A DNA stretch of 62,935 bases, counting the filler, from Craspedostauros australis (Eukaryota), in assembly GCA_030167865.1 (NCBI GenBank). It is 5 parts of 5 records of this genome, joined end to end, with 100 filler letters (N's around TTAATTAATTAA, not from the genome) between each part and the next. Parts side by side here need not be neighbours in the genome. Positions count along the whole stretch, not along the records: positions 60,525 to 62,935 come from JALAGF010005008.1; 4 more parts are not named here. One strand, given 5' to 3'. Made by a program: the position numbers and the translations under genes. Below are positions 1 to 62,935 of the stretch, one piece after another. Position 1 is the stretch's first letter, and each line of letters opens with the position of its first letter. Below the pieces are notes generated by a model. The model was not told the origin of the DNA. It searched no databases and saw only the letters and a list, made by a program, of their open reading frames with translations.

Positions 1-54
1 AAAGCAAATCGTCTTCCCACATCACGTGCCTACCGCACAGGCGATCTCTCCGAC

Positions 55-1825
55 GTGCCAGCCGCGCTCACAACAACCATCACTTCTGTAGCACAACACA
101 ACCGAAATCTAAGCCAGCCACAGAAGGAACTCCTCAAATGGCACTACCGACTCGGGCACCTCTCCTTCCGACGCGTGCAATTCCTACTTCGATCAGGTGC
201 ACTCGTCAACACCGAAGCATCANNNNNNNNNNNNNNNNNNNNNNNNNNNNNNNNNNNNNNNNNNNNNNNNNNNNNNNNNACAACACCGCAGACCAACACC
301 AGGCACGACACAGCACGCAATACGGGACAGACAGGGTGTGATCAAAACCGATCACCTCTTCCCTGGCCAACAGGTCTCCGTGGACCACTTCGTGGGACGC
401 ACGCTGGGCCGCCTATTCACTGGAAGGGGCAAATCCGACTCCTCGGAGATGTACAAGGGCGGAGCGATGTTTGTGGATCATGCATCAGGGTACATTCACG
501 TGGAACCTGTTGCGTCCCTCACCACTCATGCAACCCTCGAAGCCAAGACACGATTTGAGTCCATGTGTCGCGATGTGGGCGTGCCAGTGCGCTCGTACCT
601 ATCGGACAATACCACCACCTTCACATCTCCAGACTACACCAAACACCTCGAGCGCTTCCACCAAGTGCATCGCTTCGCCGGAGTCGGTGCTCATCATCAC
701 AACGGAGTGGCTGAGCGAAGCATCCGTACCATCAGCTCCATGGCACGCACGATGATGATGCATCAGAGCATCCACTGGCCGACGATGTTTGACGCACAGC
801 ATTGGCCCATGGCGGTCGTGCATGCAGCGTACATTCACAATAGGGTCCCCAACGCAGCCACCGGGTTGACACCGATGGATATCCTGTCGCGTACTCGCAT
901 TTCACTGAAGCAACTCCACAACCTCCATGTGTGGGGCAGCCCGGTGTATGTATTGAACAAGGCCCTTGGCGATGGACACAAGATTCCACGATGGGAGCCA
1001 CGCGGAGAACGGTACGTCAACATGGGTCTCTCCACCCGTCACGCATCAACCGTTCCCCTGGTGTTGTCACCGCGGACAGGATCGATCACCCCACAATTTC
1101 ACGTCGTTTTTGATGATTGGTTCGCAACCATCGCAACCAACCCAAGCGATCTTCCCGACTACAACTCCAGTGAGTGGACCCACATGTTCGGCGACACAAC
1201 ATATCAGATTCCTTTCGATGACGAAGACATCATTGCCATGGAAGAAAGAGACATCGAACGTGAAGACGCAAACGATCACCGACGGTTCCATTCGACCAGC
1301 GACAACGATGTGCCAATACCACCGCTATCATCAGGCGCGCGGCAAACACCCACGCGAACTCCGCCCAACACAGATTCACAAGCTCACATTTTGGGGCAGC
1401 CATCGGAACCAGAAATGAACAACGACGCCACACCGATCGACCAGATACAGCCTCCCCAACCAAGCCCTCAACTACCAGCGACTGTTGAAAATGAAACACT
1501 CACGTCACCAGTGCCGCCAACAGAGGGAGCTGAGGAGCTACCGGAACGTATCGCCACGACTTCGCCAAACCTGCTGCCACCAACAGAGGGAGTGACAAAC
1601 GACGACGAAAGAGATGTCATACTGATCACAAGTGATTCCCCTCCAGCTTTGCCACCTCGTGAACCCATCCACGCGCCAACAAAAAGAGACAAGGCCAAAC
1701 AAATCAGGCCGCCTCCACTTCGCCGCTCGGAGCGTATCAACAAGCGAGAGCCACGAGAACGAAGAACCGTCGAGCGGCTTACTTACAACAAGTTGGGGGG
1801 GGGGCAAAGTCGTGTGGGCAGATGA
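55..1825 (+). pseudogene. copia pol, GAG-pre-integrase plus integrase core (N gap inside, frame break at a G10 run)
   Basis: ORFs 55..558 and 197..1825 carry the pre-integrase HxxLGH and rve DDE motifs. The G10 run at 1795-1804 separates this frame from the downstream pol frame. Confidence 0.9.
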
Positions 1826-2966
1826 CGATACGCTACCCATCGAAGCTAGCGCGAACGTGACAGCTCAACACACAGGCAACCCCAGCAAGACCCAAGCAGT
1901 ACAGAACATGAAGAAGATCCTGCAGGATTGTCGCAAGTCGCTCATGGAATTCACAGAGCACCCTGACCACCAGATAACACAAAAGGCCAAAGTCCTGGTC
2001 CGCAATGCGGAATCCATGCTCCGGGATTTGAAGACCATCGATACCGAAGAGCTACGAAAGGACGAACAGCGTTGGGCGCAGGGCGACCTCGAGATGGAAC
2101 GGATGCTACGTGCAAGACAGCTCGAGATCAGGGCCGAGATGCGCAAGGAACAAGAGGAGGCAGCGGCCGATAAAACAACATCCCCGCACGAACACCACGT
2201 CCTAATGATGAGCAATCAATCCGACTCGTCCTCAGAGGACGACAACTCATCCCCCGGCCATACCATGGACCCCATCGACATCGGCCACCTGTGGCCACAC
2301 CACGTCAACATCACTCGGCACATCCGCCACTACTTTGACCATGTGGTGCAGTTCCGATTCCCGACGGAAGCTGCAAGGAGCCAGTGCATCTACTACGCCA
2401 TCCGCAGATTCGTTGATGCCGTCGACGAAATGCTCGAAACAGGTGAGTATAACCTCCCCGTCTCGTACTTCGGATTCATACCAAGAACACAAGGCCAGCA
2501 ATACACTCTGGAACGAGCCATTGCGGCTATGGAGAACGGCCTACGACCACCGGACGAAAACGAACGGGTACAGGACTTCATGTGACGAGCAGGTTTCGCT
2601 TGGCACCTCATTACGCATGACGAGCGATTTGAGATTGGCATACTCCACCTACACATCCAACTTGGAGTCGCACCCGAGGTACCACCGACGATCATGGCCC
2701 CACCGAGCGAATTCGAACCAGCCGAGCAGCACACTTCGACATCAACGCACCACGCCTGTCATCCATTTCAGCATGATGATGAGACCGACGAACACTACGC
2801 GATGGCAGCAACAATTGAACATGATGACAACGACAATCACAGCGCCCTCATCACATACGATCTGCTCAGCTTCTTCACCAGCGGCGGTGACCTCGACATC
2901 GCAGACTGACACTGCAGCTACAAGGCGTCAAAAGCTGACCCCGACACTCTTTCCTTCAGTGAGGCC
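1805..2966 (+). pseudogene. long IN-RT linker of pol containing an unidentified helical/globular domain, two in-frame TGA stops
   Basis: ORFs 1632..2585, 2694..2909 and 2967..4514 share one frame, separated only by TGA at 2583-2585 and 2907-2909. Read-through gives ..YKASKADPDTLSFSEAM.., a typical RT lead-in. Confidence 0.75.
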
Positions 2967-4514
2967 ATGAATGACGACAACAAAAACGAATGGATGGCCG
3001 CCGCATACAAGGAAATCCACGATCTTACCAACAAAGGGACGTGGATTGAGGTGCCAAAATCCTCCATCACCGATCGCATCTTCCCGGGCACATGGGTATT
3101 CCGACGCAAGCGAATGCCCGATGGCACGGTCAAGAAGTATAAAGGACGATGGTGCTGCAGAGGCGATATGATGACCAAAACAGAAGCAACCTACGCCCCA
3201 GTCGTTGCATGGTCGTCCGTCCGCGTCTTTCTCATCCTTTCCATTCTACTCCGCTGGGTCACAACGTCGATCAATTTTTCGAACGCGTTCGTTCAAGCCG
3301 ACATCCACCGACCTGTCTACCTACACCTTCCTTGCGGTTTCCGATCAACGAATGGACCCGACACGTGCCTTAAGCTGGTTAAAAGCCTATACGGTCTCAC
3401 TATTGCTCCCAAGCTATGGTACCAGCATCTCGTGCGCGCCCTCCTCGCGGAAGGATTCCATGCGTGTGACCAAGAGAAGTGCCTGTTCATGCGCGACGGC
3501 ATGATGATCGTCCTCCATGTGGACGACGCTGGCATCGCTTTGCCTACGGAAGAAGAGGCAGACGCGTTCATCGAGTCCATGCGTAAGCGCGGATTTGATC
3601 TCACACAAGAAGGCACGTTCACTGAGTTTTTGGGGATATCACTGCACAGAAACCCCAAGAACAACACCATCCACCTCAAACAAACCGGCCTAATCAACAA
3701 GATCATCGAGGCCACCGGCATGCAAGACTGCAAACCCAACGTGACACCGACAACGCAACTTGCCCTCGGCGCTTCAACCGACCAACCACCAATGAAGGAA
3801 GCATGGAACTACCGCTCTATAGTCGGCATGCTGCTCTACTTGACCACGAACACACGCCCCGACCTGGCCTTCGCCGTCTCCCAAGTGGCCCAATTCAGCA
3901 ACGATCCCCGCCAACCACACGCAAAGGCCATCAAGATGATCGTGCGATACCTCCGCCACACTAAAACCATGGGCACCATCGTACGACCAACGGGCCAACT
4001 CGACTTGGAATGCTACGTCGATGCTGATTTCGCTGGCCTGTACAAGCGCGAGTCCGACGACTCTCCAAACGCAGTACGCTCACGCACGGGCTATGTCATC
4101 ATCCTTGGTGGCTGCCCGCTCGTGTGGAAATCGAAGCTACAGACGGAGATCGCCTTATCGACCATGGAATCGGAATACGCCGCACTGTCTCTTGCCATGC
4201 GCGCCCTCATCCCAATGCAACAACTCATCAACGAAGTCAACGCATTAACGAGTCTCAATCAACCGCTGCAAACCAACATCCAATGCACTGTTTTTGAGGA
4301 TAATGAGGCGTGCATCTCACTGGCGACAAACCACAAGGTCACGGCGCGAACCAAACACTTTCTCACCAAATGGCACTTCTTCTGGCACTGGGTCAAGGAA
4401 GGCTTCATCCGAATCCTACACGTACCAACACCGCACCAAGTTGCTGACATCTTCACTAAGGGCCTTGCGCGGGATGCATTCGAGCACCTGCGACGGATGC
4501 TCATGGGATGGTGA
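2967..4514 (+). pseudogene. copia reverse transcriptase plus RNase H (first catalytic Asp reads Asn)
   Basis: RVT_2-type motifs; SINFSNAFVQ (D expected at 3273-3275), LHVDD, RNase HI motifs, stop at 4514. Confidence 0.92.
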
Positions 4515-4986
4515 TGGCGCCACAAATTGTGAACTGTTGACCGAACGATGGAGGTTTTTACACCGGGGACATGTGTCAGGAATCGGGTGTTATGAAACAC
4601 GTGATTGCCGCACCTCCCAGGAGTATTTGGAGTCAAGTGTTGTGAAACACTAAATTACCGCACCTCCCGATGTGACATTATGAGCATCAAAATGTGAGGT
4701 ACATGATGAGGCGAAGGCTGTCCTGAGACGAATGGCGAATGACAAGTGTGGATCGATGATGACGACTGTGAAGGATAATGCAATCATCCAATGCACGGTT
4801 GCATGTCACAAGGGGCTGCAATGATGCATTCGTGACCAACATCAGGTACAAGCAAATACATCCCTCATGTCATGACGGACAAAGAAGTGAGGAGTCGGAA
4901 TATCCCATTACCACGAAGTACAAAAAGGACCGTGAGAGAACTCTCCGGTGATAATGGATGAAGCTGGTGACGAACCAGCGAAATGC

Positions 4987-5074
4987 ATGTGATAAGGGAT
5001 GGCTGCCTCAACACGAGAAATCGTGTGAGAATGTGATAAGGGATGGATGCCTCAACACGAGAAATCATGTGAGA
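4987..5074. repeat. 2 x 44-bp tandem repeat in the region 3' of pol
   Basis: atgtgataagggatgg(c/a)tgcctcaacacgagaaatc(g/a)tgtgaga at 4987 and 5031. Confidence 0.9.
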
Positions 5075-5352
5075 AATCGTGAGAACAACGGTTCAACCGT
5101 GAGAACAGTTGTGTCTCTTGTGTTTTGTGAAAACACGAAGATGATGATCCGACTGAGTGAAACGAGTCGGTAACGCCTGTGAATCAATGATGTCTATGCT
5201 GACGAAACTATTGGTAGAGGGCAGGAGATGGAATATCTGAGATGCATGATGAGATGCATCAATACTACAAGATGAGATGTACATGGAGTACATGCTGCAT
5301 GACATGATGAAGCAGGAGGACAGCACTGCATGAGCAAGGGCAAGACTGTGTG

Positions 5353-6066
5353 CTACTGTGGATTATGTATGCTTTGGCAAATGGAATAGAAAGTGATGAA
5401 GATGTTGTACTCACAGTTCCAACAATGCAATAACATGAATAGGTAACCAGATACTACTACTAGAGACTGGGGTACCCCGGATTTCCAACACACATGAACC
5501 CGATTGTCCGTGGTGGTGGTGGCTGGTACAGCGTGTTTTTGGACGAAGACGGTTGGAGGAATCCTAGTATTGATTCCTTGGTGTCGAAAGCTGGGGTCGT
5601 CGATGTAGTGTGCGTAGTCAGTACCATCTGGGGCGTTGCATTTCGAGGTGTATTTCAGACCGTGAAAGTCGTAGAAGTTATCACCGCGGATCTTCGCCAA
5701 CATTTTGAGAACTGATTGGCGGGGAGCGGAGGGTTCGATGAGTGCGAAGTCATCGTTGCGTTGCTGCACAACAGAGACGATGCTCTGGGGGATTGCTTTA
5801 TGGACACGAAGGAAGGCCATGAGCCACTTTGCCATCGAGATATTGAAGTCCCCCTTAAGGTCGCAGTTGTCAACATACTTGTACAGTTGTGGAGCGTCGT
5901 GGCCATTGCGCACCTGTGTCAAAATGTGTTGGCGATAGTCTTGTAGATGTGGCTGTGCGTTGAGTTGAAGAGGCGCGTTGCCCCAGAAATACTCATTGTA
6001 CGAATGCTGACCAACACCTTTCAGCAATTTACGATCTTCACGCGTCGGTGGAGGAATGTCGCTCAT
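5353..6066 (-). CDS. unidentified TE-associated ORF (gag N-terminus of the adjacent LTR element, or antisense ORF of the + strand copia)
   Basis: Protein-like open frame from MSDIPPP (ATG at 6066) within the TE cluster; no recognised motif. Confidence 0.35.
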   Translation of the reverse strand: MSDIPPPTREDRKLLKGVGQHSYNEYFWGNAPLQLNAQPHLQDYRQHILTQVRNGHDAPQLYKYVDNCDLKGDFNISMAKWLMAFLRVHKAIPQSIVSVVQQRNDDFALIEPSAPRQSVLKMLAKIRGDNFYDFHGLKYTSKCNAPDGTDYAHYIDDPSFRHQGINTRIPPTVFVQKHAVPATTTTDNRVHVCWKSGVPQSLVVVSGYLFMLLHCWNCEYNIFITFYSICQSIHNPQ

Positions 6067-7049
6067 CTTGCTGTTGATGCCCGTTCGGCGAAAGTGATTG
6101 GAGGCGAGAGGGCGACAGCGACAAGAAACCGTGGAGTTATGGTGTTGGTGTGCGTGTTGGTGTGAGTGTTGACGTGAGTGTTGTTGTGGTTGTTGATGCC
6201 ATCGATAGCAACAACAATGTTTGATTCTGCTCACCTTGTCCTGTGTTGTATTGTCTTGCTCTGCCTTCGTGAGGACTCCAGTCAGGCTCCGTTCAGCTTT
6301 GAAGGTGTGGCTGATTTTGATGATTGATTGTTGTGAGTATGTCGATGTCGATGTTGTTGATGATGATTATGATGACGATGACTGTGCTCTCTTGGATGTG
6401 TTGTTTGTGTGGAGCAAGGAAAGTCACGAGAGAGTGTTTGACAGGCACGCTCACAGCAGCAGCTTGTTGTTCTTGGTCTCCTCGGCTTCGGTCTGCTCGA
6501 ATCTGTTTGTACTTCTCTGTGTTGACCGACCGCACAGATCAGACTCACAGAACACTCAGGTTTTGTTGCGCCATCTTTTTCTGTGGTATCTTCCCTCCTC
6601 GTTGTGATGGTGGTGGCAATTCCTTCCATTTCCGCCATCGCGGATTTGGGGTTTTGCAGTGCTTCGACGTGGACAGCAGTTGTCACACAACGGTGGGCGT
6701 TTTCGATTGGCGCCAAAACAAGTTTTGAGGCTATGTGTGTCACAGTCTGGCCTTTGTCCGTCATTGTAGACAAAGACTTCACACATGTACTCCACCTCAC
6801 AGTATGATCATCAGTCTTGTCTTCTCTACTTTACACAGACTCTCACAGGTTAATGAGCATTCTTTTTGACCTCACGGTTATCTTCACGCATGTTGGCAAG
6901 TTCCGTGCACAGAGACTCTTTGCTCTACTGACGATGGTGGTGGTGGTGTTACGATTTGAATTCCTAATTCACTATGATGTTGTTCCGATGGCCCGGCTAT
7001 GAGTCAGCATCCGAGATGCTCTCTTGCTGTTTCTCTTATTTCTCTTTCT

Positions 7050-7609
7050 CTCTCGTTCGTGTTGGTACTGTGCGATACTCCATATTCGATACGTACTCAA
7101 TCTTCCCTTCTCATATTGACCTACTACTTCACGCGTAGTCGTCAATGTCTCATCCGATCTCCATGTTGCACCTCCAAGATCTCCAATCCCTTGGCCATTA
7201 TATCTTCGCCTTCTTGTTCTGATGTGGAGCCAGCTGTCAAGGTGATGATGATGTCTTCCATGTCGACGTCAGTCGTCATTGCTCCACGCTCCTGTGGATT
7301 CCACATTATGTTGAAGATGTAGATGGGAGGCGAAGGTGTCGTCATTTGGGGTTTAGTTGGGATGTAGGTTGATTTGGATTCGGCATCACACGTTTCTGTC
7401 GAATGGACGGACAAACCGAGTATCTGAGACTCTCAGAAATGACTGTTCACGCATTTCCTCCCGAAATTGTGAACACGATGGCGCGCATAAATCTGTGAGT
7501 GTGATTCATCAATCACACTTTGCTGATGATACAAACATCAGTGCTGTTTGCACATAGAGTAAGAGAACGATGGGTGTGCGATGCACATACACATATGCAC
7601 AATCCTACA
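7050..7609 (-). mobile_element. old diverged copy of LTR family B, truncating the degenerate RT; far boundary undetermined (possibly 6891)
   Basis: The minus strand starts TGTAGG at 7609 and is collinear with 30286-30793: atgtgcatcg..caccc..ttctct, ggaggaaat..atttctgagag, gtccgtccat, actgacgtcgaca, gaagg.gaagat. Confidence 0.75.
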
Positions 7610-8834
7610 TACAACAGCATGCCAACAACCGAGCAGTAGTTCCAGGTCTCGGAAATGGATGGCTCATGTTCACACTGGCCAAGTGCAATTTGCGTCGTTG
7701 GTGTGAGGCATGGAGAGCAGTTTGTCATCTTGGTTGCCGCAAAGACCTTTTTGATTGGTCCTGGTTGGCAGAGATGAACGGTGTTGGCCTTTGGATCTCG
7801 ACTGAGCTCGATGTCCAGGAATTGGAGAAGCCCCCTTCTTGAGTGAGATCGAAGCCACAGCTGTGCATTGACATGGCGAAGTCATCAGCAATCTGGCACG
7901 TCTTGGAGGCGATGCCAGTGTTGTCAACACAGAGAATGATCATGATGTCTGCATGGATAAAGAGGCATTGTTCTTGATCACATGCCTTGAAGCCTTCACC
8001 AAGGATTTCCCAGATCAGGTGCTCGTACCAGAGGCAGGGTGCGATGGTGAGGCCATGCAGGCTCTTCTTGAGCTTGAGGCATGTGTTGGGACCCTTGCTT
8101 GGCTTGAACCTGTGCGAGAGGTGAACATACACTGTAGAGACAACAGTCTCACTTCGGTTCCCTACCCAGCTTTGAGCTGAAGGGTGGAGCCAGAGCAAGT
8201 ACTGTGTGGTGTTATTGTTGGTGGTTCGATCAGATATTTTTAGTTTGATTTCATGAGTCTGTCTTGTTGTCTTTCACTGTCTGGTTTGCGCTATGTTTTT
8301 TGTGTGTGGCTTGATCTGTTGTTCCCTGTGTTCATTCGCCTTAGACCAATCATTTGGGTCATTGCATGTACGATGCGTCCCACTGAGTTGGCGGAGAGCA
8401 TCGTCAGTCCCAACATTCATAGGCTTGTGGATCTCAGCCTGAACGAACGCGTTGGTAAAGTTGATGGATGTGGTGACCCAGCCCATGACAATGGAGGTGC
8501 CAAGAAAGATGCACACGGACAACCAGGTCCCAACAGGTGCGTAGGTGGAAGCATCCTCGCTCATGAGGTCGCCTTGGCAACACCAACGGCCCTTGTACTT
8601 TTTTATGGTACTGTCAGGAAGGCGCTTGCAGCGGAAGACCCAAGTGTCAGGGAAGATGTGAGAGCAGATAAAGCTCTTGTCCACTTCTTCCCAGGTGCCT
8701 TTGCTGGTTAGATCTTGGATCTCCTTGTTTGCAGCCTGCATCCATGTATCCCAATTTTTGTCTTGGATGGCTTCATCGAAAGAGAGCGTGTCTGGAAGGG
8801 ATTGATGTTTTTGCGTTCTACTGCTCTTGCTCAA
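7610..8834 (-). pseudogene. degenerate copia reverse transcriptase, same family as 2967..4514
   Basis: PDTLSFDEAI..KEIQDLTSKGTW..KKYKGRWCCQGD, CLKLKKSLHGLTIAP, FDLTQEG, WNYCSVVGMLLY; frameshifts and many CpG-type transitions. Confidence 0.9.
8133..8415. mobile_element. 283-bp solo-LTR-like insertion in the degenerate RT
   Basis: TGTAG...CAACA termini. It interrupts RT between IHKP and VYVHL. Flanks tacac / ttcat are a 3-of-5 match to a TSD. Confidence 0.7.
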
Positions 8835-9162
8835 CTACACTTCGTTTGGATGGTGTGCACTGAAGTTCGATGCCAGCTTTTGAGAAGGCAATCGCTTGGT
8901 TTTCAAGCATTGGTGATGCATGCTTTGGCAGAGGCTTCTGACTCCAATGCATGATTGGCTGTGGTCAGTTGGGACTGTTGTCCTCTTGAGAGGCTCGGTT
9001 TGCGAGCGTTGGAGTCTGATGTTGATCAGATGCATCCAGTGGGGACCTTGGGTCTGCGGGAGTTGCTCAGTTTGTGAGCGGCGCCTATTGGCTTGGTCTC
9101 TTTGAGACTGTGCAAGTGGTTTGCAGAGGAAGTTGTTCAATAGAGTTGGTGAATATAAGTGT

Positions 9163-9180
9163 AACCACTTGCAGCTACCA
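9163..9180 (-). promoter_or_regulatory. primer binding site, initiator tRNA-Met-like
   Basis: Minus strand TGGTAGCTGCAAGTGGTT directly after the LTR. The complement AACCACTTGCAGCTACCA has the ..GCTACCA 3' end typical of eukaryotic tRNA-iMet. Confidence 0.7.
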
Positions 9181-9895
9181 GTTGGATTTCGTGTGCTGTT
9201 GCGACACGATCCAGAAGGGAAGGCCTTTGGAACTGCCAGTTGAGACAACCATTTGATGCAATTCTCAGAGGGATGAGTTTCTGGTGAAGTGTTGCTACTA
9301 TAACGATCACTAGAGAAGTGAAGTTGTACTGATCTCGGCTTTCGCCATAGGTGTTCTTTTGAGTTGATCAGTTGTTGCCATTAGGATATAGAAACAATGT
9401 TCACACACTTGGTGCGGATCTGCACTGATCCACAGGGTTCAACGTTGAGAACGGACAGGGATCCTTGCTCTCTGTTACTCTTTACTGTCTGCAGTAGTCT
9501 TCCAGCATAGAACACAAGAGCTTGACATCTTGTATAAGCTGTGCAGAAGACTCAGCAGCAGTTGTGACAGAGATGCACAGTCTTATACCCTGCTTGTGTT
9601 GAAGCAGGTTGAATCTCCTTGCCATGACTGTGTCATCAGAGTAGTTGCTATAGTTGGAGAGGGGATCAAGGCAAGTTGCAATACAAGGATCTGAGGAGCT
9701 TGTAGTTCCCAGAGTGGCTTGGATCGAGACGATCGTGCCTTTTGAGTCAGTGATGGTCCATGAATGAAAAGGGGGTGTAGAAAAGGGGGTTGTGTTCGTT
9801 GGGGTTGGGAAATTTCGCCCCAACAGTGAATTTCAGACAATAGTATGGGACACACTAAGAGTTGAATTCAGTCTGTCCTTAATTGAAGTATATCT
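9180..9895 (-). mobile_element. 5' LTR (family A) of an internally deleted copia element
   Basis: Collinear with 19892..20578 (gaaacaatg, ctgcactgat, gttgaagcaggttg, aaggatctgaggagc, tttgagtca, agtctgtcc). Followed on the minus strand by the PBS and then linker/RT remnants. Confidence 0.8.
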
Positions 9896-10427
9896 ACAGA
9901 TACAGAAGTAGCCCCTTTTGGTACTGTAACGGACAGTTGCGTTCAAGACACGGACACTATATCGGGCTTCGTGAATTGCTGTGAACAACCAAACAGCAAC
10001 AACAGAGTGCTTCTGGACTGCGTGGCATGAAACCCAACTGCAACACCCACACAGCGCTTGTCGCATGAGGAGCTGCCACCAACGTCCAAAACATACTTCC
10101 AACATCCAAAGACAGAGAGGTGTGAAGTTCTTGTGACGACCCCTGATTCGAGCGACTGGGAACTGTCTGGACTCTGCGATCCAACGAGTAATACAACGAG
10201 TAATACAACGACAAGTACCGACACCAACTCTGTGCAAACAAGGGCACCGACTGCATTTGCTCGCTTTCCATCCAAATCACAAGCACAACAGCACGGAGCA
10301 GAGCAGAGCAGAATACTCTTCTCTTCTCTGTAGGATCCAGAATAGCACTAAAGACAGGACTGTGTGTTTGTCTCTGTCTCCCTCTCCCTCTTGGGTGGAG
10401 CGATTAGTGTTGAAACGAGAGCAAAGG

Positions 10428-12026
10428 ATGCCGACGGCGCAGGACGGGAAGGACGATGTGGTGGGGATGGTGGTCGAGAACTCCGGCAAGTCGGGCGAGG
10501 AGAGCGGGACCCCCAAGAGCAAGGGAACCGTGACATCCTCCAAGGCCGGTGGCACCAGCGCGAACAAAGCAGACGACGGAAGCTTCGAGGAGGTGATCGT
10601 GCCGCTGGATTGGTTGGAGCTCGGCGGGCCCATCGATGAGCCTGCGTTCGCCCTGCTGGATGGGCTGTTCGAAGACCCCAGCGATGAGGCGTCGTTGACG
10701 CGTGTGACCATCCCCATCACGCGGCTGCCAGCGGTGCTGGGGCGCACGCACGTGACGTCCGACAAGCACTTCTTCGGCTTGGGCCGCAACAAGGCCGTCA
10801 GCCGTCAGCAGTGCGTCATCTACTACCGCGATGCGGATGGCGGCCGCGTTGGCATGTACCAGGATCAGGCTGGGGCGTCGTCTTCGGATGGTGGCGCTGC
10901 TGATGCTGATGCCAAGGGCGATGACAAGACCGGCGACAAGAGCGACACCCTCGTCTACCTCCCCAAACCAGCGGACAACGGCGTGGACCTCCTGCTGCGT
11001 CCCACCAAGGAGGAGAACGGCGAGCCAGACCCGCTGCCCAAGACCGGCTTCTTCACCATCGAGTGCCTAGGAAAGAATCGCATTCTGGTCGATGGCATCA
11101 AACTCGATCAGGGCCGCAGCGTTCCCATCCGTTCCGGATCCACGATTCGCATCTCCAGCTACATGCTCTACTTCCTGCTGCCGACCGACGTCGAGCCCAC
11201 GAGGGCGCCCGAAGCGGTGCTCACCAAGCTCAGAAGGAGCAGCGCGAACAACCCCGTCAGCGACGATGAAAGCAACGACGACAGCGGCAAGGGCGGAGGC
11301 ACCGACAGCGATGCAGATGGCGACAACGCTGACAACGACAACGACGAAGGCGGCCGTCGCACTCCTACGAACAAGGGCCCAACAGCGAGCAGCGGCAAGC
11401 GCAAGGAACCGGACGTGGTGCCATCATCCAACGCCGAGACGGAAGAACCCAAGGTCAAGAAGCTCAAATCCGGCCAGCTGTACCAGGCGGAGCTGGATGC
11501 GCTGCCGACGGAGGAGCTGCGGCAACGCATGACGGACGCGATCGAAGAGAACATCTGGGAACGAAAGCACCAGCTCATCGGTTCCACCGTCGTGGTGCGG
11601 GCCGTGATGGACGCAGCGCACTCCAAGACGATCCAGGTCGCCGCCAGGGACATGGGCGGCGTCACGCGCAGCCAGATCCTGGATTGGATCGCCTCCTCCT
11701 CCAGCTACAGCGTGTGGGTGACGCAGATGCTGTCCAGGATGGAGGAACGCTCCTACCAGGCCTCCATCACCAAGGCCCTCAACAAGGCAGGATACACGCG
11801 ACTCAACGGGTCGGGACGCTACGTGCGTTGGAAGCTTCCTGAGGGCATACCCAGTGCGTTGGATGAAGAAGAAGACGATAGTGTTGATGAAGTCGACGAA
11901 AACGAAGATGGAGATGACGAGAATGAGAATGAGAAGCAGCAAGGTGATGAAGGCGAAGGGGGAGGCGACGATGAGGATGGTGAGAACAGCGGGGAAGAGG
12001 GGAACGCAGACAAGGAAGATGAATAA
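10428..12026 (+). CDS. FHA-domain nuclear protein with a C-terminal winged-helix/forkhead-like region and acidic tail
   Basis: Long GC3-rich ORF. FHA motifs VLGR, KAVSRQQCVI, IECLGKNRILVDG, GSTIRISSYMLYFLLP; NLS-like basic patches. Confidence 0.85.
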   Translation: MPTAQDGKDDVVGMVVENSGKSGEESGTPKSKGTVTSSKAGGTSANKADDGSFEEVIVPLDWLELGGPIDEPAFALLDGLFEDPSDEASLTRVTIPITRLPAVLGRTHVTSDKHFFGLGRNKAVSRQQCVIYYRDADGGRVGMYQDQAGASSSDGGAADADAKGDDKTGDKSDTLVYLPKPADNGVDLLLRPTKEENGEPDPLPKTGFFTIECLGKNRILVDGIKLDQGRSVPIRSGSTIRISSYMLYFLLPTDVEPTRAPEAVLTKLRRSSANNPVSDDESNDDSGKGGGTDSDADGDNADNDNDEGGRRTPTNKGPTASSGKRKEPDVVPSSNAETEEPKVKKLKSGQLYQAELDALPTEELRQRMTDAIEENIWERKHQLIGSTVVVRAVMDAAHSKTIQVAARDMGGVTRSQILDWIASSSSYSVWVTQMLSRMEERSYQASITKALNKAGYTRLNGSGRYVRWKLPEGIPSALDEEEDDSVDEVDENEDGDDENENEKQQGDEGEGGGDDEDGENSGEEGNADKEDE

Positions 12027-12665
12027 GACGGCGCGAAGAAGATGTACGATCGTTCGCCAGTTGTGGCAGTAACAGTTGTTACGATGGCGGCATTGGCGAC
12101 AATCGCGATGATCAAGAAGACCCAGAAGATGATAGCTATCCTCTTTTATGTATTCTACAATATATTATTATACCAATGAAATGAGTCATTCAGGTATCAA
12201 CGCACAGAGCGATGTGCGTAGAGAGTGTGGAGTAAAGTAGAGTGGAGTAGAGTGGAGTAAAGTGGAGTCCTCTGAAGACGAACGTTTCGTCCCGTTGACT
12301 CAACTACAGTTAGACTACACTCGCCGGTATGGTATGTGTGGCGAGGCATGTCGTTGTGTGCCGATCTGTATGGCTGCGATGTCATGTGCTCTCGTTCTAA
12401 CGGAACCAAACCAACTCACATCACAAAGACGATGGCTGATGCAGGCACAAGGCAATCGGAGGTTGGCAGATACTATTTTATATGAATAGAATAGTCATCA
12501 GTCGGCAGCATCCTCAGGCGTCCACGCTCAAAATCGCCATCACGATGAGCACCGAGTGAAGTGTTGTACACGGCACGCCAAACCAACACAGAGGACACGA
12601 AGAGAGTGACAGTGAGAGACAAGGCAACGCAAGGCAAAGCAAGGCAAGGCAAGGCAAGGCAAGAT

Positions 12666-13865
12666 ATGGAGGCAGGAAGGATGTTGATGCCGTCGATAGC
12701 AATGCGGGTGGATGGCGCTGTCGTCGCGGGACTGGGTCTGTTCCTCTGCATGATCGTTGGCATCGTGCTGGCGAACAACCGATCGCTGCTGTTCGCAAGG
12801 CACGGGAGAAGCCACCGCCTCTTGGGTTGCTTGCATCTGCTCTGGATCGCGGTCGGCTTGGCGGCAGAAGTTGCTTCCAACCCATCTGTTTCATGGCATC
12901 CCGCATCCCAATCATTCCTCGGCGGCAGGCTCCGGATGCTCCTCTACGATGGCATCCTGGGAGTGCTGGGCATCGCAACCACGTTGACGGCAGCGAAGGA
13001 GTTCCCGCATCGGCTCGTGAAGAACGCGCACGGCCAATCGGGCACGCTGCACCACAGAGCCATCGTCACGCAGGCCGAGATGATCGAGCATTCCTTCTAT
13101 CAGGCGCTCAACTTGTGGCAGTCTCTCTGCCTCCATGCCATGGCGAATGTGCACCGCATCACGCCAAGCACCAACCTTGATCGCAGTGCCGTCAGCATCG
13201 TCCTGTTGTGGCTGTCGTGCGCGCCATGGTTCCTTCGGCACAAGTACCCGGTGCATTCCTTCAGCGCAAATTGGAAAGGGCGGCTGCATCCTCATTCACA
13301 GCCATCGTCATCGCCATCATCGTCAACAACAGCAGAGCAGTCGCACATGCTCAAGAAGGACGCAACCGCCGACACGTCGTCACCAACATGGGAATTCGAA
13401 TTGCTGCTGTATCGCATCAAGAAGATGCAGTACTTGTTCTACAAGCACGTCATTCTGCATGGCATCAACATATCCATGGCGGTGCTCTGCGCATCCAGCG
13501 CAGACGACGACGCGCGCATCCCCTACGATTCGTCCTGGAGGTTGTTCTGGTTGCTGTTGAACACATCGTACGTGATGGAATTCTTTCTGCAAACCTTGGT
13601 GAAGCGCCGCATGCTGTCGCAAGCACGGATGCTGCTCTTGCAGCGATTCTTGATGCTCATCGCGAGCCTCAGTGCCATGCAGATGCTCCTCCTCCCAATT
13701 CGGTCGCCATTCGCGAGCAGCAGCAGCAAGGATGGGACGATCATCGGGTTGGTCGGTGCAGCATCGTTGCTCTCCTTGATCGGCAACTTCGTTCATCGAC
13801 ATCATGACGTGTTGAATACGACCCTCATCGGCTCTCTTTTCATCCAATGGGTCAAGAGGACGTGA
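12666..13865 (+). CDS. uncharacterised multi-pass membrane protein
   Basis: About 400-aa ORF with many hydrophobic segments and conserved-looking stretches (EHSFYQALNL, KHVILHGINIS, YVMEFFLQTLVKR); start codon uncertain. Confidence 0.75.
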   Translation: MEAGRMLMPSIAMRVDGAVVAGLGLFLCMIVGIVLANNRSLLFARHGRSHRLLGCLHLLWIAVGLAAEVASNPSVSWHPASQSFLGGRLRMLLYDGILGVLGIATTLTAAKEFPHRLVKNAHGQSGTLHHRAIVTQAEMIEHSFYQALNLWQSLCLHAMANVHRITPSTNLDRSAVSIVLLWLSCAPWFLRHKYPVHSFSANWKGRLHPHSQPSSSPSSSTTAEQSHMLKKDATADTSSPTWEFELLLYRIKKMQYLFYKHVILHGINISMAVLCASSADDDARIPYDSSWRLFWLLLNTSYVMEFFLQTLVKRRMLSQARMLLLQRFLMLIASLSAMQMLLLPIRSPFASSSSKDGTIIGLVGAASLLSLIGNFVHRHHDVLNTTLIGSLFIQWVKRT

Positions 13866-14023
13866 CAGACTCAACGCTACTACCATCCCGGCGTCTCCAC
13901 AAATGCCAAATAACACAATACGAGTGTACTCTAGAGAGAAGAAGCATGCAATGCCTTGCGCGGGAAGTTATTCATCACATATAATTTGTACATACTCTGC
14001 AGTGATCCGCCTCCCCGTTGCTC

Positions 14024-16081
14024 CTAGTTTCGCACGATCACATCGATCAACTCATCCGATTCCATGTCATGGTCGGACGGCTTGGATCCCAAGTTCAAAG
14101 TATCGCCATCGAACTTGAATTCAATGCGCGACGATTTCTTCAGCTTGGCGGCCGCGCGGTACTTCTCCGGCATGGAGTGGAACGGTTCATGCGTCGCATG
14201 ATGGATCGTGATCTCCACGAGCTGAGGGCGTTTCTGACCCCGAACCTTCTGCATGCATCGCAGTCGCAATGATAGCATTGGACCGTGCCCTGAACTCTTC
14301 TTGTGGCCGTGGGTGGAACTGCCGCTGCTGGTGTGATTGGTGGAGGTATTGACCTGCGGGATCTGAATGGCCTTGCATTTGACATCCAGCATGTCCTCGT
14401 CCTCGAGCTCGCATTGCTGCGGTGTCTGCTTGGGCTGCAAGATGCCGCCATCGAAGTGCAACGTGATGCGCGTGGATGCGGGCAGATCATACTTCTGCAG
14501 AAGCTGATCTTGCAAGTGACGGAACGGCTCCCTCTCCTTCAACTTGAACTGATCCCTCTGCTCCGCCATCTTCTTCTTTCCGTTGATCTCCACCATCGTT
14601 CTGCAGGTGAGACGCAACGTCTTGCCAAAATCGCGGCCCAACGCAGCCGCAGCTAACTCCTTGTGTGCCATGGCAAGATCCCCCCGATTAGCATTGCCTG
14701 CATCGTTCTCGTCGTCGTCGTCGTCGTCACTATCAAGGATCTCGATGCTATCCTCCGCCTTGTAGTTCTGCGCCTGAACCAGGCATGCCGTCGCCATACG
14801 TGAGCGTTTGAGGAGATCCAGCTGCTGGTTGCTCGCGCCCTGCGTTTTCAATTTGGTAAGAGACACCCTGCGATCCTCATCTTCGTCCGAACTCGACTCC
14901 AACAGATCGATCGTGGAAATGCTCGCTGCATTCGCCGGCAGAGTTGATTTGGCAGGTGAGACACGCTTGCGTCGACCTGGAGATGATTTCTTGCGGCCTT
15001 TCCGTGCCTGGCTCCTCGTCTTCATCTTTCGCTTGGTTGCTGTTCGTGAGGATGGTGACGAAGTGGTTGTTGGTGATTCTGAAGGAGAGACTGTCGCTGA
15101 TACCCCAGATCGCGATCCTGCCCGTCTTGAAGATCTTCGTGTTTCGGAAGTGGTTGCTGGAATGCTGGCATCGTCACTTGACCTCATCTTGGCCGTTGCT
15201 ACTGCTGCTGCTGCCCTCGTAGAAGACCGCGTTGCACGCCCTGACCGTGTCCGTCTCGGCGTGGTATTCTCCTTCTCTGATTCGGCCTTCTTTCGTGCTG
15301 CTGATGCTCTTGATAGCGGTGGCGGAGAATCCAGGATGATGACGTCGCTGTCATCATCACTATCGCTGTGATTGCTGTTTTGCGAAACCATGGGTTTGCT
15401 CGCAGTGGCGCCCTTGCCTGGTTTCTTTCTGCCCAAGGATGATGGCGGGCTGCTTGATTTGCGTTTGCTCCCACTGGTGTACTTCAAAGCGTTGCCTCTG
15501 CCGCTGGCCGGTTTCTTAACTCTACCATTGCTAATGCTCTTTCGGTTCTCGCAATCGCAATCACTGTCACTGTCGCTGCTCTGATGATCATCGCTGAAGA
15601 GCTGCTTCTTCATGAGCTCCAGCTTGCGGAGGTCGCTTCGATTGCGACGCTCGGCCGCCGCCAGCTTGGAAGCCTTCTGCATGCTGGAGGGACCAGAAGA
15701 CAAGAACGAGGAGGGCTTGATCTTCGGTTTCTTCTTGTCTGCAAAGTTGGCCATCTCCGCTAGGTCGTCGTCATCAGAGTCTGGCCCATTTGCGGCAGCA
15801 CCAGAGTTGGCACCTTTAGTGGCAGCACCGGCAGCAGCTGCTGAGGCCTTCGGTGAGATCTTCATCTGGAACTTCTTTGAAGTCTTGCACCGAAACACTT
15901 CATCATCTGAATCAGAATCAGAGTCAGATGCTGCCCCGCCAACACCATGATGCAGGCTGCCATTTGTTGCAGCGTTGCCTTTGCCTTTGCCGTCATGCGA
16001 TTCATCAGTGTCGCTGTCCATGACGCCGCCCGCATCAGGACTCGACATGTACGGGCATTCATCGTCAGAGGAGTCGCTCAT
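14024..16081 (-). CDS. Rad60/Esc2/NIP45 (RENi)-like protein with two C-terminal SUMO-like domains
   Basis: Disordered S/D/K-rich N-terminus with SIM-like motifs (VIILDS, TIDLLESS, IEILDSD), then two SUMO-like repeats (LHFDGGIL..ELEDEDMLDV; FKFDGDTL..DMESDELIDV) with no terminal GG. Confidence 0.85.
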   Translation of the reverse strand: MSDSSDDECPYMSSPDAGGVMDSDTDESHDGKGKGNAATNGSLHHGVGGAASDSDSDSDDEVFRCKTSKKFQMKISPKASAAAAGAATKGANSGAAANGPDSDDDDLAEMANFADKKKPKIKPSSFLSSGPSSMQKASKLAAAERRNRSDLRKLELMKKQLFSDDHQSSDSDSDCDCENRKSISNGRVKKPASGRGNALKYTSGSKRKSSSPPSSLGRKKPGKGATASKPMVSQNSNHSDSDDDSDVIILDSPPPLSRASAARKKAESEKENTTPRRTRSGRATRSSTRAAAAVATAKMRSSDDASIPATTSETRRSSRRAGSRSGVSATVSPSESPTTTSSPSSRTATKRKMKTRSQARKGRKKSSPGRRKRVSPAKSTLPANAASISTIDLLESSSDEDEDRRVSLTKLKTQGASNQQLDLLKRSRMATACLVQAQNYKAEDSIEILDSDDDDDDENDAGNANRGDLAMAHKELAAAALGRDFGKTLRLTCRTMVEINGKKKMAEQRDQFKLKEREPFRHLQDQLLQKYDLPASTRITLHFDGGILQPKQTPQQCELEDEDMLDVKCKAIQIPQVNTSTNHTSSGSSTHGHKKSSGHGPMLSLRLRCMQKVRGQKRPQLVEITIHHATHEPFHSMPEKYRAAAKLKKSSRIEFKFDGDTLNLGSKPSDHDMESDELIDVIVRN

Positions 16082-16132
16082 GGTCAGAAGCCTTTGGTTC
16101 TGACTTCGGTTTGTGGTTGTTTCACTTTGCCT

Positions 16133-16185
16133 CGCTGTGGTTTGCTTTGCTGTGGTTTGCTTTACTGTGGTTTGCTTTACTGTGG
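16133..16185. repeat. 15-bp tandem repeat, about 3.5 copies, upstream of the Rad60-like start
   Basis: (g/a)ctgtggtttgcttt repeated. Confidence 0.8.
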
Positions 16186-17518
16186 CTGCTGTTGTGGCTA
16201 TTGCTGCGGATGTTGGTGGAGTGTGCGAACTCATGCTTCGAATGAATGGTTTGCTTTGATGCCAGAGTTCGCTGTTGCGTACTTCTCGTAGTCGTGCTTG
16301 TGTGGTGCGAGTAGATCGCACAAGCACTTGGTGGAGTCATCAGTTGTGGTCTTGAACATGAAACACTGTTGGAAATCAACCGCTAAATAACCGTTACTAT
16401 CTCGTTTCGAAAAAAGAAACGGTCGAGCATTTCAGTCCGTTTGGTCATTTTCAAACACACAACTTCGTTGACTTCGTGTTCGGATCTAGATCATTGGTGT
16501 GTCCCTCTTTGATTTTGTCTTGTGAGAATTTAACATTTGCACCGTGCACCGTCACTCTGATCTCTCCGAACACAAACGGAGATGCCAAAGGAAGCATTGT
16601 GTCAAATTGGATTGTGGGGGAAGTGACTTCAAGGAAAGATCACGTCTCTGGTTGGCTGCGGCTTCGAGTGGCGTGTTCTTCTGTCACGTAGTAGTATGGG
16701 CAGGACGATGCCAAAGATCTTTGGTCGAATAGTACTTCAACTCGTCGTGTTGCGTCATGTACATGTCCTTCCAAGATGGTGGCGATTTGTGTCACGGAAG
16801 GCTCTTTGGACGAACTCCAGTAGAGGGAGGAGAAGGTCGTGCCAAAGGAACACAGCATCCAGTACTCGCAGGACGGGTGACAATACGACTACATCACCAG
16901 CGGTGACGGTCGACTGTGGATCATCTGGTACTCAATGCGCCCCTCAGTATCGCACTCAAACAGGATCCATCGCCAACGGCGAGTAGCAGGAGGAGACAGT
17001 ACAGCTTCTTAGAGTGTTGAAGGGAGGGAAGAATGCGCTCTAGTTGGTGTACTTCTCGATGGTAGAGAGAGCAAGCAAACATTTCTCGTTTAGTCGTGCT
17101 AAGACCTGCGATCATCGCGGTTCGAAATTCACATTTGGTTCTTCGCACTTGCGTGGGACAGTCCGCTATGTTGCCGCACTCTCTTGATTGAGAGCCCGGT
17201 TGCTTCTGTGCCCAATCTATGTACATCTTCTGTGTGGATGTTTGTGTGCTTTTGTTTCACATTCGGCGTCACGTGACTCCTCTCCAGCAATCGTGACCAT
17301 CGAAGCGCTTTCCTGTATGCAGTATTCGCCATGCTGCCGCGCTCCAGCGACAGAAACCAATTTGGATCTGTTGTGATCCCGCATCAGGTGGGTACTTGTC
17401 ACTCGACATTCGTCGGAAGTGGTTGTTCAGCAGTGACTAGTGCCTTCAAGAGCTGTCTGTAGCCAAACAATTTGGCGATTTTTGGATATGTTTGTATGTT
17501 GCATGGGTTCTAACCCTT

Positions 17519-17669
17519 CCGAGTGAGCCGACCCGCACTTTGTCATGGGACTCAACATCTTTTTCTCAGATGTCCAAACCAACTACATAATCATAATTCC
17601 CATAGTCTATTTACAAATAAGGGTACAAATAACTTCCCGGTTAGACCTCATTTTAAGTTTTATGGGGCC
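17519..17669 (+). repeat. left terminal inverted repeat
   Basis: ccgagtgagccgacccgcactttgtcatgggactcaaca...ttttaagttttatggggcc; reverse complement of 24071..24221 with scattered mismatches. Confidence 0.92.
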
Positions 17670-19891
17670 GTCCAAGTTATTTTTAGTCGCGTGGGTCGAA
17701 CCCCATGAAACTCCTGTTTGTTTTTCAGAAAGTTCTTTGATGTTCCCGATTATTTATCGTACGGTACTCAGTCACGGAGACGACGTCGAAGATGTCGTTC
17801 GGTTGGTACGCGTTAAATACACGTTATCATGTGCCCCATGATCTCACATTTTGCTCGTCACAAAACACATCACACAAAACACATCACACATCCAACATCA
17901 TCGCCATCCGCTCACAACTTCGGAAATCATCGCCACTCTTTCGCTCCATTTCACAACTTTCCTCGCCAATGCCATGCGCACTCGCTCTTGTGTTCCATGA
18001 TTGTGCTTGCCCTGGTAGTGTTAGTGTAGTAGTAGTTGTTGTTGTTGTTGTTGTTGCTGCTGCTGCTGCTGTTGCAACCTGGTTGGCCTTTCGTCGCATC
18101 CTCTCGTTTCCTCACTTCGTCCTGGACCAGTACAGATCATCACATTCGACCGAATAACAACTATACTCAACAGCAAAACTACATCATGCGTCGCTCTACC
18201 ACCTCCAAGGCCCACTCCAAGGATGGCAACCCCTCCCCCTGTAAGAAACCGTGTTCTGCTCGCCCTGCATCTGCTCCTCCTGTCGATTCGAAGGGCAACT
18301 TGCTGCCTACTACCGAGCAACTGTTGCCTGACAAGCCGTCCGCTACGTTGAGGAAGCCGAGCACCATCACGCAAGTGATCGATGTGAAGCCGGTGCTCGC
18401 AGCGGATGGCAGCCTCATCCCAAACAGTACGCATGCGCACGCTCGCGAGCTGCATGTCTACGTTCACGTCCTCAACGACAACGGAGGCGCCTACGACAAC
18501 TCCAATGTCAGGGTGCGCTCGGAAGGACGAGGTGTCGGTGATGGTACGTTGGTGAGTGTTGTCATAAACGCGCCACCCCTGCCTGCTGCAGCTGATGTTG
18601 CACCACCTGCGGAGCCAACCCCTCCAGCGAGGCTTCCCTGGCGTTGCAACACTGTTGTTGCTGGGGGGCTACACGGATCCCTCTATTGACAGCGACAGCA
18701 CCTACATGGACGACGAGGAGGAAAAGATGCGTGCCGGCAAGTTCAAGGGTGATCTGACAGAGAAGGAGAGCTGGAGGCGTGATGCTGTGATCCGCGTGAT
18801 GGAGGAGCTCACGGATGACATCGACATGGATATGTTTAATTCCATGCCTCCCACGGGATTCGTGCTTGGCGGCCAACGTGACAGGCAAACATGGTGGGAC
18901 GTGACACGTGTATGGGTGAGTGTGGTTACTGTACTCTGGGGTGTCTTGCTCCCTTGTGAAGAATTGCCAACTCGCCAGATGCAACAGGTGGTGGCATTTG
19001 TCCGTGCTCGCGTCGACCTTCCACCAACTACACTCGGTCCGAATCTATACACCCTATGTGTGAGGAGGGAAAAGACACTGGCTAACGCATCCAGGGCTGT
19101 GCTTGCTGCGTCTACGTCATTCACTAACAGCTCCGCAATCCTGTCTCATCACATGGAGACTCTTCCAAAGGAACAACGTATTCGTGTCAAGCCTGCACGC
19201 GCTACTATGACCCAGAGTCAACTAACAACCTTGCGACATGCTTTTGAAATGTTCAGCCGCGGCAAAATCATCCCGCCAAGAGTTCTCCAGTATCGTGTGC
19301 CTGCCTGTGACCTGTCTGGTGTGACGTCTTTCCTCATGACCACTGCAACATACAAGGCAGGTTTGAGTCACACAGTACAGTATGGCGGTGTCAATTTTGA
19401 AAATGTTCCGGTGTTCGATCGAGGAAGCACGACTATCGAACAACTATTCGACATGTACTCGTCTACGACCAACCGCCCAGTGGGAATTCCCGCTGCCACC
19501 ACCATGACTCACCTACTCACACGCAAAAGCAGGATCAAGACGGGGCTTTTTTCCTTCGAGAGTTACTTCTGGATGGCGACGGAGAAACTCAAACAGACAA
19601 TTTCGCGCCTAGTAGACCTACTGAAGGCTAAGTATGGAGCGGGCGGAGAGGAGAAAAACAATGACACTGTGGATACCAATGACGATGACAATGATGATCC
19701 CCATGACGTCATCGCGCAGCATGTGTGCACAGCCGATTCCCTCTTGCATGCACTCGAGCTTCTTGTCGTGTTCCTCAAATGGGAATTCACCACGTCGCAC
19801 ATGCAGCTTGAGTGCGACGACCCAATGCAGTCGGCCACATTTGCACTCACCACCAACAAGGAGAAGAAAAGGAAGAAGGAAACAACCACAT

Positions 19892-20578
19892 AGTTAGGAT
19901 TCGGGCGTAGTTGGCGGGAATCGGTGGAGGATGCCTCGTGAATCTGCCGACTTCAGGATAGCCGTGTGATGCAGTTCAAGAGAGGTGTACTGATTGAATA
20001 GTTGTTACTGTAACAATGAGTAGAAGAGTGCTTTGTAGCTAATCCTTGTCTGGTATATTATGAGTTAGCTTGTAGTGTTAATAGGGTGAAGAAACAATGC
20101 CACACAGTTTGGTGAGACCCTGCACTGATGTACTTGGTTCAGTGCAACAGGGTAGGCGATCATTACAGTGCCTTGCTCTCCGTACACATAGACATATTGC
20201 AGTGTAGATCATGACGCATGTTAGTGACGGTCATGAAGCAGTGGCTGTGGTTGGAGCTGACCCTCGGATTCCATTACTTGAGTTGAAGCAGGTTGGATAC
20301 ACACGTCAAGACTACGGCAGTGGTGCAGTAGTCATCAGCATGGAGGGAATCGAGGTATATTGTAGTAGAAGGATCTGAGGAGCATATAGCTCCCAAGGTA
20401 AGGTGTGAGTCAGGTCAGTCATGTTTGAGTCATGATGGACTCGTGAATGGAGGAGAGAAAGGAGGAGAAAAGATGTGGTGGTCGATCAAGTTGGAAGATT
20501 TCGCGCCAAAACAAGAATTTCTCCCATCGGGGTTGATACCGTGTTCGGTAATAGTCTGTCCCTTATTGAATCTCAACT
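19892..20578 (-). mobile_element. solo LTR (family A), 687 bp, 5-bp TSD CACAT
   Basis: CACAT at 19887-19891 and 20579-20583. Ends AGTTAGGATTC / GAATCTCAACT form an imperfect inverted repeat. Homologous to 9180..9895. Confidence 0.88.
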
Positions 20579-22412
20579 CACATCAACCAATCAACGCAAA
20601 CCACGCACCAACAAGCACAAGCGCAAGAAGAACACCACCATCACAAACGATACTCCAACCATCCCAAATGACATTTCTCCCACCCCCGCAAGCGAACAAC
20701 CATGTAAAGTATGCAACCGTTGTGGAGCAGCAATGCGATTTGTGGATGATTGTTTTGTCCCTTTTGTCACAATGCATAAGGACAACGAACTCACAGAACA
20801 CAAAGACAAGTTGCAATCAATGCTTGCAGCGGCACCGGGATTTGTCATCGAAATTGTTAATTACATGTCTCACAAAGTGCGTGCCAAAGTGTAATTCGGA
20901 CAAATTGCCTTTTATCAATCCGAGCTGAACAACAAGCCTCAAAGAGCCTATGTGGTACTCGACCATAAGCAAAAAATCTACCAATAGGCCAAGGCAAAGC
21001 CCAACAAGAATATTGGGGGAAAGGGGATGTCACTGCTTGGGGCAATGGCCATCACATGTCACAATGACATTTTTACTTATAGGTTCATCAACAGTGTGGT
21101 TGGTGGAAGACTGACACAAGACACTCTTCAAGTTGGTGGACTGCTTGACATCGTGCAAAAAGGTCAAAGACATTCTCCCATCCGTGACTGAAATCGTCCT
21201 ACAGAGCGATAACACATGTTGCTTTGCCAGTCACAAGCACATCGCGCTCATCACATCGGTACTCAACAAGAGCCTCAGGCAACGAAACGCGGCCAAAATC
21301 ATCGTGTGGATCTACACGGAGGCCCAAACCGGTAAGAGCATGCTGGACACCCACTTCGCGTTCATCACCCGTGTGCTGCAAAAATACGTGCAAAGTGGAC
21401 GTGGCATCAAGACCCCATCCCGACCCTTCCTCGCGCTTCAAGCCGGTAGCATCGCAGGTACAACAACGGTACTAGTCAACGCGTCACTCCTCCAAGGCAA
21501 CATCACGACGTTTCCAGGCGCACCAAAAAGATGATTCCACGCAAGTGGACAACAGGTACGTCAGACTCATGAGCTGAAGTACAACAATGACCAGGCACAA
21601 CTGGTGGCCGCGTCTGGCATCATGGAAGACGTCGTGGTGAAGAGTGCCGAATGGGAAGCCTGGAGCATCAACGAGCTGAGTGTCATCGATTGTAGAACGT
21701 TCACGTCCGACAAGCCGGCAATTACGTCCGAATCATTCAGGAAGACGGACAAGACGCGCAAAATGGGCCGCACAGCGGCGGAGAGCAAGGGGTTGGTGTT
21801 CGGAAAAGCCATCGAAGATGCACAAGGACAGGTGCCACCTGATCGCACCGTGAAGTTACGCGACCAGACCGCGGAAACAGAACACCCACCACTCGCGGTA
21901 CAAGGCTGGACGAGCAAAACAACGCGCAAACCAGCGGAACTACCGGGCTACATCGTGATGGAATTGAAGGGCATCTGTGAAGCGTCCGCAAAGGATCCAA
22001 AAAACAGACCATCCAAACACGAAGCACATGAGCAACTGATGAACAACGACAGAACCAATACTGACTGGTACGTCCAACTGCATGCTCACCCCGTGCACAT
22101 CAAAGCATCGCTGTTTGCAGCATACAACGCCAAACAACGCAAACAAAAGAAGGAGGCTGTCCTCGCCAAGATGAAAACCAACACAACAAGCAGAGCAACA
22201 GCAACAGCAACAACATCCATAATCGTGGCAACCCCCAATGTGCCAGGCGGGACAGAGGAGGAACGGAGAGAAGAAGAGTTGCAGAGAGAAGAGGAAGAAC
22301 TGGACCATCAGATGTGGTGCGATGCTCACACAATGAAGACGAACGCAGAAAGTGAGGCTGTGTTGGATGATGATGAGACAAAAATTTGTGATGGGTGCGC
22401 ATCGCCGCAATA

Positions 22413-23899
22413 ACACAGGTTGTGGAGTTTTGTGGGTGATGAGTCGTGATACGTAGACTACTCTAGAGCCCACCCAAAAACCATCCAAATGTCTGCTTAT
22501 CATGCTATACCTCAACAACACATCTCTTTCAATTAAATATAAACAGTGCATTCATACACCTGACTATCGGTTATACAGAATTTTGAAGTTAAATTGACAT
22601 AGAGATTATTGTTGTTGTCATGTTGGCCCACCACAGTTGTGTGGTGGATTGAAAAAATTTGATCAAGCAATGTTGCCCTCCCCTCAGCACCCATGATCAT
22701 CATCATCATCCTGTTATTTTGGCAAAGTGTGCACCACAATATCCCTGTGTACCCCCCATCTATCCACCCCATGAAGGACAGAGGATTTCTGCCACATTGC
22801 ATACCCAAATGTGTCCATACACTGAAAAGACCAATTTCGAAAAACCGATTGCAATCCGGATGCGGTATGGACACGGATCCATACCTCATCCACATGACCC
22901 TTTCAGCCCCTCCACGTGCCCCTCGTGCATTTCCACACTCCTTGGCGACATGCTGATGCATCCAGAGGGGGCTGGGCATGGATGGCCTTGATGGTACACC
23001 TCCATTTGGTGATGCCATCTCTTTTTCGTGGCACCCCACCAAAACAACCATTTGTCAGATATTCTTGGCTGCAGCCTCTTTCAGAAAACATCTGCAGCGC
23101 AGACTTCGTCAGGGCCATCTTCAGACGATGCCGCACGGGCCTTGTATGGGTGACTTGGCGATTGGGCAACTTGATGATGCTGCCCCCTCACTGCCAAAGA
23201 CACATGCCAGGTACGCCACGACCCCACCAACAAAACTTTTGCCCTCCACTTTTTCCTCCACGCGGATGCCTTCCCAGTCCTCCCTGAGCCTGAAACTTCG
23301 TGGGCGCCTTGATGGCGACCTCTTGGATGCATCTTGCCCATCCATAGGTGTTGGTGTGTCCTGTGCATGGAGTACACAGGCCACATCCAACGAGACAATT
23401 TGCCGCAAATTTGCAACGTTTTCGCGGAGGACTGCCGCGGCCCCAAATCAACCGCTTTTGCAGCCCCCTCTTGCCCACCCACCAAAGGTTGCATGGCGGT
23501 GACGGCGATGTGCTTGGATGTTGTATTGGACTGCTGGTTGGTGCGGCGCTGAGGATGCCATTGGGTTGCCATTGTGATTTTTTTGTGTTCCACCCTCGTC
23601 ATGTGGTTGTGTAGAGTTTGGCGGTCTCAACGAGTCGGACATGCTGGGGTATGAGGTAACTATTGATTATTTTACCAAACGTGCGAAAGAAGCATCACAC
23701 AAACACTTCGAGAGTACCAATGCAACTCAACCATTCCGTAACGACGAAACACACAGGGCCTTGTTTCACGTCGTCCTGTGATTGGTGGTTCATGATGCAG
23801 CCGCCAGTTTGGTGACGTAGAAGACGGATCAGACAAACGGAGGGTAGAATGAAAGTAAACGCGCACTCACCACTTCTCCCACAACTCTACAACCAGTAC
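22413..23899 (-). mobile_element. TA-flanked TIR element (Tc1/mariner/pogo-like), degenerate
   Basis: TA at 22411-22412 and 23900-23901. Left end acacaggttgtggagttttgtgggtga matches right end tctcccacaactctacaaccagtac in reverse complement. Broken minus-strand ORFs inside; second left end at 30084. Confidence 0.65.
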
Positions 23900-24070
23900 T
23901 ATCGTGGACGGTGTTGGATCGTCTGATCGGAACACCTCAAAAGAAACTAAACAATTCAAAATGGGAACAAACTCGCTGAAACGAAGAACAGCAAAGGGTT
24001 AAGTTGGATCGATGCAGTCGGAAACGTAGCGGTGAATCCCGGAAGTAGTGAGAAAATGCGCTCACTGATA

Positions 24071-24221
24071 GGCCCATAAAACTTAAAATAAGGTCTAACC
24101 GGAAAGTAATTTGTACTCTTATTTGTAAATAGACTATGAGGATTACGATTATGTGGTTGGTTTGGATATCCGAGAAAAAATATGTTGAGTCCCATGACAA
24201 GGTGCAGGTCGACTCACTCGG
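24071..24221 (-). repeat. right terminal inverted repeat of the Sola3-like element
   Basis: Reverse complement of 17519..17669. Confidence 0.92.
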
Positions 24222-24944
24222 GTGGCTCTTAGCGAAATTGTTTGTTCGGTGGTCAATGTCGTCACCTCGTTTTGATCACAACCGCGACCTCACATTTACC
24301 TCGCACTCACCGGCTTTCTCTTGGCCGGCAACAATCAACATTTAACATTTAACATTTAACATGCAACATGCAACAAGCAACAAGCAACGATCAATAAGCA
24401 ACACGCAAAGAAAACATATTTGTGTTGGTCGCAACTTGCGGCCTCACAACAAACGTACCTCCAAATGTTGTATGCTGTTTCCCCTCAGTCGCAAAGTGTA
24501 GACAGCACTCCATCGGCATCAAACTCTCTCTCCCTCGAACGGACGAGAGAGAGAGAGTCGAGCAGAGTAGAGTGGGGCATCTCGGTTGACCTTACTTATC
24601 TTGGCCGTTGGTCACATGTGGTACGCGTTGTACGAACTATACACAGTAGGAGCCGACAACCCACTCTATTCCAAATCAACCCGAAAGGTCTTCCGTTCTG
24701 AATCTGTGTGAACTGTGCCATGCGATAGTATGCATGTGGTTGCACTGGTACGTGTACGCAAGTAAGTCGTCACCTCTCTGCCCGTTCGAAAACGCCCATG
24801 TAAGGAACTGGGACCTTTCACACAATTCGAGCAATCTCCACCACCGCAAACGAGCACCCTACCGCATCAAGAGAGCCTACCAGAAATAAAATAATAGACT
24901 CGATACGACCTCGAAACTCTCGCATTGTCATAACCCTCTCCAGA

Positions 24945-27900
24945 ATGAACATGAAGATCACCATGAATATGAATATGAACATGAAAACGAACATCATCAC
25001 AAGGACAACCGCTCGGCTGGGGTTCATCGTGGCCCTTGCGTCGTCCAGCCCGTTGCTGCAGTCGATGAATGCTGAAAGACCCAGCCTCACGCGACGGCTG
25101 GAGCAAGAATACCACCACAAGGCACTGCAGCACATCATCGCCAACAGCGACCAACTCGGCCTGCATCCAGATGATGTTGACGGTCTGGAGCTCACGGGCA
25201 CCGCACCAGGATCATACCAGCGCACACGGAATCCAGCTAGCGCAGCCGGCGCCTCCCACCGTGGACTCCGCGGAGCTCATCCTCCATCTCAACGAAGGAG
25301 AAGAAACACAAGCCACCTCTACGTCGCGCAAACCTTCCAGGGCATCACCGTCTCCAATGCACGCAGCACCATCGTGATGCTGGGAGATGAAGTCAAGCAG
25401 GTTAACTCCAAGTTCCGCAAGCAACTCAACCGCTGTGCCACCCTGCCAGATGACCGTGTCATCACAGCGGCACAGGCAGTTGAGATCGCGGCAACGTCAT
25501 TCCGCACCATCGCACAGTTGGATCACGTCACGTTCCCCGTGATTGAGAAAGAAGCGGCCAAGGTCGATGACCGCACCATGGCAACGGTCTTCGAGGGCCA
25601 GGAGGGCCTCTCCAGCCGTGACATCCCTGCTCATCTGGCCTACTACGGCATGGATGGCAAGGAATGCGACGTGAGACTGGCATGGAACATCATCCTCCAC
25701 ATCGATGCTGCCAACAGACTGGAGATCTGGGTCGATGCCGGACCGACGCAAGCCGGCGTCATCCAGCACAGCAACTGGGTTCGCAGCGCGACGTACTCCG
25801 CGCTTGAGCTGCCCAGGGAATCACCGTGCGTGGAGTGCGCCTACGGCACTTGGATTGCCGAGTTCGCCAACGACATCCCGCTGGACACCATCGTTGACCC
25901 AGAGCTGCCGAACGCATCACCTGAGGGCTGGTTGACGGTGGGCTCGACATCATACGATGTCACTCGAGGCAACAACGTCAACGCCGTCATCCAGTATAAG
26001 GAAGACAAGAGAGGGCGGCAGTCGACTCCCCAAACATCGCCCGGCGTCTTCGATTACTCCGGCTTTGACTTCTACGAGGCGGAGTGGGAATCCGCGAAGA
26101 ACCCAGCCGCAGTGCATTTGTTCTACGTAGTGAACCGACTCCATGACGTGCTGTATCAATACGGCTTCGATGAGAGCAGCGGCAACTTCCAAGAGGACAA
26201 TTATGGCAAGGGAGGGTACGGAGGAGATTCGGTGCAGGCAGTGATCAACTACAGCCAAACCAACAATGCACAGATGTACACTCCGCCGGACGGTGAAAGA
26301 CCGTCACTGCGGATGAGTCCTTTCGACATGGCCATGTACGGTACTATGGGTATTGTTAGTCGCAAAGTTTGGATTGGATCACTCAGCTTTGGAACCCAGG
26401 GCACCGACATTGAGTTCACAAAACATTGGGGTAAGTTTGAGGCGTGGAACGCGTATGCAATTGTATGTCGATGTGGATGTGGATGCATATGCAGATGAAA
26501 GCCTGGCGTCGACAATGACCTTCGCGAATAGCAGGACACGTGCTCACTTACTCATACACACCATATCTGCGAAATCCTCTCCGAAAACAGGAGCTCTCCA
26601 TGTCTGGGGTGTCCGTTCCGTTGACGCAGTCCTGTCAAACACGGCCGGCAACCTGGAATGCGAAGTCTGCGACGACAAGTCATACGATCGAAAGATCGTC
26701 ATCATCCGACAAGGAAATCCGGACCAAAACCCTGACGGTTGCGACGTCGCCACCAAGGCATTGTACGCGCAGAACCGCGGTGCTTTCGGCGTCATCATCG
26801 CAGCAGAAGACGAGACTCTGGCTGAATTGGAACCATCGACCGGTTTGGGCGAAGAGGCAGCGCCTCATGTCACCATCCCAGTTGTCCAACTGAAGAGCAG
26901 TGATGCGATGACAGCCATCGATCTTGCCCATGGCGGCGAGAAGGCTTCCATGGTGTCAGATCCTACCTTCGTTCACAGCGCCTTCGACAACGGTAAGCGC
27001 GGAGAGCGTAGAGAGTGCAGTGTGAGGCATCTTGACAACACGCGATGAGCACGCCCAGTGATTCTCACTCTATCCCTCCCTATTGATTCTGTGTTCCCTC
27101 CACGTGTGTTTTCCTCCGTCCACTTCCAATTACTCTGATCTGGCCTTCTAATACTTCACGGATCCCAACAATCCACAATTCATACTCCACAATCAACAAC
27201 GATATGGATATCATACATATACTTTGCGCCTTGATCCTTCAGGTATCGTCGCGCATGAATGGTGCCACGGCATGACCAACCGACTCCTTGGCGGAAGCGG
27301 AACATCTAGTTGCACAATGCACACAGCCGATGGCAACATTTCCAACGGCATGGAAGAAGGATGGAGCGACTTCTGCGGGCTGTTCTTCACCCAGCAGGAT
27401 CCCTTCAAGATCAGTCGCACGATCGGATCCTTTGTCGTGCTCAACAAGGACGGTTTCCGTCCAGAGCTGTACTCGCCCGACATGACTGTGGACACCGCTA
27501 GGTACGATGAGCGGCTCCACTCTCACGATATCTACTACAACGGATGGGTTTGGAACTCATTCCTTTGGGATATTTACTCTGCGCTGGTGGAGCAGGAGGG
27601 CTTCAACCCAAATGTGGACGAGCCCGGCGCTGGCGGTAACAACATGGCTATGGAGCTCATCGTCGATGGCTTGAAGGCAACTCCTTGCCTGCCATCCTAC
27701 ACCAACGCTCGCGACGGCATCTTGGATGCATACCGCCATCTGTATCCGGACGGGCCACACTACTGCATGCTGTGGGGCGTTTTTGCACGCCGCGGTCTTG
27801 GATACTCGGCCACAGCCTCACCCATTGCATCAGCCTTCGATCTGCCATCCGAGTGCAGCAGCTACACATTGCCACAGGTGTTTTGGCCAACAGAGAAGCA

Positions 27901-28000
27901 ATGTTCGGCGGATGTGGATTGCATGCATTCGGAACATCGCGGGTGTGCGCGTTCATGCGTCGAAGGAATGTGCGCGCACGAACCCTGCCTGCACATCTGA
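24945..28000 (+). CDS. M36 fungalysin-family metallopeptidase with propeptide, inserted PA domain and Cys-rich tail; exons 24945-26430, 26591-26992, 27243-28000
   Basis: TRGNNVNA, YGFDESSGNFQEDNYGKGG, NNAQMYTPPDG; PA-like KIVIIRQG..C..KALYAQNRGAFGVII; spliced SAFDNGIVAHEWCHG (HExxH) and GMEEGWSDF; phase-compatible GT-AG introns. Confidence 0.92.
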
Positions 28001-28497
28001 TTGTGCAGAATGGAGCAGAGCAACATGTGCATGCACGCGCGCTGCTTGCAGTTGTATGAGCGCTCATAAAGTAGATCATAGGAGTATCATAGAGTTGAAG
28101 AAATGATTTATCTGAACGGTTGTAAGATCGGTTCATGTAGAAGAGTACTTCTGTCTCAGCGTTGCAATACAACAGCGCATTCGTTCTTTGAGACAGTGTG
28201 CAGTTGCTCTGCTTCTGTTGTCTATTGGTTCCTGGTTGGAAAAGGATGCATCGCAGCTGCCTGGGTTGAGTTAAGTTAAGTTGAATTGAAAAATCTGCTG
28301 TGACATTTGCACAAGCGGAGTACGTTGAGTGCAGCGCAAGTATGGGTGGGTTGGAAGTTGCTGCTGATGTTTCGATAATGCGATTCGTGAAATTGATGGC
28401 CTCTCAAAAAGCAGTTATTTCTTGATACTCCTATCCATTCGACTACCTGATGCTCATAGCGACCGATTGGATCCCATAACCGCATCTATGAGATTGA

Positions 28498-29569
28498 TCA
28501 GGCATCACCGTCATCATCCTCTGTCGGTTCTAAAATGAGAGCGGCAGCGACCAGACGATCCTCGCCGTTGAGGATGTTGAATGTTCCCATGGCGTTGGTC
28601 TGTTTCGTTGGATGGGTGATTTGCACGTACGTGATGCAAATGGCGAGGTTTGTGCATGGCGGTTGAAAGAAGGTGAGAGGGTTGCAGAAATCGGTTAAAT
28701 TGAACAATGTGCGTGGTTGTACGTCGGCGACTCCGAGCCATTTTGATGCACTGCCGAGTATTTTCGAGAGAGGATGGTTTCGCAGCACAGCGTTGAAGCA
28801 GCACGCAGACACAGAACGCGGTGGCACACTTGGAATAGCACCGTAGCAATAGCACCGTAGCAATAGGACCGTAGTAGCGTACCAGATCCATCTGCTCCAC
28901 AACGATGCCGTTCTCGCCGATGGTCTTAAAGTGATCCTTGATGTGCTTGAGCTGGTTCGGATTCATGGTCCGGTTGCTTCCGATGAAGAGGTATTCCAGC
29001 TTGGGTCGATGCAGCTCGATCATGCCGAGCGAATCCAGCGTGATGTCTTCGACGTCGCGAGTGTTCCACAGGAAGCAGGATGTCGGCAGGGCGATGATGC
29101 TGCCGCAGAGATGCACGACGCCTGCTGACTTTTGCAGATCTGCGTCGTGCTCGTCGTAGAGCTTGACAAGGTTGCTGATGTCGAAGCCGGTGGTGCTGTG
29201 TCCATTGAGAACAACCTTGGGGATGCCGCCTGTCCCCTGCGCGGGGTGAGCCAGGGAATCGGAGAGCAGGTCCGTTCCGTGACCTTGCCAGCCGAAGGAT
29301 CGCTTGACGGAGGGAGTGTTGGAAGAGGATGGATGCGGCGATCTGCGATGCCGCTGATGCGCGTACTGATTGTGCTGCGGCTGCTGGAGTTGCTGCAATG
29401 GCACAGTCGCAACTGATCTGCGCGAGTCAGTGGTCCACCCGCTAACTGGCTGAGCAGATGCAGAAACACAGCAGAGATGATGTTGATGCCGCATGTCATT
29501 TGTCGCCTGCTGTCTCGCAAGCGTGGCAATTCGCCTCAACGTGGGCTTCATCGTGTTTGGCACCGTCAT
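28498..29569 (-). CDS. NDUFAF3/Mth938 (DUF498)-like complex I assembly factor; exons 29569-28883, 28599-28498
   Basis: PKLEYLFIGS, spliced VEQMDL-TNAMGTFNILNGEDRLVAAAL; phase-0 GT-AG intron; basic N-terminal presequence. Confidence 0.88.
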
Positions 29570-30083
29570 CACGCTTTCTGCACTCTCGCCGCTGTTTCTC
29601 TTCACGCTATCACTCTTGTCGCCACGAGTATGCTGTCGGAATGAGCATGGGGGAGGGTGTGGAAATAAGGGTTTGAAGGGTGTGATGGAGAATGGTGCAA
29701 GTGTGAGGATGTTGTTGGTGTCGATCTTGTGTTGGCGTCTTGATGGCGATGGCCATGGTGATGGTGATGGTGATGACAATGGTGATGAGTCGGCAGCAGT
29801 TTTCGCTCGTCTTCGCGATGTTCGATGTTGTTGCAATCGATTGAGTCATCCCTCACTACGATTCGACGAGACACGAATAATCGAATCTTGTTTGACGCAT
29901 TTCCGTGATTGGACGAGTCCCATCATCGGACAAAAGACCAAAAAGACCAAAATCTTGTGCGAAAAGAACTGCGGCAACAAGGCTGGAGTGCTTCCGTTGC
30001 TTCACGACGTTGTGAGATTTGCTGTGTGCGTTGTACCAGCTCGAATGTACGACCTCCAGGTCGCAGTTGATGCACTCACGATA

Positions 30084-30185
30084 ACACTAGTTGTGGAGTG
30101 TTTTTTGAGTTTTACTCGTGATGAGTCGTGATAAAGTAGACTAAATTAGAGCACACCCAAAACCATCCAAACAACTGCTTATGAT
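30084..30185. mobile_element. left end of a second copy of the TA-flanked TIR element, running into the gap
   Basis: ta|acactagttgtggag...gtgatgagtcgtgata..gtagacta..tagagc.cacccaaaaccatccaaa..ctgcttat matches 22411-22503. Confidence 0.75.
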
Positions 30186-30229
30186 NNNNNNNNNNNNNNN
30201 NNNNNNNNNNNNNNNNNNNNNNNNNNNNN

Positions 30230-30241
30230 TTAATTAATTAA
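30230..30241. other. artificial contig spacer TTAATTAATTAA (also 31513-31524, 35493-35504, 60469-60480)
   Basis: Identical 12-mer with stops in all six frames, centred in N runs four times. Confidence 0.95.
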
Positions 30242-30285
30242 NNNNNNNNNNNNNNNNNNNNNNNNNNNNNNNNNNNNNNNNNNNN

Positions 30286-30793
30286 ACACTCCGTTCATTC
30301 AGTACTGGCTCCTACTCCATGAGTACTCGCCATTTGAAGTTCACCTTCTGTATCCATGATGCTGATGCCGTTCGGTCATTGGATCTTCACCTTCTGCTCT
30401 GACTTGGAGACAGATGTCAACGTGGTTGACATGATGACATCCTGTCGACGTCAGTAGGTGTCCTTCTGCTCTCCAGATGTCACGTTCCATTGGTGATGCA
30501 GTGGTCTGTCNNNNNNNNNNNNNNNNNNNNNNNNNNNNNNNNNNNNNNNNNNNNNNNNNNATTGATGGATGGACGGACGATCTTCCAATTCTCTCAGAAA
30601 TCGTCATTTGCAAATTTCCTCCAGAAATCTTGCCCCTTTTCGTGTGTTNNNNNNNNNNNNNNNNNNNNNNNNNNNNNNNNNNNNNNNNGACACGAATGTA
30701 GTTATACCGTCCAAGTGTGTATGAGAGAATAGCGGGTGAACGATGCACATATACTCGTACATCTCGACATATACTCACATGTACATCTCGACA
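30286..30793 (-). mobile_element. LTR family B, partial (gapped)
   Basis: Minus strand begins TGTCGAGATGTACATGTGAG at 30793. The terminal 100 bp are nearly identical to 31865-31969 and 35360-35448. Confidence 0.8.
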
Positions 30794-30907
30794 TATATTG
30801 ACGATGCCATCGCATCGTCAAGAAAAATCGCTGGGCGCAAGAGGATCACAGCAAGGCAGCAGCATCGCATGCTAGGACTGCGCCCTCCTCAAATACAACC
30901 ACAAGCT

Positions 30908-31120
30908 GGAGCAGCAGCAACGGTGCGGCAAGAGAATGTGACGGCGCGTGGAGCAGCAGCAACAGTGCGGCGACAGAATGTGGCGGCGCGTGGAGCAGCA
31001 GCAACGGTGCGGCGAGAGAATGTGGCGGCGCGTGGAGCAGCAGCAACGGTGCGGCGAGAGAATGTGGTGGCGAGCGACGGAGCAGCAGCAACGGCGCGGC
31101 GACAGAATGTGGCGAGCAAC
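30908..31120 (+). repeat. 42-bp minisatellite, about 5 copies (GAAATVRRENVAAR in one frame)
   Basis: ggagcagcagcaacggtgcggcgagagaatgtggcggcgcgt units; an (ACC)n(AAC)n tract follows at 31385-31468. Confidence 0.9.
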
Positions 31121-31390
31121 GGTGACGACGCGACCTCGAGTTTGTCTTCTGTGGAGGCGGTGACTTCTCCGAAGCGAGCTCGAAACGCCAAGGAGCAGAT
31201 CCAGTGCACAGTCGGTCTCCTGGAGAAGCTAGACGAAACCCAGCGTCAGTTTCAAGCGTGGCTCGCTACGGCCACGCCTCCGATTCGTGCGGAACGCAGA
31301 GCAGATTCTCAGATGGCGGCATCGCTCGCCGCTTCTTCGATCGCTCAAACTGTGGGGGCAGCGGCTTCCAACGATGGCAACACAACCACC

Positions 31391-31467
<77 letters not shown>

Positions 31468-31568
31468 CNNNNNNNNNNNNNNNNNNNNNNNNNNNNNNNN
31501 NNNNNNNNNNNNTTAATTAATTAANNNNNNNNNNNNNNNNNNNNNNNNNNNNNNNNNNNNNNNNNNNN

Positions 31569-31796
31569 GACCACGCTCCGTACCAGCACGCGTCGAGATT
31601 CGTCATCCAGCACGTGGTACGTGAGGAAGTCCCCATGGGACTCTGCCACGCCAAGCCAGTATCCTGATTTCTCCTTCGAGTTCGGGAAGGTAGCGTTGGG
31701 GTCGTGGTAGAGGACCTTCTCGTAGAATTGGAAAGTCAAGAGCGCAGAGATGTCGACGGTCTCTCCGTGTCGTACGGTGTATGGGATTGCGTATCG
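31569..31796 (-). pseudogene. redundant piece of the copia integrase C-terminal region
   Basis: Overlaps 32062-32145 and 32258-32289 and supplies the sequence missing in the N gap between them. Confidence 0.85.
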
Positions 31797-31846
31797 NNNN
31801 NNNNNNNNNNNNNNNNNNNNNNNNNNNNNNNNNNNNNNNNNNNNNN

Positions 31847-31969
31847 GAATCACAGTATACTATCGACACGAATGTAGTTATACCGTCCAAGTGCATATGA
31901 GAGAATAGCGGGTGAACGATGCACATATACTCGTACATCTCGACATATACTCACATGTACATCTCGACA
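31847..31969 (-). mobile_element. LTR family B terminus abutting the copia fragment
   Basis: ..catatactcacatgtacatctcgaca| then pol sequence resumes at 31970. Confidence 0.85.
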
Positions 31970-34900
31970 GGGGTCCGTGTGCTGGGGTTATCCGCCTCGG
32001 GGTCCATGTCTTGGTCGAAGGTGACGCGCCTGTTGTTGTTTATACCCTTCCTGAAGGGGCGGACCACGCTCCGTACCAGCACGCGTCGAGATTCGTCATC
32101 CAGCACGTGGTACGTGAGGAAGTCCCCATGGGACTCTGCCACGCCNNNNNNNNNNNNNNNNNNNNNNNNNNNNNNNNNNNNNNNNNNNNNNNNNNNNNNN
32201 NNNNNNNNNNNNNNNNNNNNNNNNNNNNNNNNNNNNNNNNNNNNNNNNNNNNNNNNNCCGTGTCGTACGGTGTATGGGATTGCGTATCGTAGGGACGGGT
32301 CTGATGTATGGTTGTGCACGTAGCACATGTATCGGAAAGCGTAGAACCATGCCTTTGGTGGTGCCCCAGTTCGATCGATGAGTGTCGTGACACATCGCTT
32401 CATGTACAGGATGGCGTTGTGCTCGGCCGGGTTCTGCTGCTGGTTGTGCGGTTCTGTCAGTCTTGATTTGATGTGGAGGTCCCTAAGAAGCTTGAGGACC
32501 TTCTCTCCGGTCTGTTCCTTTGCGTTGTCGCTGTGGAAGGCCCATGGTGCCCCCTCTGTCCTGATAAAATCCTGGAAGGCGACGAAAACTCCTTCTTTCT
32601 TCTTCAGGCCGTATGCGTTGATCATGTGGGAGGATGTTCCGTAGAAGATTTGTGCCATGGAGTATCCGTCTTCAAAAGACTTGACGTTGGAGAATATAGT
32701 GTCTGTCGCCACGATCTCCCGGATTCGTTGTCGTTGCATCCACTCGAATCTGGACTTCTTGTGCCTTCGCATAGGGTAAGTGATCACTGCCCGCATGAGT
32801 TGTGTGGTTCTGGCGAGGGTCTGTTTGATCACGTGCGTGGGTAGGTACCCGAGGTACGGTCGGATCTTGTGAAGATCAATGGACTTCCATTTTGCTCGGA
32901 AAGGGAACCCTTGGTGGCTGTACTCGGTCATGGCTTCCGCAGGGTGTCGGTCCATGGTGTACATGGGGTTATCCTTTCCCGGTTCATCAGTGCCGGTGGG
33001 GTTCTCGCCCTTGGTGTGCCCATGGTATTCAGTTGCGCTTCGTGGGTCTCCCCGGATGGTATCAGTGCGTGTTGCCTTGGTCACGCCGATCTCGTTGGGG
33101 ATGCGAAACGTCTCCCGATTTCTCTGGAACGCCGGTTCGGATCCTACCGAGTGTAAGGATGAGATGGCGCTGTCTGCCTCGGCATCCAGGTCTGGTACCT
33201 TTGTCGGTGGTACGTTGGTTGACTCGGTGTATTCCTTCTGGTCCGTTCCTACCGCGTTAGCCTCGCGGTCGATGCCCAGCTCCCTGTATAGGTGGTCGAT
33301 GTCTCCCGCAGAGAGATTGTCCACCAGGTCGAAGAGGGTGTCTTGGATCGAGATGGCCGTGTCAGTGGCCGATTTCGCGAACGTTACCGTGTCAATTGCA
33401 TGTGACATTCCGATGAGCTCCTCGAGACTTAGAGTGTCAAGGAATGCGTCCACTTTGGGGCACTCCTGGTTTGCACGGTAGGGGGCTCCTATGGCGTGCC
33501 CATCTGGATGACGGGCGTTGGGGTCCATGGGTTCTCGTCCCTCTATGGGATTATCCGGGGTGCCGTCCGTGGCCTGGCCTGTCCTGGGTTCCATGGGATC
33601 CATCGATGCGTTGTGGGCGCTTGTATCCATCGCTCCAGTGTCATGCGGTGCATCAGGTCGGCCATCCCAATCAACTGCCTTCTCTCCTCCAATTGGGTCC
33701 CTGGTAAGGTAGCAACCCATGGGCACGTTGCATACGTGTCCTCCTTGGTGATCCGAAGGGTTCCATCCTTGCTTTGGGGTGATGTCGTGGGTGGGCAGAT
33801 CCTCATCGTTCTCCATGATGGGGAAAACGTCGAATGTCATCAGCGCGTCCCGCATCTCCAAGTTGATCGTTGTGTCCTCGTCAGGCATCAGGCATTGTCT
33901 TCCTGTGCCTGGTGTCGAGAACGATGCCCGGTGTTCCGACGAAACCGTATCGAGGACGGCTCCACTGGCCCGAATTTGATGGTCGGAGAGCAGCGTCACC
34001 CGACTGTCGACGTTCAAGGCGGCTTCGTAAATCCGGAGGATCACTTCGTTGCCTTCCCTGGTCCTGGCCTTGATGCTCGCGTCAACCACCGCGAGGTTGT
34101 TCTTCCTCATCGTGCTTGCCACAGCACCGACGATGCTGTACGTACGATGCGGGTATACGTAGTCAATCTTCCAGACTCGGTCCTTGTTCCCAATGACGCA
34201 GCATTGTGCGCCGCCGTCGCATACCGCGTATGTTTGCGGGGAAAAGGTCGCCAGGTTGATCAGCTGTTCGGGTACTGATTGGCGTTGGTTGGGTGCTGGT
34301 GGATCGATGGGGCTTATTGCGTCGGATGAATCACTCATCGTGATCATCTTCACGAGCCGGTTGTTGCCATTGTCCTCGTATCCTCCATAGTCGACCAGGA
34401 ACTTGGCAAGTTCCGAAGCGTCAATCGAGGATAGATCTGAGCCGTTCTCGTCCTGGGAATCGGTTCCCTCGGCGGATCCTGGAGTGTACCTGGCCAGGTT
34501 CGCGTGGGTGACACCTCCATACTGTTTGTGTGGCTTGGCTTCCTCCCCTTTCTCTGGGGGCTTCACGTTGGCAGGTGGTTGGATGTCTTCCTGTTCCTTC
34601 TTGTTCTCGACACGGGTGAATCCGGATCCGTTCCGGTCATTGTTGCGGCGGGCCCAACGGAGGGAGCTGCGGAGCTTCATGATCACACGGCGGACCTTTT
34701 CGGGTAGTCCGTCGAATACCTCTTGCGAGATGAAGGTGGGATCTTCCTGTAGTTTCTTCGAGATGGCATTGATGACCATCTTGGTGTTGGATTCGTCTTG
34801 ATCCTGGCTGGCTTTGGTGGTTGCCTTGAAAATCCTGCGTTTGCCGGACCTTGATCCCCGCTGGTTGTTGGCTACCGCATTGTCCCTGGTGGACTCGGAG

Positions 34901-35359
34901 ATGAGGTACATGCAGGTGGCTCCCATCGACTGCATGTCCGGGCTTCGCTCGATGCTCCGGACCATGGTGCGTACGTTGATGTCGTCGCAACCGATGAGGT
35001 GGTTGAGGAGCGTACGACGTTGTTGCGCGTCGGAGACTTGTTGATCTGGGTTGGTAGCCAGGAAATTCACATTAGCGAATATGTCCTGGATCTCTTTCAC
35101 GTAGGCTCCCAGGTCTTGTCTGCTGGGGTTGAAGTCGTGCACTCTCTTCATCAGAGAGTCGACCTCCATTCCTCTGATCCAGTCGTTGCCGTAGGTATTG
35201 AGGAGCTCATTCCAGAATAGGACACCGTCTTCGGTAAGGAGTCCTCTGGTGGCGAGTCCGTGTGCTGGGCCGCCGGCGAAGACGGAGTATAGTCCCGCGA
35301 ATAGGGTCCTGACGTCGCTCGCGACCTGTTCTGGAGAGATAGTTGTTGGCACTCCTGTC
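31970..35359 (-). mobile_element. copia (CoDi-like, different lineage) gag C-terminus, aspartic protease and integrase fragment
   Basis: 1133-aa open frame apart from an N gap. Protease-like AVCDGGAQCCVIG; LGYLP..IKQTL..TTQ..PMRRHKKSRF; integrase VATDTIFS, FHSDNAKEQ, TEPHNQQQNPAE. Both ends are cut by LTR-B termini. Confidence 0.88.
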
Positions 35360-35448
35360 TGTCGAGATGTACATGTGAGTATATGTCGAGATGTACGTGT
35401 ATATGTGCATCGTTCACCCGTTATTCTCTCATATGCACTTGGACGGTA
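35360..35448 (+). mobile_element. LTR family B terminus, opposite orientation
   Basis: tgtcgagatgtacatgtgagtatatgtcgagatgtac... is the reverse complement of 31881-31969. Confidence 0.85.
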
Positions 35449-38053
35449 NNNNNNNNNNNNNNNNNNNNNNNNNNNNNNNNNNNNNNNNNNNNTTAATTAA
35501 TTAANNNNNNNNNNNNNNNNNNNNNNNNNNNNNNNNNNNNNNNNNNNNAGAACTCTTGTTGGCACCATGTCGTATGTGACACGTCGTCTGGGGGCCTCTG
35601 AGTGGAAATCGAAACAATGCAGAACTTCTCTACTTGTGCACAAAAACATGCGCATAGACGAATTTGAAGCGATGAAACCGTGAAGAGGGACAACTTGGAA
35701 TCTTTTGGGGGAGTGCACAGGTGCATGCGCGCGAGCAATTGTGGAGCCACGTCTTCGCACGAACCATGACATCGCGGGACATGCTTGGAGTAACTCGCAC
35801 CATGATACCGCATCAGCCTCTGGGTTCGTTTTCCTGGACTCATGGTATCGCCTGGATGAACTTCAGAGCAGCGCAGTTAGAATTCCAAATGAGCACCTCA
35901 CGAGAAGGAGAAAGAGAAGAAAAATCCAACCATGCAGATCGCCTTGGGGCAGACACTTTGGTTGTGTTGGCGACGGAAGAGCTTCTCACGCCGCAAGTGG
36001 GGGCGGCGAGCCTTTGTTGGCGAGAGGCGATTGACATGTCGTGAGCGAGAGCATAGGAGAGCGAACATCGCCCGATCAAAACATCCAATGTTGGGACTGT
36101 CAACATCAACGTGTGAATAGGGACATGGGGACGAAACAAACACAACCACGACTACGAGCGTCAACATCAACATCAACATCAGTGCAACGGAGAACGAGGC
36201 ATTGTTCCCAACGAGAAGGGGCTGAGCCATGGCGTGGCAGCAATCTTGCTTGACGGGACCTTGACACGGTGATTATCTGAATACCCTTCCACGGCGGCCA
36301 CACTCCCACATACTCGCGTCTTTGGATTCGTCCCGTGTGATCCATTTGCTGGTGTTCTGTTCGGTTGCCATAACGGCAGAATATGGTGAAGTATTGTGTT
36401 GTGGATGAGCTGCGCAGTGTGGTGTGTCAAGATTTGCGAGGCCGGCAGACGGTCAGAGTCGCGTCCCCAAGTTGTTGGTTGTGCTCAAATTGTTGGTACC
36501 GCACAAGCGTCGAGTCGTCGACTATGTGGTGGCTTGTGTGGCACGTACGAGTGCTGTACTGCGCTGCACTGCACGTTAATGTAGTGTCATGTACTGTACT
36601 GGACTGCATATATTCCTCTGCTCTGCTGCGTCGGCTATTGCGGGTTAATTTCCTCTATTGCCAAAAAGAGTGCTGATTCGGCAGAGAGCTCTTCACGTAG
36701 CTTCTCGCGAAAGACATGGGGACAGCGCCGAGGAGGAGGCGACACAAGAGCAACTCCCATTGCATATTTGGTCGCAAATCGGACCAGAATGGCAATGTCA
36801 CGAACAACTATTTTTGGTCTGGACACGTGTTGGCAGAAACCGAACTTGGGGAACGATGTGGTTGGGGACTGGCGAACGGTGGTGCTGGCGTGTCAAGATT
36901 GTTCCAAAAACAGCCATTTAGTCAGCGAATGGGGGAGCGAGGCATCGCCCATGAAATTTCGAATGGCTATTTAAGGGGAACCGCGACGCCGGCCAGAATC
37001 AAACCAAGTGCCGAACAAAAATGTCAGTTTTCTGGTCGATTCTGACGGACTTCCAGAACGTTTTGGCTTTTTGGCGCGTTGGAGTTCCTCTACCCGTATT
37101 CGTCAAGCTTCCGACCGCCAACGAACAAGCTCTCGCCCTCGCCGCACACGAACAGGCAGCCATCGCAAATCAACTCGTGTCTGACCGCTTCGAGGAACGG
37201 AAGGACGGAGACGGAAATCTTGACCGTTCGCGGTGACGCTGCGAATTTGGTTGGCTCCGCGCTGGAGACCCGTGCTAGCAAAAACAACAAAAAGGCTCTC
37301 TGCATGAGAATGTGTTCGTGTGCGTGGTACCTGTGCTCGTAGATCGTAGAGTACATGTCCCGCGCATGTGGTCGAACCTGTTGCCGTGTTCGAACCACAT
37401 CTCTTCACGTACGAGTACGGTCCAACCAGACCAAAGTGGCACCCGCACAATCACGCTTAGTGTATCCTATGCACCAAAATTACGAGGCGCGAGGCGAACG
37501 CCTGGTCCGACCGGATCCCACACACCTGAGTTTCATCTAAAACAGAGTCGCCGCAAGTTGTACCAGGCTCGTGTCCGCACCGGCGTCTGCACCTCTGCAT
37601 CGAACCTCAGAGCACGTCAGTCAGCCTTGGCAGCGCGCACACATAGACACACAGACAACAGTCGTACTCGTATTCGCACCACGCACACAAACACTCGCTC
37701 TCAGCTTCAGCTTCAGCACCGGCGACAAGGTCGTTGGACCAACCGTCCAAGACCCTGCTGTGGTCTTGCTCGCCATTCGCAGTGTCGGGACAGACTCTTT
37801 TATCAGTTTCGGCTCTGCAACTGCCAACGGTGGGTCCACATTCACGATCTCGCGCTCACACTTGTGCTTTCATTCGCTCTCCGAGTGCTCTGTCGGTGCA
37901 CGTCTACATCAGGAGAGAGTCAGGTCTGCCCCTTCCTTGCCACAAAATCTCTCCTTTGCCTACTCGACCCATTCTCTTCGATTCGAACCAATTCCCAAAC
38001 AATCTCACAAATAACAAACATCCACACGAATACGAGCACTCGTAGCCACCAAG

Positions 38054-40810
38054 ATGTCGACAAACATCGAAATCTGCAAGCAACTTCGACTGGAGCTGGC
38101 CAAGCTCTCGAAGGCATCCCGCGACACGCTGCTGGCCGACATCGACGGGACAAGGCCGATGATCTTTCAGGAAGACGCGCCTGTCGTCGACGATCGAATC
38201 CGCATGCTGGAGGACGTGCTGTCGAAGATGACGGCTCAGGAGACAGAATCCTATCATCAGGCCAAACGACAGTGGACGACCGATGGTTCTGATAGTTCCA
38301 CCCGTGCTCTCTACCTCCGGTTTCTACGGGCAGAGGTATTCCAGGCAGGACTTGCAGCGCACCGCCTGACTCAGTATTTCGATCTGGCCAAGAGGTTGTT
38401 CGGCCCCGCGGTGCTAGGCAGGCCGATTCAGATCACAGATCTGACAGACGATGACATAGAAGCTTTCGCAACTGGTGGCTTTCAGATACTGCAACGGCCC
38501 GATCGAGCGGGGAGGAAGATATGCTTCCATCGAGAGTGGGCGTGCGACTATAAGAGCGTGGACAGCATGGTGAGTGCAGAGTGCAATGGACGGAGCACGG
38601 ACGACCGCTTAATATGGGTCACAGGACGGTAGAAATAGTATGTGCCTTGCATTTGTTGGCAACAGCGCGGGTGTCGCAAGGCCATTGACAATGACATTGC
38701 CAATGGTACACCAGTGATGGTGTGCCCAATGCAGAAAACAACATTGCACACCGCCGCGATGCTGCGAAACGATGCAAGGCGTTGTCATTCGTGTGGCGGC
38801 TCCATGTCGGAACTGTGCTGTGATTTGGGAACGCACTGACGCCGTACGACACAGGCGAAGACACTGGCGGCAATGGACGACGATGGTGACATTGGTGGCG
38901 GTGATACTCTGGTCACGTCGTTGCGCACTCTCGCACATCCAAACACGAATGGATCTTCATACGTTCGCAGGGCAATTGGTATCCACAACAACCATGTCCC
39001 TATCTCGGGAAGTTGAAGGTATTCGTGCACATGTTGATAACACCAACACTAACACTTGCCTTTGCTCTTTTCACTCGATTGGCTCTGTCACTGCAACCAT
39101 CAATACTTATGTTGCTGCTACTGCTGCTACTGTGCTTACAACACTGGTCAATGGATGATCTGACCCACCGTGTGGCCCACGACCATGCAGCTGCGCGCGA
39201 TATTCTATACGATAGATATGGCAAGTCGCGACGAGGAGGTTCAGATCAAGGGAATTGTCTCGTTGAGGCACTGCATCGGGATACCTCCCGATCGTATGAT
39301 GGATGTGAGCACGATGCTCGAACTGGAGAGCTTCCTGCGCTTTGCTGCGCCGCTCAGGGTGGTGGGGATACATGTTGCCAGCGACAGCATGGCGGCACTG
39401 GACACGATCACACCGACGATGAACATGGCACTATCGAGAGAATTGATGCTGCGTTTGGTTGTGCATCACGTTGGTGAGTTCTGCCTGTTTCATGTTGAAG
39501 GGCCTTTGCCCCTCCCAATTTATCGCATCCATCTGGTATGCTTCTATTGCCAAGCTATCTCATACCGTGATGTGCTTTGTTTCGGTTTGGTGCTCTTGTT
39601 CACATGATTCCTGCGGTGCTTATTCTCACAAATGATGCTCTTCTTGCTCTTGGTTTTATCTTTTTCCTGTGGTTTCTACGATTCTCGCGCTTGCCATATG
39701 CACGTGGATCTGTTCTCAGACTCACACGCCGCATTTCTCGAAGAGATGTCCGCATACGGATTCCCAAGAGACTACGACCCGTTGAGCGAGAACGGTGACA
39801 TGAAGTTGGCGGCTCACCTGGACTGGCTTCGATCACAGTTGAAGACCCGAGATTCCCACGGATCTCCGACTCAGGCTGTTGTGGCAACGAGAACATTGCC
39901 TCAAGCGCAGGGCGGAAGCCATGGCGGCTACGCTGATGTAGCCTGGCGAATCGCAGGAGCAACCAATGCGCATGGAGGGGCGGATGCTGCGATGCAGATT
40001 CTTGCAATGTTGCAGAATGCGAGCACAGGCCAAGCGGCTCGTTTGCAGCCTGTGCCTGCACACATCCAATTGGCCCAACAGCAGCAGCAACAACAACAAC
40101 ACCATCAGCTGCACCTGCAGCTGCAGCGACAGAAGGAACAGGCCGCATTGCTCCAGAGACTCGGTGTGCAATCGACGTTGGCACCCATGGGGACTGTCAC
40201 GTCGCATAGCACGACCCAGTTGTCGAATATGATCAACGCATCAGCTCGTTCTGGATTGCAAGGCGGAGTCACGGGGATGGCGTCTGCTTCGCGGCTCACC
40301 GCTATCGTGAACGTGGAGGGAATCGAGATTGACAAGAAACTTCGCCCAACAAGTCTACCAACCCTATTGTTCCTTGAATCCGATCTGACTGTGCTATCGG
40401 CCTACCAGTGCCTGCTGCGACAGCAGATTGAGGTATTCGAGGCAACTGAGGAGGACTTGGAGAACAGTACAGCTCGGTTGAACAGGGTGATTCATCTCAA
40501 ACAGGTAGGTCTTCGTTGCTGCCATTGCATGCGCGAGGATGAATGGAAGAAAGCACCTGGGTCCGTGTACTACCCTGGCGGACTTGGCGTGATCTACCAA
40601 GTAGGGCAAAACATCGCAAAGAACCATCTGCTGCAGGGCTGCTCCCGCATCCCCGAAACAACAAAAGCGCAGCTGCTGCAGCTTCGGTCAGAGAAGAGCA
40701 GAGCTTCAGTGGGAAAGCGCTATTGGAAGGCTGCTGCTATATTCGCTGGCCTATACGAGGATGAGGAACGAGAAGGGAGCCTCTTCTTTCGGCGTGAGCC
40801 ATCAGAGTAG
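38054..40810 (+). CDS. CRAL-TRIO/Sec14-like domain plus Q-rich linker plus C-terminal Cys/His (putative Zn) domain; exons 38054-38569, 39191-39473, 39720-40810
   Basis: LRFLRAE.F.A..AA.RL..YF, DRAGRKI, DEEVQIKGIV; phase-compatible GT-AG introns; C-terminal LSAYQCLLRQQIEVF..VGLRCCHC..YYP..NHL..C..IP. Confidence 0.8.
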
Positions 40811-43800
40811 ATTCATAAGAATCATAAAACAAAATCGTGCCGTACCGTGCAGTATGGCACGGCATGGCTGGCAGACAATCCGCAATGATGACTCTTACTG
40901 AGTGTTGGGTGCTCCTCCGGGTCGCATGTTGTCAGCGTGCCTGATTCTGTGGCTGCGAGCACATTTAGTAGTGCTGCTGCCGATGTTGTTGCTACTGTCG
41001 ACGATGAAAGCAGCAGTGACGATGGAAGTGGGTATGGGTGTGGTGTTGCTGTAGGTGGCGGTGATGATGATTATGATTATGATAGCGGTGGCTATGCCGG
41101 TGCCAGTGCTCTGCCCCCGTCTGCATTTTGGCGATGATCTTGTGAGACTACTCCGTGAGTTGCAGTTTATCACCGTCCTATGGTTCTCCATACCACATCT
41201 CGTCAGATAGAGGTCGATGCTTGCTAGGTGCTGTCAATGGCACACGTTGACAAGTCCCATTCCATTGCTGGTGTGCTGTTGCGTCCACGTACGATTATGA
41301 TAACAACAGTTCAACACATCGTGAGAATACGCGTCATTGCGAGTATTCGTACGTGGAAGAATGGAAGGAGTCTGTTCGCGTGGCATGGGGACCCTCCGTT
41401 GAGAATGGAGCAAGACCGGGTCAAGTCAAAGCGTGTCAGATGCAGAGATAGCGGTGGTTTTTGGTTGCATCACGCTGCAGCTTGTGTGGGATGGAGTGAT
41501 GCTGGGAGGTGGAAAGCCAGCGACGAACCGAGAGAGGAAGTGGACTGGAAACATTGGTTGATCACGTTACAAATTGCTTTTGGTCGCATACTGGCACCAG
41601 GATTCGTTGAGGTCTGTTGCATGCGCCAAGGACGATCATAACGGGGATCTCACTTGGAGGATGTGAGATGGTGAGTAGGAATGCTAGAATTTGCCATGCC
41701 GTGCTGGAAGCAGACACACATGGCGTACTCTCTACATTTACTTCGACCTGCACCGGGCGGCACTAGTCGCAACCCGACTGCAGCTTCTCGCCATTGTGAA
41801 ATGGGGCGATGCGTACCCTACGAAGCCGTAGCTACCACGATGCGGGGTGCAGTGAAGGGTGTTCGTCAGTGGAATTGAGGGTGCCGCCATGTTTGTGATG
41901 TGGGTAGCCTTGCTGGCGTGGCCTTGGCTTGCAACTCACCTATCGTCGCGAAGGCCAAGCAATAGCTTCACCACAGCAAGAGGTACGCTGTTGCCGCTGC
42001 GAGCCTCTTCATCGTGAATTTGTGGATGGTTCACACGATTCTCGCAGTCGCGGCCGCCATCGTCATCGTCATGATTGTGCTTGTGGTGATGTCATTGACG
42101 TTGTTGTGTTTTCGTATCTGCTGGCGATGGCCACGTGCAAGGGGGAGGTGGAGGCCGCAGTGGGGTGAGAATGGCGATGGCTGTAACATACGACTGCTGC
42201 GGTTGTCGATATTGACGATATTGATTATAATGGTTGCAGTGTTGTCATCGATGTTTGGAAACGGAGTCTGTGAGGAAGACTCAGCGTTGAAGGGGGATGG
42301 AGTTGTTGATGTCGATGGAGAGCGAACGCCAAACTGTGACCCGAAGACGGTGGGCGAAGAAAGCCGCTGGCGGTGTTGGTGCTGATGTTGGTGCTGATGT
42401 TGGTGCTTGTGGAGAGGGAGTCATGGCAGAGAGGGAGCTTCGTCTTGTCATTGATTTTCAGTTATTGCAGGCATCCATGTACAAGAATCGTCTGAATGAC
42501 GTCGGTCCGGTTTGAGAATCGACGAAGTGCACCTTACCTGATGTGTTGATGAAAAAGGAAGGGCTGTCCCATTCCTGCCATCGCCTCGGCATCATCCAAC
42601 TCGTCTCCAGATTCTGCCTTGCTGCTCGGTGATGATGTAGTTGGTCCGGGACGTTGGGCGTTGGACATTGGATATTGGCCGTTGAGCATGTCATGTTGGA
42701 TTTTGGACGATCGAGGGAGTGGGACCAATGGCAGCCAAGTGGAGACATACTCGTAGTGGAGATGATGATCCAGGAATCGCATCATTGCAGCAAGGCATCA
42801 AGACGTCGCCATGGACCATTGCCACCCTCGTCTGCACCGCCTCCTGTTGCTTCTGCTTTTGTATCTTTCTTTCTTTGAGAGTGTTGCTTTATGATCCCTC
42901 GCAGGCCATGTACCCATGCATCCTATGAATCCATTTGCAATCTTCGTCTTCTTGCGCCTGTCTCTGCCTTTGGCGAAGTGAGCGCTGCTCATTGGCCTTA
43001 GCACTCTGATTGCAGGTGGACCACATCTCGTACTCGTGTATCGGAACGATTCGTTGAGGAATGACTGAATGTGGCATCATCGGCACCCCCTCATGACCGC
43101 TATGTGGCTACCTTGTTGGCCATGCTTCAAGTGGATGGTTGTTGTTCGCGAAGACCCAGCTTCCGTTGGTCGTTGGGCGCAGACTGCGTCAGCTGCAAAG
43201 ATGGGGTGTACCATGGCTAGTGTGGTACTCATAGAAGACGCCGAAGTGGGTGTACTGTGTACCACACCTCTAAGCACTCATTGATGCTCTGGTGTTTCGC
43301 CCTCTCTGGTGTGTGGGTGATTTGAACACGCCTCGTTTGCCGTGGGCGATACGGACGAAACGCAGGCTTCTCGTGATCTCTCACGAAAATGGCACCAGGC
43401 AAGTGGAGACGAAAACGATGAGATGTGCGCAATGGCGCTGACAGAATCAGCGCCGGCGATCACAGACACTTCAGCTCTTCCCTGTTCCCCTGAGAACCAG
43501 CGTGAGCCAATAACGACAGACAACGCGCGACAACACAAAACCAACACAAAAACATGAAATACTGCTTTGTGCAAAGAAGGCCACACGCAAACTGGAGCAG
43601 AGCAGGGAGAGTGCAGATAGCATGTTTCTGATGCTATACATATACTCAAGCACAATGGAATGGAATGCAAACCAATCCCAACGCGGGTTGGTGCATGAAT
43701 ACGAAGCGGAACAGCCCAAAAGCGATGCAAACCAATCGGAAAAAGTCGAGTGGGCGACGACACTCCAGGGCTCGACGGACTGAATCGCTCCTTTTGCGGA

Positions 43801-46800
43801 CCTGCCGAAACTGCTTTCACCACTAACTTGCTGACACACGCACTGTGGCTCGCACATTGAGATGGGTGGCGTGGCTTGGATGAGTTTGCTCGTTCGTCGC
43901 TGAGCGCAAAGACTTTTTCATGTTCTTTGTCGTGGTGGGTTCCATGAAACGATTGTACTTGTAATGTACAGTTACGCTACTGGCGTGTACCACAAATAAG
44001 AGAACACGAGAAGCGTGCAAATAAGTGGTGGTCAGCAAAACTGCCTGTCCGCGCGTCGTCGTTATGCTTCCGCTCGGCAGCGGCGTGACGTGGTCGCTCG
44101 TTATAGTACGTGTGACGTAGGCCGCCTTGGGTGCGAACCGAGGCTTTTTTCCCGCATGTGATGGTGGGGCGAGGTCGTTTCCTCGTTCGCGTTTCTCACC
44201 AAGATGTCTCTTTTCTCGTTTCTCGGTGGAGGTCCCGAGAATTATCACGCGAAGAACGCAGTTTGAAGTTGGTGACCCAGCGCCCAAACTTTTTTGGGAT
44301 TTTTACGACCTTTGGGTGCATGGGAACAGAATGCAAAGTGCGGAAGTGCATAGGCACCCGTGTCATGCGATTCAGAATCAAGGCGCGGAACGAAACGCCA
44401 GAGCCAGACAGATAGGCAGGCAGGTAGGCAGGTAGGCAGACAGACCCAGGAACTACCTCTCATAACCTTGGATACGAGTGCAGTGTCCTCGCTTGCTCTT
44501 TCTCTTGTGTGTTCCTGTGGTTTCTCTCTGTTGATATTTGTTTGGTGAACACCCTTTCTGTGCACAGGTGGTTGTGCTAAAGATGATCTATCGCTTTCTG
44601 GCATCGTAGAGAAATGGCTGCCACGAACTCTGCTCAAAGAAGGACGAATGCTCAGCCGAGACTCGTATCATATGTACGGCTACTCTTGCATTCAAGTACT
44701 CTATGGGTACGAGTATGTACCTGTGAACATCAACCAGAGTGACAACGGCCATGAGAAGCCAATGCCCAATCTGATGTTTGTGTCATTTTGCTGACCAAAA
44801 TCTACAGCATTCTTTCGTGTACCTCCGTACTGAAATCCTTGTGCGAAGGTTCGCATTCGGCTATTGGACGGAACATGCGTGTCAACAAGAAAAGAACCGC
44901 AGATCTTTTCCGCCGGAAAGGAGGATGACCTGATCAATCCTGGAGTGTGTCCAAGAAGAGCGGCAAGGATCCGAAAGCGAGAGGCGAGGGTCCACGCAAT
45001 TGGGACGACCATCTGTGGCGGGGGTTGTTCATGCGTACTCGTACTCGTACTTGTACTTCTTTGCGTCAAGTTACTACCCACACCAGCAGTGGTACCGATT
45101 TCAGAGCCTCCTTTGGTTGAGTACTGGTAGGCGTACGAATAGAACAGAGGAGAGCAGAGTAGCTCGCACGAGTACCAGCACAGGCATGTCATCCGTACGT
45201 CAGGACTCGTTGCCTCTTGGTGAGATTGTCACATGCCATTCATCGAGGGAGGCTCACCCGCTGTCACTTCCACCTGTTTGAGATCATCGGCGCGCAACGT
45301 TTAGAAGGCGAAAACGCGTGATGGAGGATACAACAGTTCATCAACGAGAGAGAGAGAGAGAGAGAGAGACGAAAGCATTCGTATCATCTCCACGCCACGA
45401 CCACAGACGGTCTCTTTCTCTCTCTTTCTTTCGAGGGAGTGTATCGCGTCACCACTCCGCGAGCAATAAATCCAAAGATGCATGGTGTATTCGTACGAGC
45501 TATGAATAGAGAGCGCAAGCTACACCACCTGAAACGCGGCACTCCACGATCCGCGAGTATGGTTGTGCGTACAAGTACAGTAGAGCAGAGTAGAGTAGGC
45601 CATACTCGTTCGGTGTTCCACTGTGATTCCCTTCCTGCGTTTGTGAAGTTTGGCAACCACCAGAACGAACACGTCAAAATTGGAAGCGTGAAGCAAACGC
45701 CACGAACATCGTCGGCAGAAGTCAGCGCGGCTTCCTTCACAAGACATGATGCACAACTCGAAGTATGGAGCAACAGATGATGGCATGACGAGTCATATGT
45801 TCTTGTACACTAGAGAGGGTGTGATCTGCCCTCATTGAAGGTTCGTGTTGTTGTCAGTCTTCCTCAAGTACTCCAGAGAGAGAGAGAAAGAGCAAGAGAG
45901 AAAACTGCTCCCTCGTACTGGTTGGAGGACTCCGGCAGCGTTCGCGAGAAATGCTTGGACCTTTGTGATGGAACCCAATGCGCTTGTAGATCCTTCGTGC
46001 GTACATATGGCTTTGTTGAGGGAAGTTCGTATCTACTCCTGCTCTGGGACCATGTATCTTACTTCGCTACTATATCCCTGATGAACTCTGAGGGATGGAC
46101 AGCAGGGGGAGCACAACGCGCGCATGCGCACAAGCCAGATGGTGACGCTTCCTCGTCGTTCCCCAGGAGACACATGAGCCATCTATGCTTCTGTTGTGGG
46201 AAGCTCCCAATCTCAGTGGCTCCTTCACGGCTTTCGAGCTTCGATGCTTGCATGACGGGACCTTCCCAGTCACAAGACGGAGTTCTGCATTTGCAAGAGT
46301 GCGGGCACGAATTGTCTTTCATCACACAAGGACAGTACGGGCATGCTCATGCGAGGTGGAGCGTGACGAGATAACAAGTCCTCCTCCGAAACCTGGAGAC
46401 GAGTACAATGTTGCCACACCAAGTACTCCAGAGTGTGCAGAGTTCCACGAGTCAGCCAGAAAGATGACAGGAATGGCAACGACGACGGTTTTATATTTTG
46501 TTGATGTGGTGTGAATGTAGTTGTAGTTGTAGGTGGGCGTTGTCTGCAATGAATTTACAATACCAACTTGCACGCAGAAAGTAGAAGTGAAACAAACTGA
46601 AGTGCTTGTGTTTCCAAAGGCATTGGTCAACATCATAGAGTATTGCACATGGCAGAATAGAGGACACCACTCTTGACGCATGCCTCCACTTCCCCACAGC
46701 TAAACATATCACCTGATTTTTTGTCTCGTTTGAAACTGCCTCTGTTTGGACTACTGTGCGATGTCAAGCCGCTGTGTTCTGCTTCCTTATTTCTTTTACG

Positions 46801-49020
46801 TGGTACCGTTTGGCCGGGTTGTATTTTGTGGAGACACAGGAACAACGACAACCGCAAGAAGGTAGTGCTGGTTGACCAAAAAAGCAGTGTACAGTAGTGA
46901 AACCTGGAGACAGTCCAGGTTGCTCTTCTTCGTCCTTTCTCCATTCGTCCCGACTCCTTCCTTTCATTTATGGACAAGAGTACGCAGTCACGGAAGCGAA
47001 CTATGGAGCATACAGCGTTGCATCATCTGCATTTAGTTATTGGGAGGAGAACTCCGCTCTTATCTGCACCAGCGTAAAGAAGTCTCTCTCTCTCTCTCTC
47101 TCTCGAGACAGAGAGACAGAGGGGAGGGCACTTTGCTCTATCGCTTCTGTATTCATGCTGGTACGGAGGTGCGCATGTCCAAGTCTGGGCCCAAGCCTGA
47201 GCCCAATCATGAGACCTCGCAAACTGACCAAAGCGCTGTGAGTGCGAGCTACCGATGGATAATGAGGCGCACGAAACAACTGGGGAAGGAATCACAACAC
47301 GTCTCCATACGGAATAGCCTGACATTCAGTGTTACAATTGTAAGGTTGAAGGGCGCTGACCCTCGTCTTTGTTCCTTCCTCCATCCGGTCGAGCAGTGAT
47401 AAGGCATGGAGAGACGGAGCGCAAAATCCGGTTTCAGGAAAGGGCGCCTCCGTTTCTTGGGGAGCGCCTCTCTGGTCCACATTGTCCACATCGTCCCAAC
47501 GACGATCAAACGGACGAGAACAGAGCGGAGCACGGCAGAGCGAGCGATCCGCTCTGCCCAACGAATGTACCTGTCATTCGAACCATGCAATCTCTGGAAG
47601 GAACCAGACACGTATTTGGCACCGCTTGGCACGGGAACGGTGACAGGTAGTTGTACCTGTTTCCCTTCAGACGAACTTCTCCCAAATTTGTGAAAAAAGG
47701 CTTCACAGCCACGTGGCGGTTCGCCAATGGAGCTCAGGCCAGTACCGGAGGAGAATCGCCCGACACATCTCCACCAACATCTTGTGTCAGACCGGAGTCA
47801 TTGGACGGTTCACATTAATTGTATACTCGTGTCTCAGTACATCAAATGAATGTGGGTGCAAAATGCCATTTGGTGATTTGCGATGTCAGAAGATGATGTC
47901 AGAACTCGCGAGTTCTGGATCTGACCCAAAAGGAAAGGAACATCTGCGCATCTGGGGATCTGCGTAAGGAGGTGTATGTGGGAGGCAGTACGGCTCGTAC
48001 GTAGGTAAGAACAGGCACGAGTACGTACCAGAGGCCAAGAGAGCCCTTGGCTTGGAAAGTTCTTGGCTCGTGTGGCTGCCGACGCAAAGTTCGCGGTCCG
48101 CAGTCTGCATGTCGCGCGCACGGCGCATACATTTCTCCCACCTACGTCATTCACAGGTTGGTTTGGGATGCCTTCTCGTCCTCGAACACGTGTGTGCCTA
48201 TCTACGGTATGTATACTACGTATTAGTGCGAGCTGCTTGCGCGCTCGTGCCTTGTGGACCGATAGTGCATTCATGTGGCAGTTGGGTGTGCCGTGTGGTG
48301 CCATGCAGCACGACACGTAGCCAAGGACCTGGCGATGCACCAAGAAGGACGAGTGACGAGTGGTGAGGGGGCCGACACCTTCTGCATGGCGCCTGCAGCA
48401 ATGAAAGAGGATCCACGTTGACGAGCTTTCGTTGAGATGGCCATGGCATGCTCGTTCGATTGGGTCAGACGATGGCCCAACTCGTTGAAGTCGTTGCCGC
48501 CCGTCCCTTTCCTAGTCCACGCCCACGTCCACATCCCCATGGCCATCAACATTGCGATGTGGCACGATGTGGTACGACAGATACGGACGGTACATGTGAT
48601 CAAGATCGTCAAGATCCTGGCACATCGCTGCGGGAGTTTGGACTGCTGTGCAATTCCTGTTGCACAAAGCAGCCGTGACCTGCATGACCATCATATGTAT
48701 CATTGTATTATATTTGGTGCATACTCTTGCAGCAATCAGGATGCGTGTGTACGCGCTGTTGCAAGATATGACATGTACCACACAGTACATACATACCATG
48801 GCGGAGACCAAGATCGTTACGAGCACTTCAAGACAAGACTGAGGATGGCAGAGCTCTCTCTGTACTCCAATATGTTATATAATACCACTCTATGTCATGC
48901 TTGGTAAGTTGCGAGTTTTCTGCCGTCCTGCCATTCCTGTTGTCGCTGCCATCGCGAGAATTGCTGCAACTTCGATGATTCGCCATCCTCACCAACTCAC
49001 CAAGAAGCTTGCAGTTGCTC

Positions 49021-50526
49021 CTACGTCTGACTGAATGCCAGCAATCGATGACAGGCCTCATCGATATCCGCATCGGATCGGCAAGCCGCGAAACGCAGGT
49101 AGCAGGATGCCTCGATGTCGGCGTTGCCGTAAAAGTTGTCGCCTGGGACGCAAGCAACACGCACATGCTCGAGCAGGTGCTGAGCAGCATCGGTTGGAGT
49201 CATTTGGGACAGAGCCGACACGGATCGGAAATCTGCCCACAGATAGTACGCGCCCTCGGGATCGACGACATCGAAGCCAACTTGTCGCAGCGTGGTTGTC
49301 AACCGATTCAGACGATCGAGGTATCGTGTCGCGAGATGTTCTTGGAAGAAGGACAACGGTAGCGCGAGGTAAGTTAGCATGGCCTGCTGCACGGGATGAG
49401 GTGCCATGACCGCCATCTGGTCATGGATGGCACGGTACTCGGTGCAGAGATGGGGTGGGTGAATGCACCATCCCAACCGCCAGCCCGTGGCGCTGGCCGA
49501 TTTGCTGATGGAGTTGCACACCAGCAGCTGGTCCTTGATTTCGGGAAATGCCCGCGAGACAAGAATGTGCGGCTTTGCCGGTTTGGTGTAGCACATGTGT
49601 TCGTATATTTCGTCCGTGATGATGTGGCAGCCGTGTTTGAGACACACTGCGACGATAAATTGCAGCTCGTCATGTGTGAACACTTTGCCGGTGGGGTTGT
49701 GCGGGGAATTGACAACAATCGCCTTGGCACCTTTGACTGCTTGCTCCACCTCATCTCTGTCAAACACCCAAGATTGCTTGCCATCTTCCACACTCCCAAC
49801 TTGGTTCGTGGCTGCTGGCTTTGGGTGGGACTCGACTGCTGTGTCAGTGCCCGTGCCAACCTCCATTTTACCACCATCATGGCCCTGCGCCGATCTGCGC
49901 AAAGTGATGAATGTTGATTCGAGATGAAAGATCTTGCATTGGCTTGGATAGGCTTCGTGGAACGGTTGAAACATGGCGATCCTGTCGCCTGGCATCCCCA
50001 CGGTCCTGAGCGCGGATGCCAATGCCTCGGTCGCGCCCAAAGTCACGGTGATTTCGTTTTGATGGTCCACCTCGTAACCGTACACTTGGCCATAATGATC
50101 AGCGATTGCCTTGCGCACATCCGGTCTGCCCATTGGCGGGCTGTACTGGTTGACCACATCGGCCTTACCATGCTTTGCGTCACCATCTTCATTCTGGTCG
50201 CAGACCACGCGCAACGCCTGCATCAGCTGGTCAACGGATTGATGTCCATCCACTGCCTGACCTGTCAGAACGCCCAGTGCCAACGCCAATCGAACAGCGC
50301 GTGGCGGTGGTTCATTCGGGAAACCTTGCGACAAGTTGACGGCGCCGTACTGTTCTGCCAGCCGCGTCATTTTTCGAATGGTCGATTCTTGAACTGCCTT
50401 GTTCTGGTTGCCATGGCTGCCTTCCACGGTGCCAGTGTGATGATTGTGGTGGTGGCGTTGGTTGCCGCCCTCCTTGGTTTCTTGAGGCTGCCCCGACGGT
50501 GCGTCACCATTGCTACGGCCAAGCAT
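49021..50526 (-). CDS. class I/II PLP aminotransferase (kynurenine/methionine/glutamine transaminase-like)
   Basis: AVNLSQGFPN, VTLGATEAL, NSPHNPTGKVF, ITDEIYE, SISKSASATGWRLGW (PLP lysine), YLRFAAC; single exon, start uncertain. Confidence 0.93.
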   Translation of the reverse strand: MLGRSNGDAPSGQPQETKEGGNQRHHHNHHTGTVEGSHGNQNKAVQESTIRKMTRLAEQYGAVNLSQGFPNEPPPRAVRLALALGVLTGQAVDGHQSVDQLMQALRVVCDQNEDGDAKHGKADVVNQYSPPMGRPDVRKAIADHYGQVYGYEVDHQNEITVTLGATEALASALRTVGMPGDRIAMFQPFHEAYPSQCKIFHLESTFITLRRSAQGHDGGKMEVGTGTDTAVESHPKPAATNQVGSVEDGKQSWVFDRDEVEQAVKGAKAIVVNSPHNPTGKVFTHDELQFIVAVCLKHGCHIITDEIYEHMCYTKPAKPHILVSRAFPEIKDQLLVCNSISKSASATGWRLGWCIHPPHLCTEYRAIHDQMAVMAPHPVQQAMLTYLALPLSFFQEHLATRYLDRLNRLTTTLRQVGFDVVDPEGAYYLWADFRSVSALSQMTPTDAAQHLLEHVRVACVPGDNFYGNADIEASCYLRFAACRSDADIDEACHRLLAFSQT

Positions 50527-51458
50527 GCTGGCTGACCGGTGTCTTCTTGGTTTGTGTTTGCTGCGCGCGATGCCCGGGAGCACACAGATCGCAGATACAG
50601 TTCCAGCCTCGTCCGCAGTGATCAAAGTGATGCTTCACGCCAACTTTAGCGACCAAGCGAGGAAGAAGTTCTCTTTTCTGATCGTGGTGCGACCAACTGT
50701 GAGTACTCTACAGTCTGGTACGAGTACTTCGTATGATGGTAACTTGTGTGGTGATGGCTTCGCCCAATCCGAACGAGCGGAAGCTTTTGGCGCTCGCTGT
50801 TGTTCGGTCGGCGGATTGGTCGCAAATACGCAGCGAGGACGAATGGAAGTGGGAATGCCTCTTGAAGGAGGAGGATGGCAGCAGCAGGTCGCTGTCATTC
50901 ATGTGGATGCAGATGGAGATGTCGGATGTTCCTCTTGCTGAGGTTGTCGGCGGTGGGCGTGTCTGCGGTTCGTACCTTCTCTCTTGTTTTTGTTCTGTGG
51001 CTCTCTGGTTGCAACACCAAAGTCATTGTTTTCTCTTATTTCGTCCTGAGTCGTCATCGGTATCCTGCATCCAGCAGAGGAACTGGATTTGCCGATCTTG
51101 TTTCATTTTGGTCATTACAGACTATCGCAGTACTTTATTTCGCACAACCGCACAAACGACAGAACACATCAGTTTCGTGACATCATCAAGGAGATCTTTC
51201 GTCACAAAAAGCGTGTGTGGCAACTCCAAGAGATCTTCTTTGCCGATGATGACGGCCACAAAGATGATCTCGACGACGGTCCGGCCTCATTCGAACGCAT
51301 GCCTTCGTGCCATTACATCGAAAGCAACAGCAACGAGAGCACGTCGCATTCACTGTCTCACAACCACGAATTCGAGACTTGTCAACGAGGAGAGTCTGCA
51401 CAATCAAGTCCAGATCCAGATCCAAGCCCAAGCCACGCACAGCATTGCAAACGAAACG

Positions 51459-53348
51459 ATGAAGTTCACGCAATCTGCCGTATCCATGCTGGTGCTTCCA
51501 GCGGTTGTCCTGTCTGGCAACACAAACAATCCAAGTGGCGGAGCTGGCATGTGCCATGCCTTTGCGCAGCAGTCTGCCAGCGTGTCAACGAGCGGCGCCT
51601 CCTTCCGACGAATGCCGTCGACGGCTGAGGTGACTGCACCGGCGTCGTCTCTGCCATTCGTGGGACGTTCCGCCATGACAATGCGTGGTGGATCCGCAAC
51701 AACCAGCGGCACTGCACGATCGATGTCATCATCGGCAACAGCCGAAAGCGTCGAATCAGCAGAACCCACGTTGGAGGCGACGTCTCCCAACTACGCCAAG
51801 CTCGTCAAGAAGCTGCAAACGATCACGCACTTGGAACGCGCCCAGGCCGTCCTCAGCTACGACCAGCTCGTCTTCATGCCGCAGTCCAACCCCCTCACGG
51901 CGCAAGAACGCGGTGCACAGCTGGCCGCGCTGGCCAGCGTCGTGCATGCCCAATCCACCGATCCCGAATTGCTGCAACTCATGGACGCGGCGCAGAAGGA
52001 GCTGTCGGCCAACGACGCCGATAAAACGCGGCTGCTGCAGCTGGAACGCAAATCCTTCGAAGAGAATGCGCGTGTTCCGGCCGCGCTGGCCACCAAATCG
52101 GCGGAATTATCATCGAGCGCCTACGCGGCGTGGGTGCAGGCGCGCACGGATAAGGACTTCGATGCGTTCCGGCCCGTCCTGCAGGATTGTTTCGAAACGG
52201 CCGCCGACATTGCTGCGGCCAAGTTGGGCGATCCGGATGCATCGCGCGCGGCTTTGTACACCAAGATGCTGGATCAATTCGAACGCGGCATGTCCAAGAC
52301 CCGCATCGACGATATCTTTCAGGAAGTGCAGGAGGCCCTCGTGCCGCTCATCGCCAAGGTCATGGCCAGTGAGACGCCGCCGTCCACCGACGTGCTGCAT
52401 GGCACGTTTCCAGTCGATGCGCAGCAGAAGCTGTCGCAAGAAATCGTGACGACGTTGGGATTCGAGCTGGACCGCGGTCGCATCGACGTCTCCGTGCATC
52501 CCTTCACCAACAGCTTCAGTCCTTCCGACGTGCGCATCACGAGCCGGTTCCGCGACGATGAATGGTACCAAGGTTTGGCCGGGACCATCCACGAAGGCGG
52601 ACATGCCATGTACGAGCAGAACATGGGCGGCGGTGTGAGCAGCAACAGCGAAGACAACAACGCGCAGTCCTTGTCGTCCGGCCTGTCCATCGATCAGTAC
52701 TTGAGCATGGGAACGCACGAGAGCCAGTCGTTGTTTTGGGAACGTCACATCGGCCTTTCCAAGCCGTTCTGGCGATGGGCCACACCGAAATTGAAATCGC
52801 ACTTGCTGGACGACAACGCGTCGGACGTGACGGCCGAAGACGTGTACGGCGCCGTCAACGCGGTCTCCCAATCCTTGATCCGCGTCGAAGCCGATGAATT
52901 GACGTACCCGCTGCACGTGATCCTGCGGTACCAGATCGAGTCGGACGTCGTGGCAGGCAAGATGGATGTGAAGGACATGCCGCAACGCTGGAACGACGGC
53001 ATGAAGGAATTGCTGGACATCACGGTGCCATCCGACGATCAAGGATGCCTGCAGGACGTGCACTGGAGCGCGTTGGCCATCGGGTACTTTCCCACCTACC
53101 TGATCGGCGCCATCGCGGCGGCGCAGCTCGCGCATTACTGCGAAGCCGAGGTGGAGGACTTTGAAGGTTGCATCGAACGTGGCGAATTTGGCTCCATCAA
53201 GAGCTGGCTGGTCGAGAAGGTGCATCGGCATGGACGCAGATACACGTCGTTGGATGAGATGTTCGGGCAGGAGCTCGGCGAAGCCCTCAACCCCAAGTAC
53301 TTCATCAAGTACCTGACCGACAAGTACAGCGATTTGTACAAGTTGTAG
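51459..53348 (+). CDS. M32 metallocarboxypeptidase (carboxypeptidase Taq family) with N-terminal targeting extension
   Basis: HPF, DVRITSR, HEGGHAMYEQ (HExxH), HESQSLFWE, IRVEADELTYPLH, GCLQDVHW, GYFPTY; in-frame upstream ATG at 51246. Confidence 0.95.
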   Translation: MKFTQSAVSMLVLPAVVLSGNTNNPSGGAGMCHAFAQQSASVSTSGASFRRMPSTAEVTAPASSLPFVGRSAMTMRGGSATTSGTARSMSSSATAESVESAEPTLEATSPNYAKLVKKLQTITHLERAQAVLSYDQLVFMPQSNPLTAQERGAQLAALASVVHAQSTDPELLQLMDAAQKELSANDADKTRLLQLERKSFEENARVPAALATKSAELSSSAYAAWVQARTDKDFDAFRPVLQDCFETAADIAAAKLGDPDASRAALYTKMLDQFERGMSKTRIDDIFQEVQEALVPLIAKVMASETPPSTDVLHGTFPVDAQQKLSQEIVTTLGFELDRGRIDVSVHPFTNSFSPSDVRITSRFRDDEWYQGLAGTIHEGGHAMYEQNMGGGVSSNSEDNNAQSLSSGLSIDQYLSMGTHESQSLFWERHIGLSKPFWRWATPKLKSHLLDDNASDVTAEDVYGAVNAVSQSLIRVEADELTYPLHVILRYQIESDVVAGKMDVKDMPQRWNDGMKELLDITVPSDDQGCLQDVHWSALAIGYFPTYLIGAIAAAQLAHYCEAEVEDFEGCIERGEFGSIKSWLVEKVHRHGRRYTSLDEMFGQELGEALNPKYFIKYLTDKYSDLYKL

Positions 53349-54252
53349 AGCAAGCCGATGCAGTGTGACTACTAATATGAAGAGGTGTGATAGGCTACCG
53401 CCCAGAGACTATTCTCTGTCCCTCTAGAGAGAGAGAGAGAGAGCAGAGTATGCAATTTCTACATCTCCAAGCTTGCCTGCTTGCATGGACTTGTTGGTGC
53501 AGATAAGGAGCTACCGAAGTCCTCCTCAGTCTTGCTTTCTTGGTGCATTCGAGCTCGGGCTTGTTTGTCTTACTGGTCTTGCCAAGCGGAGGGAACAAAC
53601 AGCCGCCCGTGGCCGTCGTGGCGTTGGCCTCTTTGTGACAGTGTGTCCGTCATTGCATTCATGTGATGGGAACGAAAAAGACCCAGCATAAGTGTAGTTG
53701 TTGTGACTGCGGCACGGCTTGCGTCATGTGTTCGTGAAAATCAGCTCCGTGACACACAGCGCCTTCAGGAAGAGCGAACGGGTCACATCCCTGACGATTT
53801 TTGCAGCGGAGAAAGGACGAAGGCACCCGTTCCGATGTCACACATGACACGACAATAATCCTCGGTTTAATCTTTTGTGGAACTCCTGCAATCGGAACTT
53901 GATTTGCGCCAAAACCGGAAACGAAGGAAACAGAGAAACGGCCTCGTTCTGCTCCGCGCTGTTCGACTCGGCTCTGCAGCATCCCATACTCGCGGAGCAG
54001 ACTCTCGGGAGGTACATGCTGGAAGAGTCCTCGCACATGCGGACGAGTGCACAAACACACCCTCGTGGATAGCACAAGGCAACAACGGTTCAGAAACGTC
54101 TGAGCGAAGGTCGCATTCATTGCAATCCAGGCCGGAACGAGTTGAGTTGGGCTTGGCTGAGTTGCGAACAGAAGAGAGGCAGGCAGACTCGCAACAACAG
54201 CAATAGCAATAGCAGTAGCAACAGCAATAGCAACAGCAAGAGGCGTGCCACC

Positions 54253-56364
54253 ATGAGCGCCCAGCTGGCCTCCCTCTTCGATGAGGAAAAGAACAAGAAC
54301 GGAATCGAACCGGAGCGTCTCCAACACCAGCTGCATGAGCGAGGCAGCCTCCGCACAGCTGCGCATGAACAGACAGCGACAAGCGCAGGAGCCCTAGCAT
54401 CAGAGGAGGCCTTGCCAATGGCATACCCGTATTCATCTGCGCCGCCACAAGAGCAAATCGAGACACCAGCACTGACGACAATGCCGCAGCCGTCCACCAT
54501 GCTGCGGCGATCGCTGCAAACGAACGACAGCGGACTCGACGGCCCCATCTGGGTCCTCATCGTCGTCTGCATCCTGTTCTGCTGCATCTGGACGCCCATC
54601 ATCTGCCAGCGGCATTGCCGTCGATCCAATCGTCGCCGCGCGGAAAGCCAGGCCGAGGAGATCATCCGCGCCAGTCTCGGAAACCTCAACATCCTGGCCT
54701 CGTTGGAACAGCGCGCCACGGCAGCTGCATTGGATGCATCTGCGGATACGCATTCCTTCTTTGGGGCCGGCGCCTTTCGGTGGAGTCCCGACGATCGCCG
54801 CGAATTCATCCAGAACGTCTTGGTCTCGAGGGTGAGTATCATATGGAAGCACGAAGAGCAGAATATTGTGGTTGCTTGATATTTTATTGATGTTATGCGA
54901 TGTGTTGTGCTGTGCTGTGTTATAAGAAGACTCGAGACGCTGCTGCAGGAGCGTTTGCGCTCCGTCATCGCCATGGTCGTCTTCCGTCCTCCTCGTGAAA
55001 TGCTGTCCATAGGCTGCTCGCGCGAATCCCTTCACTCACCCGATCCATCCCATTTCACACATCTTCTTCTCCATATTTCTTCCAATCCATAATCACGCTC
55101 CCAATCCACACTTGCAATCGAACAGAGAATTATGGAAATTTCTTCGATCAGCAAGTCGACGCCTGCAGCGACGGAGGATGACAAGGAAGACCCGACTGAG
55201 GTCACGAAGCCCGTTGCCACTCAGATGCCCATGATGCAATACAACATGATACTGTCCGATGTCGGTGATCCCAAAGAAATCACGAAATATGTGGCCGTGG
55301 AACCATGCGCAATTTGCTTGACGGATTATGAGAAGGATGACATCCTCTGCTGGTCCCAATCGGAGAAGTGCACGCACGTGTTTCACAGAGATTGCATGGA
55401 GGAATGGTTGCTCAAGCATGAGGAATGTCCGTGCTGCAGGCACAATTACTTGTCGTTGGGTGGTGAGGATGATGAAGTTGATGAAAACAACAACAATGAC
55501 AACAACAACAACAACAACAATGGCGGTAACAACAACAACCGTGGTAGAACAGCCAGACGCCGAAATCGGGAGACTTCCACAGCAGACGCAGAACGACAGC
55601 CACAATCCACATCGGAGGCACCAGACGCCACCGACTTGGAAATCCGCAGACGCGCACGATCCGACCGCTCCTTGGGCGCGCGCAGAAATAGCAACCGCGT
55701 CTTGCATTCGACGGCGCTGTGGCTCGGTCAGGCGCAAAACAACCAAAACAGGTCGACGGGCATCATTCGCACGACGCATATCCCGACTGTCATCTCACCG
55801 CATCTCGGGGGACTATCCTCCAGCAGCCGCGCTTTGAATGGGCGCAGAAGTGCCAACGCCAGCACGCGCAGAATCCAACTCCACAACGATGACGACGCCG
55901 ATGACGACGATCGTGCCACCGACATGCACCAGCTGCAGATTGTGGCGCTGCTGTCGCAGCTTGGTCAATTGGCGCGACAAACCAGCGAAGGATCCGAGAG
56001 ACATATGGAAGCACCTGCGATCGAGTTGCAGACGACGACGACGACGACGACGACAGCATCCGAAGTCTCCACACCCATGGAAGACGCACTCAGTGAAACG
56101 CAATCATCGCAGGATGACGGCGGTACAGCGAAGGATCCACAGGAACCGGATGCGTCGAACGACTCCCCAAGTGAAGCGTCTCCACAGCAACATGACGATC
56201 TGGAGGAATTGGATATCGATATTGATGGAACGATCACCATCACACCTGTTGGTTCCACTGTCGAAAACGAGCAAGATGACAGCGCTCGTAATGATGACGA
56301 TGATGGTAAGGATGATGGCGAGAAGGAGAAGGAGCAGAATGATGATGTCCACACTGATGAATGA
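54253..56364 (+). CDS. transmembrane RING-H2 E3 ubiquitin ligase (ATL-like); exons 54253-54831, 55126-56364
   Basis: TM segment IWVLIVVCILFCCIW; RING-H2 CAIC..CTHVFHRDC..W...CPCCR; phase-0 GT-AG intron. Confidence 0.88.
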
Positions 56365-56527
56365 GACGATTGAAACAAAACGATGATGTACTCGATTGAA
56401 ATGAATTTCCTAAAGTAAAGATAGAGCAAAGTTCACCAAAAGCTAAAGATACGGCGTGATATGCAGAAGTCGCGTAAACAACACTCCACCTGATCAACGC
56501 CGTGGAGAGCAACTACCATACGTAACT

Positions 56528-57526
56528 CTAATCCCATTGATTGGGATTGACGCGCACGGTCAGTTCGCCTTCCTTCATACCATACCCGACTATCGCCTTG
56601 CATGCCAAACGTTGACGCGGCACGTCCGCTAGCATCTGCTGTTCTGACAATCGCTGTGGATTCAGCAGATCGCTACCTGACGACACCGACACCACGCAAG
56701 TGCGGCACAATCCGCCAGCTCCACAATTCCCACCATTCGCCGTGTCGAATCGTTTGGCCAAGCGATCATTCAGTTGCACGCCGCGGATCAGCATGCCGTG
56801 GCGTAAATTCTCTCCAGCGTACATCGTGATGGTCTCGTCTGGGATATTTTCGCTGGGTGGGTATTGCAAGTGGACGGTGATCTTGGGGATGCGACGGATT
56901 CGTTTCAGTGTCACTTCGAAGATGTCCGGCGCCGTTGCTTTGCGTGGTAATGCGAGCGGTAGCTTGGATAAGGCCTCCACTGTGCCATCGTAGGAGAGGC
57001 ACTCCAAGTTGACCGTCGAGATGTTGGATGCGCGGATCAACGCCACCTGCACAAGCGAATCGCCCGGCAGGATATCGATGTCGCCCGATGCAGCCGCCGA
57101 ACCACCCTCCACGAGACCCTTCACCAACGTGATACCAACTCCGTCGTCACGACCTCCGGCCAATTCGAACAACTCCAACCCGAGACCGCCATTGGGCAAT
57201 CGAGGATACGTGACACGCACCACGTCGGCAAACAGCTCGCGATCGTTCTTGGTTCGTAGATAGACGGTGCCGGTTTGCTGCGTGGCCTTTTGAACTCTCG
57301 ATGCCGTCCATTCATCCTGAATCTCTTGCAGCGATGGCAAATTGTACTGATTGACATCGACGGCAGGCTGTCCCGTCCCTTGGAGCACCTGCGTGGCAAC
57401 GTTCCTAGTGGTGTCACCGAATGGCGTGGACATTGCTTCCACAATGAAACTGCGACTGCCATATCGTGTGCCACGTGGAGTGCCCCAATGGATGGCGCAT
57501 AGGATCAGGAAAGAAAGGGATCTCAT
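56528..57526 (-). CDS. PDZ-like plus 2Fe-2S ferredoxin domain protein with N-terminal signal/transit-like peptide
   Basis: GLGLEL..GITLVKGLVEGGSAA..ILPGDSLVQV (PDZ-like); GENLR..NCGAGGLCRTCVV..RLACKA (four Cys ligands). Confidence 0.88.
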   Translation of the reverse strand: MRSLSFLILCAIHWGTPRGTRYGSRSFIVEAMSTPFGDTTRNVATQVLQGTGQPAVDVNQYNLPSLQEIQDEWTASRVQKATQQTGTVYLRTKNDRELFADVVRVTYPRLPNGGLGLELFELAGGRDDGVGITLVKGLVEGGSAAASGDIDILPGDSLVQVALIRASNISTVNLECLSYDGTVEALSKLPLALPRKATAPDIFEVTLKRIRRIPKITVHLQYPPSENIPDETITMYAGENLRHGMLIRGVQLNDRLAKRFDTANGGNCGAGGLCRTCVVSVSSGSDLLNPQRLSEQQMLADVPRQRLACKAIVGYGMKEGELTVRVNPNQWD

Positions 57527-58569
57527 GTTGTTTTGCTCTGCTCTGCTCTGCTATGCTATGGTAGGTTGCGTTGTGTTGTGGTGTGGTGTGGTGTATTGGG
57601 ACAGAATGGAATCGCGGACGCGTCTGTCGGTGCTGTTGTGTTGTTATACTGTTGTGCTGCTGTGATGACAACTGTTGATGCAACTGTCCACACCGAATTT
57701 GTGAACGAAGTATGCCATACACAGTGCTTGGAAACACAGCCCCATCATGCCTCTGCGCATGAACCCGCTGTCGATACTTCACATCCATCGTATGTCGACG
57801 CGGTTCTTCCCATGCGGTTCTTCAAATCGAAAGATCGCCATGCGGTTCTTCTGCGGAAATTCTCAGGAGGTGTCAGAAATGACATGGCAACGACTTTGCG
57901 AAGCAAGTCGACATCGTCAATGCGAAAGCACCAATGACATGAGGGATGTTGCAGAAAGAATCACAGGATTGTTGAGCATGGATTGGTATCTGCAAGGGCG
58001 CTCTTGTGCTTGTCTTTGCACAAGGCATCTTTGTGGCACCTCTGAGGGTTGAGGGGAGAGGGAGAGGAATCACTCTTCTTCGCGCAGCATGGGGTATCTT
58101 TCGTGAAGATCTCACACCCATGATTGACGTCACCATTGAAGTCGATCATCACTCGTGAATCAAACCGACACAACAATTTGAATCTGTCCCACATAACCGT
58201 TATTTCAATTCCCATACAACCAACCACACACAAAGAAGACACGCTAACACAACAGTGCAAATCTCACCACAACAATAACAGAACAACAGACAACACAAGG
58301 AGAGAAACAAGGAAAACCCCAACGCCACAACGTCTCAACGTCACAACATCTCGACATCTCATTGTTCCAGTCTGCATCTTCCATCCTCCTCCATCTCACA
58401 TCCCACATCTCACGCCACCATCGAGCATCGCGCATCGTGGATCGTTGGTTGCACCAATACTGTAGACATCGATAGGAGTAGCAGGCATCGGATACCACCC
58501 AGCAGCCATCAGCCATCAGTCATCAGCCTGCGACCGTCACAGGCAACCTCCTCTGCGACAAACACAAAC

Positions 58570-60424
58570 ATGCCTCCAACTCGGCCACGTGGATCGGCAT
58601 CCAAGTCCACGTCGAAGGCTGCAACGAAGTCCACATCATCTTCTGGTGCGGAAGGTCTCCAGCTCTACAAGGGAACCACTCCACAATGGAGAATCGGGAA
58701 GATGCTCGGTGCTGGTGCGTGCGGCACCGTGCATGAGCTTCTGTCACTCAAGCCATCGTCGGCCTTCACCTCAAACGACTTTGCCATCAAGATCGCACCG
58801 CTCCCCACCAAGACCACCAAGAAGCGCAACTCGCCTGCTGAGGTCAACGCATCTCGGCTCTACTACGAGCACAACATGTATCACAATCAGTTCCAGACTC
58901 TGCAGGGCACCTTCGTTCCTCGTTTGCCACCCAGCAAAGGGCCGCAGGCATTCGGTGACATCTCAGGTGAGCTTGTGAGGCAGGCATATTGTTGACTGTG
59001 CTGAAAGTGATGAGTGATGAGTGATAAGTGTGATGGATATGTTCGATCAGTGGCGTCTGCTTCGTTTGCTGACATTGTTGGATCCTCCATCATACCATGA
59101 TGCCGTCATGCCATCTCATCATCGTACTAATCTCACTAATCTCACCAAGCCCAATTCTCTCTCATGCCATCCATACATACATACCTTCATCCATCCCTTC
59201 ATTCATCCACATGTTCATCTGCACATACGTATTCGTACAAACGTAGGCTTCCGATTCATGGTGATGGAACGGATGCACAGCCCGCTCGAGATGATTGTCC
59301 CGCTCCTCCTCGAACTTGCCACTCCATCCAACAGTGCCACCACCAAAACCTCAAGGAGCTCAAAGAGCTCAAGGAGCAACAGAAGCTCCAAGAGTGACAG
59401 CGGAGGTTCCCGCGTGGTGCCATTCGGACCAGTTGCTGCACAGCTGATCAAGTCTATACAAGCCATCCACGAGTGCAGACACATCGTCATCGATGTCAAG
59501 ACCGACAACTTCATGTTGGCTCCATCCACTACCTCACCAGCATTCCCAAAGATCAAATCAACCAAGTCTGCAAAGTCTTCGAAATCAACAAAAGCAACCA
59601 AATCAACAAAAGCAACTGCAGCAGCAGCTCTCGCTCAACGCATCCGCATCCTCGATCTCGCCCTCGTCCAACCAAGGGCCACCTTCTCTGCTTCGCACAG
59701 ACCGAACGAGACCGCTGACGGAATCAAGGCAGGCACGCCACTCTACGCATCGCTCAACGTCCATCAAGGACAGACACCGAGTCGCAGGGACGATCTGGAA
59801 GCACTCGCGTACATCATCGCAGAGCTCATCATGCAGCTGTCGTCTGGTGGGGACATGTCCCTCACGTTGCCATGGAGCAACGGAAAGTCGGATGAAGACA
59901 TCGGCAACATCAAGGAATCGCATGTGACCAACCCCGATTCTGACTTCTACAAGATGCTTGGACCGGTTGAGGTGGGCGACACGTTCCGCAAGTTCCTTGA
60001 TGAGATCAGAGGGTATTCGTACAAGCAGGAGCCTGACTATGATGGTCTTGTGGAGATGCTCCTCGATCTTGATGTGGTGGTGGTTGATGGTGATGGTAGT
60101 ACTCGTACTAGTGGTGGTGCTATTGGTGGTGCTAATGACGATGGTTTGTCGTCAAAGAAGGCAACACCGAAGCAGCCATCTGCAACAGCGAAGGAATCGA
60201 TGGCATCGATGGCAACAAGAACGACCAGGGCAACCAGGGCAAGCAGAGCAACCAGATCGAGCAAAGCAGTTAGAGCACCGGCAGAAGAGCCAGCCACGGC
60301 TCCAGCCACAGCTCCAGCCACGGCTACAGCCAAGCGAGCAGGTACCAAGAGAAGAGCAACACGAGCCTCGCAAGCGTCAGAAGTAGCAGCAGCTGCAGCT
60401 ACGCCTGCTTCATCCTTGGCGCAG
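58570..60424 (+). CDS. CK1/VRK-group protein kinase, 3' truncated by gap; exons 58570-58966, 59247-60424+
   Basis: IGKMLGAGACGTV, FAIK, spliced GFRFMVMERM, DVKTDN, GTPLYAS..H.G...SRRDDLEAL..LPW, PDY. Confidence 0.9.
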
Positions 60425-60795
60425 NNNNNNNNNNNNNNNNNNNNNNNNNNNNNNNNNNNNNNNNNNNNTTAATTAATTAANNNNNNNNNNNNNNNNNNNN
60501 NNNNNNNNNNNNNNNNNNNNNNNNGCAGGGAGGGGTGATGCCGACAGTACCATCTCCAGAAGGAGGTGGTGACACGCCGACTCCACCATCCCAACATCCA
60601 TCTCCTCATGCCGTTGCATCCGGCTTCCAGGTTCTGCATATCCGCCGTATCCCATTGATTCGCAGAACCCTTGACCAGCTGATCCATCCAGAGGTGAGTG
60701 GGAATGGATGCGTCGTCGGACTTGGTAGCCTTCTGAGCGCGCCGGNNNNNNNNNNNNNNNNNNNNNNNNNNNNNNNNNNNNNNNNNNNNNNNNNN

Positions 60796-62289
60796 TGAAA
60801 CAGCAACAACCTTGGTGGTGACACGACGCAGGGAGGGGTGATGCCGACAGTACCATCTCCAGAAGGAGGTGGTGACACGTCGACTCCACCATCCCAACAT
60901 CCATCTCCTCAGGCCATTGCATCCGGCTTCCAGGTTCTGCATATCCGCCGTATCCCATTGATTTACAGAACCCTTGACCAGCTGATCCATCCAGAGGTGA
61001 GTGGGAATGGATGCGTCGTCGGACTTAGTAGCCTTCTGAGCGCGCCGGTTCCATTCTGCCTCCTCCAGCACGCTGCGCTGAAGTTCTGATGGAGCCACCC
61101 ATGTCTTGATGGGAGGGTGACTGGCTGCTGATGAATCTGTGGAATCAGGAGTACAAGACGAGTTGTCGTTGGTAAGTGACGAGGCAGGAGGAGAGACGGA
61201 GCTGATGGTGTGGAGCGATGAAGTGAGAGGCATGGAATCGCCAGAAGATGGTAGCAACATAGAGTTGGTAGTAACACGGTGAGCGGTAGATGCCGCTGCA
61301 GCGGATCCAGGAATGAATACCGCTGCAGACGGACTCAAGCCGCGACCGGCGGAAGATGGAGGCGAACTGACAGGACGGCAGCCAGTCGCAAAGGAAGAAG
61401 AATCGAAAAGAAAAGTACCCCCCTNGTTGAATGTGCAAAGTTGGGACAAAACAGAGAANAACAANTTGCNNGGGAGCGCAGAAGNAGAAGCAGAAGGAAG
61501 GGTGAGAGCAACCGTATCAGGGAAGTCGAGCGCACGAAGACGCTCGAACGACCGAAGCGGGCGAGCGCACCACTTGCCACGACCGAACACGGAAGGCGCC
61601 AGCACAAACTCCGACCGAAGGCAACCGATCGGGATGAGACCACCAGGATGCAGCACAGGTTTACCATACACCTTCACGGCGTCCACGCGGATGACGCGAA
61701 GAGGTCCAACATTGAGGTTGGGTGGAGGAGGAGGATGCCAGTGCTGAGACGATTGCTTGTCGTCCAGCACCGAGTGCAGAGTGCGAGGAACCGAATGAAT
61801 CTGTAGGGGGCCTTGNNGAGGCNAAGGGCATCGCCAGAAGATAGTCNGAGAGCCTACGGCATNGGTGACGCCACCGACCTGTGAGTGCTCCACGCGCCAA
61901 GACCTTGCCGACCAACCAGGTGGAAGCCAGCGAGAGCGATGCGATGAAGCAACCACAACGAGAGAACTGGCATCAACAGCAGAGAAGAGGGATTTGGTGA
62001 TGGAATGCTCGGCTAGTAGCAGATTAACGCTGTTGAGCTGCGCCACAGAGGGTGCTGCTGGTTGCAGCACCACCAATGGGAGCAGCTGCCGGATGATCGC
62101 GCCATCCTCGTCAGAGCCAGACCAGCCGGCGATGAAACCGACAGACAGCCCCAGCGAGTCAAGATCGAACACCCAAGCCGGGCATCGCGAAGCAACGACG
62201 CCCGCACAGCAATCAGTCTGCTGCAACCTGCGCCCAACTGTGCCCCGAGTCACGCCGTGCAAGGATGGTCTGGAATCCACACCATCCAT
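60796..62289 (-). CDS. ORF2 N-terminal part with a degenerate C5 DNA-methyltransferase-like region
   Basis: WCARPLRSFERLRALDFPD resembles MTase motif IX; GWSARSWRVEHSQVGG resembles the motif VII-VIII region; no FxGxG or PCQ. Confidence 0.45.
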
Positions 62290-62316
62290 TGCAACAGCCG
62301 ACTCAGGAGCCGCGTC

Positions 62317-62935
62317 TCAGTTACTGTTCTTCTTCTTCTGTTGGTTGAGCTCGTTCTTCGCATTGGCACCAGCCCGCTTGGCCTCAGCAGCCTTCTTGCC
62401 GCTGCGCTCAGCCTCGTCCATGGCATCCTGTGCCAGCAACTTGACAAGCTTGAGCTCATCGCGCAGCTTCTCCATCTCGGACCTGTCGACACGCTCAGAG
62501 AGCTGGTACATGGACAGCGCCCGAGNNNNNNNNNNNNNNNNNNNNNNNNNNNNNNNNNNNNNNNNNNNNNNNNNNNNNNNNNNNNNNNNNNNNNNNNNNN
62601 NNNNNNNNNNNNNNNNNNNNNNNNNNNNNNNNNNNNNNNNGACCAAACTGGAGTCAGATCGGACCAGATGTAGCTCGTCAAAGACGGAGCAGACGCATCG
62701 GCCGACCAAGTTCCAAGCCGAGGCGGCCTGAAAGTTGGATGCCGACACGAGGTCATGGTAGAAGGTCTGCATGAATGAGGTGAGCCCATGCCAATGGATC
62801 TCAGCGCGCCTACTAAGGTAGCGAGCAAGGGCCGCCTGGGCAGGGTTGCCACAGGACGGGACCTTTCCGTTGATGCCTTGTAGGTACCCACGGTAGGACG
62901 AGGAGACGATGCCACGGTAGGATGACATGCCATTG
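62317..62935 (-). CDS. gag-like ORF1 C-terminus with coiled coil (partial)
   Basis: Open frame running off the window; AWNLVGRCVCSVFDELHLVRS, then a charged coiled-coil tail; stop 28 bp before the ORF2 ATG. Confidence 0.5.
   Translation of the reverse strand, partial: NGMSSYRGIVSSSYRGYLQGINGKVPSCGNPAQAALARYLSRRAEIHWHGLTSFMQTFYHDLVSASNFQAASAWNLVGRCVCSVFDELHLVRSDSSLVXXXXXXXXXXXXXXXXXXXXXXXXXXXXXXXXXXXXXXXRALSMYQLSERVDRSEMEKLRDELKLVKLLAQDAMDEAERSGKKAAEAKRAGANAKNELNQQKKKNSN

Follow-up and report, generated by a model that had tools for sequence, protein, structure and literature searches.

Retrotransposons that carry working DNA methyltransferases (DNMTs) are known, and they are interpreted as cases of epigenetic mimicry. 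Catalytically dead relatives of these enzymes also occur: DNMT3L is a DNMT paralogue that has lost catalysis and acts as a host regulator through contacts with DNMT3A/B. Among mobile elements of the DIRS type, the PAT-like and Ngaro-like members encode gag, then a reverse transcriptase (RT) and RNase H with or without a Dam-like methyltransferase, and finally a tyrosine recombinase (YR).

SymbioDIRS-Dnmt3 elements, described in Symbiodinium by de Mendoza et al. (2018, PMC5890265), are DIRS-like retrotransposons whose Pol protein includes a DNMT of the Dnmt3 type. This DNMT is reported to be detectable by Pfam-type models, to group with Dnmt3, to be under purifying selection, and to carry out de novo CG methylation in yeast.

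The locus in Craspedostauros australis

The window, meaning the whole stretch of DNA that was analysed, comprises 62,935 nucleotides from Craspedostauros australis. Near its end lies what is quite likely the front (5') part of ORF2, the Pol gene, of a DIRS-order retrotransposon with a tyrosine recombinase; this part carries a methyltransferase-like pseudoenzyme domain. This predicted C5-cytosine-methyltransferase-like pseudoenzyme domain occupies positions 61430..62289 on the minus strand, or residues 1-286 counted from an ATG at 62289, as placed by an AlphaFold2 (AF2) model, Foldseek, and VIA-align. A sequence-only reading had quoted five peptide strings as signs of such a domain. All five are present, in the order stated, in the minus-strand ORF that begins at this ATG: AGVVASRCPAWVFDLDSLGLSVGFI (residues 29-53), VNLLLAEH (88-95), GWSARSWRVEHSQVGG (125-140), RTLHSVLD (169-176), and RPLRSFERLRALDFPD (243-258). 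A number of isolated N's are translated as X within the domain.

The 3' part of ORF1 (62317..62934, minus strand) precedes the domain. It is gag-like, with a coiled-coil C-terminus, and matches the ORF1 C-termini of relatives, aligning to the last ~150 residues of 700-810 residue ORF1s in nine ORFs from related loci (E values between 2.1e-7 and 4.5e-6 within this local set). A Pfam search assigns it to no family. This ORF1 part runs past the end of the window, and an N gap lies inside it at 62526-62640.

An in-frame TGA at 62317..62319 (minus strand) marks the ORF1/ORF2 junction, and the stop-to-stop ORFs on its two sides (62317..62934 and 60469..62316) are in one frame. The ORF with the methyltransferase-like domain is in frame with the ORF at 62317-62934 across this one TGA and probably does not start at the ATG at 62289. 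A single in-frame stop is found at 29 of 38 ORF1/ORF2 junctions of related loci (26 TGA, 3 TAG); a minority have a -1 overlap instead. Judged from these sequences, the TGA is a likely site of programmed read-through that would give Gag-Pol, and the element would be a compact example of gag-pol stop-codon read-through outside retroviruses. A role of TGA as a sense codon is ruled out. The same codon terminates ORF2 in 28 of 39 cases and ORF3 in 15 of 49, so TGA must be a stop in these hosts.

The domain is followed on the minus strand by a Ser/Pro-rich linker (61093..61429), recognised from the translation and poorly conserved, to which few relatives align. A conserved pre-RT module comes next (60850..61092, minus strand; residues 400-480), with the pattern K-A-T-K-x-D-D-A-x-(V/I)-P...L-W and then a W/R-rich helix. 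It is matched by 120 of 187 relative proteins (E<=1e-3), and its place in the long relatives is between the methyltransferase-like domain and the RT.

Assembly breaks at 60425..60849 end the readable part of the element. They comprise an N gap (60746-60795), a segment at 60525-60745 that is a 97% duplicate of 60828-61048, and a contig joiner of the form N44-TTAATTAATTAA-N44 at 60425-60524, which cuts the element before the RT. Because of this cut, the window copy has no RT, RNase H-like part, or recombinase. The apparent ORF length of 606 residues is inflated, as the frame crosses N gaps and the duplicated segment. Searches of the window with blastn and tblastn revealed no second copy of the element.

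Predicted fold of the N-terminal domain

The domain was modelled with AF2 from an alignment of 63 relatives, with a query that contains X residues, and the model reached a pLDDT of 86.7 and a pTM of 0.83. The sequence-only reading depended on a Rossmann C5-methyltransferase fold being found here. Such a fold is predicted at high confidence, and two independent aligners are specific in matching it to C5-cytosine methyltransferases. Foldseek against the PDB pairs the model with M.HhaI (E 7.6e-7, TMq 0.59) and gives 23 matches at E<=1e-3; among the matches listed, all are C5-methyltransferases (M.HhaI, DNMT2, M.MpeI, and others), and the first family of another kind appears at rank 35. VIA-align against 48,161 chains also finds M.HhaI (Z 16.8, rmsd 3.8), aligning 247 of 286 residues, model 17-286 with chain 2-320. 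In that search, ranks 1-18 all belong to the C5-methyltransferase family (Z 16.8 to 9.9) and cover model residues ~17-286. The best generic Rossmann methyltransferase reaches Z 9.3 over only residues 25-153, and methyltransferases of this generic kind cover about half of the model (residues ~25-155). A structure search of the viral library BFVD likewise gave cytosine methyltransferases as the named top matches. Within the C5 family, chains of the DNMT3 type score lower (Z 11.7-11.8) than M.HhaI and stand below bacterial, DNMT2, and DNMT1 chains.

The model shows the architecture of PF00145: a catalytic lobe of Rossmann type and a lobe for target recognition, with the motif IX/X helix at the C-terminus returning to the large lobe. 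The motifs that had been assigned by eye sit on the expected elements of secondary structure. The motif I-like string covers strand 27-32, helix 40-43, and strand 48-54, and this strand-helix-strand unit (residues 27-54; 62128..62211, minus strand) lacks the glycine loop. The string at the motif IV position holds strand 90-93, the VII-VIII-like string holds strand 126-129 and a turn at 135-138, and the motif IX string holds strand 240-244 and helix 247-253. A search of 1.84 billion proteins yields 211 representative relatives for the front part of the ORF at E<=1e-3. Together with a fold match specific to C5-methyltransferases, this number makes the likeness of the strings more than chance.

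Sequence methods detect no methyltransferase. Pfam has no match for the query domain, with PF00145 (DNA_methylase) absent at E<=10, and PF00145 is matched neither by 26 representative relatives (E<=0.01) nor by 30 full ORF2s (E<=1). Searches of PDB sequences returned no methyltransferase, with the query or with the family profile, and nothing at all with the protein P0071. A protein-atlas search with the closest relative, P0003, likewise yielded no usable match. In control genomes, the PF00145 locus search returned E. coli Dcm as the sole locus. A comparison of the family with a single Dcm sequence by hhalign found nothing. Against 80 Dcm orthologues, which are 66-97% identical to each other and make a shallow profile, the sole pairing joins the motif IX-like segment to Dcm 398-419, and it is not significant (probability 1.4%, E 0.037).

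This motif IX-like segment, the string at residues 243-258 (61516..61563, minus strand), was placed by column counts and by hhalign with Dcm. It follows the family pattern R-x-L-T-x-x-E...D-x-P, in which R243 is present in 140 of 141 members, L245 in 130, T246 in 82, E249 in all 141, D255 in 139, and P257 in 116. The spacing from R to E is +6, as in RRLTPRE of E. coli Dcm. A G-K/R dipeptide stands 17 residues after the motif IX proline, at about the place of motif X. The near-invariant R243, L245, E249, D255, and P257, the Dcm-like spacing, and the hhalign pairing argue for homology rather than convergence. Going by the model, the ~290 residues at the start of ORF2 very probably descend from a C5-cytosine DNA methyltransferase and keep its two-lobed fold and its motif IX/X scaffold.

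Loss of the catalytic motifs

Conservation was counted in 141 family members, with motif places set by the order of secondary-structure elements and by column statistics. The suspected catalytic degeneracy turns out to be family-wide. The FxGxG of motif I is missing: GxG occurs in two of the 141 members, the query reads VVASRCPAW, and the family consensus at this place is W/F-P-x-W (P37 in 105 of 140, W39 in 120 of 140). At motif IV, Pro-Cys occurs in one of the 141, the query has LLLAEH, and the alignment contains no conserved Cys column. No member has an ENV-like motif VI (0/141) or the RxR of the motif VIII QxRxR (0/141). With the SAM loop, the nucleophile, ENV, and QxRxR all gone, the domain is, on sequence grounds, a pseudoenzyme, predicted to be unable to methylate by the known mechanism.

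Other positions are strongly kept. At the motif VIII place lies a family signature, H-x-x-x-G-G-V-T (residues 135-142; 61864..61887, minus strand), identified by column counts in the 141 members: H135 is found in 141, G139 in 135, G140 in 140, and T142 in 118. Further conserved features specific to the family are P188, W240, R120, and K275, and the TRD-like lobe has HGGGLLP and PRDxS. Strand 4 ends in D/E in 86 of 141 members, and strand 2 has at its end no conserved acidic residue for the SAM ribose. A motif of the N6-adenine type, DPPY, was considered and rejected; the DPPR seen at the motif IV place is confined to one subclade.

The domain is found in 65 ORFs of 79 related loci. Compared pairwise across 28 full ORF2s, it averages 19% identity, against 48% for the RT and 53% for the RNase H-like part, yet H135 and E249 are kept in all 141 members. 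One pair of full-length relatives is nearly identical (99.9%), and the next closest is 63% identical in protein. As pairs are either about 100% or at most 63% identical, synonymous sites would be saturated and dN/dS is not useful.

Architecture and extent of the family

Full-length relatives on metagenome contigs encode a gag-like ORF1, then ORF2, then ORF3 with a tyrosine recombinase, in units of about 8 kb. ORF2 runs from the methyltransferase-like domain through a putative, divergent RT to an RNase H-like part. The latter two were called from sub-threshold Pfam matches and from the motifs YVDD, GDAS, and TDN, recognised by eye. RVT_1 falls below the cut-off at one place in 11 of 30 ORF2s (E 1.1e-4 to 0.19), and a profile of long relatives gives weak PDB matches to retroviral RTs only (E 0.58-2.1). 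The tail of ORF2 has a weak likeness to the Dam domains of DIRS-type elements (PF05869 clusters at 0.90 and 0.89).

ORF3 consists of a Cys-rich module and a tyrosine recombinase, modelled with a pLDDT of 81.2. Foldseek ranks Cre (3.7e-4), lambda Int, XerH, and Tn1549 Int highest for this model, and 20 sequences show no variation at R337, K373, R466, W491, and Y510; a profile search of PDB sequences found no recombinase. The proposed link of the domain to RT and YR genes holds in relatives, where the putative RT is divergent and the YR ORF is Cre-like, and the window copy is truncated before both.

Relatives have a YR ORF rather than a DDE integrase, and split direct repeats in the order A-coding-B-A-B are found at locus L018, where A at 1-130 equals 8278-8407 and B at 7652-7778 equals 8457-8583. 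The layout is clear at this one locus only. Two other loci have units in tandem, 8913 bp long at L005 and 8113 bp long at L039. The idea that the ORF is a host gene is ruled out by the ORF1/ORF2/ORF3 architecture and the repeats.

The Pol family comprises at least 526 clusters at E<=1e-5. Its members, from environmental eukaryotes, are all annotated as hypothetical and without a Pfam domain, and the elements are unnamed. Naming them and mapping their domains would annotate a visible part of the eukaryotic dark matter in metagenomes. In full-text literature searches, no case came up of a methyltransferase that is conserved but dead at the corresponding place in retrotransposons. If the domain is indeed a conserved, dead methyltransferase, a captured fold would have acquired a second, non-catalytic use in transposition.

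Possible functions of the domain

The sequence-only reading tentatively suggested a DNA reader or a decoy. Our tentative view, for which we see somewhat less than an even chance, is that the domain serves as a nucleic-acid (DNA)-binding module. It would be carried into the particle on Gag-Pol, where what was once the methyltransferase cleft would hold cDNA or target DNA. Contacts could be made by HxxxGGVTD at the motif VIII place, by the HGGGLLP and PRDxS of the TRD-like lobe, and by R120, R243, and K275. Holding DNA in this way might aid integration by the recombinase or shield the cDNA.

A more specific form of this proposal is speculative and, we think, unlikely. It sees in these elements a large, unnamed DIRS-order clade of aquatic protists in which the N-terminus of Gag-Pol is a dead C5-methyltransferase, kept as a clamp that flips bases in DNA and feeds the recombinase. 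The clamp would read some feature of the DNA, for instance the junction between the element's repeats or the state of the target as regards CpG or methylation, and hand the DNA to the tyrosine recombinase. If true, an enzyme captured for epigenetic mimicry would have turned into a factor for integration specificity, and the active Dnmt3 of SymbioDIRS would then be ancestral or have been captured in parallel.

Other explanations start from the same observations. The domain might still be an enzyme: a methyltransferase whose SAM site and nucleophile are non-canonical, or one with a new activity on a flipped base involving H135, E249, D255, and R243. Active sites typically show such near-total conservation of His, Glu, and Asp, both lobes of the architecture are retained with the cleft, and an acidic residue often ends strand 4. 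Yet the glycine loop after strand 1 is almost never present, there is neither a conserved Cys nor an acidic residue for the SAM ribose on strand 2, and E249 and D255 fall within motif IX, which is structural in known C5-methyltransferases; we consider a surviving activity improbable. More doubtful still is a modelling artefact or a generic Rossmann fold, with the domain an unrelated N-terminal extension of Pol. The silence of the sequence methods and the X residues in the model query speak for it. Against it, two aligners and two libraries put C5-methyltransferases first by a wide margin with both lobes covered, generic methyltransferases match half of the model, and the motif IX register agrees with Dcm, all of which makes an artefact highly improbable.

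The domain could also be a decoy or adaptor in the manner of DNMT3L, binding a host DNMT or methylation reader through the old methyltransferase surface and so blunting or redirecting the silencing of new insertions. Dead DNMT paralogues that act by protein contacts do exist, DNMT3L being one. Retrotransposons have repeatedly captured methylation-related domains, as two reports indicate (PMC5890265; bioRxiv 10.64898/2026.05.21.726589). However, no result of the analysis favours a protein partner, and chains of the DNMT3 type score below the best structural match. The CpG content also bears on this explanation. The sequence-only reading held that CG methylation acts on transposable elements in the window, and this was not upheld: CpG observed/expected is 0.82 in the element, 0.90 in its N-terminal domain, 1.05 and 0.97 in the two copia-like elements, and 0.94 in the whole window, and no CpG depletion is seen. 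The closeness of the element to the window gives no sign of a conflict over methylation. A decoy is less probable than a surviving enzyme, and DNA binding stays our preferred role for the domain.

Comparison with known systems

DNMT3L resembles the domain in keeping a C5-methyltransferase fold without the catalytic motifs. It is a regulator belonging to the host, whereas here the domain forms the N-terminus of a retrotransposon Pol. Enzymes of PF00145 such as M.HhaI, Dcm, and DNMT2 share with it the two-lobed fold, over 247 of 286 residues, and the motif IX spacing seen in Dcm. The family differs from them in lacking FxGxG, PC, ENV, and QxRxR and in having its own H135, GGVT, P188, HGGGLLP, and W240.

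PAT-like and Ngaro-like elements have the same order of gag, pol, and YR and the split direct repeats found here at L018. They are not described as having an N-terminal C5-methyltransferase-like domain.

The closest known case is SymbioDIRS-Dnmt3, in which the DNMT is active; the present family is, as read from its motifs, a catalytically dead variant. Judging by the published description of the element's layout, both have a C5-methyltransferase-type domain in a Pol ORF that also encodes RT and RNase H, putative ones in the present family. Both also have a YR ORF of its own after Pol, A-coding-B-A-B repeats, and an RT too divergent for Pfam seed models. In contrast to the Symbiodinium elements as that description presents them, PF00145 is not matched here and the catalytic motifs are gone, and the best structural matches are compact enzymes of the bacterial and DNMT2 types rather than DNMT3.

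The domain and its fold

The domain occupies 62289..61430 on the minus strand (residues 1-286, counted from the ATG at 62289). A sequence-only reading had proposed a dead DNMT fold carried by a mobile element, and its five peptide strings all occur in this ORF in the order stated. Pfam gave no match at E<=10, whether for the domain itself, for the longer ORF or for the ORF upstream. The sole match among PDB sequences, a P450, was put down to chance. Searched exhaustively with HMMER, 1.84 billion representatives yielded 211 relatives at E<=1e-3 (14 at E<=1e-10), in which two modules are conserved: one is the N-terminal domain (query about 10-290), the other lies at query 400-480. Those checked for names are all unnamed or "hypothetical", none of 26 scanned matches a Pfam family at E<=0.01, and the family profile finds no methyltransferase among PDB sequences.

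An AlphaFold2 model, made from an alignment of the query and 62 relatives, is confident (pLDDT 86.7, pTM 0.83) and alternates strands and helices in its first half. Foldseek returned 23 PDB matches at E<=1e-3, and those listed all belong to the C5-cytosine methyltransferase (C5-MTase) family. M.HhaI is the best (E 7.6e-7, TMq 0.59), followed by DNMT2, M.MpeI, M.HaeIII, DNMT1, DNMT5 and DNMT3; the first other family stands at rank 35. VIA-align, which is independent of Foldseek, was run against 48,161 chains, and C5-MTases took all of ranks 1-18 (M.HhaI: Z 16.8, rmsd 3.8, 247 residues). Since model residues 17-286 are aligned there, whereas the best generic Rossmann methyltransferase (Z 9.3) covers residues 25-153 only, the likeness spans the second lobe and the C-terminal return beyond the Rossmann core. 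Among the top matches in a viral library, those with names are cytosine methyltransferases. With both structural methods ranking C5-MTases first, the proposed fold is supported.

Lost motifs and conserved residues

In an alignment of 141 non-identical N-terminal domains, the query among them, motifs I, IV, VI and VIII were located by inference from secondary-structure order rather than by residue-level superposition. So placed, GxG follows strand 1 (motif I) in 2/141 and PC follows strand 4 (motif IV) in 1/141, while an ENV-like triplet after strand 5 and RxR at the motif VIII place occur in none of the 141. The alignment holds no conserved Cys column. Because the Cys, the Glu and the SAM loop are missing, the known mechanism of methyl transfer is, judging from sequence, excluded.

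Other residues are kept: H135 (141/141) with the G139-G140-V-T142 block, R120 (107/133), W126, G181, P188, H214-x-x-G217-L218-x-P220, W240, R243-x-L245-T-x-x-E249 (141/141)...D255-x-P257 and P273-G-K275. The R243...P257 block is in motif IX register, with the R-to-E spacing of RRLTPRE in E. coli Dcm. It is also the sole, non-significant pairing of hhalign with a Dcm profile (Dcm 398-419, prob 1.4%, E 0.037); a comparison of this type with the single Dcm sequence gave nothing. We read the modelled domain as a divergent descendant of a C5-MTase that has lost catalysis.

At the motif IV place (query 90-101), one subclade carries S-D-(I/V/M)-D-P-P-R and another I-(G/N)-G-x-(L/I)-P-D-C. These strings may be relics of G-G-x-P-C, or chance.

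The element in its relatives

A profile from seven long relatives found 242 relatives on metagenome contigs, the best 80 of which form 79 distinct loci. Loci with enough flank share a layout of about 8 kb: ORF1 (gag-like, 700-810 aa), ORF2 (Pol, about 1250-1330 aa) and ORF3 (about 500-527 aa), which overlaps the end of ORF2. The N-terminal domain profile matches 65 ORFs across the 79 loci; PF00145 matches none of 30 full ORF2s. RVT_1 appears below cut-off at one common position in 11 of these 30 (E 1.1e-4 to 0.19), the long-relative profile finds only retroviral reverse transcriptases (RTs) in PDB, weakly (E 0.58-2.1), and YVDD, GDAS and TDN motifs can be seen in the relatives.

The suspected link to a tyrosine recombinase is borne out in these relatives. 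The ORF3 model (pLDDT 81.2) matches Cre, lambda integrase, XerH and Tn1549 integrase, and R337, K373, R463, R466, R467, W491 and Y510 are invariant. The front of ORF3 is Cys-rich (for example in locus L018, 5996-7576), with C70, C78, C124 and C127 invariant and C42, C45, C57 and C75 nearly so. This module has no Pfam match and looks like a zinc-binding domain.

Repeats in L018 are arranged A-coding-B-A-B. Tandem units of 8.1-8.9 kb occur in L005 (2943-7748 = 11856-16661) and L039 (1-3162 = 8114-11275), and several contigs (L036, L042, L021, L023, L061) have both ends identical over about 127 bp. In assembly the elements form tandem arrays or circles, the pattern to be expected if a recombinase inserts circular intermediates. 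In L005 a eukaryotic U3 snoRNP gene adjoins the element.

For the last 200 or so residues of ORF2 (1000-1216 of the long relative P0071), the nearest named atlas clusters (scores 0.90 and 0.89) consist of eukaryotic proteins, a minority of which carry PF05869 Dam. As a weak lead, this region behind the RNase H-like part may be what is left of an adenine-methyltransferase domain of DIRS type, which would fit a PAT-like layout. One Pol would then hold two methyltransferase-derived domains.

State of the locus in the window

An upstream ORF with a coiled-coil end (62317-62934, minus) runs off the window and matches the ORF1 C-terminus in nine ORFs of related loci. By the relatives' layout, this places the end of gag in the window, followed by roughly the first 500 codons of Pol. 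Single N bases interrupt the domain, an N gap lies at 60746-60795, 60525-60745 duplicates 60828-61048 (97.3%), and a contig joiner, N44-TTAATTAATTAA-N44, fills 60425-60524. The 606-aa ORF is thus partly artefact, and its trustworthy frame is 62316 to about 60796.

With further joiners at 30186-30285, 31469-31568 and 35449-35548, the window strings separate contigs together, and sequences on either side of a joiner may not be physically adjacent; this applies, for example, to the element and its neighbour, the kinase gene at 58570-60420. The window contains no second copy of the element; elsewhere in it lie ordinary eukaryotic genes and two copia-like elements. One (113-4514, plus) matches RVT_2. 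The other (31951-35496, minus), with joiners at its bounds, has an 1181-aa ORF that by eye resembles gag-protease-integrase and has no Pfam match at E<=0.001. An ORF at 30740-31516 (plus), adjoining a joiner, encodes near-perfect tandem repeats of GAAATVRRxNVAAR and long Thr and Asn runs, also with no Pfam match at E<=0.001.

Probable Gag-Pol expression

Among 38 ORF1/ORF2 junctions from 35 loci in the range L001-L078, 29 have one stop between two ORFs that share a frame (26 TGA, 3 TAG), and nine have ORF2 overlapping in the -1 frame. The window has the in-frame form, with one TGA (62317-62319, minus). TGA also ends ORF2 in 28/39 and ORF3 in 15/49, and so is a true stop in these hosts. Pol is therefore probably a Gag-Pol read-through product, which would set the dead methyltransferase directly behind Gag. 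The junction sequences suggest that one element family uses two alternative recoding strategies, read-through and frameshift.

Constraint and possible function

The N-terminal domain is the fastest-evolving part of ORF2: across 28 full ORF2s, any two of them either identical or at most 63% identical, its mean pairwise identity is 19%, whereas RT reaches 48% and the RNase H-like part 53%. Despite this pace the reading frame stays open and the invariant residues are kept, which argues for function.

M.HhaI touches DNA through motif VIII and its recognition lobe, and the family's conserved loops presumably occupy the places where these meet DNA in real enzymes. The likeliest role, put forward tentatively, would be nucleic-acid binding in the old cleft. 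The same conserved domain might instead have a new enzymatic activity, act as a DNMT3L-like protein decoy, or be purely structural. The earlier suggestion that the window shows CG methylation acting on transposable elements (TEs) found no support: CpG observed/expected is 0.82 in the element and 0.90 in the domain, versus 0.94 in the window, and 1.05 and 0.97 in the copia-like elements.

Comparison with known systems

The TE-borne DNMTs known to the authors of a 2026 preprint (10.64898/2026.05.21.726589) are SymbioDIRS, SymbioLINE, Gypsy-Dnmt3 and EpiLTRs. The preprint describes Dam-type domains in DIRS elements; in the abstract and passages drawn on here, a dead C5-MTase domain goes unmentioned. 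Full-text literature searches turned up no account of a recombinase retrotransposon that carries a DNMT-like domain without catalysis.

The closest system is SymbioDIRS-Dnmt3, a group of DIRS-like elements whose Pol includes a Dnmt3-type DNMT. In the portion of de Mendoza et al. 2018 (PMC5890265) drawn on here, the recombinase of these elements has its own ORF, the repeats are arranged A-coding-B-A-B, and the RT has diverged too far for Pfam. Their DNMT can be detected, is under selection and is active in yeast, whereas the domain described here is PF00145-negative and catalytically dead. Within this known kind of recombinase retrotransposon, the present family is large (at least 526 Pol clusters) and unnamed, and it differs in that its C5-MTase-derived domain has been conserved despite the loss of catalysis.
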